Positions 1 through 64,000 of a stretch of DNA of 64,000 nucleotides are shown here, in pieces. The stretch comes from Tubulanus polymorphus (Eukaryota > Animalia > Nemertea). The translations under genes were made by a program, and so were the position numbers. Positions within the stretch are counted from its first letter, which is position 1. Each line of letters starts with the position of its first letter. The notes below the pieces were generated by a model, which did no database searches, had not been told where the DNA came from, and saw only the letters and a program-made list of their open reading frames with translations. Location of the stretch: positions 10,705,859-10,769,858 of the forward strand of contig NC_134036.1 of assembly GCF_964204645.1 (NCBI RefSeq), read 5' to 3'.

Positions 1-559
1 TTGTGAACAGTTTGGAGGATAATTTGAGAAAGGCTATTTTATCAGTCTCTGTGTGCGTTGTATCATATTTATGCATTCCGGTTTCAAAATTCAAGAAAGC
101 CGGTTTATAACCGCGGCGTTTGTTTTCGCATTATCATAGAAGTGTAAACTGTTTCAGTTTACACTTCTATGGCGTTATGTAATTAATTGCTTGCACGGCG
201 GACATTCTATCATCATCCCATAATGTAGTTTACAAGAGTAGTCTCGTTTCGTGAAGCGTAAAACACATGTATTTTCAAACTGTTCCGTTGATGAGTTGGA
301 TTGTGAGTCCCAGTAGATGGTGCAATTACGAAATTAGGTCATTTTCTAGGAATTAGGCGTTATGCGTTTTCCGATTCGGTGTATTTCATTAGGCGTTTTT
401 CGAGTACCGTTCCTTATACAGGTTTTTCTTGGTAGGGAACTTATGTCCCCCTTTGCTATTGTGACCAACCACAACACAATAGTCAGACATTGTGAAATCT
501 CCGATAATAGCACGAATAACCACATTTGACTTGGATTTTACTTCCGGGTTGTTGATAAT

Positions 560-1310
560 CTCGCAAAAATGGCTCGCGAGAATGGTGCTGAATTTAACCT
601 GGAAATGAATTCAAAATATAACCGAAATACCTTATGTACTAGTTCATTTGCAATAAAAATCTATCGCTTCAACGTTTTAGTTAGCGATATTTTACTTATC
701 ATACATCGGCACGCATTTAAATCCTTTAAATATGATATCCCGACAATGTGATGAATTCGATAAAACCTCACTTCGAACGCTAAAGATCACTTGAAATGTC
801 AAAGAACTACCAACAATCACAAATTTAGCGATAACGCTGGAAGCAGCTAATGCAAGTAATGACTGGTGCCGGGTGTCATCATTTAGTTGTTGAGTTCAAG
901 ACTCTGAGGTGAATTAATTGCAGGCTACACTGATTATTATATGAAATATAATCTACACTGATTTTAATATGAAAATATATTATGAAATAAAATTGATTTT
1001 AGAAGGACTACACTCGTAGATTCATAATAAAAATATGAAAAGTACCAGGACTCGAACCAACAATTAAAATTGGGCCGTCAAGTGCTGCCACCATGTGATA
1101 CCTGGCAACCAGTCATTGCATTGTTAGCCGTGGAAAAATGTTTTTTTTTTTAATTTTAGGACATTTATAGTGATTTCTAGCCTTTGCAGTGAGGTTTTAT
1201 ATTATCTTACGTAGCGGTAGGCGAGAGATTTTCATTGTAAATGAACTAGAGCATGGCGAATTTAGGTTCCAATTTCCGGTTCTGACTAGCGCCATCAAAC
1301 GAGTAATTCA
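560..1310. mobile_element. Degenerate long-inverted-repeat (MITE/foldback-like) remnant
   Basis: Segments at ~637-667, ~759-800 and ~846-881 are imperfect reverse complements of ~1221-1250, ~1160-1200 and ~1094-1129. Ends are not resolvable. Confidence 0.5.
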
Positions 1311-1910
1311 AGAACTTGAATTTGTCGATATCCCGTATTAACATCCAGGATACTCAAATTAAATATATTTTCAAAACTTTAGTATTCGTCTCAAATTACG
1401 TTAATGCACATTGTTTCTTTTTTGAATTTTTAAAAATACTTCCGATTCGGAACTTCATTATGATCAATTATCATTCTTTAAATCATTCTATAACTGTTAT
1501 ACTAATTTTATTACAATACGGGATAAAGCAAAACAACAATGTCTGCCCATACTTCTGTTTTTCTTTTTATAGAAAGTACTCGGGAGTATCATAAAGTAAC
1601 AGCGTGATCCTTTCACCAGCCACATAATTAATGCACCCCGATGTTCCGACCTAACCAAACACGATCTATTCTTAAGTTTTATAAAAAGAGTTGAAATCTG
1701 TTGAAATATGGGTCGTGTCGGTACCTTGAAGAACACTGCCAGCATACTGTTGAATACACATATGTAATTGAATGAAATTTGTTAAACAATAATCAATAAT
1801 ATTGAAATTAAACAAATCAATCCTACCAAAATAGTCAGCACGCCACAACTATGCCCATCAAGTTGTTTCTGGTGAGGCAGTTCGATTATGGACCATTCAA
1901 TATCATCAAT

Positions 1911-4900
1911 CACGACCGTAGGCGTAATAGAAAAACGAATTCACCTTGACCTTAAACCGCGCACCTGCAAGCACCTATCCGCGCACCTGTGGAGCACCTG
2001 TTGAGGGCAAGTCGTTTACGTTAGCGTTATCGTAAAATCGTGTTTTTTGCAATATACCCGCCTAAGTTGATTTATTTGTCTCTCAATTAATAAATTAGCC
2101 GTATATTTTCCATCGAAATGATAAAATAATTGAAATACAATATGTTTGTATAAGGAAATAAACAACACGACACTGCGTCGTCAACCGGTCGCGGGTAGAA
2201 AAACATCGCAGTCAGCTGATTAGAATTGTGTGAATTTCGCGAAGTTCTTAGCGCAGTATTAGCTTTCAACATGGTTTCACTAAGTAATTCACGTCATATA
2301 TTCTATAAGAGAATATGAATAACTAGCGATGGCCAACGATGAGAGGTAAGTTTCGATATTTAGGCTTCAAAAGATAAAAATTCCATGTGAAATAGTACGT
2401 GCGTCGTCAATTCAAATCAATCAATTTGACCTCAAATTAAAGTATCAATCGACAGCCACCTCAAACCGCATCATTAGTTGGCCAAGGGGTCTAGGCTGTG
2501 GTTTGGGTTGTCTGTGGTAGTCTATTATGACTTCAAAAAAGATAAGAATAAGAAACAATAAAAAGAGTTGATAGGCCTAAACATTAGTTTCCTGACTGGA
2601 GAGTTTCTGGGGTAGTTCCACAAGACTAATAATGATTTTATTTATATCCTTTCATTTCAGTTGATTGATGATCCTTACTTCATTGAATTATAGAGCAAAA
2701 GTCCGTTGACGACTAGCAAATTTGGATGATAAGACTGTCAATAACTGTGTTTAGCATCAACGTTACAAGTAAGTGCCGTCTAGAATGCTGGGCTGTTGGC
2801 CTATCGTTGTAAGATTCTGGGGTTCATAGTCCTCTTTCTAGTTAGGTCTTTCTGGTGAATATGATAGGCTGGAAAGGGGTGATGATCCATGATTTCATTA
2901 TAATCAGGGACGGATCGTAATACCTGCCACCTATACTTATTAAAATGCTGATTCGAAATGAATGATTTGGAGCATAGTGCATAATTTGAGAAAAGAATTT
3001 AAAGCTTTATTATCACGACATTGACCGTATTTCCATACAGTTGTGTCTGTTCACTTCCGTACACTATTCACGTTTCAGGATCTTACATAGCTACCTGCTG
3101 ATCAGTAATGTCGACTCAATCAATTAGAGATTTATAGAAAAGCTTACCACATATTTCAAGGTAATTTGAAAAATATTTACACAATTGCTATCGAATTTTA
3201 ACATGTATAGAGTTACAGGTGATTTACTCAGATAATTCAAGTTACATCAAAATCATTCGGCAATTTTCTGACACGATTTACATTTCTTTACAGATTTTCC
3301 ATCGGCTAGACACTTCTTATAGAAACCGCCGCAACTGCATTTACGTGGAACAGACGCCGGTTGCTCTAATGTTTTCGTCGCATACAAGGCCTGGTTTTGG
3401 AAGAGAAGTTTGGAGCGTAAAACATTGTCGCGTATGCTGCAAAATGTCCGATTATCTCGATTGACACTAGCGTGTTTGCTTTCAAGAGCTTGCTCGCTGA
3501 ACAAGCCAAGTGTTCCCCACATATTTACAAATTCGGGAACATGGTATACTAGAATATGGATTTTCGGAGTGATATTTACATTGGGAAATTTAGACGTAAA
3601 AAAGCGGCCAAAATCGTGGCATTGTGTTGTCATATTGGATATCTCGTCTTTAGAAAGAAACCGAGATGCGCTGTATAATCGATATAGCGAACGTAGTCGT
3701 TCGAACAACTCTTGGAACAAGGAACTAATCGATTCGTCGGGAATCACTTTGCATAATTTTTCCGCGTTGTTTAGCAACTTGTGAATATGATTCCCTACAA
3801 AACTATTGCTATGATACGCTTGACGATCAACGCCGATTTCTATCAGGACTTGATTTAATGTCTTACATAAAGGTCCCATTTGGGCCTGAACTTTACTGTA
3901 CACAGCATTTAACTCACTTGATTTCTTTTGGAATTCCTTTTTTAACTCAACTTGTCTGGATTTAAGGTTGGCCAGATTTTCAGTGATGCATCTGATGATT
4001 TTGTTGGCCGACAATTGTTTTCCTGTAAGGCATAGTTCACACTGAAAATCTGGACAATCTTCGATACACTGCTCATGGTACGGAGCGTCACATTTGATAC
4101 AATATATATACCGATTCGGATTTGGATTCTCAATTGTCCTTATTAGACAAATTTTCGATGTACACGAAACAACACATCGACCACGTCTATTAGCAGTAGT
4201 GAGTTTCTGTAAGTATTTGCATTTCGTATCAATACGACTTGAAAGATCATTTAGTTCCTCTTGGACTTCCGATGTTTTTGTTGAAATTTCTTGCCAGGTT
4301 CTGTAAAGTGTTTCATCACGTTCCCCCAAAGATTCGTTGTCAAATTCTTGACATTTTTTTTCTAACATGTTGAAAAATAGTAAGCCAAGTCCCAGGGAGA
4401 TATGAAGTCCAGGAGGAACTAAATGATCGATATCCTGTAGGTGAAACATCTGAGCTTTCACTACACTTAAATTATTAGCACCTGGATTTGCTACATTCTG
4501 TTTATAGAGGGCAACTGATCGAGATTCAAATTTCACCGATTGTGGACAATGTGGTGAGCCGTGGTGCTTTCTTAGGTCATCCAGCTTCACTTGACACCAC
4601 AAACAAGGAAATTTGGCCGTTGAACCCTGGTGACCCATACATGTGCACAAAAAGGCAAGGTCACCAAATAGAAAAAAACGGATCGCGACGGCTACATATT
4701 TTCCATCACTATTTACAATATCTACACTAGAGATAGTCTTCATCTCATCAAATATTGGTGAGAAAACCTGCTCCATATTCTCATATGAATCTACAGCTTC
4801 AAAATACGCGATCATCTCTGTAAAGTCTGTACTATTGCACAATTTACAGTTGATAATTGAAAATACAAGTTTCGTACTACCTCCCCCCTTGTCCGCCCCA

Positions 4901-7814
4901 ATCTTAATCCATATTTCACCATGAACCTCTGCAGGAAACAACAGTTGACCTTTTTCAGACAAACGTTTAATTTTTACAAGTAACTGAACACGGAAACTAT
5001 TCACTTTAGCGTACGCAGTTGTTTTTCTCTCCGAGGTTCTCGAATTTACAATCATTTCGGCTTGACCTACATCAAGATTGTTTTTTAAAGCTTCAGATCG
5101 ACTGTTAATTTCCTCGCGCAGTTTGTCAGCTGATGGCAAAATATTGATATTGTACAGTCGTAAAAGTTTTCCTAGTTCCAAAGACTGGGTCATTGTCAGT
5201 CGAAGATGCATTTTGATTTCAAGGTACTCTTGAGCAGTGAGCATCCGCGCTGGTTTCATATCGGGAATATGGGAAATAACCTTTTCTTTAATGGATGTGT
5301 CTTTTCTTAATAAGTACGATATTGTTTTGGCAGCATTTTCAATTGATTGGTCTTTATCTTTGGAGATGAATTGGATTATAAGTTTCAACAGGGATGCTCG
5401 CTTCTCAAGAGTTTTTTCACCAGCATCTAAGGATTGTATCTTCGGCTCATCTAATTTGATGAAATAGTTGTAGTTGTCTCGGGATTTCGATTTATATGTA
5501 TTTCGAGCTCTGAAAATTGTTTTGTCTTCGTCTCCATCACAGATGATCAGCGTATTTTTGTTCTGTTGGATACATTTGATAGTTTGAAGTTCCTGCTCCA
5601 GCTGACGCACTTTTTCCTTTAAATCTACATTTTCTTGGGAAATGGATGGCGGCGCTGGCTGTTTTTTAGGAGTTGAACTAGACTGATACGATATCTCATA
5701 AGATGACTCTGGTTCTGCAATATCTGAGTCAACGGGATTGATAGTAGTTGATGCTGATGATATTGCACTTAGCTCGAGGGATTCGCTGGTACTCTCATCT
5801 GATTTAGCGCTGTTACGACTACCGATACACGATCCTATCAACAAATCAGGTTATAAAGCGAGCATTACTTAAATGTTTGTATATTTAATTTTGTTCCAAA
5901 ATTTCAATGTTTGATATTTATTGATTTTTGCACTTATCTTGGATGTTATGAATGATTAAACGTTGTACTGTTTGTCAAATTATTAAGACAGTATTATTTT
6001 TTTTATTTCTTAATTGGGTGTTTATTAGTAATAACCTTTAATCTAAACTTAACAAAAATGAAAGAATGAGGCAATAATGTACTTACAGTCTTTGCGTTGC
6101 TCCGTTGTATATAGTGAAATGTTGTAAATTTTTAGGGCAAAATAAATATTATCATACATGTATACACTATCTATGGCTTGGTTATTCTGATTTTGTATTT
6201 TCACTCCAGGCTAGTCTTTGGTCCTCTTGGATTGGTGAAACAGTAGATCCTGCTTACTGGGGGCATTTGTCCTATGAAATTGTTCCAGTTTGTGTTCAGC
6301 AAATCATGATCGAATGAATCAATACATGCCGCAGTAAATTTTGGTCCCGTCAAAAAATTGAGTAGGTAACCCGATTTCCTGGATGTGAATGCCGACACGT
6401 TCGTTGTACAGTCAAATTTGCACCAATCGGATAGTATATCCCTAATTATTCCGACTGAACCAGGTTTACACACATATTTTGGCCTAATTCTGGAATAAAC
6501 TCATCCGGGTTGAGCAAGCTTTTGACTATCAAACGATGACGAAAGAAAAACAAACTAACAAGAAAAAGAATGCAGAAGAGTTACAATTTAAATGATAATT
6601 ATACTCCACTTTATTCCACAAAAAAAGAAACATTTTCATACAAAATATGGTCTCGAACAATGAAACAGCATCAAGATCAGAGGTTAACACTGGGATACGG
6701 AAATTGAAATCTCTTTCTGAACAAGTCTTAATGTATTTCTGCAGCGAAAACCTCTTTACTCTTTAACAAAGTATCTGCAATTACATGACATACCTCGGGA
6801 ATGGAATGAAATTGGGTCCTTGGCTATATTGCTGTAGCCAAATGGTTGCAACTGAAGGTTCAGGTCGGTAAGGTCATGTAACCGCAGACTTATTTTGTGA
6901 ATTAACAATAGTTATCATACATTTTATGGGCCAAAAGTTGTAATTCATGCAGTCTGTATAGGGCCTAGCCGCCTATTACTCACTCATGCTCTTCATTTTA
7001 TCAGCAAACTTTTTCTTTTTCCTGCCGTGGCCAAAGTTGAAACCTTTTTTCCGCTTATTATTTGATTCTTCCATCTAAAAATCAAAGAAAACCGTTTGAA
7101 TTTCAGCCTTTTCTTATACAAAGAGAAATGAAAAGGCAATAAAAAATGATTGAATTTATTTTTCTTAAATTTACCTTCATCTCATCAAAATCGACGGGCA
7201 TCTCATCAAAATCGACAGGCATTGTCAACAGATCAATGTCATAGAATCATCAGCTGAAAAATAATAGTCATTGACAAGCTTATATTCACTTGATATACAG
7301 AAAAGAACATATCAATTACGATAGGCCACGAGCGCTGAAATTTTTTTTCAGAATTGCAAATTTTTGAACTCTAAATTCGTCCTGCCTTCACTATTGAAGC
7401 AAAAATACCTCATAAATTGGGTATCACTGGACAGCTTATCCAATTTTTCAGAGAACTAAAGTCTTAGATTTTGAATAAAAGGCACATTAGGGTCAAAAAT
7501 ACGTACTTTGAAGAGCAAAAATCGGACAAAATTGATCTGTTGACTTCCGGGTTCTTTGAGCGCGCCGTACTCGGATTTGGTGGAAGTTACGCGAAATCGG
7601 CTCTTTAGTTCCCTAGATTTGAATGTTGTCTACAAGTTGAGACACGTTCGGTTCGAATCCCATAATTAATAGCTGAGCTACCGAAGTTTTCCGGACGCAG
7701 CTCCGGCCATATCTTTAAGCATTAGCGAGACGGCCCGGCCAATCAGCGCACGCCATCGATTTTAAGATATCGATTGTTCCAATTTCTAAAATTCGTATCT
7801 CGCCTACGGTCGTG
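1911..7814 (-). mobile_element. Chapaev-like (CMC superfamily) DNA transposon, copy 1
   Basis: 14-bp TIRs CACGACCGTAGGCG at 1911 and its reverse complement ending at 7814; 4-bp TSD CAAT (1907-1910 / 7815-7818); near-identical inverted copy at 47856-53765. Confidence 0.9.
3253..5844 (-). CDS. Chapaev-type DDE transposase with internal PHD-type finger (likely the main 3' exon)
   Basis: Motifs GADKGGGS (D), FGDLAFL...MGHQG...FPCLWC (D), PPGLH, TPKIHIL..HVPEF and GLFSEQALESKH (E) resemble Transib/RAG1/Chapaev cores. The ORF is open for 863 codons but lacks an ATG start. Confidence 0.85.
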   Translation of the reverse strand: MLIGSCIGSRNSAKSDESTSESLELSAISSASTTINPVDSDIAEPESSYEISYQSSSTPKKQPAPPSISQENVDLKEKVRQLEQELQTIKCIQQNKNTLIICDGDEDKTIFRARNTYKSKSRDNYNYFIKLDEPKIQSLDAGEKTLEKRASLLKLIIQFISKDKDQSIENAAKTISYLLRKDTSIKEKVISHIPDMKPARMLTAQEYLEIKMHLRLTMTQSLELGKLLRLYNINILPSADKLREEINSRSEALKNNLDVGQAEMIVNSRTSERKTTAYAKVNSFRVQLLVKIKRLSEKGQLLFPAEVHGEIWIKIGADKGGGSTKLVFSIINCKLCNSTDFTEMIAYFEAVDSYENMEQVFSPIFDEMKTISSVDIVNSDGKYVAVAIRFFLFGDLAFLCTCMGHQGSTAKFPCLWCQVKLDDLRKHHGSPHCPQSVKFESRSVALYKQNVANPGANNLSVVKAQMFHLQDIDHLVPPGLHISLGLGLLFFNMLEKKCQEFDNESLGERDETLYRTWQEISTKTSEVQEELNDLSSRIDTKCKYLQKLTTANRRGRCVVSCTSKICLIRTIENPNPNRYIYCIKCDAPYHEQCIEDCPDFQCELCLTGKQLSANKIIRCITENLANLKSRQVELKKEFQKKSSELNAVYSKVQAQMGPLCKTLNQVLIEIGVDRQAYHSNSFVGNHIHKLLNNAEKLCKVIPDESISSLFQELFERLRSLYRLYSASRFLSKDEISNMTTQCHDFGRFFTSKFPNVNITPKIHILVYHVPEFVNMWGTLGLFSEQALESKHASVNRDNRTFCSIRDNVLRSKLLFQNQALYATKTLEQPASVPRKCSCGGFYKKCLADGKSVKKCKSCQKIAE

Positions 7815-9859
7815 CAATGTCATGTCTACCAAGGGCTGTGGCTCAGTAAGTCAAGTAAGACATTACATTGAGATGAGAAATAGTTTGGAAATTATACATA
7901 ATACATTGACATCGATAGAGAATAACGCAGTTTTCATAATGATTTCTTACTTAATATTCTTCAGTGCTTGAGCTTTTTTAAAATCAGATGCTCAGATGTA
8001 GCAAAGTACTACATACTTTCTTGAATAGACTATATTTGTATCGTGATTTGTTTCCTGCGACAATCGGAGTTATTATATAAGAATCAATAGCCGTACAGTC
8101 ATACATACTTTTTTCAGCTTCAAGGGCTAGGGCCATGTTTATCACCTGAATAAAGAGCAAAAGATATTGATATGAAGTTCAATGAAAAAATGCGCATGGG
8201 ATGATTTATTATCCAGTAACCATACATGTTGTCTAGAACTGTATGAGATACTAATTAATACAAACAAAAGTTTTAAGATCTTCCGAAACAACACACTACT
8301 TACTCACTAGTAGTAACATATATGACATAGGAATTTAATTTCAAGGACCGCAATCCCTCATCGGTCAAGAGATGACTACCAGATGAGTATTGGATCTTCC
8401 TTTTTGTCCAAAATACATTTGACATGAAAAAACATCATTTGTGGCACACGTATTTCATGTAGAAGAAAGAGAGAAAAAGAATTAATTACAATTGCGACTT
8501 ACATGTGCTGAACTTTACTTCCGCGTACGTCACGGTTTGTTTACTTCCGGTATATTCAGAACATGCGCAGAGCGAAACCTAACTGTGGCCGGTAGAAAAA
8601 ATCGCTTACCATCAAAATTCTCTAAGTCCAGAAAACAGTCGAGTGCGCAGGCGTCACTACATGTCAGAACTTCAATAACATGTGAATGGCTCCAGCGTCG
8701 CTGTAGTTTCTATTAGGTTCGAATCCCAAATAATTTTGATCTTAATTCAAATTTTGACGACCCAGTGTCGCTAGTTAATCTGTTTGCAGTGCTATTGAGT
8801 TCGAATCCCGAATATGTTATAGAAAAATACTTGCACGGAATTTTTCTTTTCAGGTACGAAAATTCCAGCTTACTGCAACCTGTTGTCCCAAAAATAGAAA
8901 TGATCATCTGACAAAATACGAAGAATGCCTCATCATCCAGTTCACAATTGCGAATTAAAATTAGTCAAAGCATAACTCACGCCTTACATCTATGGAACGG
9001 TCCCAAATCGATTGAACAACAAGAGAAAACTTAATATATGCTTATATACGTATATGATACGAATGGAATAAATCTATTTGGATAATTCACTTGTTTGTGT
9101 AAATATGACATACAAGATTATCTAGACATTAGGCCTACAGAGTCAACAATTACGGTTTACCAAACAAGATTTTAGTGGTAACAATTAAACCACTGCCTCT
9201 AGGAAGTCATGAAGAAAGCACCCTTCCTACGTTTTAGTTCCCAGGTACTCGCCCCATGACTACCACAAAAGCAGTGAAATAACAATTACCTCATATACAT
9301 ACATCAAAGTAGGAGGAAACATAACGCAATACTTGCAGAGACCGCCCTGCAATGCTGGCGAAAAGACTAACCATGGATAATCAGAAAGCCAACTTCTCTA
9401 GAATCTCAATGTAATGTATCGTTGTTTCGACGGCTTGTGGATCAATTGATGTTTAAATTCGTAGTTGTTTCCCGGTATGAAATCATTGTCCAAATAAGCA
9501 GCTTTCTCTACGTTATCCATTTTTGTAGTCCTTCAAATCTTTCTACAAAGGTTCCAACATCTTTGGCACCTTCATCTAAAAAGGAAATTATTGGTATTTA
9601 GTATTATTTAATCATATGTTGAATAATGGTTGCATGCGTTACTTTTTAGATTTGCATAGAATAGCTGATGTCATGCTATGACAAATATTCTGAATGTTAA
9701 GGTAAATTATACCTATCATATGGCCGATTGAGTTGTTGTTCTCATCACCCTCCATTTCTTCATTGATGACATCATGTCCCTCTGACGATTCATCGTGGTC
9801 TAAAAAGTTGTCAGATTCAACAACCACTGCCGCACCAGATCTACAGAATATGAAAATAT

Positions 9860-10490
9860 TATGATACTTGTGTACCCCTGTCAGCATGCTTATCATATTG
9901 AAACTGCCCTTTTTGTATCAATGCAAATATCACAGGAAGGTGTATCTGCCGATGAGCATATTTACCCTAGAGGTGCATGTTCCTCCAATGCCGCATCAAT
10001 ATGTTCTACAGGTTCCGCATCGGGACGTACAATAACAGGTTCGACAGCCGTCACACCAGATCTACATAAAGAAATTGATAATAGGCTCTTATGCAAATTC
10101 GTAATACGTAAAAACACTTTTGGCACATTTTCAGTGCCCTGTTTTAAGATAAGAAAACGCGGGTGAGAACTATGTGCCCCTATCAGTATATTTATCGCAT
10201 TTTAAGTGCCCTTTTTGCATCAAAACAAATATCATAGACAGTGTGCCAATGAGCATATTGACCCTATGCGAGGTACATGTTCCTCCAATGCCGCATCAAT
10301 ATGTTCTACAGGTTCTGCATCGGGATGTACAATAACAGGTTCGACAGCCGTCAACACCAGATCTACATAAAGAAATTTATAATAGGCTCTTATGCATTAT
10401 CGTAATACCACATTTTCACACATCTACCACATTTTCAGTGCCCTTTTATAGATTCGGAAACATGGGTTAAAATTATGTGCCCCTATATCA
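9860..10490 (-). repeat. Tandem ~300-bp duplication of an exon+intron unit
   Basis: CATGTTCCTCCAATGCCGCATCAATATGTTCTACAGG...CACCAGATCTACATAAAGAAATT occurs at ~9976-10075 and again at ~10276-10376. Confidence 0.8.
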
Positions 10491-10859
10491 GTACATATGG
10501 TGCAGGGCCCTTTTCTGAAATTTGGATCCGCAGGAAAAATTAGGTGCCCTCATCAAAATAAAGAACATTCACCCGTTCGAAATGAGAATGACCTTGTTAT
10601 GAAAATAATGTGCCCCTGATAAATTCTCATCGGAATCATAATCCATTCTAGTGCCGCCAAATACATCAGTTATGATGGGTGGACGAAGTTCTTACAGACT
10701 ACTGTCTGTCACACCTGCTCTCCGTGCGACGTTTTGGTCCGTAATTACGTGAATAATCGGTTCATCTCTAAAAATTATGCATCAATTTGTTCAGTAAGGA
10801 ATTTGCATTCAGAAATAAATGATGAAGTGTCATAGATTTGTTTGTATTTTTATCTGTCA

Positions 10860-11039
10860 GCGATAGTTTACCTGGCATACGCTCGCGTGATGCTGAAAAT
10901 CTGCATTTATGGCCCATTACGTGGCGCCACCTACTGTATTTTGATATGCTAACGAGCAGGTGATGACGTCACTGTAACGTTTCCGAGCGTCCGCGGAGTT
11001 TTTCAGCATTACACGAGCGTATGCTGAGTAAACTATCGC
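10860..11039. mobile_element. 180-bp MITE, PIF/Harbinger-like
   Basis: ~40-bp imperfect TIRs GCGATAGTTTAC...GTAAACTATCGC flanked by a 3-bp TCA duplication (10857-10859 / 11040-11042). Confidence 0.7.
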
Positions 11040-11600
11040 TCATAAATGACAACAAAAACACCTTTAGTAAAAATTGGTGTTTATTTCTAAATTTCTAAGT
11101 CCCCACTTAACAATTTGATGTGTAATAAAGGTAGATAAACGGTTTACTAATGAAATTACGGACCAAAACGTCGCACGGAGAGTAGGTGTGACGGACAGTA
11201 GGCCTACTAGTAGTAATATGGCCTTCGTTCGACGAACGAATTCTGTCGTGTTTTAACGTCAAAATTTCCATCTGATCACTATCTTTACCTGAACAAATCT
11301 GTAATTTTTGCAGTTTTCGACGCCGCCGCAACATTTTCCTGCTTTTTTCGTTTTCCATATCTTTCTTTTGGCGGCATATTCAGAGAAAGTTAATAAAAAA
11401 ATTTCTTATAACTTCAGCTAGCGAGAGTTGCCATGTTGCGTACCGAAACGCGGCCCCGGACATAGACACCGGACAACGCGAGGCGGCAAATAGCCGACGT
11501 GCGAGCACCGGATTTTTCAGCAGCGCGTTTTTAAAAAGGGCACTTGTCCAAAAAGGGGTGGGTTCGAACCCAAGGAACCCACCCCCTGTATCCGCGCCTG

Positions 11601-12570
11601 ATATCGTGACCCATATACCGAGCCAGGAGATCCAATTCATGGTTTTTCAAATTTAAAATCTGCGACATAGTACCCATGTGTTTTCGCAATCTTGTGGATG
11701 TCAATAACTCTGGCTTCTTAGCCCCGCATTCATGTGCATACAATCGCAAACAATCAGCACCACGAATTTCATTCAATGATGCACCATATGGGCGTGCAAA
11801 TATGTATGGATTTCTGTCGGAGACTCTCACCACGGACCGCAGATCAATCAAAATATCATTATACTTCGTCACAGTTTGTGTCAAAATAACTGGCACATGG
11901 CTACCCCACTTACCGATAACGCTGATATGTGTTAGTTCTTTGCACAGGTGTTTTTCACATTCATATTCATATTCATCTTCATGAGTTTTTATGAACTTGA
12001 TAACTAGTGCCTCTCCCAAGAGCATGACCAACTGCTTAAGCTAAAGATGGCACCTTGTAGACACCATGTTGTGGATCAAAATCCTGCCTTTTCCTTTACT
12101 GCTCTTACAATGTCATCAAAGCTACATGGCCGTATAACATCAGTACAGGACAATATCTGAAATCTCTCGCAGTTTAAGCACAAGCCTACCAAGTAACCTC
12201 ATATGCTTTTTTAATGAAGAAAACTTGTTTTTTTTTCTATTGTGTTTGGACAATGACCTTTTTGCGACATCTTTTTTCAGGACATCTGTTTTAGCAACCA
12301 TTGATACATCATCATGCTGCAATGTATCAAGTAATTCAGCTAAGCCTCATCTTGACAACCAGGTAACATTGATGCAGCTTCCGTCTGCACTCGAACTCTC
12401 TTTTTGGAATGGCTAACTGGTTTCGCCGGACATTTTCCACAGTGTCGCCACAAACTTGCTCTTTTGTAATATCCTCTGCAGTGTGGACAAGGCAAGTAAT
12501 CTGATGGCGTGGAGCTTATGCCATAGAAAATCAGCGTTTTTGTACAGAGGTAAACTGAACTATGCATTTC
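11601..12570 (-). pseudogene. CryptonV-type tyrosine recombinase, fragmented
   Basis: Pieces YLPCPHCRGYYKRASLWRH, MRLLGRLV, GKWGSHVPVILT, NPYIFARP, RGADCLR, LTSTRLRKHMGT and LARYMGHDIR occur in several frames. The gene is cut right after GHDIR. Confidence 0.8.
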
Positions 12571-12679
12571 TTGAATATAAGGCTACCAACGATGAAAGCG
12601 ATGTATTATTATTGCTTTTTATTCTTTTTCTGTTTTTTTTGCTTTTGCTAGATATACTTATACTCGCATGCCATCATGT

Positions 12680-15600
12680 TTGTTGCCGAAACCAAAGTGG
12701 ACATGACCATTTTCATTGCTCCGAGTGTTTGGCCATCATATCGCGGAGAGAAAATATCGAAACACATCTAGTCGTATGTAATAAAACAGTCGTATCCGTC
12801 AACGAAGTACCAAATCCGCGCTCTGCTGCAGTCGTATCCGTCAACGAAGTACCGAATCCGCGCTCTTCAGCAGTCGTATCCGTCAACGAAGTACCGAATC
12901 CGCGCTCTGCAGAAGTCGTATCCGTCTACGAAGTACCGAATCCGCGCTCTGCAGCAGTCGTATCCAACGAAGTACCGAATCCGCGCTTAGAAACAGTCGT
13001 ATCCGTCAATGAAATGCCGAACCCACGCTCTGCAGCAGTCGTATCCAACGAAGTACCGAATCCGCGCTTAGAAACAGTCGTATCCGTCAATGAAATGCCG
13101 AACCCTAAATGGGACAATGTGAAATTTACACATTGCAATGCTACCATTAGGTATAGAAAAAATATAAAGAAGCATATGGCACAGCATTCACCTGCAATTA
13201 TTGATTCCAACAGACACCACCCCGGGTGTCGACCCCAATCGGGGAATATTTTTGATCGCGAATTCTATGCACGGAGCGGGATACCCCATCCATGTGATTG
13301 CAAGGGCATCGCCGCCTGCAATGTTCAGTTGCGAAAACGACACGTGCATCTCGGCATCAGAAGCGTCTGCACGAGGTGGCAATAATGCATACCAGAGTCC
13401 ACACGTCAAAAGTGCTACTCACGCCCTTCCATATGTAAATACACAGTTAAAAAACGACAGTTTAGAGTCACTTGCACATAGATAAATTATTGGAATAGAT
13501 AGCAAAAATGCTTGTCCAGTGCGTTCACAGTTGGCATTGCAAAAAAGGCTCCATTGATCAGTGTATGGATGAGAAGTGAACGCTTTATCCATATGTCAAT
13601 ATTTTGCGGAGAAATACGATCATGGAGTCGGCATGGTAGATGTGTCATTTCGTTCGATCGGAAAGCATAACAATTAAATTGTAAATGCTCATCAGGAAAG
13701 GCTGTATCCACAAGTCTATTGCAAAGTGGTTTTCATTGCAATCAAATCTGGCATTCACCGACGTGAAATCCAATAATCTGGACACCAAGACGCTGACCAT
13801 TCCATCGACAATTCATACCCGCCACAGGGTCAACTTTTGGACGAATTGTCACATTATTTACGCAATTACAAGCGAATCCCGGTTATCCCGGGACATGTAC
13901 AATCCCCAAGCCAAATCACGCAGATTAGACTTCGCAAAAATCGTTGCCATAAATGTGGATGTGAACTGCACGAACACAGATTTACGTTTCGCGGGGAAAT
14001 TGTCGATATTATTGCCATTCACATAAGTTATTTTGATTGGATTATTTAATGGATTTATTTAATTGAGTCGAAAATCATGCATTTAAAATGTTGTCTTATC
14101 TAATCATATAATGTTCAATGACACTGTTTTTTTAAGATATTGAAGTATACGTTCGGCAATGTCGACAATGAGGTCATTGGTTTTGATATCAGGAGCACGA
14201 TGAGGGAATTCATATCTTCGACGGCAGTTTGTTGTTGTCGACTCGTTTATGTCTGTGGTTACGAGCTGGTTTGATGGTAAGTATCAACCTCACTGTAAAG
14301 TTCAAATATGACTTTGTTAATTCTATTGTTCATGAAATTTTATGTCTTATAATTTCAGAATCATACAGCAGTAGGTCGTTTGGTGTCAATCATAGAGGAA
14401 ACATCGAACATAAAAACTCAACCAACAGGCTCAATGGTAAGGCATAAATCAAGTTTTAGCAGATCAGACAAATATGTTTGTTTCTACCAACGGACGTCAT
14501 TCATCCGCGTTATTTTCTATTGCAGCTGCAGAATTAGAGCCAACAGACGACTGCACGGATGATGCAAATATTGATTCGTTTTAATTGCAAGTGGAAACTG
14601 ATATAATCAATCAATCAAGCAAAGGTAGCATTTTCAACATTAGAAGGTAGCCACATTTATCTCAAATAGTGGCTACAGCAATCGTTTGTACATATTTAAG
14701 GTTGCATGGCAAACAAGATAGTAGCCCCAAACTTTAGTAACTGGGCGCCATGGATCGTAAAAGTAGAAGCGGTGATACCGCTGTAAATACAGAGTACAAA
14801 AAATACAACTGTTTGCATGTCCCAAGACGACAACAATGATGAAGACAATGAATTGACGATAACCACCGAACAGATATTACATTTGATGTACGACACTGTG
14901 GTAAGGAGTTAACAGACCTAGATTATGACTAAATAATTCTTACCTACAATGGCAAGATGGAATAAGCGCTATTATTACAGTACAAGACATTCAGAAAGCA
15001 TGCAGAAGCATCGGAATAAAAAAGACCGGATCGAAAACGGGTATGCTTAAAATGCTTTAAAGCAAGGTCTATGGTAACAATAGTACTATGAAAAGTTAGT
15101 TAAACTATGAGGAGCATCAGGTAAGGAACAATGTTCGTTGTTTCTCCGAACTTAAATATAAAGTTCGTTCGAATAATATGACTTTATTTTTATTGTCAGG
15201 TGGTTGGCTTGCTGTAACATGTCCACATCGAGTGGCCTACGGTATTAAGGTGTTACTTGGTGGAGAAGGGGCGAGAGATCACGTACACATGATACTTTCC
15301 ATGAAGCACCAGCCGACTGTTGTAATAAGTGACTTGGCTGGGATAGTAGCAAAACACGGCAATCAACGCACTTCGAATATGTTTCATCCTAACGAAGGCC
15401 GTCTGTTAGAACCAACCGAGGAAAATATCACAGCGGCCAAAAACAAAGAAACTAGACATTGATATACCCTATTTAAGACACTTGAAATATGAACAGTTGT
15501 CAACCATGATTATGTAAATAATACAGGTGGCCATCCAATCACTCGTACAACGGATACCTACGTATTTTCAATCGTTTTCACGAAACTAACACCAGCGTCG

Positions 15601-15890
15601 AGAAAGATATTTTGAGACGGATGAACCATGTGCGCCAGTTACGTGGTTGGCTAAATAGCGAATCGCAAGAACAGATTAATTCTCTGATAAAAAAGAAAAT
15701 TTTTTTCTCGACGTGATGGGTGCTGCAAAACACGTTTTCGTGCTGCGACTCATTATTCACTTCTGGAACGTTCGAATCAATTGTGATGCGGAGCATTTAC
15801 TTGAGAAAAGAACGGAGCAAGTGTCATCGATTGATCCGTATGGAAGAATAAAGTTCGATATAGGCATAAACTCGGGTACGTTAAAAGTCA
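12680..15890 (+). pseudogene. Zisupton/KDZ (HMGXB3-like) transposase, degenerate and multi-exon
   Basis: Motifs HFHCSEC..H, VDPNRGIFLI..GYPIHV, GCIHKSIAKWF, a SAP-like stretch near 14990-15060, GGWLAVTCPHRVAYGIKVL..EGARD..VISD and RFHETN...NSESQEQ; many stops and frameshifts. Confidence 0.75.
12787..13107 (+). repeat. Coding minisatellite, 42/39-bp units (VVSVNEVPNPRSAA), ~8 copies
   Basis: Directly visible; frame-preserving units inside the KDZ N-terminal ORF. Confidence 0.9.
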
Positions 15891-17039
15891 ATACGTAAAT
15901 ATATTCTTTGCTTATGTCACTTTCAAGAATCATGTATAACACATCATTACAGTCAACGTCCAGTTACTGCGGATACACGAAATGATAGTCCAATAACTGC
16001 GGATACACGAAATGAAACAAACACGAACTCACATGTAACATTTTTTGCAATATTTACACTTCAAAATACTATAACGTCGTTGTTACCAGTCTTGCCGAAG
16101 CAGAGAGATTTCTTAGACATTTGCACTCAGTTCCATGTGTAGCGGTTGTAGTGTAAACATAAAAAAAAAAGTAATTCAGGTAGTGACTGCTGTTGTCCAT
16201 AGGTAGCGTAGTCGTAGTCACTCTGCTGTGCCGGGGCGCTCGCTACACGGGTCCGCCTGGGTCGACCGCACTCGGGTAGTGAATACGGCAAGGAGACTTG
16301 TCTTCCCCAGGAAAGTAAATGATATAAAATATGTAGAATCGGTTCCTCTATTAAAAAATGTCGCTAAAAAGGGCGCTTAAGCAGTACGCTCTCCTCCAAA
16401 CAGTCGCCTCCCTACTCCACGTAGCCTTAATCTGTGTGGCCAATACAGACCCCCCAACCCGCTCTCCTCAGAGTAATCCGCTTTAGGGGCTTTCCTCGGA
16501 CGAAACTCGCAGTGTTGATTACTCGGCGGATATGGCTACCCCCATTCCAAGTGCCCTCTCGCACATAGCTGTCCCCCGTCATCTCAGGAGCTAATTGCGA
16601 CTCATGCCAGATCTGTCAAACTAGTCGTATGCATAAGTGTTGTCCGTAGCGACGGTCAATAGGGGAACGATCCTCACGTAGAACTAAATGGGTTCGATGC
16701 AGCAGGAAAACAAACAGAAATCCTCGTCCTTCCTTCCAGTGCCGGCGAATCAAATAAACGCAAGATTCGAAGTTTGATTGGAATGTAGTACGAATTATTA
16801 AATATATATATTTTCTTATAATACAAAGTTCATCGTTCTTGATGCCAAGGGGACATCATGTCCACACGCAAAACACCTTGATTATTTACATTTCGATATA
16901 TAAAAAGAATGTGCCCTTCGTGGCTTGCAAAGCCTTGGTACAGTCAATGTACGGTAGCATACAAAGGAGACGACCGAACGTCAAATAGAAGCGGTGGCGC
17001 GGCGGACTCCGGTGTGTATCTAATATAACTTAGGTCTCA

Positions 17040-17481
17040 GTAAACGAGCGTCGAAGCGAATCAACGATTAAGATGTTAACGACGAAGCGTCAAGTAGTTA
17101 ACGACGAGCGTTGTCGTTAATCAACGATAAGAATTATACGACGGAGCGTCAAATAGTCAACGACGAACGTTGTCTTCAATCAACGATAAGAATTATACGA
17201 CGGAGCGTCAAATAGTTAACGACGAGCGTGGTCGTTAATCAACGATAGGAATTATACGACGGAGCGTCAAATAGTTAACGACGAGCGTTGTCTTCAATCA
17301 ACGATAAGAATTATACGACGGAGCGTCAAATAGTTAACGACGAGCGTTGTCTTCAATCAACGATAAGAATTATACGACGGAGCGTCAAATAGTTAACGAC
17401 GAGCGTTGTCTTCAATCAACGATAAGAATTACACGACGGAACGTCAAATAGTTAACGACGAGCGTTGTCGTTAATCAACGA
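17040..17481. repeat. 59-bp tandem repeat, ~7 copies
   Basis: Unit AACGACGAGCGTTGTCTTCAATCAACGATAAGAATTATACGACGGAGCGTCAAATAGTT; period 59 (e.g. 17277, 17336). Confidence 0.9.
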
Positions 17482-18215
17482 CTGCGCGCCAAATTCAAAA
17501 TGTCGGTGACGCGAACTCAAAGAGTCGAAATTCAGAGGCGACGTCAAGAAGATGAAACGACCGCGCGTTCGTTCAAAAAAGGAATTACTGAATACAGGTG
17601 ATTTTCATGGTCAGCAGAAACGACATCTCGGAGTAAAATTACGGAAATAGCACAGAAGATATACCATACTATTATTATTACTATTACTAATTACAGCGAC
17701 GAGAGCGTTAAGTTGGCATCGTCAGAGGATTGAATTTAAACAGACGATGAACTGACGGAGAATTTACAATATTTACAGGATTGTAAGTGACGAGTTTATC
17801 GGCAGCCCATGGCCGACGACTACACGACCCCCGGGTGCGTCGGCACTCGGGACTCACTGAGGGCGGGATGTCAAAAACCACTGAAGCGATCCCGGGGTCA
17901 GACGACCCGGAGGCCCGTGTCTTAATTAGAGAGTAAAATTGTCTTCTTACATGATCTGTACGATTTACAGCGTCCGATTCGTAAAACGGCGAAGAGGCAG
18001 CAAGAAGAGTTTCTAATGTGGCTCTGCCAGAGCCAAGTTGCCAATGAGCGCGATTGCGCCAAATTTATAGTTTTAATGCGGTCAACGCACGCGGTGATTG
18101 GTCAAGCGTGACGAGCAGTGATACGATCCGCGGACAAAGTAGAGCACGCGAAATCATTCGACCGTGACGAATGATAAAACCCTAAATAAAGACTTCATAC
18201 GCGAGAAATAGAATT

Positions 18216-21200
18216 GGGACATTCTACAAAAAATGTGAAATTTATGTGCATGCACAATTGATAGATACTGATTGGTTCAAATGGTGACATTGAACCAAAT
18301 AACTATTGACGGGAGACTGTTTGACACATTTAGCAATTGTTTTTGACCTTATGACCCACCCGCTTAATATAAGGGGACCATTTACCCCCCAAATGTCCTT
18401 GGAGTTACTGTGTGCATTATTGTGGTTTATTCATTCGCAGATTTCCTAGCTGTAATTCAATCATAGTAAAATCACTAATCTTAATGGTGATATGTCCCTA
18501 GGTGTGTTATTTAAGGAGATATATTTGTTTAAGATACATCGACATTCCTTACCTGTAAAAAATTACTTTAATTTATTGTGCTAGATAAAATGTCTTTGGG
18601 GTTACTCACCTCAAAAAATCAACCTGTGGCAAGCATATATTCATTCAACCATAAAGTTTTGGCGGGACAGATGGCGCTTCTTAAACCCGTACAGAAAGAA
18701 GGCAACGTGGAAATTTCTGTAAGTTCATGTTTTCCAAAAATCTTTATAAATGTCCGGGTTTAGAACTGTGAAAGTTAATGCTGTCTTTGGTGTTATCAAT
18801 ATAGCTTCTATAGAATTCATTTTTAAGTTTACAAAATAACTTTGTACATATTATTGATTGATTTATATAAAGGTTTTCTCAGAATCATCACGCCTCCATT
18901 AATACGGTGCTGCATTAGGTGCATTCTCGTAGGTTTTGTCCTCGGTGTAGACTGTCTTTGGGGTAACCGAAATACAGGTTGATATTGGTAACACCAAAGA
19001 CACTAGGTAACAACAAAGACACAAAAGATAGATCTTGTTTTCTACTGGCCTTTTCTAATGTGTTTTAATAAGCAATGAAAGAATGTTAAAGATATTTTTG
19101 AAATTAATTAGTCTTATTATATATTTCAGTAACTTTCCACAAGGCATACCGATTTTATTGTAAGGGAGCCATGCCTCTCTCTGCAAAAGAAAAAATGCGG
19201 CGCTATAGGGAGAAACGAAATGCTGATCCGCAGCGCCGAACTCAATAGTTGGATGATCGGAAACGAAAATACAAAGAAGATAAACTCTACACGCCAATTG
19301 ATCATTTAAGCGAAAGGGAGGCAAGGAAAACTCGGAGGAAGTGGAGAAGATCAAAACGTCAATATCGAACTCAGTTAAAAAGTCGAAATGAAATCCTCAC
19401 TCCACCAAGTACCCCTGATAACCCAATTCCAGGGCCATCAAGGTAAGTTTATAGCACCAACATTTCACCTAACGTTTTAGATACAAAAATAGAGACAGAG
19501 ACTTTTAAGAGTATTTTCAAGATGATCTGCTCTATATTTCCAGAGCTACTTCACAGCATAAAATCATGCGTAATAGCAGTACCGATCTTCATGTTTGAAC
19601 GACCTTCATGCCGACTTTTTAACTGAGCAAACATATTCATCATTAAGACCAATAAAAACATAATTTCGTTGTATTTTCAGGCAATCCCAACAAGGATTGA
19701 GAAGTCGACGAAAGGCTTTGACAGACATGAAACGTCAAAATGAAAAGTTAACTGAACAATTAATGAAACAAAAACGAAAGTGCAATGCCCTACGAATGAA
19801 ATTAAGTCGACTTAACAGACCTTCAGGCCCAAGTACGCCGAGAACAAAAGCTAGAATGTTGCTGAAAGAAAATGACAGAAATGCAGTGAAAAAGCGTTTG
19901 ACGATGTATTATGTGCTGAAGGATTCACGCAACAATAAAGAACATCGTAAAAAAGAACTTATCAAAAGAAAGTATTCGTTGACATTCATAAGAAAATACA
20001 AACTTCTCAGTCTTTTTCGAAAAGAACTTTCGTTAAGCAATAGAGTGTTAGCTACTGAGAACTGCCCAAATAATGTGCGCCGGAAATCAGAAAAGGCATT
20101 GCAAACTAGGGAAACAATTAGAAGGTATTTTGAAAGAGATGATGTAAGCAGAATGACTGCTGGGAAAAAGCAAACGATAACACTCAAGAAACTAAAAAAG
20201 CAACGTCGAATCCTCAATGATTCCCTGCGCATTCTCTACGCAAAATTCGTTTCGGAGCATGGTTACGTATCTTACAGTTACTTTTGTAGGCTCCGGCCAT
20301 TTTGGGTGCTCCCTCCTACCGAGAAAGACAGAGAAACGTGTCAATGTAAAGTTCACGAAAACATGCGTTATATGGTGGAGAAACTGCATCAAATTGGTAT
20401 AATTCCCGAGAAAGATCTGCACAGTGTTTACAAGGATCTGGTGTGTGATGAGAAGAGCAAGGCCTGTGCATATGGTGAATGTAAAAGGTGTGTCCATTTT
20501 AGCGTCACCAAAATGCGCATGCCAACCACAGAAAATGTGACTTATGAAAAATGAGTGTCTAAAACGAATAATTACGGATCGAAGATTGTTGCGAAAGAAA
20601 TGATATCGGCAACTGAAGAGGAATTGATGGTTGAAATTGAATCATTTTTGGAAAGATTTAAGCGGCACATTTTTAATATATTTAACCAACTAGCTGTATA
20701 CAAATCTCTGCGGGAAAACCTGAAGGAAAATCAAGCATTAATTCATTGTGACTTTTCTGAAAACTATGTTTGCAAGTACGCTACAGAAATACAGTCAGCA
20801 CATTTTGGTGGCTCCCACGCTCAGGTGTCTTTGCACACTGGTGTAGTCTATCTGAAAAACCAACTTGGAATGTCATTTTGTACAATTTCCGACAACACAA
20901 AACATGATCCTGTTGCGATCTGGTGCCATTTGAAGCCAGTATTAGAAAAACTGAAAGCAGATCACCCACAGATTTCACATCTTGAAATATTTAGCGACGG
21001 ACCGACAACTCAGTATCGACAGAAGGCGAATTTCTTTTTGATGACAACAGAGCCAAAAAAGTACGGGGTTCAACAGATTCGTTGGCATTTCTTAGAATCT
21101 GGCCATGGAAAGGGGGCCGCCGACGGTATTGGAGCGGCCGTTAAAAGATCAGCTGATGCGCTAGTAAAAGGCGGACATGATATTCAAGATGCTTTTAAAA

Positions 21201-22806
21201 TGTTCCGGTTATTGAATGAAGGAAAGTCTGCAGTGAAGCTATTCTTCGTTGATGGCAAGAATATTGACAAAAAAGCCACCACTTTTGAGCAGGAACTTAC
21301 AAAAAACCCTTTGAAACCTGTACCGGGAACAATGAGGATACACGAGATACATGTAGTGTCGGAAGGAGTGATAGCTGTGCGTGATATAAGCTGTATTTGT
21401 TCCTCTGAGAAAGTTTGCCAATGTTTTGGGCTCCATACAGAATCTTTACTGAAAGACGGAAAGGCTGAGCAACCAAAGACATCAAGCGCTCAACTAACTG
21501 ATAACAGCAGTAATATTGTCATTATAAAGGAGTCTGATGTAGGTAGATGGTGTGTTGTCCAATATCATTTTGATGGGTACTTGTATCCTGGTCAGATAGT
21601 TTCTGTAGATGAAGAAGATGGGGGCTGTGAAGTTCGCTGTATGCACCGAAAAGGTGTTAATAAATTCTACAATCCGCCGATAGATGATATTACTTATTAC
21701 GACAATAGGGATGTCATAATATTTACTAGAGAACCTGTTTTAGATGCAAGGGGAAGGTTTTTTTCACTTGAAAAATCTATTTGGGAAAAGATCAGTCATT
21801 TAGAGTAATTGTTTCAATTCAAATTAATTACTGTACGCTTCGTATAATTTTTTAGTGTTTGTAGAGGAGTATGTTTTAAAAATTTGTGAAAACTTTTTAT
21901 TTGTTGCAATGTTCAAAATTGTTATTTATTAAGATGTGAATGTTTGAAAAGTAAAATCGTTTCAAGTTTAATCTGTTCAATGAATCCACCTTTTATGGTA
22001 CATGGTTAGGTTCGTGAAATGTCTTTGGTGTTACCGTTCGTTTCATAAATTTTTTTCAGTGTTTTTATGTTTCAAAAATTTGTAAAAAATGTTATATAAT
22101 TTGTTTTAATGTGGAAAAATGTTATCTATTTAGATGTGAATGTTGGAAATGATCATCTTTGAGAAAAATACATTATCGTTTTATCAAAATTAAATCAATA
22201 CTCCTATGCTTATACGGTTAGGTTCTGTGATGTCCTCGGTGTAGTATGTCTTAGGTGATACCGGCCAGTCCTTGGTGTTACTTATTTTGATTCTTTCATC
22301 TTAAAACTTATAGGAAGCCTGTTGAAAATACATTATCTGAAATCTGTTCGCCTACTATAGCTAAAAATGGCAATACATAGTAAATGTCATATAGAACAAG
22401 TATTTTGACGCGGTTTCTAATTTATTCTCAAATTTTCTAAAATAGCACTAGTTACAATAGTTTATGAGAACCACATAATCAAAATGATGCCAGATATTCA
22501 TTAAAAAAACTAATTAATAACATCATACACGTAATACACTAGTAATCCAGAGCGAAATTTTATTTTAAAAATTCCTGAAAGTTTTTTCTGGTAACCATAT
22601 TGTGCAGTAACACCGAAGACTCGGATCGTCTGGGTGTGTGTTGATGCTCATGCACATCACTTAATGCAAAATGCCCAAGCAGGGAAATTTTTCCCAGATG
22701 TAAGCGTACGTAAGAGTATAATTTTCTCCAATTCTCAAATGATTTCACTATTTAAAAAATTATATTATTTTAGAACCCGAATTTCACAATTTTTGTAGAA
22801 TGTCCG
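18216..22806 (+). mobile_element. Sola2 DNA transposon
   Basis: ~27-bp TIRs GGGACATTCTACAAAAAATGTGAAATT / AATTTCACAATTTTTGTAGAATGTCCG; AATT on both flanks (18212-18215, 22807-22810); repeated subterminal TGTCYTTGGTGTTA-like motifs at both ends. Confidence 0.85.
19171..21808 (+). pseudogene. Sola2 transposase, two exons (19171-19442, 19681-21808), with two premature stops
   Basis: Motifs HCDFSENY, EIQSAHFG, FSDGPTTQYRQK and ESGHGKGAADGIG. The GT-AG intron 19443-19680 joins the exons in frame. Premature stops: TAG at 19246-19248 and TGA at 20552-20554. Confidence 0.85.
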
Positions 22807-25009
22807 AATTAAGTTCTATAATATTTTAAGATTAACGCGAAAAATGACGACTATAAGACCGATACGGAGATATTTACTAAAAATAAACCGGAGTTAACCG
22901 CACCACCGCGAAAACGCTCACACGGAAGTGAGGCGGCGCCAGCGAACGGCGTCGTAAAAACGAGCGTAAACACGAGCAGGGCTGGAGAATTCTCCGGCGA
23001 CGAGACGGAACCAAAACGGCCCAAAATCAAAGAAGTTGGGTCTCGAATATAAAAAGGAGAACACACACTAATAGGTAGGTGGAGGATAAAAGAATGGCCT
23101 GGACAGGCGCCGAAAAATCGCTAATGTCACCGCGATGTGGCGTGGCCAACACCGCGGGGGCCTGCCCAGGTCGTGAAATTGGAATCTGACAGGACTGCCA
23201 AAAATCTGTCAGATTGAAATTGAGCCGAAAAGATCCCGAAACATCGCCGCAGAACACCCAGCCCCGTCCCGGAATACGTACATCTAAAAAGAAACAATGA
23301 GAAAAGAACAGCTAAAGGCCATTCCGAAATACATAATATAATTTCACCAAAGACCGACATTTTGTGGTCAAACCCACCCCAGATATTGACAATTTTCGCC
23401 ACACATGCATGTAAATATGTAGTAAATGTTTACATAATATAATTTTACGGGGCCGAGAAATTCGTAAGTATTTCTGTCTGAAAATCCGCTTTAGAAATTC
23501 AGTCAAAAATAACTATTGATTTCAAGGATTTATTCACATTTTAACACATAGAACCGGTATTCAATGTATACAGTGCATTGTGATATTCTGTAAATTACAT
23601 ACATACCTACAGCTACATAAATTACTACGCGGACTCAAAATTCATCTTCAACAAATCGATGGTTTTCTTCTTTTTTATTGCTTATTATCCTCTCACATCA
23701 CACACATACACAAATACGAATTAATTTTTTTTTCGAATTCACGTTTCAACTTACTATAGTGCTTGATGAAAAACATTCAGTAAACAAAACCTAACGAATT
23801 TGATCGAGTTTACCAGAAAAATACCAAATATCCATTCAGCATTCATACTTCGTATACGGTGCACTGTTAACTATAGCAACTCCACCTTAATTTGACGATC
23901 ATCTCTATTAGAAGTGACGTCATCGTGGGGGGTCAGCAGTGTTTTGTGTACAATAGGTTTAGCACGTGGAGTAATTTTTATCTAATTCTATTTATCTAAT
24001 TTCGTAACCGGAGTTCTAACAACCCCAAAATTCTTCGATCTTTAAATCAGTTCTAACTAATTTCGGCTAGGCACGTGTGCTTAAATCATAACATAGCATA
24101 AGCAACAAACTGTGCGAACTGTGATGCGCCGACGGCCCCCACGGCTAGGGCACCATTCTCGAGGTAATCTACCTGTACTGATTTTTTCTAGCACTTTACG
24201 TACTTTAAATCCAGACAAGAAAGGAACTCTAGGGTGATAAGCTTTGCACTGGTAACTTTTTCATAATCAAAACCAAGATAATATTTACCGTATACCATTC
24301 ATCTCTGTAGCGGAACAGCGATTCGTCTAACAATCGCTCGGTTGCAATTCAATGAGAAGTCCTACTCAAAAGTTTTGTCAAGTTCAATGTGTGACCATTG
24401 TTCAATGCTAGATCCTTGAATAGATGCACCTACTATCAGGGTCCCAGGTTCAAAGATCTTGTATTATTTTCTTCCTCCTCGTGTACTCTTCCTACCCAGT
24501 GACATTGTGGCCGATCCTGATTTTTTGAAATGTAAGCAACAACAAACTTCTTTTGAAATATAGAAAGCATCAACTTTGTGATCCAAGGATGGTACTCTTT
24601 TGGCTCATTTGCTAGTTGCTATATCTTTCTAAATCTCGCCTTTTCGCCAACCGTCGGGTGGCCCCAATGCCGCTATAGACCAAATGTCGCCATAAACCGA
24701 AGATTTCGCTGTGGAAATAGTAAACGCTTCCTAATTCACTAAACGCATCGAGAATGATTAGTCGTCCATTTTGCTCGTGTCGTCCACAATTCTTGCACGC
24801 TGGGTGTAAAGACCTCGTATTTCCTTTTTCCCAATTCACTGTCGATTACCCTGTTGAAAATTGATTCCAGCTTTAAACTGGCCGAATACCATAGCCCTAT
24901 ACTTAGCAGGGATGAAATGCATATGAGAGAAACGTAAACATTTCGGAAAAGTATGCTTTAACAAAATTGTAGCTATTGACATGTTCTATGATTGTGGTGA
25001 GTTCTAAGG

Positions 25010-26026
25010 TCATCGCTTTCTATATGATTTCAAATGTTCACCAAGGTGTGTTGAATATCGGAATTTTCTGTTGGGCATTTCAAACCATTGGCGTGGTGTC
25101 TCTGGACCTCTTAGATAAAATTGATATATTTCATCAATTACTTGATGATCTAAATCAGACTTTAATTGTTCTATTTCTTTATTTTTATCAGTTAATTCTT
25201 TTTCTAAAGTTCTAATTTTAAAATCTCTTATACTTTTATCATGCGCAATTTTATCAGATGCAAGTCTTATACTAAAAATTTCTCTTATTGCTTTATCAGA
25301 AAATATATCTAAATCTTCTAATTCTTGATCTGTTGCATCAAGTAATCCATTCGGTAAAAGTTTTTCAATTGGAACTTTATTTGATTTAAGTTTACTAGTT
25401 TTGGAAGTTTTATTCTGTTCAGAAGTTGTTTCTGTTTCTGGATTATCTTTGATTGTTTCAAATAATTCATTAATTCTTTGTTTAAATACTCTTTCATTTT
25501 TAATAATTTCTTCTTGTGTTACATCTTCTATTTCATAACGATTTCTTATTCTTTTAATTCTAGATAGGTCTAACCTAAACAAAGTTGATTCTGCTAATAT
25601 TTTGTTTTGTTTTTTATAAGAGATATCAATATAATAATCATCTTTCAAATGATAATAATATTCACCATCTAATGATTTTAATTCTCTTACTAAATATCTG
25701 GCGCCTCTATCATTTATATTATATCCAGATTCTTTAAATACACGTTGAAAATCATACATAAATTCAATATTTTCTAAATTTTGTTTTACTAAATCTGGAT
25801 TTTCATTTTCAGTAGGTATTCTCGATCTAGTTCTTCTATCAAATTCATCTGTTGATGGGACTTTAGAACCACTATCTGCTAAATTAGAATTATATGCTGA
25901 TTCATCATCATTATCAATATTAGTTTCATTAAGATTAGCACCTGCATCATTATAATCATCATCAATATATCCTTCATCATTATTTCCCCCGTTTTACAAT
26001 GGAAAATCTTCTCCGACTTCTGCCAT
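25010..26026 (-). pseudogene. Acidic/coiled-coil viral protein, 3'-truncated
   Basis: The ATG at 26026 (TAAATG) is in frame with ORF 25010-25759 across a single TAA at codon 11. The last ~30 codons look like flanking DNA. Confidence 0.55.
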
Positions 26027-26042
26027 TTACATAATAAAAAAA

Positions 26043-27330
26043 TTAAAATTTAAAATATGATATTCCTCCGATTACAATTCCTATACAAGTTAAAGCTAAT
26101 TTAGCATTTTCATGGGATATATTATCATCATTAGTTTTAATTATATCAAGTTGAATATTATCAGTTTTAACATTTTCTGATGTATTATAATCCGGTTTAG
26201 AATCATTATTTAATTTAATATTTTTAGTTTTAGTTTCAGTTGATTGAATATGTTTTTTATTTTTTTCACCTTCCATTAATTTTGGAGCAGTGATAATCTT
26301 TTTATTTATATCATTCAATCCAAATGAATTATTTATTGTTGCAGTTTTAATTAGATTATTATAACCAATTATATTTCCCATCTTTAATACTAAGTCATTA
26401 GAAATAATTAATAGATTAGGGCCTATACAATAATTTAATCTAATATGTGATTTATCTAAATAATTTTGATATCTTACAATGTTTTCTGGAATCGATCTAT
26501 TTTTATCATTATGTATGGAATCTTCAAATAAAATTTAAATTGTTTTTGTGTATCGAATGATGTATTCAAATTTCCAATTAACGGTGATCTTGTTTCAACT
26601 TGCGCACCTAAAATACATATCAAATAAGTTCTAATAGATTGATTTATTCTTTGTATACCTGATTCAATGTTTCTAAATCCTTAGTTTCTATTTTACCATA
26701 ACCTAATTTATTACTATAGATATTATAAAAACTATTAGATGGTATGGGAAGTGCACAATATTCTGCAATCTTTTTAGGGCAAGGAAGTGATCTTATTGTT
26801 CCAATTTTTGTTCTAAAATCAGAATTATTTATATCTATATTAAATTCATTGCAAATTTTATAAAACTTAGATAAATTAATATTATTATCTAATTCTTTAA
26901 AATATCTAGATCCTGGTAAAGCACACTCTAATTCATTTAATATTATTCTGATTTGAAAGTATGTATGAAATCTAAATAAACTTTGCATTAATTTATATTT
27001 AGAATTATTCAAATGATCATTCCAACTAATTCCACAACCTGTTGTTGCACAATAAACAGCAAAATTTAATTGGTTCTGCCAATACTTCATATTAGATTTT
27101 AATAACCATTGTTTTTCATCTTTCAATTTTTTAAAATTAATTAAATATACATGAAATATATTTATCATCTTTGCATTAAAATTATTAGTTTCAGTAACAT
27201 AAATTTCTAAATTAGTTAATGAATCTAAAACTTCATTTCTATATGTAATATCTTTATTAAAATCTATTGCTGGAATATTATATTTAATTGATTTATTATA
27301 TTGGAAAGCTTTTGGAAAACTATCTACCAT
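26043..27330 (-). pseudogene. Viral protein of unknown function with C-terminal hydrophobic helix, frameshifted
   Basis: ORFs 26644-27330 (WQNQLNFAVYCATTGCGIS..SLFRFHTYFQIR) and 26043-26381 are linked by disrupted coding sequence; there is only one promoter motif, at 27330. Confidence 0.55.
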
Positions 27331-27346
27331 TTATTTAATAAAAAAA

Positions 27347-27781
27347 TTAATAATTTATTAATTCTTTTAATAATTTATCTTGTTCTTCAACTGTTATATG
27401 AACATTTAAACTTATTATATAATCTAGTGTGTTCTTTAATTTATTAATTTCTTTTATATTAGTTTTAATTTTTTCTTTATTACTTTTTATATTTAATTTT
27501 GAACTTATACCAGTTAAAACACTTGAACTTAATCCTAACACACCAATTGATATGGCTAAAGGTGTTAATGGACTGAAAATTGCTAGAAATGTTATTACAG
27601 AACTAATTGTAACCGAACCACTTATAATCAAATAATATATAATTTTAGATTTTAGATATTTTTTCTTTTTTATCTTTAAGTCACTTTCAAATTCTAATAT
27701 TTGTTTTTCTAAATATGTTTTTAATTAAGTTTTATTTATATCATGAGGAATAATATCAATATTATCAACTTTATCATCCAT
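27347..27781 (-). pseudogene. Small viral membrane protein (two hydrophobic helices), disrupted
   Basis: TAAATG start at 27781; hydrophobic ORF piece 27347-27631. Confidence 0.5.
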
Positions 27782-27800
27782 TTATTTAGCAAAAAAATTA

Positions 27801-28223
27801 CTAATTAGTAAACTTATAAGCAACAAATATAACAATAACAGTTCCGCCTAAAATCCAAATTATTTCATATTTCTGTTGTTCTTTACTTGGGGTATAATAA
27901 TCTGATAATTTAGGTTTGTATAGATGTAATTTTTCTTTATTGGTTACCGCGTTATATAAACTCATTGCATCATCAACTGATTGAAAATCTCTATGTGAAA
28001 TCTTCTGATCATATAATTCTTTATTGATGTAATCCATATAGTTTTGTCTCTTTTCTCTATATTCTTCTGCAGCTTTATTATATTTCTCTAATGCTAAGTT
28101 ATGTCTTCTTTGTTCTCCTAATGAACTATTTTTATCAATATGTTTAAATAAATAACCACCACCAGTAAATGCTAAAGCGTTAACAATTGCTGATCCTATA
28201 ATAGTTATAATTGCAGAAGCCAT
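27801..28223 (-). CDS. 140-aa viral protein with N- and C-terminal hydrophobic segments
   Basis: Intact ORF (GSAIVNALAFTGGGYLF..EQRRHNLALE) with a TAAATG start. Confidence 0.65.
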   Translation of the reverse strand: MASAIITIIGSAIVNALAFTGGGYLFKHIDKNSSLGEQRRHNLALEKYNKAAEEYREKRQNYMDYINKELYDQKISHRDFQSVDDAMSLYNAVTNKEKLHLYKPKLSDYYTPSKEQQKYEIIWILGGTVIVIFVAYKFTN

Positions 28224-28239
28224 TTATTTAGCAAACAAA

Positions 28240-28470
28240 TTATGCATTTATATGGGAGGAATATATTTTTCTTTTTCCAAATAATCAATAGTTAAATTAG
28301 ATAAAGTAACTGCTAACGTTAATTTTAAAATATCATTTATATCAAATCTATCAACATTAACACTTCCCATTTTAAATACTTTTTTTTAATACCATTGAAT
28401 AACCAACAGTTCCAACTGATAGTAATGCTCCATTATATAATCCAGTTATTATCCACTTATTATCACTCAT
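28240..28470 (-). pseudogene. Small hydrophobic viral protein, apparently frameshifted in an A-run
   Basis: TAAATG start at 28470; reads MSDNKWIITGLYNGALLSVGTVGYSMVLKK / VFKMGSVNVDRFDINDILKL..DYLEKEKYIPPI. Absent from the ORF track. Confidence 0.5.
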
Positions 28471-28827
28471 TTATTTATCAAAAAAATTACTATCATCAAA
28501 ATATTTAGTTATCTTATTTATGATTAATTCAACATTTATTTCATTACTAGTTTCATTTGTATATATTTCAATTATTATTTTTTTAATATCATCGATGATA
28601 AAATCTGCATCTAATTCATAAAATCTTAAAGATTCTCTAATTAAATTAGTAATCTTTTCTACATTTAAAGTTTCTTTATCTATTGTTGTTTCATACTCAA
28701 ATGTTGTTTCATTAGAAAATGCAATATTTTTGATATGTGTAATTACATCATTAATGTTAAATTTCATTTCTTTCTCACGTTTAAAATCAAACCCAAAACA
28801 TATACTCGGTCCAACAGTTATATTCAT
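28471..28827 (-). CDS. 118-aa acidic viral protein of unknown function
   Basis: Intact ORF with a TAAATG start; its stop abuts the next ATG. Confidence 0.55.
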   Translation of the reverse strand: MNITVGPSICFGFDFKREKEMKFNINDVITHIKNIAFSNETTFEYETTIDKETLNVEKITNLIRESLRFYELDADFIIDDIKKIIIEIYTNETSNEINVELIINKITKYFDDSNFFDK

Positions 28828-28843
28828 TTATATAGTGAAAAAA

Positions 28844-29600
28844 TTACTCTCTACATCTTATAACTAATTCATAAATTACAGGAAAGATATTCAAATCAAT
28901 TAAATATCCATTGTGATTTCTTATTTCTAATTTAAAATTATTGAAATGTGGAATACAAGGTTTAAAATCACATTCAGCTAAATTATAATTTATTTGCGTT
29001 CCAAATTGTTTAACATTTTTTAATGGTAAAATATTTAATATACTAGAATTACAAATTGTATCTTTAGTTGCTTCAAATGTTTTTGTTGGGTCAATTAAAT
29101 TGCAATAAATATAAAAATGTGTAAAAGGTATTAAGTTTGATCTACCTTCTGCGTATGCTGTAACAATATCTGGGTTAATTCCTAACAGTTTACCTAAAGG
29201 TTTTCTTACTGTAAATTTAAATTGTTCGACATTAGCTAACCTAATCTTTATTTTATTAGAACTATCACTTTTTAAAATTCTAATACTAAATCCGGAATCA
29301 CTTCCTAATTTAGCTCGAGCTTTTCTATTAATTTCTTGTGCTAATGTATCTAAATTATATAATCCTGGTTTTAAATATAAAAAAACCATTTATTCCTTTT
29401 TTATAAAAGATTGAAAAATTTAAATGTTCTAGACTTTTATCCGATACATTATAAAAAGAATTACATAAACTTATATTTACTAATTTTAAATCAACACAAT
29501 TCTTAAATTCTCTATCTAATTGAACTATTAAATTATGTGATTTATAATTTGTAAGTCTTCTAGAATCAACAAATATTCTGTATTCTTTTAATTCTACCAT
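28844..29600 (-). pseudogene. Minor capsid (penton, single jelly-roll)-like protein, frameshifted in a T7 run near 29380
   Basis: IFVDSR..HNLIVQL..NSFYNV / PGLYN..FYIYCNLID..ILNILPL..LEIRNHNGYLIDLN follows the Polinton/PLV penton pattern. Removing one T joins the two ORFs. Confidence 0.65.
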
Positions 29601-29619
29601 TTATTTTACATATTTTCTT

Positions 29620-29967
29620 ATTCGAAATCTATTTCATGGTGCCCCTTTTCATTCTTACCTTTGTATACGAAATAGAAATCTCCAGAACATAATTCTTCTA
29701 AATCTTCACTTGATAATCTATGAAATCTATCCGGTAAATATGTTCTGAATTTATATGTATTTCCTTTTAATCCTTCATATTCTAAGTGTATAACTAATTT
29801 ATCTCCATAGTTATTAGTAACTGTATCAATATTTGTAATTAGATATTTCTTATGAATTGTTAATTCTGTTTTTTGAATTTATAATCTACAGATTTTACAT
29901 TTGTTAAATCTTTAATTCTATCTAGAAATAATTTGTTGTTCTCACTGTGTGCTTGTTTACTCTCCAT
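29620..29967 (-). pseudogene. Small beta-rich protein (possible OB-fold/ssDNA-binding), frameshifted
   Basis: Start TAAAATG at 29967; contains KKYLITNIDTVTNNYGDKLVIHL..YLPDRF. The fold assignment is a guess. Confidence 0.35.
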
Positions 29968-29996
29968 TTTAATAACACATTTTTATTAAAATTTGA

Positions 29997-30290
29997 TTAA
30001 CACGTTAGAATTCTTTTCATTATCTCGTTCTCTTTTGTTTCTTCTCTTTTAAATTTTAAGTATTCATCTAAATTACATCCATAAGCAACTGTATGAATTA
30101 CATCATCTAAAATATATCTTTTATCATCAAATGGGTTTAGACTTATCTTTTCAATTTCTTCAATAAACATTTCATGATCTTCAGATCTTAAACATCTCAT
30201 CTTATGTTTTCTAACTTCTTCATTGAATATACAATTGATATAATCTTTGAAATGAATATTCTTTTCTACTACACTTTTTGTTATTAGGGT
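29997..30290 (-). pseudogene. C-terminal fragment of protein-primed DNA polymerase B
   Basis: ITKSVVEKNIHFKDYINC..LRSEDHEM..KISLNPFDDKRYI..TVAYG is a typical Polinton pPolB C-terminus, of a different lineage from the pPolB at 57908. Confidence 0.8.
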
Positions 30291-30916
30291 TTTCTGTTTC
30301 TTCACAGAAAACCCTATTGAAATTCGCGTGATTATTATTATTTTTTTTTCCCTTTTCCACATAGTTTTTGTTAAAAGTATAAAGGCTTCCTTACCTTACC
30401 GCTGTCGCCGATACAATCCGTATGATGTCCTTCAGCTCACTTCAATCTCCAGATACTGCATGGGAATTTTGATAAATCCACGTTATAAAGGTGTAACCTT
30501 CGATCTGTGGAGGTAAACCCGGTTCTCCGCCATCTGTAACCGGCTGGTTGTTGTATCGGCAGGCTGACTGGGGAACTAGCATTTACACCAGCGGTACAGG
30601 ATTCCATCCATTAGGAACAACAAGGCAGTTAAACCTTATATGTACAATCTTTATTGCATCCCGGAATGAGAATGATTATCATATCTTTACATAGTCTTTA
30701 TATACAGAATCATGAGTATAATGTGAGAACTAGGTGTCAGACAAGTTGTAGACATCAGGACTCACAAACAAACACCTAGTTACATGTTTGAGAGACATTG
30801 ATTAATTATCAATGAGCACTGACTATAGCTAATTATCGTGAAAACATGTTGAGTAATGTCACATGTTGATTACGACCTTAAAGCACATATTGACACTATA
30901 GTCATAAGTTATATTA

Positions 30917-30956
<40 letters not shown>

Positions 30957-30957
30957 C

Positions 30958-31018
<61 letters not shown>
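30917..31018. repeat. (ATT)n microsatellite
   Basis: Directly visible. Confidence 0.98.
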
Positions 31019-31489
31019 CATATTCTTTTTCACACTGGATCGTACTGAAAGGATATAAACAACTGCAATTTACTTTCACTGTCGGTGAAACCATTCTGTA
31101 TCACAAGTACTACGCTGCATTGACATATACTGTATATGATATTAATTAGAATTGCACTGTTTACTCACTGTGAGCCTCTAAACATCGAAATTTAAGCCCG
31201 ATTCAAACAGTATCCATATACGTATGTGTATTGCCTACGTGTCATTCCCACAGCACGTCCTAAATACGTGTGTTTGTGTCTGTGTCCTTATATCGATAGA
31301 GCTGTATTGTTCTGAATCTGTAGTAAACACGTAAGCAGTAGTGATATTTTTATCTCTTACTCCTACGAATCGATCGTTGAATTAGGACATTGCTCGACTG
31401 AACGCAACTGTGGAATTTTTAATAGCCTTGTTTGTGTTTGTGCCGTATACAAGTTAGAGAGCTGGCAACACTAGTAGTGAGCATCATAG

Positions 31490-32700
31490 GCTTTGATACT
31501 TCGAATTCGGCTAGTAACAAGAATATTGCTCAACGGTTTTACTTGAAACTTACGTTAGATGTACGGAACACAGGTACCTTGAGGTAAGTCTAATGGCTTT
31601 TTGATTGGGGACCCCGTTCACCCACCAGGGGGCGTTTTACTTTTGAAAATTCTGACATGGAAAAGTTACTGTGTGAGAAAATTTTTGTCTTTGAGTTTTC
31701 AGCTTCGGCCGGGCACGAAAGTTGTTCATGACAGCCTGGAGGCTAAAAAAGTCAGTGGCACGCCCTATCTGCGATTAACCGTTTGGGCTCTACGGGCTCG
31801 AAAATGGGACACCAAATTTTTCAAAGCGATTTTTGCTCCTAGCTCCTTAACCGGTGGAGATAGAATTGTGGTTGCAGCGAGTGATCAGTAGCCCTTGACA
31901 AGACGCTTGTATTGATGTATGGTATAACTATGTAACTCACATGGTTCTCCAGTAGCGCCACCTATAAGAGGCTGGAAAACACATTTTCATCTATATCGAC
32001 TAAGGGTATCAATGGATTTCTATAAGAATTGATACACATGTACCTGGTTACTAAATGCAACGAACCTCCCACATGATTAGTTCCTATTTTAACCACTAGG
32101 GGGCGTACATTTTGAAAAATCGATTTCGGCATCCATTTTTTCGTATGTAATGCGGTCTGTTTATTACAAAACTTAGTATAAGTACAAAGACACGTGTGTA
32201 ATATGCCAACCTGCATGATTAGTTCATACAACTGCCACCAGGGGACTGTGAAAACAACGATCTTTGCTCCTAAACCGTTGGTCATAGAATCGAGGTTGAA
32301 ATGTGTGGTTAGTAGCCCTTTACAAGACACTTGTATTGGTGTATGGTTTAAGTAGGTAACTCATATGGTGCTCCAGTAGCGCCACCTACAAATTGTTGGA
32401 AATGCATTTTCATTGATATCTACTTATCGGATGGAGGAATTTCTATGAAAATTGATACACAGGTACTTTGCTACGAGGGAATGGTAGAACACTGTATCAC
32501 CAAGTTATTTTCCCTAAACTTGGTACATCATTACTTTGCACTTAAGAGCCATGGGTCAACATATCCATGATATGGGCTGACCCATGATACAGGATAACCC
32601 CTAGGTGGCGCTTCTTCACAGATAGTGGTACGTAATGAACTGATTTCAGTGAAATCTTTTGCAACCTTCCTGGTACGGTGTCTAACCCGGCAAGGCAGAA
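31490..32700. repeat. Non-coding repeat-like element with internal ~110-bp duplication and CTCF-like motifs
   Basis: 31887-32000 is similar to 32311-32423; CCACCAGGGGGCG at 31622, CCACTAGGGGGCG at 32093, CCCCTAGGTGGCGC at 32598. Confidence 0.5.
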
Positions 32701-33429
32701 ACCCGTTATCGCTGCTTTGCAGCTATATTTTCTTTTATATTCTAGTCTCCGCGAAATAAGCAGGTTGACTGTATTACCGTTGACTAATGGTTCGTTGAAA
32801 ACCCCGTCAGTGGACATAGATTCAGCCATGTCAAATGCGGGAAAAAATATCCCGAGCCTATCGTCAATTGATATCAGTGACATTAGACGCACGTGCAGCC
32901 GCTGGGCCGAAGCTACGGGCATCGAAGACCCCAGAATTGCAAAAAAATTATGGTTGCTTGTTCGCCCTAACAGAGTTGGTAAGTTATGCCTTCTTAACTA
33001 ATCGTAAGCATCTGTATGTGTGAGCAGAATGACCTTTAAAAGCTTGTCACATTTTTTTTTAGTTTCTTACACAATTAAATCTTACGGATTTGTGTTGCTC
33101 TGAAGGGTTGGAATCTTTCCTACGTGAGTCTGTCGTGCCAAGAGGTTATCAAGCCCATCAGGTGTTTGGGGTCGACATTAGGTATGAAAACACCTTACTC
33201 AGCACCTTAGCGGATGCCCCAGCACATTTCAGCAAACACGAGGTAAACTTGTGTGTATTTATGTCTAAATCTAATGACAACATTACTCAAACCACAGTAT
33301 ATTCATCACATATTGTATATTCTTTCGGACGTTTTCAGCTTCATAGAATCATAGCTATCACTCATCATTCACTAAACGGCAAACAAGAGCGCTGTCTTGC
33401 CGTTGGAATAAGAGCACTGAGCGCCGAAA

Positions 33430-34760
33430 TGCGGGCAAGGCAATCGACTATAACGATAAGCGAGAAAAAACTGAAGGATGGGGTTTTGGAGATGGGGGAC
33501 GTTGTGGGCGACATTCGAGAATCGGGGGAAGTAATGTATCGTCGGCAGTAATTCCGCTTTCTCAAATACCAACCAAACTAGTCGACGGATTATTCGCTGG
33601 AATGTATGTTGTTCGAAATGAGCGGAAATTCTATCACCGTTCAATCGTAAACGAAGAAATATTTTTTTTCCAGAAAATTCTGAGCCACGACTTCGGGACG
33701 TCCAAGATCCAAAGAAGACGATGGAATCGATGGAATTGGCTAGACAGAGAGCAGGTTAGAAAATGCCGAACTATCAAAATGTATGAATATATAAAATATT
33801 TGTTAACGTAACGACCAAAAAAACAGAGAATTATATTGAATAATTATTATTTCAGAGTCTCCTGAACAAATGTCATTTGAAGCACCGAGTGGTGCAAGTA
33901 AAACACCCGTGTCTCCTGAACAAATGTCATTTGAAGCACCGAGCGCAGGTAAAATACCTTAACAATTCAATAAAAAAGAAATAACCATCAAGTTGATTAA
34001 ATATAAAGAAATCAAAAACTGAGAATCATATCTAATAGTTTTTCATTTCAGAGTCTACCAAGAAAGTAATTGCAGAATCAATTGTAGAGCCGAATGCCGG
34101 TAAGAGAAAACATAAGATTCATATTGAAAATGACTTTTGAAAATTTAAGAACGAGTATATATGGTTGTATAGCTATCATTTCAGACACGATGGAAGTCAC
34201 CGTAAACTTTTGACCACGGCTTCGGGCACGTCGGGTTATGTCGGCAAGACCAAATGAGCAGAGATCAGGTACCTAATTAACAATACGAGTAGTTTCTTTA
34301 GTAAAAATAATGCGTGATGAAAGAACTGTCATTTCCAGAATCAATTTGCAATGTACACGTAGATGACATACAAGAATCGCTGCAAGGCCGTTCATCGAGT
34401 ATTTCAATGGGTAAGACAATGAGATTTAAACGTAATAATGTACATGCACATAGTTTACTAGGGTTGTATCAAATAGTTACACGTACATCATAATACATTT
34501 CTTAAAACAATTGCAGAAGACCTCGCAAGAACATTGGAGCAAGTCGACAAGACGAAAAGGAACGAAAAATAAGAAAGAAGATGTATGCGTGGTCCGTGGA
34601 TCTTACCACGTTGGGAACAAAAAAAACAACTAACGTGATTCAGTGCGATTCTTGCTGCCGATGGTTCCATTGTGAATGCGTAGGAATCAAAAGCGCCCAA
34701 TTAAAAATCTACAGATCGGGAAAAATCGTACAAATGTCAATTGTGTACTACCTGAATCAT
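33430..34760 (+). pseudogene. Micro-exon gene remnant ending in a PHD finger
   Basis: Repeated TTTCAG acceptors and GTAA donors with short exons; the last exon encodes VIQCDSCCRWFHCECVGI; frames are disrupted. Confidence 0.5.
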
Positions 34761-36229
34761 ACTACATTCACAGATGATATATATAACGTTCGATATTACT
34801 AGATGAACATTCATTGTAAATACTAAGGAAATATCATTTATTCCAGAAAATCGTACAAGTGTAAATTGTGTAAATTGTCTAGATCATATCATTACATTCA
34901 TAAATGCTGAAATTATATTACATATATTTTACATATATATTATATTACATATATTTTATTATATGAACATTCGTCGTAAATACTAAAAAATGTCATTTAT
35001 TTCAGGAAATCGTACCAGTGTAAATTGTGTCCTACATGTACCTAAATCATATAATTACATTCAAAGACATTATATTAGATAATTGAAATTATATTAGATA
35101 ATCTTGCCAACTTCAATTATTGATCGTATTAATCGATATCGCGCACTGAGCTTCGCGCCATTTTGTGCTAATGCTGTGAGATACAGACTTGGAGTGACTC
35201 GGGAGTGCTCCGAATACATCGTCAGTAAATGTGGGATTCGAACCTAATATGATAAGATTTTTAGTAAACATCCGCCACTAGTTCGTAGAATTTTCGGAAT
35301 TTCTATTAACATTCTCGTTTTTTGTCAATCCTGAATTACGTAACCCGGAAATAAAATTTTCGACATTTTCCGCTACAAATGTGCGATTTCTATCCATACA
35401 ATAGGCCTAACTTAAAAAAACAAAATGTGACGAACTAGATATTAGTATGTAGTTTATATAACTATGTAATTTTATGGGTCTCTGTCATTGTATAATGTCA
35501 AAAAAGTGACACTCGTCTGTAAATTTGCACAATTATTAAAATTTTTTTTGGCGCCCATAATAATCGTTTTACGTTTCGTCTTTTTACATTGCACATAGTC
35601 ACTAAACTGCTTATTTCTACTGTTAAGTTTTTTAAACAGTTGATTGAGATCAATTAGATTTCATTCTATTCAAGTGAAATTGTGTCCTTGTTAAAAAAGA
35701 AGTGAAAATTAAGATGGTATTCAAAATCAAGCAAAATTAAATTTTATTCGACAGAGTTATGTTTAACGCAGGAGCTTTTATGTGTTAATAGTGATATGTC
35801 TTCAACTTCAAAACAACCCATTCTCATAGACAGCAAACATGACACTTATATAGGCCTAAACTAGAAATTGTTGCAGTCTAGGTGGGCGAGTGATAGGCCT
35901 CTAACGTCTACTATAGTTTCTCGAGCCTTGGCGCTTATCAAGTCTGTCTATTTCATATAGTATAAGCCTTTTACGGCTTTTCGACCTTGTAAAATTACCG
36001 AATCAAATACATGTAGTTTGATTAATGTATAGGCCTAGGTCCTTTGCATTTGAGGTCTCTCGGGCCTCCAAATGGTAATAACTATTGGTACATTTTTTGT
36101 AATTGTAGATGTATTTGTCATAGTCGGAATAGATTTGTCATTCAACATAGTCGGGTTCGTCATAAAGGATTGAGCAGAGTCGTAATCGATGAAGGGATTC
36201 AGTAATCGTTGAACACAGGAGTAAGTTTC

Positions 36230-37550
36230 GGAGTCGTAATCGTTTAACGGAGTCGCAATCGTTAAACGGAGTCGTAGTCGCTGAACGGAAGCGTAATCAT
36301 TGAACGGAGTCGTAGTCGCTGAACGGAAGCGTAATCGTTGAACGGTGTCGTAGTCGCTGAATGGAGTCGTAATCGTTTAACGGAGTCGCAATCGTTAAAT
36401 GGAGTTGTAGTCGCTGAATGGAAGCGTAATCGTTGAACGGAGTCGTAGTCGCTGAATGGAGTCATAATCGTTTAACGGAGTCGCAATCGTTAAACGGAGT
36501 CGTAATTGTTAAACGAGTCGTAATCGTTAAACGAGTCGTAGTTGCTGAACGGAGTCGTAATCGTTAGACAAGTCGTAGTCGCTGAACGGAAGCGTAATCA
36601 TTGAACGGAGTCGTAGTCGCTGAACGGAAGCGTAATCGTTGATCGGTGTCGTAGTCGCTGAATGGAGTCGTAATCGTTTAACGGAGTCGCAATCGTTAAA
36701 TGGAGTTGTAGTCGCTGAATGGAAGCGTAATCGTTGAACGGAGTCGTAGTCGCTGAATGGAGTCATAATCGTTTAACGGAGTCGCAATCGTTAAACGGAG
36801 TCGTAATTGTTAAACGAGTCGTAATCGTTAAACGAGTCGTAGTTGCTGAACGGAGTCGTAATCGTTAAACGAGTCGTAGTCGCTGAACGGAGTCGTAATC
36901 GTTGAACGGAGTCGTAATCGTTAAAAGAGTCGTAGTCGCTGAACGGAGTCGTAATCATTAAACGAGTCGTAGTCGCTGAACGGAGTCGTAATCGTTGAAC
37001 GGAGTCGTAATCGTTAAAAGAGTCGTAGTCGCTGAACGGAGTCGTAATCGTTAAACTAGTCGGAGTCGCTGAACGGAGTCGTAATCGTTGAACGGAGTCG
37101 TAATCGTTAAACGAGTCGTAGTCGCTGAACGGAGTCGTAATCGTTGAACAGAGTCGTAGTCGCTGAACGGAGTCGTAATCGTTTAACGTAGTCGCTGAAC
37201 GGAGTCATAGTCGCTGAACGGAGTCGTAATCGTTGAACGGAGTCGTAGTCGCTGAACAGAGTCGCAGTCGCTGAACGGAGTCATAATCGTTGAACGGAGT
37301 CGTAGTCGCTGAACGGAGTCGTAATCGTTTAACGTAGTCGCTGAACGGAGTCGTAATCGCTGAACGGAGTCGTAATCGTTGAACGGAGTCGTAATCGTTG
37401 AACGGAGTCGTAGTCGCTGAACGGAGTCATAATCGTTGAACGGAGTCGTAGTCGCTGAACGGAGTCGTAATCGTTGAACGGAGTCGTAGTCGCTGAATGG
37501 AGTCGTAATCGTTTAACGAAGTTGTAATTGTCAAACCTAGTCGTAATCAT
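36230..37550. repeat. 18-19-bp satellite (AACGGAGTCGTAATCGTTG / AACGGAGTCGTAGTCGCTG) with higher-order blocks
   Basis: Directly visible; block ~36270-36565 recurs at ~36571-36866. Confidence 0.95.
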
Positions 37551-40077
37551 TGAAGGGATTCAGTAATTGTTGAACACAGGGGTAAGTCAATGGATTTAAA
37601 GAAATTTTTAGGCCTATAGTTAGAACATACATTGATATATTGTTTAATTGATTTTTGTAGGTCAGAAAGCAGTAGACCGCGAGCCCTGGGGCAGGGTAGC
37701 TGGGAAGGTTACCAGCATGTTGGGTTCTGCAAGAAAGATCTACTATGGTACAGCGAGGAAAAAGATATCATTTAAAGAAAAAATGGCTAAGCTTCATAGT
37801 AAGTGATTATGCAGCATTTTGTATTAGATGTTTATTATTTATTTCTATTGTTCATTACATTATGACTCTACCCTGATTATTATTTTGGAAAGTTGCTCTG
37901 ATAATTAAAATGACTTATGGCAAAGATTGGCAATGATTTCTTAATTCCGCAATTGGTGGTAACCTTGTGAAATAATGCCAAAAATCAAGTCAATTGTATT
38001 TGAAAGATTGTAAATTCAATGGAACTGTTGTTCTAACAAACTCCGGTATATAATAGTTTGTGAAAAATATAATTCGCAATAATAGGAATACTGCTCGTTA
38101 TAGCAGACAGTCAATTTACCGATCAATTTTGTTAATTGCTGTGAAGTTTATTTTGACAATGTCCATTGAATGTTTGTTAAAGACTAGTTGATAAAAATTC
38201 AAGTTGATCAATTCTCTAATTTTACATATGTTGACTGTTTTTTTCTTTTATACATCCATCATTTTCAATTCATATTGTTGTTTCAATAAAAACCTTTCAA
38301 AAATTATATATGACTGTGTTTGTCTTTCTTAGCCATCTAATTCAAGAAAGGTTACTTGGGGTTCTTGGATCAAATTTATAGCAGGATGGTAATTTTATTC
38401 ATAAAGAATGTATCTGGATCGAAATATTCCTCTAACATATCGTATATTATGGGTACCCTGTGTATAAATTATTTACAATAAGTGAAAGGAAATGAGTCTC
38501 AGGATAAAGTTTTTGTAAAAGAAGTGTGGTTCTGACAGCTGTATTATAAAGGTGAGTTTCTTGACTATTTCAAAGTTCATTTTCAAACTAACTTGAGTCT
38601 GTCCTTGAGTGAAATTGAAGTTTGTTACAGGACAATTGTTAGTCAAAATAGTGTTCCAAAAGTGGTAGCATTTGACATGGTGAAATATCGAATTATCACT
38701 AACAATTTCTATCTGATGACAGACTGGTTAATTTTTCTTTTGCCTAATTAATCATTTAATTTCCTCTGCATGCAACATACCAACAAATTTAAAACTATTC
38801 CATTTTCAGCAAGTGGTAGACATAGAATTTATTGAAATCATTGTTTCACAATAGACAAATTGCGTCGAACTAAATACATGTATTACCTTATATATAATTA
38901 ATTAAAAGCAAAAAATGCTGATACCTTTATGTTTTAAATTGTAATATTACAAAATGTTAGTTGCATTAACAGTTTTTAAGGTACACTCGTGCAAGCTGCA
39001 CCATATAAATTTTATTTACAATAATTACTGGGTTGTACCTTAAGTTTTTATCTAATGAGTTGAATGTTCTTTCAATCAATATAACAGGCTCTAGGAGAAA
39101 ATCAGCGAAAAGTGACATGCAGTTGGCAGATGAAAGCAATGAAACACTTTTAACCGCAACCCCTTCTTCGATACCAAAAAATATCGATTTCCTAAAAGGT
39201 CACGATGAGTGCGCGAAGCTTATTCTTAGTATTGCTCTAGAGATGTTCGATCGATTAAACTTACTTGAATAGCTTTGTCTGTCCCCTTTGAAAAACATTT
39301 GCTGTCTTAAAAAAACCTGTAATATATAATATGATAGGGCTTACGAAATGTACTGGAGGCTTTAGGCCTAGATTGACTATAATCGCACGGCGTCGATTGC
39401 CACAGATTATCAGATTATCGCCCACTCTCTAGGCCTACCTGACAATATTACAACTCTTACTACAATTCATTGTGGTCACAACCCATCCCTGCTTCGACTG
39501 CCCCGAAAAAACAAATAACTGAGGGAATTTACTAGCCTGGGACGGGTCAAATTATCTGACAGTTTGCACTTCAATACATGAAATAGGCCCATCGATGAGC
39601 TAGGCCTGAAGGTGAATGCGGTTAACTGTTGATACGAATCTTTTTTTCATTATGGGTTGACATCTTAACAGAATTACTTCAATATAGGCCGCGGTCTGAG
39701 TTAAGAATTTGAAGTGGAAATATTTCCGGGTTTCAGCGAACCCGGAAGTAAGTAAACAAATTCAGTCGTATTTTTACATTTATTGGGTCAACATGCAGCA
39801 AACATACACCATTAACGGCCACAAACGTAATTCTTTACTTACATTAACAAATGACACCCATTAAAGCAACTGGAATCGTTTCAAAGGCAACCAATTCATG
39901 ATACACTCCGATATTTTAACTATCGTGTCTAGCGAGGATGACTCCACGTCTTGCTGAAGATCGTGATCGCGCGCAATAGATTTGTTCGCGGCCACCGAAT
40001 AATATTGATTTCCTTAAAGGTCACAACAATTACGCGAAACTTCAAGGTCTCTTATTCTTAGCATTGTCTGTACGTAC

Positions 40078-41378
40078 GTGGATTGCCCAATTTGCTCGCG
40101 GCCGAAGACTCATATGCCGCAACACCTAAGAGTCGTCCATAAGTGGGGGCGCGTGCGATCGAGAAATTGGAATCGCAGGACGGAGGAAGACATCGGAAAA
40201 TCTCAATACAAGACGCTAGCCCCGTACAATAAGCGCAGATCAATGGTTAAATGTAGTAAATGTGGTTTTTACTTCAGACGGCTATCAAGCCACACTAAAT
40301 GCCTATCACGAGGTAACATCAGGTGCTAGTGACTTTGCGAATGAAATAGTTAATGAATGACCATGTCTTTCATTTTTATCTTTAGATCAGAGCAGTGATT
40401 CGGATAAAAGTTCAGATTCTGAAGTCGAAGAAACCAGCCCCGAAGACAGAGATAGCAGTGAAGAAGAGAATGCGGATGAAAGTGATGTGGAGGAGGTGAC
40501 TGGGGAAAGTGATGAAGAGTAGGAAGAGGAGAGAAAGGAAGTTAAAAGAGTGAAGAAAGTCCATCCCATGATGAAGAAGGGTAAGTCCTACATATTTAAC
40601 TCATGTGTTTGTTCGTGATGACCTAATTCTTATTTTTCCGATAGAATTTGATGAGGAATTCATGTCATGGCTTCGGCCAATGGCTGAAGAGGAGAAAACG
40701 TCGGAGGCGTATGTGCGCGACAGTCGACACTTGCTTGATTTTTGTAATGGCAAGATAACACCTACAAACGTAGTCGAGTGGTTGGAGGTGGAGAAAGAGA
40801 GTGGCAAAACGCCTGGGTCGCTAAAGTCCTATGTACATTCAATAAAGAATCGATTAATCAGGTTCATTCGCGACGTGAGTATAAATGCATGGACCTCCCT
40901 CCACTCGGTGGATGTTGTACCTTAAACCCTTCCCTTGTGCACCGTCTACTTCCCTTCCCTTGTGCACCGTCTACTTCCCTTCCCTTGTGCACCGCGTACT
41001 TCCCTTCCCTTGTGCACCGCGTACTTCCCTTCCCTTGTGCACCATCTACTTGGAAAAATTTTCACCCTAGCCCTTCCCTTGTGCACCGCGTACTTCCCTT
41101 CCCTTGTGCACCATCTACTTGGAAAACTTTTCACCCTAGCCCTTCCCTTGTGCACCGTATACTTCCCTTTCCATGTACACCGTCAAGTAAGAAATCCGGC
41201 ATACCCGACATAACATGCTACATATTGATGAAACTTTTGATTTCCAGCGTGGACACAAGGAATCGGGTATTAGACGCCACATGTTGGATCGGGTGGAAAC
41301 GCGCCTAGCAACATATGCTCAAAAGCTGCGCAAAGAATCAAAAGCAACGCAGCATGAAGTGCATGATAAGCAGCAAAG
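40078..41378 (+). pseudogene. 5' exons of an intron-containing tyrosine-recombinase (Crypton-like) gene; continues at 63712
   Basis: C2H2-like CPICSRPKTHMPQHLRVVH, an acidic exon (40386-40580, one stop), and a helical core-binding-like exon (FMSWL..TSEAYVRD..GKTPGSLKSYVHSIK); GT-AG boundaries. Confidence 0.55.
40926..41172. repeat. ~25-bp pyrimidine-rich tandem repeat (CCCTTCCCTTGTGCACCGCGTACTT)
   Basis: Directly visible. Confidence 0.9.
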
Positions 41379-41412
41379 TGGGCATACATACATACATACA
41401 TACATACATACA

Positions 41413-41755
41413 AGTAGTGATGGTGGGTTACTATAGGCCCGTGGTTAAATTGTGGTTGTGGTTAAATCCAAGATGGCGGCTGTCATGTGATCCAAGATGG
41501 CGTCCGTCCAAGATGGCGGCTGTGGTCACGTGATCAAAAATGGCGCCCCGATCCAAGATGGCGACTGCGGTCACGTGATCAAAGATGGCGCCCCGATCCA
41601 AGATGGCGGTTGTGGTCACGTGATCAAAGATGGCGGATTTTGAAATTTCGATGGATGCTCACACCAGCTGTTACCCGATTACTCATGCGATAATCCGCGT
41701 TCGAATAGATTAAACAATACCAAATAACGACAGTTATATATTTCAAACAATGTTA
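41413..41755 (+). repeat. Polinton left TIR with 45-bp internal repeats
   Basis: Reverse complement of 63336-63678 with about 4 mismatches; TCACGTG at 41526, 41571 and 41616. Confidence 0.95.
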
Positions 41756-41800
41756 TTTATTTCAAACCAAGATATATATATGTAATATAGGAATAGCGTT

Positions 41801-42354
41801 CTATTTTTTACATTTTATACATTTTTCACGATTATTGCTGAACGCCTTGGCACACACACCGTGAATAACGCATCCACAATATCTCTCAGTTTTGCAATGT
41901 TCCATACATATCGCGCACAATTTAATGTTGCAAACACGCGATAAACACTTAAAACACATCTGTAAATCAGATGATGTTTCGAGGTCATCTTTGCATTTTC
42001 TACAAAATGTTCCGGCAATACAGGACTGATAAACGTCAGGTGACTTCCAATCTTTACAGCGGCGACACATTGTTGTTCGGATCCTACGCGTCAAGTTATG
42101 AATAGCTGAACAATCTTCCATCGGGCAGTTGAAATTCTTTGAGTTACGTTCACCGTTATCTCCCAACATACCGAACAAATACCTTACTTACAGCATTTCG
42201 TCAGTTTTAAGTCCGAAATATGTACGATCATTCTACAATAACCGTGACATTATCCATAACCTGGTTCACAGTCGAAACTAATCATCATTATTTCGCTTAA
42301 TTCAATTTCGCTGCACTCGAAAAATGCCTTTTCTACGGTGATCAAGGAATCCAT
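41801..42354 (-). pseudogene. Cys-rich protein with C-terminal RING-like motif
   Basis: CAICMEHC...CGCVIHGVC...CIKC; upstream part disrupted. Confidence 0.5.
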
Positions 42355-42781
42355 TTTTTTTTTTTGTTCTTTTCGCAAGTATTAAAATGATGTTATGAAA
42401 CAAATCAAGCACAATCACGTCAGGATATTTGATTGTTGTTAGTTACGAGTTAGTAAAGTTTATGATGACATATGGTAACCAAAATATGAGGGGGTTTAAA
42501 AGTACTCCCCGTTGTGATATTCATTAGTGTTCGATTCAAAGAGAATGATATATTTACTATTGACGTGTCATCGGTGACATGCCATTGTTTATTTACATCG
42601 TATTGAATTATCGACTTGTATTGTACTATATATGTTTATATGTTTTCTACTATGATAATATTCATGTTCAGTCATATATTTTCGACTTGCATTATATAAA
42701 TACTTTTATACATCCTGACGATATTATTCATTCTTACTCGACACTCTCTACGAAATTCTTACTCAACACTCTCTACGAAAA

Positions 42782-43444
42782 ATGGCGTATTCTCCAGTAT
42801 TTTGGAAAAATGAAGAAGAAGTGGAAATTCATACCGTTCCGGTATTTTGTTCAGAGCGGGGCGACATAAAATGTCACTCCTGTATGGAGATTTTACGCTA
42901 TGGCGTAAACCCATACGAGTTTGTAACTAGATGTTGCAATAAAATAATTTGCGATACCTGCTTCGACAACGCGGCTGAGGACCAAGGGAACCAGTCAAGG
43001 ATTATGTGACCAATGATGCGAATCATTGGGTTCGAAGAACATCTAGACCCCATTTTCCGCAATGGGTGTACTGGTTCGGTTCCTGCCCTAAGGAATGATG
43101 AAGTATGCAGAGGGTGTGCTCTCCACTTCACAACCAATCAGATACCGTGTTGTCGTACGCCGATATGTTATGATTGCTGCGACAAAATCGATCACTCACA
43201 ACACCACCGATGTGAATTTTGCAGCACGACTCTGGACCTAACGTGCTGTGTGTGTTTGGAAGTGTGTATGGATACACCGACAACGTGCTGCGGAAAGCAG
43301 ATCCACGTTAAGTGTATTAAACGCTTAAAGAATATACGACATTACGAATGTCCATACTGCCGAAGAGATGACAGCGATCCACTGCCATCGGAACAATGTC
43401 GGTCAATTCCGATGTATGACATTCAGAACGCGTATATATTTTAA
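42782..43444 (+). pseudogene. Multi-RING-finger protein (putative E3 ligase) with one in-frame stop
   Basis: ORFs 42782-43009 and 43013-43444 are in the same frame across a TGA. Three CxxC..CC..CxxC..CxxC units are present; the last is CCVCLE..CCGKQIHVKC..CPYCR. Confidence 0.65.
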
Positions 43445-43994
43445 TATACGCGTATCTGATGTATACGAAAAAAAAAAAAAAACGGTCTTTTTCAAGACCA
43501 ACCTAAAATTCCAAAAAGAGCTGGTTACGTTTGCCTCTCCTCGCTTTGCTTTTGCTTTAAAACATTATATGAAAATATTATTTTTCATTTCTATTTCCAA
43601 GTTTATAATTAATATCATGAATCATTAACCCGGTATTCGTGGGGGGTACCATGTGTGACCAACCAAATAACACTAGGGGACAACCGTAATCCATATTTTT
43701 CCCCAATATTATATAATATCTATATAATAATACTATCGCCGTGAAATCCTCCCCTTACCCCACCGTTGAGTTTGAAGCTATCCTACGTAAGTATTTAACT
43801 AGGTACGAATACCGTTAATTTCACTTCAAATTTAGTCCTCGAAATAGATAGTCGTTTTGTCGTCGATATTTCCGAGAGCAGAAAACAAGTTCCGACCGAG
43901 ACGCTTCATTTAGACCATATCCAACCAAGGCTACAATCAAGTCCGGGGTAAGTGTAAAAAAAACTCTTTAAAGTATATGATATGTTTTATTCCA

Positions 43995-44462
43995 TTATAT
44001 CAAATTGAAATAATTTACAATATAGTCTGTAACAATCTCATCATTTTCCTTGCTATTATTCGAAAAATACTTTTCAATTTCATTCATATCCAGTCCGTGA
44101 CATAATAATATTTGTACAAACATCGCGTAATAACCACAAGTACTAGACATGACATTTTGATATTGAACAGAGTTATAATACCATTCCTTACAATTTTCGT
44201 GCATATAATCAGTTAATATTTCACCGTAAAAATTCGGTGCTTTGCCGAAAGAGTCAAAGAAAAATCCGATTTTAGATCCGTTTATAAATATGCTTAACCA
44301 ATGCGTACCAGGCTCATACGAATTATCAGTATTTACAATAAAACCATAAGGTTTCAAAATATTTACTGTCGGCATCATATCACACGGAAAAACACCTTTA
44401 AATCGAGGTTTTATACATTCGTCATGTTTCATTAATTCTATAATCTGATTAGTGTATAACAT
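43995..44462 (-). CDS. Adenain-like cysteine maturation protease
   Basis: NTD..PGTHW, FFDSFG, QYQ..SSTCGYY (His-Asp-Gln-Cys). Confidence 0.92.
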   Translation of the reverse strand: MLYTNQIIELMKHDECIKPRFKGVFPCDMMPTVNILKPYGFIVNTDNSYEPGTHWLSIFINGSKIGFFFDSFGKAPNFYGEILTDYMHENCKEWYYNSVQYQNVMSSTCGYYAMFVQILLCHGLDMNEIEKYFSNNSKENDEIVTDYIVNYFNLI

Positions 44463-44467
44463 TATTT

Positions 44468-45781
44468 TTAAAAATCAATGGTAATGTCTCTGTTTTCAGC
44501 GACTTGCAAAACTTCGTCAAACACGGCGAGTAAAACTAAATTTACATTGGTCGGTAAATCTTTATCAAATCGTAACTGAATTTTTAACGATCCGCGTTGA
44601 ATAAGAGACAAATGGTCGTCGCCCAATACAGGAGATATATTGAAAATACACATGAAATTTCCCGCTTTAAATTCGTCTCTTTTAATACCGAAATTCTCGT
44701 TTTTGTATAACATACCTCTCGAAAGTAAAGCGTTGAAATATGCCTCCACCCCATCCCCCTCGGAATCTAAAACCAATGGGCTATTTTGGATGTGAACATT
44801 ATTTACCGTAACAGACATTTCTGCTAAATTGTAATCTAAAAAATTGTAAGGGCATTTTCTATAATTACCAGACATTGCTTCGTCTTCTACAAAACAAGCT
44901 ATTATAGCTCTTGGAATTTCACCTAAAAACAACGAATCTTTAGTAATAGTTCTATGTCCTTTAGGGATATTAATCGTATGCATTTCAGATCGTGTAAAGA
45001 AATATTTCGCCATTTTCTTTCCCAAAGTATTAGCGTGAGCCATTAAAATAGAACTATCCAATTCACACGTTCTGACATGCAGCTGAGCGCTCTCTATTTT
45101 CAATCTATAGTCCGCGTGCTGGTCACCAGACATCAAAACAAAACTATCTTTTGATCTGAGTAGTTTCACTTGTATATCAACGTTATTCAATAGCACTTTG
45201 TCCTTTCTAAACACGTCGGCGTGTAATCTAGTGTACGCGGTCACTAACTTGCTGTTTGTCACATAATCATGTCGTTTCATTAATCCGCTATTCACACCTT
45301 CCTTCTTCACATCGAAATCAGATTTTTTTCCGCTTTCATCTTTTGCGTAAATGTCGCAGTTTAACCAAGAATAGTTTTTCGTTTCGTGGCTATAATTTAT
45401 TTAATTTTCAATTTCACACCTGAGCGGGTAAAGTCCATTGTCGTGCGTTACTATTTTATCGTTAAACGATACTTGGACGTCGCTGAAAGAACTGTTGCAA
45501 CTGTTGATCATAGAAATTGCGTTTCCTTCATCGAGATTATTTCCGTCGGCCCTTACAACTCGGAATTTCAATTTCAAATAAGTTAAATTCAAATCTATGT
45601 ATTTATCAGTTTTTGGAATTCTAAATACTATCGGCCCGTTGTCGCTAATTGAAGTTGATGATTCGTAAGCGACATAATCGCGGTGTTTGTAGCTAAACAC
45701 TGATCCAGGCACTGTAAACAAATCCAGTTCATTGCTCGCGCACAAAGGCGAATCGGGGTCCACTAACAGCGACATTTCCAA
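44468..45781 (-). pseudogene. Major capsid protein (double jelly-roll, PY) with one in-frame TAA at 45401-45403
   Basis: ELDLFTVP, GPIVFRI..YIDL, LLNNVDIQVKL, LFLGEIPR, PYNF, GSLKIQLRF; both ORF pieces share one frame. Confidence 0.9.
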
Positions 45782-45794
45782 TGAGTTAATTTTT

Positions 45795-46214
45795 CTAGTA
45801 GGCTTCTGATTCTGTTAAAGAATCGTTGTGTCTCCTACCACGTGCTACTAAACGTCCGCGGCTGATGCGACGCCGTTTCTTGCCTTTTAAAACCTGTTCC
45901 TTTCTAACGTTGAAAGTTGAATTCAGAGCTTCGCTCGCGGTCTCCGATGCACGGTTTTTAATAGAGACCCCTAACGGCCGTCCTCTTAAATAATCACCGA
46001 AAACCTTGACGCCTGTTTTTATTACGTAAGGTGTAACTGTGGACGCGATATTCTTCAAAAACGGTATCGCCTTACGAGTCAAACCACTCACCGCGGATCC
46101 TAGTCCGCGGCCACCCTGTACGGGGTGTGAGGTGTATATATCTATCCCTGATCCACCTTGACTCGAGTAATATTTACAACACGCGGCGTGATCTATTTGG
46201 CAAACAGTCCTCAC
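45795..46214 (-). CDS. Basic core/membrane-active Polinton protein (PZ-like)
   Basis: YYSSQGGSG..QGGRGLG, resembling adenain cleavage sites; Arg-rich tail; lies between penton and MCP. Confidence 0.65.
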   Translation of the reverse strand: MRTVCQIDHAACCKYYSSQGGSGIDIYTSHPVQGGRGLGSAVSGLTRKAIPFLKNIASTVTPYVIKTGVKVFGDYLRGRPLGVSIKNRASETASEALNSTFNVRKEQVLKGKKRRRISRGRLVARGRRHNDSLTESEAY

Positions 46215-47038
46215 TATAACAGTAGATGTTTTCGTTTGAAATGTAAAACGCAGTTAAATTTCCCTCTACGGAAATAAGGTATTTTACCGGATTCACGCCT
46301 TATAAAGATTTCTATCGTTTGAAAATTATTCTTCTGTACAGGAAAATACTGAGCCTTAGTAAATTCGATACCGACTATTTTTCCGACATGTCCAGATTTC
46401 AAAGCTACCATTCTTAACAAATTCGCGCTTTGACCACCGACCATCTGATGTTTTATTATGTCGGTATAAATCATTAAATTGTGATAATCAGTTTCGATAT
46501 CGACACAGCGCGAGGCGCTCACGTCTATATACTCGTACGAATCAAAATCAGCTCTTCTGACGGTCAACTTGGGTCCAGGCTCCTTGTCCCCTTGCCTTAC
46601 ATCCAGTAACGCGTTCGTGATCGGTATATGTTCTTTGAACCCCAAAATCCATGCAATATCTTCGGTAAAAACCAACGCGCAGTTGTCGTAAAATCTCATC
46701 TTTACTTTTTGTTCTATTTCGTTGAATGTAATTTTAATCTTATCTTTAAAAACCTCGTCTATTTTTTCTTGAATCGCCGCGATTAATTTTTCAATGCTCG
46801 AATATCGACCCTCTGGAATTCTTAGTTCTTTTTCGCCAGTTTTGGGTGTCACGCATTTAAATTTACCAGTGCTAACGTTATAGAAATCAAATACGAAATT
46901 GACTTGTTGCAAAGCGCACTCCCATCTCCCATCGAGTGAGACGGGTGCTCGTAGTTTTACTTTGAAACTGTGCGGCGTATTGTCGGGATAAATGTCAACG
47001 TTCGCGCCACTTTGAAGGTATATGTAAAAGTCGCTCAT
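46214..47038 (-). CDS. Minor capsid protein (penton, PX)
   Basis: MSDFYIYLQS..YPDNTPHSFKVKL..L.GRWECAL, IPEGRY, IYTDII..VGG..NLLR, YFPV, LHFK. Confidence 0.88.
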   Translation of the reverse strand: MSDFYIYLQSGANVDIYPDNTPHSFKVKLRAPVSLDGRWECALQQVNFVFDFYNVSTGKFKCVTPKTGEKELRIPEGRYSSIEKLIAAIQEKIDEVFKDKIKITFNEIEQKVKMRFYDNCALVFTEDIAWILGFKEHIPITNALLDVRQGDKEPGPKLTVRRADFDSYEYIDVSASRCVDIETDYHNLMIYTDIIKHQMVGGQSANLLRMVALKSGHVGKIVGIEFTKAQYFPVQKNNFQTIEIFIRRESGKIPYFRRGKFNCVLHFKRKHLLL

Positions 47039-47855
47039 ATCGATTGATTTTTTTATAATTCCTGTAGATTTCGCGCTGTTGAATTTCTCCGGATAGTTGT
47101 ACCAACTCACAAAGTATTGTTTTCGACTTCCTTTACCACGAGCCTTTAGAATCTTATCAATCTTGAATACTGAGCTACGGTCGATCCTTTTATTGAATTT
47201 AATCAATTCGTATTCGTAAAACGTACCTTTTATTTCCTCATTATCTATATCAGCGATACGATATACTTGTGGAACGCGATCAATACATTTTACAACCTTG
47301 AACAATTCTGTGCTATAGGACGGTAGATAGCCCTTTTGGAATTTTCCTTTTGTTTCGCTGATACGGACGATATCGCCGATTTTGAATTTGAATTTCTGCT
47401 TTTTTCTTTTCTTTACATCGGGGTACATACAAGGTTTTAAACACTTTATATTCCGAAAACATGTCGACATCAGCAGGTCGCGTTTTAATACTGCGATGGT
47501 ATGATTTGTTGTACGACGTTATTACGTCTTGAAGTACATCCAGATATTTGTAAGAATTTCGATGCGAAAAAACTTTATACAATTTTGACTTTAAAGTCCG
47601 TATAAATCGCTCTACTATAGCGCACTTGGTTTCGTTGTTAGTCGTGAAAAAATGAATTCCGACATCTTTGAAATAGCTTTGCGTTACACTAGCCGTAAAC
47701 TCCTTACCCGCGTCACTTTGTAATATTTTCGGCTTCCTTTTTCTGAAAATCTTCTTAAAACCTTCGATAACCGATGATGGAAACTTGTTTTTAATCGGTT
47801 CTGCGCATGCGTAACGACTTAGTACGTCTATCGTTACCAAAATGAATCGATGATT
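47039..47855 (-). pseudogene. Polinton retroviral-like integrase, C-terminal part (rve core + chromodomain), frameshifted near 47410
   Basis: IDVLSRYA, LQSDAGKEF, VERFIRTLK, YN..YHRSIK, FKIGDIVRIS, YFVSWYNYPEKFNS. Confidence 0.9.
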
Positions 47856-50800
47856 CACGACCGTAGGCGAGATACGAATTTTAGAAATTGGAACAATCGA
47901 TATCTTAAAATCGATGGCGTGCGCTGATTGGCCGGGCCGTCTCGCTAATGCTTAAAGATATGGCCGGAGCTGCGTCCGGAAAACTTCGGTAGCTCAGCTA
48001 TTAATTATGGGATTCGAACCGAACGTGTCTCAACTTGTAGACAACATTCAAATCTAGGGAACTAAAGAGCCGATTTCGCGTAACTTCCACCAAATCCGAG
48101 TACGGCGCGCTCAAAGAACCCGGAAGTCAACAGATCAATTTTGTCCGATTTTTGCTCTTCAAAGTACGTATTTTTGACCCTAATGTGCCTTTTATTCAAA
48201 ATCTAAGACTTTAGTTCTCTGAAAAATTGGATAAGCTGTCCAGTGATACCCAATTTATGAGGTATTTTTGCTTCAATAGTGAAGGCAGGACGAATTTAGA
48301 GTTCAAAAGTTTGCAATTCTGAAAAAAAATTTCAGCGCTCGTGGCCTATCGTAATTGATATGTTCTTTTCTGTATATCAAGTGAATATAAGCTTGTCAAT
48401 GACTATTATTTTTCAGCTGATGATTCTATAACATTGATCTGTTGACAATGCCTGTCGATTTTGATGAGATGCCCGTCGATTTTGATGAGATGAAGGTAAA
48501 TTTAAGAAAAATAAATTCAATCATTTTTTATTGCCTTTTCATTTCTCTTTGTATAAGAAAAGGCTGAAATTCAAACGGTTTTCTTTGATTTTTAGATGGA
48601 AGAATCAAATAATAAGCGCAAAAAAGGTTTCAACTTTGGCCACGGCAGGAAAAAGAAAAAGTTTGCTGATAAAATGAAGAGCATGAGTGAGTAATAGGCG
48701 GCTAGGCCCTATACAGACTGCATGAATTACAACTTTTGGCCCATAAAATGTATGATTACTATTGTTAATTCACAAAATAAGTCTGCGGTTACATGACCTT
48801 ACCGACCTGAACCTTCAGTTGCAACCATTTGGCTACAGCAATATAGCCAAGGACCCAATTTCATTCCATTCCCGAGGTATGTCATGTAATTGCAGATACT
48901 TTGTTAAAGAGTAAAGAGGTTTTCGCTGCAGAAATACATTAAGACTTGTTCAGAAAGAGATTTCAATTTCCGTATCCCAGTGTTAACCTCTGATCTTGAT
49001 GCTGTTTCATTGTTCGAGACCATATTTTGTATGAAAATGTTTCTTTTTTTGTGGAATAAAGTGGAGTATAATTATCATTTAAATTGTAACTCTTCTGCAT
49101 TCTTTTTCTTGTTATTTTGTTTTTCTTTCGTCATCGTTTGATAGTCAAAAGCTTGCTCAACCCGGATGAGTTTATTCCAGAATTAGGCCAAAATATGTGT
49201 GTAAACCTGGTTCAGTCGGAATAATTAGGGATATACTATCCGATTGATGCAAATTTGACTGTACAACGAACGTGTCGGCATTCACATCCAGGAAATCGGG
49301 TTACCTACTCAATTTTTGACGGGACCAAAATTTACTGCGGCATGTTTCGATTCATTCGATCATGATTTGCTGAACACAAACTGGAACAATTTCATAGGAC
49401 AAATGCCCCCAGTAAGCAGGATCTACTGTTTCACCAATCCAAGAGGACCAAAGACTAGCCTGGAGTGAAAATACAAAATCAGAATAACCAAGCCATAGAT
49501 AGTGTATACATGTATGATAATATTTATTTTGCCCTAAAAATTTACAACATTTCACTATATACAACGGAGCAACGCAAAGACTGTAAGTACATTATTGCCT
49601 CATTCTTTCATTTTTGTTAAGTTTAGATTAAAGGTTATTACTAATAAACACCCAATTAAGAAATAAAAAAAATACTGTCTTAATAATTTGACAAACAGTA
49701 CAACGTTTAATCATTCATAACATCCAAGATAAGTGCAAAAATCAATAAATATCAAACATTGAAATTTTGGAACAAAATTAAATATACAAACATTTAAGTA
49801 ATGCTCGCTTTATAACCTGATTTGTTGATAGGATCGTGTATCGGTAGTCGTAACAGCGCTAAATCAGATGAGAGTACCAGCGAATCCCTCGAGCTAAGTG
49901 CAATATCATCAGCATCAACTACTATCAATCCCGTTGACTCAGATATTGCAGAACCAGAGTCATCTTATGAGATATCGTATCAGTCTAGTTCAACTCCTAA
50001 AAAACAGCCAGCGCCGCCATCCATTTCCCAAGAAAATGTAGATTTAAAGGAAAAAGTGCGTCAGCTGGAGCAGGAACTTCAAACTATCAAATGTATCCAA
50101 CAGAACAAAAATACGCTGATCATCTGTGATGGAGACGAAGACAAAACAATTTTCAGAGCTCGAAATACATATAAATCGAAATCCCGAGACAACTACAACT
50201 ATTTCATCAAATTTGATGAGCCGAAGATACAATCCTTAGATGCTGGTGAAAAAACTCTTGAGAAGCGAGCATCCCTGTTGAAACTTATAATCCAATTCAT
50301 CTCCAAAGATAAAGACCAATCAATTGAAAATGCTGCCAAAACAATATCGTACTTATTAAGAAAAGACACATCCATTAAAGAAAAGGTTATTTCCCATATT
50401 CCCGATATGAAACCAGCGCGGATGCTCACTGCTCAAGAGTACCTTGAAATCAAAATGCATCTTCGACTGACAATGACCCAGTCTTTGGAACTAGGAAAAC
50501 TTTTACGACTGTACAATATCAATATTTTGCCATCAGCTGACAAACTGCGCGAGGAAATTAACAGTCGATCTGAAGCTTTAAAAAACAATCTTGATGTAGG
50601 TCAAGCCGAAATGATTGTAAATTCGAGAACCTCGGAGAGAAAAACAACTGCGTACGCTAAAGTGAATAGTTTCCGTGTTCAGTTACTTGTAAAAATTAAA
50701 CGTTTGTCTGAAAAAGGTCAACTGTTGTTTCCTGCAGAGGTTCATGGTGAAATATGGATTAAGATTGGGGCGGACAAGGGGGGAGGTAGTACGAAACTTG

Positions 50801-53765
50801 TATTTTCAATTATCAACTGTAAATTGTGCAATAGTACAGACTTTACAGAGATGATCGCGTATTTTGAAGCTGTAGATTCATATGAGAATATGGAGCAGGT
50901 TTTCTCACCAATATTTGATGAGATGAAGACTATCTCTAGTGTAGATATTGTAAATAGTGATGGAAAATATGTAGCCGTCGCGATCCGTTTTTTTCTATTT
51001 GGTGACCTTGCCTTTTTGTGCACATGTATGGGTCACCAGGGTTCAACGGCCAAATTTCCTTGTTTGTGGTGTCAAGTGAAGCTGGATGACCTAAGAAAGC
51101 ACCACGGCTCACCACATTGTCCACAATCGGTGAAATTTGAATCTCGATCAGTTGCCCTCTATAAACAGAATGTAGCAAATCCAGGTGCTAATAATTTAAG
51201 TGTAGTGAAAGCTCAGATGTTTCACCTACAGGATATCGATCATTTAGTTCCTCCTGGACTTCATATCTCCCTGGGACTTGGCTTACTATTTTTCAACATG
51301 TTAGAAAAAAAATGTCAAGAATTTGACAACGAATCTTTGGGGGAACGTGATGAAACACTTTACAGAACCTGGCAAGAAATTTCAACAAAAACATCGGAAG
51401 TCCAAGAGGAACTAAATGATCTTTCAAGTCGTATTGATACGAAATGCAAATACTTACAGAAACTCACTACTGCTAATAGACGTGGTCGATGTGTTGTTTC
51501 GTGTACATCGAAAATTTGTCTAATAAGGACAATTGAGAATCCAAATCCGAATCGGTATATATATTGTATCAAATGTGACGCTCCGTACCATGAGCAGTGT
51601 ATCGAAGATTGTCCAGATTTTGAGTGTGAACTATGCCTTACAGGAAAACAATTGTCGGCCAACAAAATCATCAGATGCATCACTGAAAATCTGGCCAACC
51701 TTAAATCCAGACAAGTTGAGTTAAAAAAGGAATTCCAAAAGAAATCAAGTGAGTTAAATGCTGTGTACAGTAAAGTTCAGGCCCAAATGGGACCTTTATG
51801 TAAGACATTAAATCAAGTCCTGATAGAAATCGGCGTTGATCGTCAAGCGTATCATAGCAATAGTTTTGTAGGGAATCATATTCACAAGTTGCTAAACAAC
51901 GCGGAAAAATTATGCAAAGTGATTCCCGACGAATCGATTAGTTCCTTGTTCCAAGAGTTGTTCGAACGACTACGTTCGCTATATCGATTATACAGCGCAT
52001 CTCGGTTTCTTTCTAAAGACGAGATATCCAATATGACAACACAATGCCACGATTTTGGCCGCTTTTTTACGTCTAAATTTCCCAATGTAAATATCACTCC
52101 GAAAATCCATATTCTAGTATACCATGTTCCCGAATTTGTAAATATGTGGGGAACACTTGGCTTGTTCAGCGAGCAAGCTCTTGAAAGCAAACACGCTAGT
52201 GTCAATCGAGATAATCGGACATTTTGCAGCATACGCGACAATGTTTTACGCTCCAAACTTCTCTTCCAAAACCAGGCCTTGTATGCGACGAAAACATTAG
52301 AGCAACCGGCGTCTGTTCCACGTAAATGCAGTTGCGGCGGTTTCTATAAGAAGTGTCTAGCCGATGGAAAATCTGTAAAGAAATGTAAATCGTGTCAGAA
52401 AATTGCCGAATGATTTTGATGTAACTTGAATTATCTGAGTAAATCACCTGTAACTCTATACATGTTAAAATTCGATAGCAATTGTGTAAATATTTTTCAA
52501 ATTACCTTGAAATATGTGGTAAGCTTTTCTATAAATCTCTAATTGATTGAGTCGACATTACTGATCAGCAGGTAGCTATGTAAGATCCTGAAACGTGAAT
52601 AGTGTACGGAAGTGAACAGACACAACTGTATGGAAATACGGTCAATGTCGTGATAATAAAGCTTTAAATTCTTTTCTCAAATTATGCACTATGCTCCAAA
52701 TCATTCATTTCGAATCAGCATTTTAATAAGTATAGGTGGCAGGTATTACGATCCGTCCCTGATTATAATGAAATCATGGATCATCACCCCTTTCCAGCCT
52801 ATTCCAGCCTATCATATTCACCAGAAAGACCTAACTAGAAAGAGGACTATGAACCCCAGAATCTTACAACGATAGGCCAACAGCCCAGCATTCTAGACGG
52901 CACTTACTTGTAACGTTGATGCTAAACACAGTTATTGACAGTCTTATAATCCAAATTTGCTAGTCGTCAACGGACTTTTGCTCTATAATTCAATGAAGTA
53001 AGGATCATCAATCAACTGAAATGAAAGGATATAAATAAAATCATTATTAGTCTTGTGGAACTACCCCAGAAACTCTCCAGTCAGGAAACTAATGTTTAGG
53101 CCTATCAACTCTTTTTATTGTTTCTTATTCTTATCTTTTTTGAAGTCATAATAGACTACCACAGACAACCCAAACCACAGCCTAGACCCCTTGGCCAACT
53201 AATGATGCGGTTTGAGGTGGCTGTCGATTGATACTTTAATTTGAGGTCAAATTGATTGATTTGAATTGACGACGCACGTACTATTTCACATGGAATTTTT
53301 ATCTTTTGAAGCCTAAATATCGAAACTTACCTCTCATCGTTGGCCATCGCTAGTTATTCATATTCTCTTATAGAATATATGACGTGAATTACTTAGTGAA
53401 ACCATGTTGAAAGCTAATACTGCGCTAAGAACTTCGCGAAATTCACACAATTCTAATCAGCTGACTGCGATGTTTTTCTACCCGCGACCGGTTGACGACG
53501 CAGTGTCGTGTTGGTTACTTCCTTATACAAACATATTGTATTTCAATTATTTTATCATTTCGATGGAAAATATACGGCTAATTTATTAATTGAGAGACAA
53601 ATAAATCAACTTAGGCGGGTATATTGCAAAAAACACGATTTTACGATAACGCTAACGTAAACGACTTGCCCTCAACAGGTGCTCCACAGGTGCGCGGATA
53701 GGTGCTTGCAGGTGCGCGGTTTAAGGTCAAGGTGAATTCGTTTTTCTATTACGCCTACGGTCGTG
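47856..53765 (+). mobile_element. Chapaev-like DNA transposon, copy 2, inserted in the Polinton integrase
   Basis: Same 14-bp TIRs; 4-bp TSD GATT (47852-47855 / 53766-53769). Confidence 0.92.
49822..52413 (+). CDS. Chapaev-type DDE transposase with internal PHD-type finger
   Basis: Differs from copy 1 at two residues (IKLD/IKFD, FQC/FEC). Confidence 0.85.
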   Translation: MLIGSCIGSRNSAKSDESTSESLELSAISSASTTINPVDSDIAEPESSYEISYQSSSTPKKQPAPPSISQENVDLKEKVRQLEQELQTIKCIQQNKNTLIICDGDEDKTIFRARNTYKSKSRDNYNYFIKFDEPKIQSLDAGEKTLEKRASLLKLIIQFISKDKDQSIENAAKTISYLLRKDTSIKEKVISHIPDMKPARMLTAQEYLEIKMHLRLTMTQSLELGKLLRLYNINILPSADKLREEINSRSEALKNNLDVGQAEMIVNSRTSERKTTAYAKVNSFRVQLLVKIKRLSEKGQLLFPAEVHGEIWIKIGADKGGGSTKLVFSIINCKLCNSTDFTEMIAYFEAVDSYENMEQVFSPIFDEMKTISSVDIVNSDGKYVAVAIRFFLFGDLAFLCTCMGHQGSTAKFPCLWCQVKLDDLRKHHGSPHCPQSVKFESRSVALYKQNVANPGANNLSVVKAQMFHLQDIDHLVPPGLHISLGLGLLFFNMLEKKCQEFDNESLGERDETLYRTWQEISTKTSEVQEELNDLSSRIDTKCKYLQKLTTANRRGRCVVSCTSKICLIRTIENPNPNRYIYCIKCDAPYHEQCIEDCPDFECELCLTGKQLSANKIIRCITENLANLKSRQVELKKEFQKKSSELNAVYSKVQAQMGPLCKTLNQVLIEIGVDRQAYHSNSFVGNHIHKLLNNAEKLCKVIPDESISSLFQELFERLRSLYRLYSASRFLSKDEISNMTTQCHDFGRFFTSKFPNVNITPKIHILVYHVPEFVNMWGTLGLFSEQALESKHASVNRDNRTFCSIRDNVLRSKLLFQNQALYATKTLEQPASVPRKCSCGGFYKKCLADGKSVKKCKSCQKIAE

Positions 53766-54057
53766 GATTATCGTTATGTTTCGATATGTTGGAAACGTCA
53801 CACAAATCGGCTTGAAATTGTGAGTTAAGTCTGTACGCGACGGTTTTGTTTCTCGGAAATCGTTTCCGGGCCGGTGCATGTAGGGTGTATACTTCCTGGC
53901 TTAACAACCAATCTTTAATTTGTCTTCGAGAAATCTTCTGACCGTTTACTTTTGCTAGTCTGGTTAGAGTTTGAACGCTTCCAAAAGAACCGGGATGTTT
54001 TGGTGTGAAATATACTTTTTTCAACCACTTGTTCTGCATTTCCGTCAACTTTGTCAT
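53766..54057 (-). pseudogene. Polinton integrase, N-terminal part
   Basis: YFTPKHPGSFGS..WLLSQEVYTLH..FQADLCD; joins HRFILVTID in frame when the insertion and one TSD copy are removed. Confidence 0.9.
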
Positions 54058-54435
54058 TATTATCAATTACGATTGAATTACCTCGACAACAAGAGGAAAT
54101 ACAATTTATTTTACTAAACTTGCAGTTCGACTCTAAATTTTTATCGGCTAAACAGCAGCACAATTTCAATACCTTACTACACATGTTTGCAAATAATTAT
54201 AATAGAGATGTTTACACGCGGTATGTAGCCTTTTAAAGGATCTTATACCAAACCAGGTTCGTAATAAAGAAATGAAACTCTATTTCCTGTTTGAACATAT
54301 TTATATGCCATTAATTTCCGGTTTTACAAATTAAAAAGGGAAAATACCAAAAGGTTCGACAAAATTCCCGATTGAGTAAACTTGGGTTTGATAGAAAATT
54401 TAATTACGCAAAATTAGGTTTGAACATTTTTTATT

Positions 54436-54732
54436 TCAAAAAATCATATAAAGTTTCTTTATAACATACTTCTGAGTGGGTAATGTTTTAGTTAATTTTA
54501 TACAAAATATCGCGCCAACAATTTTACGAAATAGATTACCGGACATATCGAGTTCCTTTAGAATCGTTTTTAAGCTATTCACGTCACTACGTTTTTCGAC
54601 GAAAGTTGTCACCATACGATTGATGTCGTCTAGATAATTTCTAGGTATAAATATCACGTATATGTGTGTCATTTCGAATAATCCGTATAACATAAATCTC
54701 ACAATCTTCTCCATAATCATCAGCATCATCAA
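54436..54732 (-). CDS. Hypothetical Polinton protein
   Basis: ORF packed directly behind the TBP-like gene; no motif recognised. Confidence 0.3.
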   Translation of the reverse strand: MMMLMIMEKIVRFMLYGLFEMTHIYVIFIPRNYLDDINRMVTTFVEKRSDVNSLKTILKELDMSGNLFRKIVGAIFCIKLTKTLPTQKYVIKKLYMIF

Positions 54733-54734
54733 TA

Positions 54735-55288
54735 TTAATACGACTTTATAAAGTTTTTTTTAAAAGAGTCGTGACAGAGAAGGATATTTAAAAGAATGTT
54801 AGAGTACACATCTTCTATAACTCGTTCATTTCTAGCTCCTGTTAAGATGATTGTTCCACCGTTATGTACGATACATTTTATTCCATTTTCCGCTGTATAA
54901 ACGAGTCCGGGAAATATTTCTGGTTCATAACTCGAGCTGCTACCCAGCAAATTGTCAAGAGTTTTCAGAGAAATTCGTTTTCAGTTTTCTTCACAGCCGA
55001 AATAGTTTGTACTTTGAAATCGGAAAATGTAACTTTATATCCCAACTTTTGCACTTTTCGACCAAATTGTCTCGCTGCTTGTTTGTTCCGAGATATACTT
55101 TTCGAACCCGTTATTACCATTTTACCATTTCTAAATAATAAACAAGTTCCATCGACTTTCCGATGTTTCCATATCGCTCCACTGAAATTACGTTTGTTGT
55201 AAATAATGTTACTTTCTGTATTAGCTAAACTAGTTAGATCAATTTCACAGTTTAAGCAAGCCGTTCCGACCACGTTGACTATCTCCAT
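54735..55288 (-). pseudogene. TBP: TATA-binding protein (TBP)-like core, intronless, with a 1-nt frameshift at ~54980
   Basis: Repeat 1: IVNVVGTACLNCEIDL..YNKRNFSGAIWK..TCLLFRNGKMVITGSKS..AARQFGRKVQKLGY..FSDFKVQ. Repeat 2: RISLKTL..SSYEPEIFPGLVY..GTIILTGAR. Confidence 0.9.
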
Positions 55289-55399
55289 TTTAATGACGAT
55301 TCGTGTATAAACGGGTACTCCGTGTAGACAAAAGAAGAGAGCGACATATGTTGTCATTACATAATAATAATGATAATAGTATTTATTGTTAGATTCGTA

Positions 55400-56095
55400 T
55401 TAAAAGAAGATCCATTTATTACATTTGACTTTATTTCGTTTCACAACTTGTCGTCCAGAACCGCGCTGATTGACATCGGACTCGTCATCTACACCGAGAA
55501 CTAAGGCTCTTTTACGCTTAGGCTTCGCATCAATGGTAAGAGAAGTCATTTTTATCATATCGCGTAATTTACCATTATTTACGAGCGTTACGGGTATATT
55601 TAGTATTTGGAACGTTTTGACAAATTCATCCATACCCGGTGCGTTAAAATTGCTCGACTGAACCATTGACGTATATAACAAATCAATCAAATTACTATTC
55701 GGCACTAAAATTCCCTTGAAGTTTATTTCCATACGTTCGTTCCAGTCTATCAAGTGAGAATTATTCTTAAACATACGTAAAATCTGTCCCGATTTTTCAT
55801 GATATCTTTGTGGTAAAAGTTTGAGAATGTTATCAATTTCGAATGGCGTTTCATGTTGATGTTTTTCTTCTCTTTCCGCTTCGGGTTCATTCTGTATTTT
55901 CTCTGGTACGTCGGGTATCTGCGTAGGTGAATCCCTATCTTTCAAGATTTGATGTAAACGTTGATTGTAAACGAAATAATTCTTTTCATTCGACAAAACA
56001 GTTTTGTCGTCGAGTTGTCGTTCTTCTAGATATTCTTGTAATAAGGTCAACATTGATTCGGGTACGATAATGAGTTTCTCAACAGGGTTAGCCAT
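55400..56095 (-). CDS. Conserved Polinton protein of unknown function
   Basis: WNERMEI..VPNSNLIDLL..PGMDEF..LNIP pattern familiar from Polintons; QRGSG near the C-terminus. Confidence 0.65.
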   Translation of the reverse strand: MANPVEKLIIVPESMLTLLQEYLEERQLDDKTVLSNEKNYFVYNQRLHQILKDRDSPTQIPDVPEKIQNEPEAEREEKHQHETPFEIDNILKLLPQRYHEKSGQILRMFKNNSHLIDWNERMEINFKGILVPNSNLIDLLYTSMVQSSNFNAPGMDEFVKTFQILNIPVTLVNNGKLRDMIKMTSLTIDAKPKRKRALVLGVDDESDVNQRGSGRQVVKRNKVKCNKWIFF

Positions 56096-56531
56096 TTCTA
56101 ATTTTGTTTTCGATCGTTGCTCCTATAGCAGCTCCTGCTGCACTAGCCGCTAGACCACCGAGAGCGGGTAATAAAGCCGGTAATAAGAATGGCAAAGAGC
56201 CACCTTTTTGCGAAATAATTTTCCGTTTGTGTTTCCCTGCAAGAGATTTGTTTGCTAGCATACGTATGTATCGTTTATGCTGTTTCAAAACGCGTTTCTC
56301 TTTTGCACTGTGCGGTATATTTCCGACGAGCGAATTCATACACATTTCCGACAAACATTTAATGAATCCTAAAGGCGCATTGTCAACAACTCCTTTTCTT
56401 AGTTTCCGATCAGATGTTGCCAATACGTGTAGATGGGGCGTATACTTTTTAATATTACTATGCTTATCGGGTTTGCGACGTTTCGCGGGTAGTACACTTC
56501 GCGACTTGGCCATCCTTTTAATCATATTCAC
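56088..56531 (-). CDS. Basic Polinton virion protein (PW-like)
   Basis: IKCLSEMCMNSLVGNIP..KRKIISQKGG followed by an amphipathic LPFLLPALLPALGGL segment. Confidence 0.7.
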   Translation of the reverse strand: MNMIKRMAKSRSVLPAKRRKPDKHSNIKKYTPHLHVLATSDRKLRKGVVDNAPLGFIKCLSEMCMNSLVGNIPHSAKEKRVLKQHKRYIRMLANKSLAGKHKRKIISQKGGSLPFLLPALLPALGGLAASAAGAAIGATIENKIRNG

Positions 56532-56567
56532 AACATTATCGAAATCTCGGACAGTTACTTTTAATGC

Positions 56568-57215
56568 TTAAGTTTTTCTCGGTTTATATACAACGTGGTA
56601 TTTATCGCTAGGTAGAATGCGGGTCCTTATACGCCATCTATCTTCCGTGTGAGGTTTGAAGTCCAATAACAAATATCCGTGAGGATTTTTAGTAGCATCT
56701 TTGAACGCGTATTCGACTTCCTTCCTCAGACCGGCTTGTTGCGCTAGAGTTTTTATTTGATTTCTGTCCCTCGCCGACTTGAACGCTATTATATAGTGAC
56801 AATTAAGACTAATGTTTCTGAATTGTCGCCCTTTGGGAAATAAATTTTGAACTATAGTGATCACCGATATGTTTTTATGGTGTGACCCCTTTGTATAAAT
56901 GACCGCTAGATTTTTGTCTGACGCAATTTCATCCATCAAATCATCGATAATTATCAAAGTACGTTGACTACCATCTATATTTTCGTAAATCTCTGATGAA
57001 AATCCTTGAATAAACGTCACCCCTTCATCCTGTAGGTCCGCGAATAACTTCGACTGCGCTTCCCCGTAAAACCAGTAAATTTTCTCTGGCGGTTCGTTTA
57101 TAACTTTTTCTTTGATGATGTTTTTCACGAGTCATGTTTTTCCACATCCGGTGGGACCACTAACTAAGGCGGTCATCGGGTGAATCAAATTTCGAGGGCC
57201 GGTATATTCAGTCAT
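56568..57215 (-). pseudogene. A32/FtsK-like packaging ATPase with premature stop at 57132-57134
   Basis: Walker A GPTGCGKT immediately followed by TGA; Walker B LIIIDDLM; HHKNISVITIVQNLF; PHGYLLLD. Confidence 0.92.
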
Positions 57216-57349
57216 TTAAAAAAACTATATTACACGCTTTTTTCGGGTATATCGAGTATATGTTTAAGTATATCTCTTTTAATGATTGATAAAATGTATA
57301 ACTAATTTTCCGGGGGTTTGTTATATTTTTCAGAAAACAAAAAGAAAAA

Positions 57350-57530
57350 ATGGTGCATTATTGTAAAATTTGTGGAAAAACGTTCGAATACAAACACGTA
57401 CTCGAACGCCACGAAATGACGCATATCGGCAAGAAAGGGTTTAAGTGCTCGTTGTGCGGGAAGGCATTCGGTAGGAAGGATGCCCTGGTTCGACATATGA
57501 AGTCGAGACAACACCGACTATCATCACCCC

Positions 57531-57562
<32 letters not shown>

Positions 57563-57802
57563 GATCCGTTACCGCACGTGTCATCACCCGCAGCGAGTAG
57601 TAGTACTTCAATGACGAATACAAAATCTTCCGAATTCCGATGCACGTGGTGTACCAAAGTGTTTGGGAGCGTAACAGGGTTGAAAAAACACTCCGAAGTT
57701 TGCATTCAAAAACCCAGTACCAGCGAAGAAGAACCGAAACAGAAAAGGAAACGAACAGACGCATACGACGAAATAATAAAAGACGGTGTTACGTTACGAA
57801 GA
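57350..57802 (+). CDS. C2H2 zinc-finger exon (two canonical fingers plus one variant), probably spliced to pPolB
   Basis: [12 protein letters not shown] and [11 protein letters not shown]; phase-0 donor GTATGT at 57803. Confidence 0.75.
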
Positions 57803-57907
57803 GTATGTATCGCTTTACTTTTATAAAGAAGCTATATATTTATAAAATATAAGTTAATGTGAAATATTTTCAATGTTTTAAAACGTTGTAATTCATGGTC
57901 TTTCCAG

Positions 57908-60900
57908 ATGCATCGGCAAGAGAGTAAAAAGTTTTCGATGAAAACCGATGTGTTTAAAGCAACCCTCAACATGCCCGATGACGACGAACCATCGAACGAT
58001 ACTCAGGATGACCAACCGCCTGAGATTAGTACACTCATTCGTAATTCAATAAATACAATCATGGAGGGAATCTTCGAGATGATGGGTGCCACTGATCGCG
58101 ATCACATGAGGTTGTCAATCGAACATCCCGATTTAAACGGCAATATCAACTTTCCGCTGATGAATGTCAGGGAACTCTCTTTAGAGTTCATAGTAGATAC
58201 GATCGGAAAGGTGTTGCAATCGCATGAATCGTTGGATGTGAATGGAATAATTTTCCATTGCATTTTTATTAGACTACCCGAAGGCGGTGGTTATAAGAAA
58301 CGCGTTAGCGTGAATCTAGAAAATTTCACGAAAACGAAACGATCGATTGTACGCATTATCAACCCCGACGACGAGATATGTCTGGCGAGGGCACTCGTAG
58401 TAGGTAAAGCGCTAGCCGACAATAACCCCGCATACGACCAATTGAGACATCCAGAAAAGTGCGCTCAACAAACAGCTGCTATACAATTACACCATGAGGC
58501 CAACGTTCCAGTCGGTCTTTGTGGTTTAGGTGAGCTAGATAAATTTTGCAAAACCGTTTTGAAACAATACCACGTGATTGTTGTCACCGGTGATAACGTC
58601 AGTTACAGATATCTTTATGAAAACGGGAAACCCGATTGTGAACGACATATTATTCTTTTATATTCCGATAACCACTTCGACGTTATCAAATCGATGACAG
58701 CATTCACGTGTAAATCGTACTACTGTTTTAAATGTAGAAGAGGATTCAAATCGTTGGAAAACGACAAATGTAAAAACATTTGTTCTTTATGTTTAGGTAT
58801 AGATTGCGTTAAGCAACCCGGTGTATTCTATTGCGCTAGGTGCCGCATATATTTCAAAAACGAGTCGTGTTTCCTTCAGCACACGACTCGCAAAAATAAA
58901 TTCGGTTCGGTAATGTGCGATCGAAAAGCACGTTGTCCCGGTGTATTCTATTGCGCTAGGTGCCGCATATATTTCAAAAACGAGTCGTGTTTCCTTCAGC
59001 ACACGACTCGCAAAAATAAATTCGGTTCGGTAATGTGCGATCGAAAAGCACGTTGTCTCAGTTGTAAAAAAATTGTCGCACGAAATCAATTAGACGATCA
59101 TAATTGCGGGTTGAACTTTTGCAAATCGTGCGGTAAAGATATGCCCCTCGATCACCTCTGTTACATGCAACTGGTCACAAAAAAGTCTAACGACGACGAC
59201 GACGATGAAAAGGTCGCCGAAAAATCCACCGAATTCGTCTTGGAAAAAAAATTAATATCGTTTGACTTCGAGACGATGACGGTGGATGGTACGCACAGAG
59301 TTATTTTGGCGTTTGCGCACCGTACGTGCGGTACTTGTGCTTTGACCAAAAGAACCGCCGATTCGACATGTAGCGATTGTGGGAAAAACGAGCACATATT
59401 TACCAGCGATACCTCGTTCTGCGAATGGTTATTTTCAGAAGAGAACCGAGGGTCGCTGGTGTTTGCCCACAATTTCATGTCATTCGACGGTTACTTTGTG
59501 TTAAGGTTTCTAGTGAATCAGGGCATTTTACCCGAAGTTATCCCTAATGGCGGTAAAATCATGTCCATGTACGTGAAGCATTTGAATATGCAATTTTTAG
59601 ATACATTAAACTTTTTACCCATGAAATTGGCAAAATTACCATCGACGTTGGGGTTAATTGAATTAAAAAAGGGGTATTTTCCCTATCTCTTCTGCCGGGA
59701 GGAAACTTTGAATTATTCCGGTCCGGTACCCGAATCAAAATATTATAACCCCGACGGAATGAGCGAGAACGATCGACAGCAATTTCTCAAATGGCACGCC
59801 GAACAGCTTGAAAAACATTTCGATATGCAAACCGAGCTAGTCGAGTATTGCCGCTCGGATGTCGATATTCTGATGCAATCCGTAGTCAAATTCCAAGAGC
59901 TATTCTATAGTATTACGAGTGTCGACCCATTCGACGGTTGCATCACGATCGCCGCAGCGTGCAATCTCGCACTCAGATCGCGTTTTTTAAAACCCGACAC
60001 GATTGGTCTCATACCACCGGGTGGATATAAACCAAACGCAAAGTATTCAAAAATGGCTGTTCGGTGGTTGAAATGGTTGGCGGTGGAAAAAAATTTGGAT
60101 ATCAAACACGTTTTGAACGGGGGTGAAGTAACACTCGGTAAATTTAAGGTAGACGGCTTCCACGAAAAAACACGCACCGTCTACGGGTTTAACGGGTGTT
60201 ACTTTCACGGTTGCCCCGAATGCTTCCCGGTTAGAGGTGACCCGGTAGCTTGTAACAGAGGTGGTCGTACGTTTGACGACGTGTATCAGGCTACGTTACG
60301 TCGTAAGCACGAGTTGGAAACAATGGGTTATACTGTTGTGCAAATGTGGGAACACGATTACAACCGTAAGATTCGTGACGACGTAAATTTTAAGTCTTTT
60401 GTGGAACGTGTAACTGTTTTCGACCCCCTCGAACCTAGAAAATGTTTCTACGGGGGTCGAACTAACGCCATAAAGCTTCATCATAAAATCGTCGACGATG
60501 AAAAAATCAGCTACATCGACATTTGCTCTTTATACCCGTACGTGAATAGTCGATGTAGCTACCCGATTGGGCACCCAGATGTTATCACTGAAAATTTCAG
60601 CAGCGATATATCTGAATATTACGGTCTAATCAAATGCTCAATTTTACCACCCCGGGGTTTATTTCTGCCCGTATTACCATACAGGTCCGGTGGTAAATTG
60701 ACGTTCCCACTTTGCGCAACATGCGCCAACACGTGTAACCAACACGACGTATGCACGCATAACGAAACGGAGCGCGTTCTTGGTTACGCTAGAGGTGGAG
60801 AAAGCCATAAGTTTGGGTTATAAAATCATTCAAATTCATGACGTCTGGCATTGGAACTCACATGCAACGGGCCTGTTCAAAGATTACATTAATCAATTTC

Positions 60901-61784
60901 TTAAAGTGAAAACCGAAGCCAGTGGGTGGCCGCGCGATAATATGTCAGAGGCTGAAAGAGATAAATTCATAGATGATTACAAATTTCGGGAGGGGGTTCA
61001 TTTGGAAAAAGAGAAAATCAAAAAGATTAGTGGCCTTCGAACTGTCGCGAAGTTATGTCTAAATTCAATGTGGGGGAAACTCGGGCAGAAACAAAATAAA
61101 ACTACATCGAAATATATTTCCGACCCGGGTGATTTGTTCGCCATGATAAACGACTCGTCGTTAGAGATCAGCGATGTGTTATTGTGCAACGACGGGATTG
61201 TACGCGTACACTATAAAAAGGTCGACGACGCTGTCGAAATGAGTTTGAGAACAAACGTTACTCTAGCCGCATTCACAACGGCGCATGCGCGGTTGATATT
61301 ATATATCTATATGGAAAAATTAGGGGATCGAACCCTATACTCAGATACGGATTCCATAATATACGTTCACAAACCGGGGGATAGGTGCCCCTCTACTGGA
61401 GTATTTTTAGGGGATATGACCGACGAGTTATCGGGGGATTATGGGGAGGGGGCCTATATCACAGAGTTTGTATCGGGAGGGCCAAAAAATTACTCGTTTA
61501 ATGTGTACTCGCCGCGGGATAAAAAGTATTCCACGGTATGTAAAGTTAAGGGGATATCGCTTAACCATAGAAATAATAAAATAATAAACTTTAATTCTAT
61601 GTTAGAAATGGTCGTCGACGGGAAATTTGATCATTTGTACGTTAATAACCCGAACAAAATTACTAGGCTAATAAAAACGTGCGACATTGTAAATAGAGAT
61701 GAACGAAAGATTTATCGTGCTGTATATACGAAACGTGCGTTTGTTCCGGGTACACCGCACATTACCGTTCCATTTGGTTTTTGA
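57908..61784 (+). pseudogene. Protein-primed DNA polymerase B, frameshifted at ~60780
   Basis: CLARAL..HFDVI N-terminal domain, FDFET, AHNF..FDG, KGYFPY, YCRSDV, YGGRT, DICSLYP, KLCLNSMWGK, YSDTDS, GPKNY, KVKG. Confidence 0.95.
58817..59056 (+). repeat. Perfect 120-bp in-frame tandem duplication within pPolB
   Basis: 58817-58936 = 58937-59056 (PGVFYCARC...KARC twice). Confidence 0.95.
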
Positions 61785-62274
61785 GAAAAAATGAGAAATT
61801 ATGAACGAAAACTGTTTTTTGTATATTTTACCCATATGGTTTGTATCGATTTCGTTTTATATCATTTACGCATAAAGAACAAATGTTTTTACATTTATCG
61901 TTTTCCAACGATTTGAAGTAAACAACATATTTTACCCGTATTGTTTGTATCAATTTTGTTTTATATCATTTACGACGTACATTAGATGTATTACCGTAGT
62001 AAGAATGATAACTTTTTTTTTTTGGTTGTATATTTGTAAAATCGGCAACTATGCTCTAATCCTCAAATTTCCGATGAGTGTTGTAAAATCCAGATATTCC
62101 GTTTTATATTCTTATTTCAATATATATCATATGTCACGATCCATATATATACCAGAAGAATGATGAATGAAAAGATGTTTATTCTATATTATTTTTATAC
62201 TTTTTATTACGTATTCATAAAGAGATCAATAAATTATACTTTTATTTTTACGCTTATACATATATGATTGTTTT

Positions 62275-63188
62275 TTACTTAAATGAAATATCGAAGTACT
62301 CAGGGCATTGCAGTATATCTGACGTGTCATCATCCGGACAAAATAAACATCGATCCTCCTGATTTTCGTGAAAACAGATTGACATTTCTTCTAGTTCCGG
62401 TGCATCGTGCTCGAAATTGATAGCTTCTAAATTTTGCCACTGCGCGAGAGACAACGTTATACCGGTACTGGTGGCTTTTGTTTCACCGACGACAACGTCT
62501 CTAGTATATTTTCTAATGTCAACGCAAATATGCCCTGAATGTAGTGAACGGTATATTTTTAAATAGTTATTTCGACCTAAGCTGAACATGCCTTTGTGTA
62601 AATGATTGTTTTTTACGGATAAGATATCATCCTCGATGGCTGCTTTTCGACGGTTTAGATTTATCCATTCCTCCAAATACAACGAAATTCCACACTTTGT
62701 AGGGAATAGTTTCATTTTACGATTACAATCGTGCAATCGTATGTCGATTCGTTTCTTCCCCTGCCACAATTTTACAGACGCATATACCCTCATTCCTATA
62801 TAGTGAGGATCCTGGTTGAAATTCGCCTTGTAGGTTTTACATTCTGTATTGGAGACTTGCCGTAATGACTGCGGTGTTAAAACATTGTCCGTAGCATTTT
62901 CATCGTGGAAGCCTGAAAAAGAAAACGAAATAATTATTATTAACAACGACTGTCATGAAAAGTGACCCCGCTACATGATATCCCCCCCTAAGTTAAAAGT
63001 ACAAAGATATTGAAAATTAAATTAAATCAAAAATTTAACGTACCACTAAAATCCAATTTTAGATTGGGGTATTTTCCTCTTCGTTCCTGTAAGTTAAGTT
63101 TTTGACGCTTTTTCGGTGCACACATATCATCGACTTCTACGATATGCAGAGACTGCAGAGAGAGATACGATGAACTAGTCGGCTCCAT
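62275..63188 (-). CDS. Tandem PC4 (p15 coactivator/ssDNA-binding) domain protein; exons 63188-63044 and 62912-62275
   Basis: Two repeats: IG..VYASVKLWQGKKRIDIR..PTKCGISL..EW and LG..YLKI..VDIRKY..ATSTGITL..QW. A GT-AG intron joins an upstream ATG exon containing PKKRQK in frame. Confidence 0.85.
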
Positions 63189-63335
63189 TTTAATATATTC
63201 CTTTGCGATCGTGACGATGTTTACCCCTTGATGGCTGGTAACTAAATGATAACTTTTCGACCTATGATGTAAATCTATTGCATAAATATTCTTGCCCGCA
63301 CTTGTTTTTGTGTCGTGGCAATGGTTTCACATATG

Positions 63336-63678
63336 TAACATTGTTTGAAATATATAACTGTCGTTATTTGGTATTGTTTAATCTATTCGAACGCGGATTA
63401 TCGCATGAGTAATCGGGTAACAGCTGGTGTAAGCATCCATCGAAATTTCAAAATCCGCCATCTTTGATCACGTGACCACAACCGCCATCTTGGATCGGGG
63501 TGCCATCTTTGATCACGTGACCACAGTCGCCATCTTGGATCGGGGCGCCATCTTTGATCACGTGACCACAGCCGCCATCTTGGACGGACGCCATCTTGGA
63601 TCACATGACAGCCGCCATCTTGGATTTAACCACAACCACAATTTAACCACGGGCCTATAGTAACCCACCATCACTACT
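63336..63678 (-). repeat. Polinton right TIR
   Basis: Reverse complement of 41413-41755. Confidence 0.95.
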
Positions 63679-63711
63679 CATACATACATACACTGCACGC
63701 AATGACTAAGG

Positions 63712-63969
63712 GTGAATTTTTCCTGTCATGTTTACTGTGATGATGTTAAAAAAATTCTACAATCGGAGACATCAAAAGCAGCAGTAGAACTGATAAAGAA
63801 AAAGCCGACGTCGTTGACTGCAGAGGAGTACTGCATTGTACGCAACTTCGTGTTGTTCGTGGTTACTGCGTTGGGAGCAAGCCGCCCTTCGCTAACCGTT
63901 GGCATTACCCCGAGCGCGATTAATGATGCGAAGAAAGATGTCGATAATACGTATACGATCAAGGTATAG
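63712..63969 (+). pseudogene. Continuation of the tyrosine-recombinase gene (first catalytic Arg region)
   Basis: VRNFVLFVVTALGASRPSLTVGIT...YTIKV resembles YR box I; the window ends before the remaining catalytic motifs. Confidence 0.5.
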
Positions 63970-64000
63970 CCCATTCATTGTTCAAAGTATCTGAACTATT

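Follow-up and report, generated by a model that had tools for sequence, protein, structure and literature searches.

Introduction

Most nucleocytoviruses encode their own RNA polymerase. The beta- and gamma-herpesviruses encode viral TATA-binding proteins (vTBPs; KSHV ORF24, EBV BcRF1 and HCMV UL87) that serve late promoters with a TATT box (PMC12529657, available text). By the same text, ORF24 is a large, multidomain protein that needs five other viral factors, has no TFIIB stirrup and keeps N159. TBP genes also occur sporadically in mirusvirus-like elements (PMC10675990, text available in part). The legend to Fig. 5 of Starrett et al. (2021; PMC8502044) labels a 'TBP' in MELD viruses with adintovirus-like PolB; in the accessible text of that paper it is a label only, given without analysis, count or promoter, and the carrier element and its clade are not stated there.

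Here we describe a Polinton of Tubulanus polymorphus that encodes a TBP of its own, found in the window (the whole 64,000-nt stretch of DNA that was analysed). As with the MELD viruses, so far as their text goes, this is a TBP-like gene in a Polinton-like setting. With the herpesvirus vTBPs, as the available text describes them, it shares an element-encoded TBP fold and a variant TATA box before late genes, both read from sequence on the Polinton side, and probably the use of host Pol II. It differs from ORF24 in being a bare core of 170–184 aa with the stirrup kept and N159 replaced by Thr (34–36% identity to cellular TBP). Of the further marks of the herpesvirus system, namely six factors, ORF24-type domains, a missing stirrup and TATT, none was found: the protein is core-only, keeps the stirrup and goes with a different box. 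Pfam scans, which could miss remote homologues, detected no other viral initiation factor beside the Polinton TBP. The Polinton protein would work like the herpesvirus late vTBP switch, yet outside that system. Nucleocytoviruses and mirusvirus-like elements have short TBPs too, and a scan with short TBPs that keep N159 gave two large-virus loci (L043 and L044) with core-only TBPs in large-virus gene contexts; these differ in keeping N159 and are 29–34% identical. Unlike most nucleocytoviruses, the Polinton encodes no RNA polymerase. Among predicted viral proteins, even the best structural matches do not exceed 20% identity, a search of viral contigs with three family alignments gave no family member, and the ESM Atlas returned generic TBP clusters only.

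The author of an earlier note on this DNA was aware of no description of such a gene. The MELD-virus legend is a precedent for the label, but no analysis of a Polinton TBP or of its promoters was found in the literature searched (figures, bioRxiv supplements, Repbase and most subscription journals lay outside the search). The terms 'TBP' and 'TATA' gave no hit in PMC11131425, PMC11161782, PMC11296320 and two 2026 Polinton preprints, and TBP gave no match in one text supplement of PMC8502044.

Results

The host Polinton

Polintons are defined by long terminal inverted repeats, AGTAGT ends and a 6-bp target-site duplication. The element in the window is a 22.3-kb interval bounded by 357-nt inverted repeats with AGTAGT ends (left, 41413..41769; right, 63322..63678; 98% complementary). 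A 6-bp duplication, CATACA, is present, and is weak evidence because it sits in a CATA microsatellite. Polymerase and integrase both have Pfam matches (PF03175, E 4.8e-38; rve, E 3e-7, slightly under the curated cut-off) and both are broken here. The ATPase and protease matches are weak, below cut-off; the ATPase of a related metagenome locus, L007, passes Pox_A32, and a Walker A motif is present. No Pfam match to double or single jelly-roll capsid proteins was found in the window, and the putative capsid names come from size, order and conservation across loci, and partly from a likeness that we presume.

The minus strand carries, in this order, an A32-like packaging ATPase (56568..57215; weak Pox_A32 match, 80% identical to L001, in-frame stop near its 5' end), ORF145 (56088..56525; a basic protein conserved across loci, probably a virion core protein), ORF231 (55400..56095; a Polinton gene conserved in the loci compared), the TBP gene, ORF97 (54436..54729; missing from L001 and L003), ORF89 (53915..54184; a small gene, by comparison of loci, that overlaps the integrase start), a retroviral-type integrase with a chromodomain (47040 to approximately 54057; rve and Chromo matches; frame-shifted and split by a nested transposon), a putative minor capsid protein (46214..47038; named from its position), ORF142, a putative major capsid protein (44468..45775; named from size and position, split by a stop) and an adenain-type protease (43995..44462; Peptidase_C5, E 0.006, weak, and comparison of loci). 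A C2H2 zinc-finger gene (57350..57826; Pfam), divergent from the ATPase, and the interval holding the polymerase gene (57863..61784) lie on the opposite strand; a gene for a protein with two PC4 domains (62275..62793, minus strand; Pfam) lies near the right end. The earlier note had placed the TBP gene in the minus-strand block, as is the case, and between integrase and virion genes, which is not: it has the ATPase and core-protein genes on one side and the integrase on the other, and the capsid genes lie beyond the integrase.

The nested transposon (47856..53765, plus strand), which accounts for ~5.9 kb of the interval and is outside the system, has CAC...GTG ends and is, we presume from its features, Chapaev-like. 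The window holds a second, inverted copy (1911–7814). The two are 99–100% identical, each with a 4-bp duplication and an 865-aa DUF1280 ORF, and the transposon was recently active.

This copy of the Polinton is dead: ATPase, integrase, capsid, polymerase and TBP genes are all interrupted. Among 26 reads of run X5 at the TBP break, 19 do not match the window in length there, and at the major capsid stop all 26 of 26 differ. The X1 contig (1,140 nt) also departs from the window at the TBP break and is otherwise identical; X1 may be the sample from which the window came, hence X5 alone is independent. At least some of the lesions are private to this copy or to the assembly, and the window Polinton is a dead member of a family of which other copies do not have at least some of its lesions. 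Other X5 reads match only the middle of the TBP gene (55009–55123) and then diverge, and three skip the whole TBP region (54100–55508), which suggests that a more distant TBP-bearing family and deleted copies are also present in the species.

Several smaller features were noted. The polymerase gene contains an exact 120-nt tandem duplication (58817–59056), and a 47-nt inverted pair (58745–58791 and 61871–61917) joins its interior to its 3' flank. Within each terminal repeat (41449–41641 and 63456–63642) is a set of three 45-nt units bearing the words CACGTG and CAAGATGGCGGC, which we take to resemble E-box and YY1 sites. Probable fragments of a tyrosine-recombinase gene flank the Polinton (40575–40925, a weak integrase SAM-domain match, E 0.01; 63706–63969, by eye). 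Since both flanks look like one such gene, the Polinton may have inserted in another mobile element.

A core-only TBP with an altered C-terminal repeat

The TBP gene (54735..55288, minus strand) starts at the ATG at 55288 and has one frame break near 54,980, so that its halves lie in two frames; read through with an X, it gives 184 aa. Both halves match PF00352, the Pfam TBP family (54968–55288, E 2.7e-22; 54738–54980, E 1.6e-9). A search of solved structures gave a best match at E 9e-25, and the first half matches 35 solved TBP sequences. No intron was seen in the window gene, nor any poly-A or repeats of its own around it. The broken two-repeat core of ~184 aa reported in the earlier note is thus borne out, as is each of the motifs listed there (RNFSG, LLFRNG, EIFPG, YEPE, CIVHNGG and VQTIS).

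Canonical TBP has four intercalating Phe together with N69 and N159. In yeast numbering, which agrees with the table of PMC12529657, the window protein retains F99, F116 and F190, has His for F207 and Thr for N159, and so is not a canonical TBP. The changed residues singled out in the earlier note are real, but they are not peculiar to this copy. Across 158 family rows (a tally that leaves out P0283, a canonical TBP), Thr replaces N159 in 97%, and V161 gives way to Ser or Thr in 99%; F207H marks the window subfamily and some others (13%). Three further DNA-face residues are largely retained (F116 96%, N69 91%, F99 81%, with Tyr in a further 14%), as are the partner surfaces, namely the TFIIB stirrup (E188 94%, E186 75%) and helix 2 (R137/Y139/R141 92–93%). 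Helix 2 of TBP is a site at which partner proteins bind. The PF00352 matches and two repeats of the window protein are joined by a fold model of an intact relative, P0003, which is a TBP saddle (pLDDT 93; TM 0.96 to human TBP). The family thus has the saddle of cellular TBP and TRF2/TBPL1, and differs from these in having no N-terminal extension and in the N159T and V161S/T changes of nearly all members.

The TBP belongs to a conserved Polinton family

Three intact relatives, 61–66% identical to the window TBP, have QTI[TS] and CIVH[NT]GG in common, and searches of 1.84 billion representatives together with a profile search gave well over a hundred core-only proteins of ~170 aa. The family forms one clade among 153 rows (SH-aLRT 96) and in a 72-row tree (99/96), in which canonical TBP stands apart (98/89) and the sole TRF2-like row (P0141, which we take to be such from its features) falls elsewhere; the group had been set by residues before the trees were built, branches are long, and two short rows (P0068 and P0118) were dropped from the first tree. 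The family lies outside TRF2/TBPL1 both in sequence, because these have lost three of the four Phe and the window protein keeps three, and in the position of P0141 outside the clade. Nor is it nested in the cellular TBP clade, the two being separate in this long-branched tree.

A metagenome scan gave 42 loci. Two are not of the family (L025, a canonical TBP; L042, prokaryote-like), and many of the 40 family loci are near-duplicates. In 30 of the 40, Polinton core genes lie beside the TBP gene (tblastn). The other ten comprise five with a PC4 gene, one with the pre-integrase gene, and four of 1.1–1.3 kb with no called genes. L001–L004 repeat the gene order of the window, minus ORF97. The TBP frame is open in 33 family loci, cut by a contig end in two and broken in five. 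A blood-clam gene model (P0262) joins a family TBP to the start of a Polinton integrase, and with a family member from a mussel this indicates that the hosts include molluscs. PC4-domain genes adjoin the TBP gene in many loci (L008–L036), where an element often has two or three of them, and some follow a hydrophobic stretch.

Between L001 and L003, dN/dS is 0.153 for the TBP gene and 0.05–0.25 for other core genes; over all 33 pairs with a usable synonymous distance the TBP values are 0.11–0.45 (median 0.15). These ratios indicate that the family TBP is under purifying selection. TBP and integrase distances correlate (Spearman 0.69, 17 loci, 0 of 5000 permutations). The TBP gene is therefore real, conserved and family-wide. 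The earlier note had named two findings that would speak against its proposal, absence of the TBP from sister copies and a neutrally decaying retrocopy within the host TBP clade. Sister elements hold an intact TBP in the same gene order, and the family is a separate clade under selection, so that neither came to light. The retrocopy reading, a host TBP that landed in one element and has since decayed neutrally, could appeal to the window copy being intronless and broken. It is refuted by the intact orthologues in order, a dN/dS of ~0.15, the clade outside cellular TBP and the reads, most of which do not have the break, and we give it practically no chance.

A variant TATA box before late genes

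In the window element, L001 and L003, the top 7-mer in 130-nt upstream windows is TTAAAAG (12 of 30 windows; 5 of 10 virion-block genes). In 1000 random orthologous draws, the top word, whatever its sequence, attained 12 windows only 12 times; p-values are too small, since the loci are related, the sequence upstream of genes is rich in AT and the motif was first picked out by eye. Adding the variants TTTATAAG and ATTATAAG gives the consensus WTTAWAAG. On the minus strand of the window, ATTAAAAG lies at 57276..57283, 68 nt ahead of the ATPase ATG (at -33 in L001 and L003), and twice ahead of ORF145 (56565–56558 and 56522–56515), a pair common to all three related elements. TTTAAAAG lies at 54230..54237, 53 nt ahead of ORF89 and hence of the ORF89/integrase pair, and at 45884..45891, 116 nt ahead of the major capsid gene (-96 and -95 in L001 and L003). 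TTTATAAG lies at 46299..46306 ahead of ORF142, with the same word at -89 in L001 and L003. An antisense ATTAAAAG (55399..55406, plus strand) is found at the ORF231 stop, upstream of the TBP gene, and in the same place in L001 and L003.

No WTTAWAAG precedes the TBP, polymerase, zinc-finger or PC4 genes in the window, L001 or L003, and the exact box is missing before five of the ten virion-block genes (ORF231, TBP, integrase, minor capsid and protease). The polymerase gene of the window has TATAAA at -86 and -67. Some second boxes, at -9 to -22, leave too little room before the ATG to act as TATA boxes; the idea that ATG-close second boxes serve the next ORF gained no support when tested. TTATACA was considered as a shared motif and dropped, as it has no fixed place. 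Runs of boxes occur before the major capsid gene or inside the gene preceding it in L036 (~2300–2500, its minus strand) and L040 (2468–2531).

Other subfamilies use NNTAAGAR in place of WTTAWAAG. Over 25 non-redundant loci, TAAGAR precedes 41 of 59 late-type but only 2 of 37 early-type genes, and its frequency in random windows is 9%; 'early' and 'late' are assigned from gene type. The count leaves out near-duplicates, the four window-subfamily loci, L005–L007 and the two non-family loci, as well as genes with no start or with <130 nt upstream. Of 51 sites, 21 fall between -31 and -40. Early genes of these loci show no excess of TATAAA in front (8 of 37 versus 9 of 59 late genes, p 0.43). The late box precedes one of 14 PC4 genes. 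The two box types are nearly exclusive, with 6–7 WTTAWAAG versus 0–2 N[AG]TAAGAR on the sense strand of the window subfamily, and 0–2 WTTAAAAG versus 4–16 N[AG]TAAGAR on both strands of nine other loci, counts that are not independent because the loci are related. The boxes of three subfamilies are WTTAWAAG, CGTAAGAA and TATAAGAA.

Box and DNA face vary together

The C-terminal repeat of TBP contacts the 5' half of the box, residues 194, 203 and 205 facing base pair 2, and V203T is one of the three changes of TBPm3, which admits TGTA, a box that wild-type TBP cannot bind (PMC1636458, available text). In the window subfamily the N-terminal repeat is canonical (N69, V71, F99, T112, L114, F116, K120, V122 and T124), and so is the 3' half of the box; the C-terminal repeat is altered (N159T, V161S/T, V203K, L205I and F207H), and box positions 1–2 read WT for TA. 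V122 and T124, which belong to the N-terminal repeat and are kept in the window subfamily, are changed in TAAGAR elements. Where box position 6 is G, residue 124 is mostly Asn or Gln; it is Ser in L017 and L024, and Thr is kept in L027 despite the TAAGAG box of that element.

At box position 2, G is found in 13 of 15 proximal boxes of Thr203 elements versus 0 of 16 others; these elements thus have the V203T of TBPm3 together with a G at the base pair that residue 203 faces. On the TBP tree a single change accounts for the combined G2/Thr203 state (branch support 75/75). On the integrase tree it takes two, and one clade of such elements is rejected there (p-AU 4e-7). The state thus goes with the phylogeny of the TBP rather than with that of the integrase. 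As the link comes down to one or two events, and the group was defined once an earlier tree had been seen, it is suggestive and falls short of proof.

Several of these positions are polar in the herpesvirus protein as well. ORF24 has V122N, T124N, V161N and L205S in the text available, and the Polinton family has V122N in 34%, T124N in 46%, V161S in 76% and Thr, Asn or Ser at L205 in 74%. The parallel is at the same residue positions, apparently reached by an independent route.

Discussion

Because a variant TATA box is common to the packaging, core, integrase and capsid genes, we suggest that the element TBP is probably a one-protein late-gene switch that binds this box and recruits host RNA polymerase II. 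Host TBP would first transcribe the early genes (polymerase, TBP, PC4 and zinc finger). The element TBP would then sit in the minor groove of the variant box with its C-terminal repeat over the 5' half, and the acidic stirrup and basic helix 2, both kept, would let host TFIIB and other TBP partners dock. Pol II would start about 25–30 nt downstream of the box and transcribe the packaging, capsid and integrase genes. The suggestion in the earlier note that a captured TBP could redirect Pol II to promoters of the element is directly supported at the sequence level, since the late-gene box and the TBP vary together. Against the switch stand the five virion-block genes with no exact box in front, the lack of TATAAA enrichment at early genes, the crystals of wild-type TBP on two single variants, and the ATG-close second boxes and conserved antisense box, for which it does not account. 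A late-gene factor reserved for the element, with a box to match, points to a virus-like cascade that Polintons run themselves in the nucleus, and offers a direct handle for tests; it bears on the timing of Polinton genes and on whether particles are made without help.

We put forward more tentatively, at somewhat under even chances, a wider reading: that a wide animal Polinton family carries the smallest known eukaryotic promoter-specificity switch, a bare TBP that plugs into host TFIIB and Pol II and, like an alternative sigma factor, reads a private box. Box and protein would have co-evolved and moved together between elements, and the proteins would be natural altered-specificity TBPs, one of them repeating a TBPm3 change. 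TBP is among the most conserved proteins known, and a family whose DNA face had been rewired along with its target would amount to a natural residue-to-base code and would provide, if true, possibly compact orthogonal promoter–factor pairs.

The late-gene switch has to be weighed against other uses of the same protein and boxes. The boxes might be real promoters whose reader is host TBP or the polymerase of a helper large-DNA virus, with the element TBP boosting them or being incidental. TAAG is the baculovirus-type late motif and is the core of the commoner box, although in the window only one of the seven minus-strand boxes contains it; some boxes lie 9–22 nt from the ATG, but the sites cluster at -31 to -40 as TATA elements do. 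Wild-type TBP has been crystallised on single variants, T(-30) and G(-26) (1qna and 1qn5, from the entry titles), so host TBP may bind some boxes, whereas CGTAAGAA carries the G at position 2 that blocks wild-type TBP (PMC1636458, available text). Since the box also tracks the TBP tree, we regard reading by the host or a helper virus as unlikely, with an appreciable residual chance.

Alternatively, transcription of the host or of the element might be dampened, by a decoy that sequesters TFIIB, NC2, Mot1 or TAF1 or by a repressor bound at the box. The partner surfaces are better conserved than the DNA face, and the antisense box upstream of the TBP gene in three elements, like the paired boxes over likely start sites, could repress. 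F116, F99 and N69 are nevertheless retained in the family, and a pure decoy leaves unexplained both the restriction of the box to late genes and its covariation with DNA-face residues. The decoy option of the earlier note gains no support here, and we allow dampening a small chance. That the protein bends DNA for integration or packaging, the boxes being architectural sites, might be supposed from the TBP gene usually adjoining the integrase (integrase N-terminal matches lie near it in 25 of 42 loci), but the boxes precede start codons and are not at the termini, and the TFIIB stirrup is conserved; this we consider very improbable.

A second gene block lies elsewhere in the window (~25000–30400, minus strand). 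It is very AT-rich (21–31% GC), includes a SLATT-like gene (weak match) and is probably the remnant of another Polinton-like element. In four of the seven genes examined a T-rich run leads into a TAAATG start, an arrangement reminiscent of poxvirus late promoters, which would hint at a helper-virus-dependent element.
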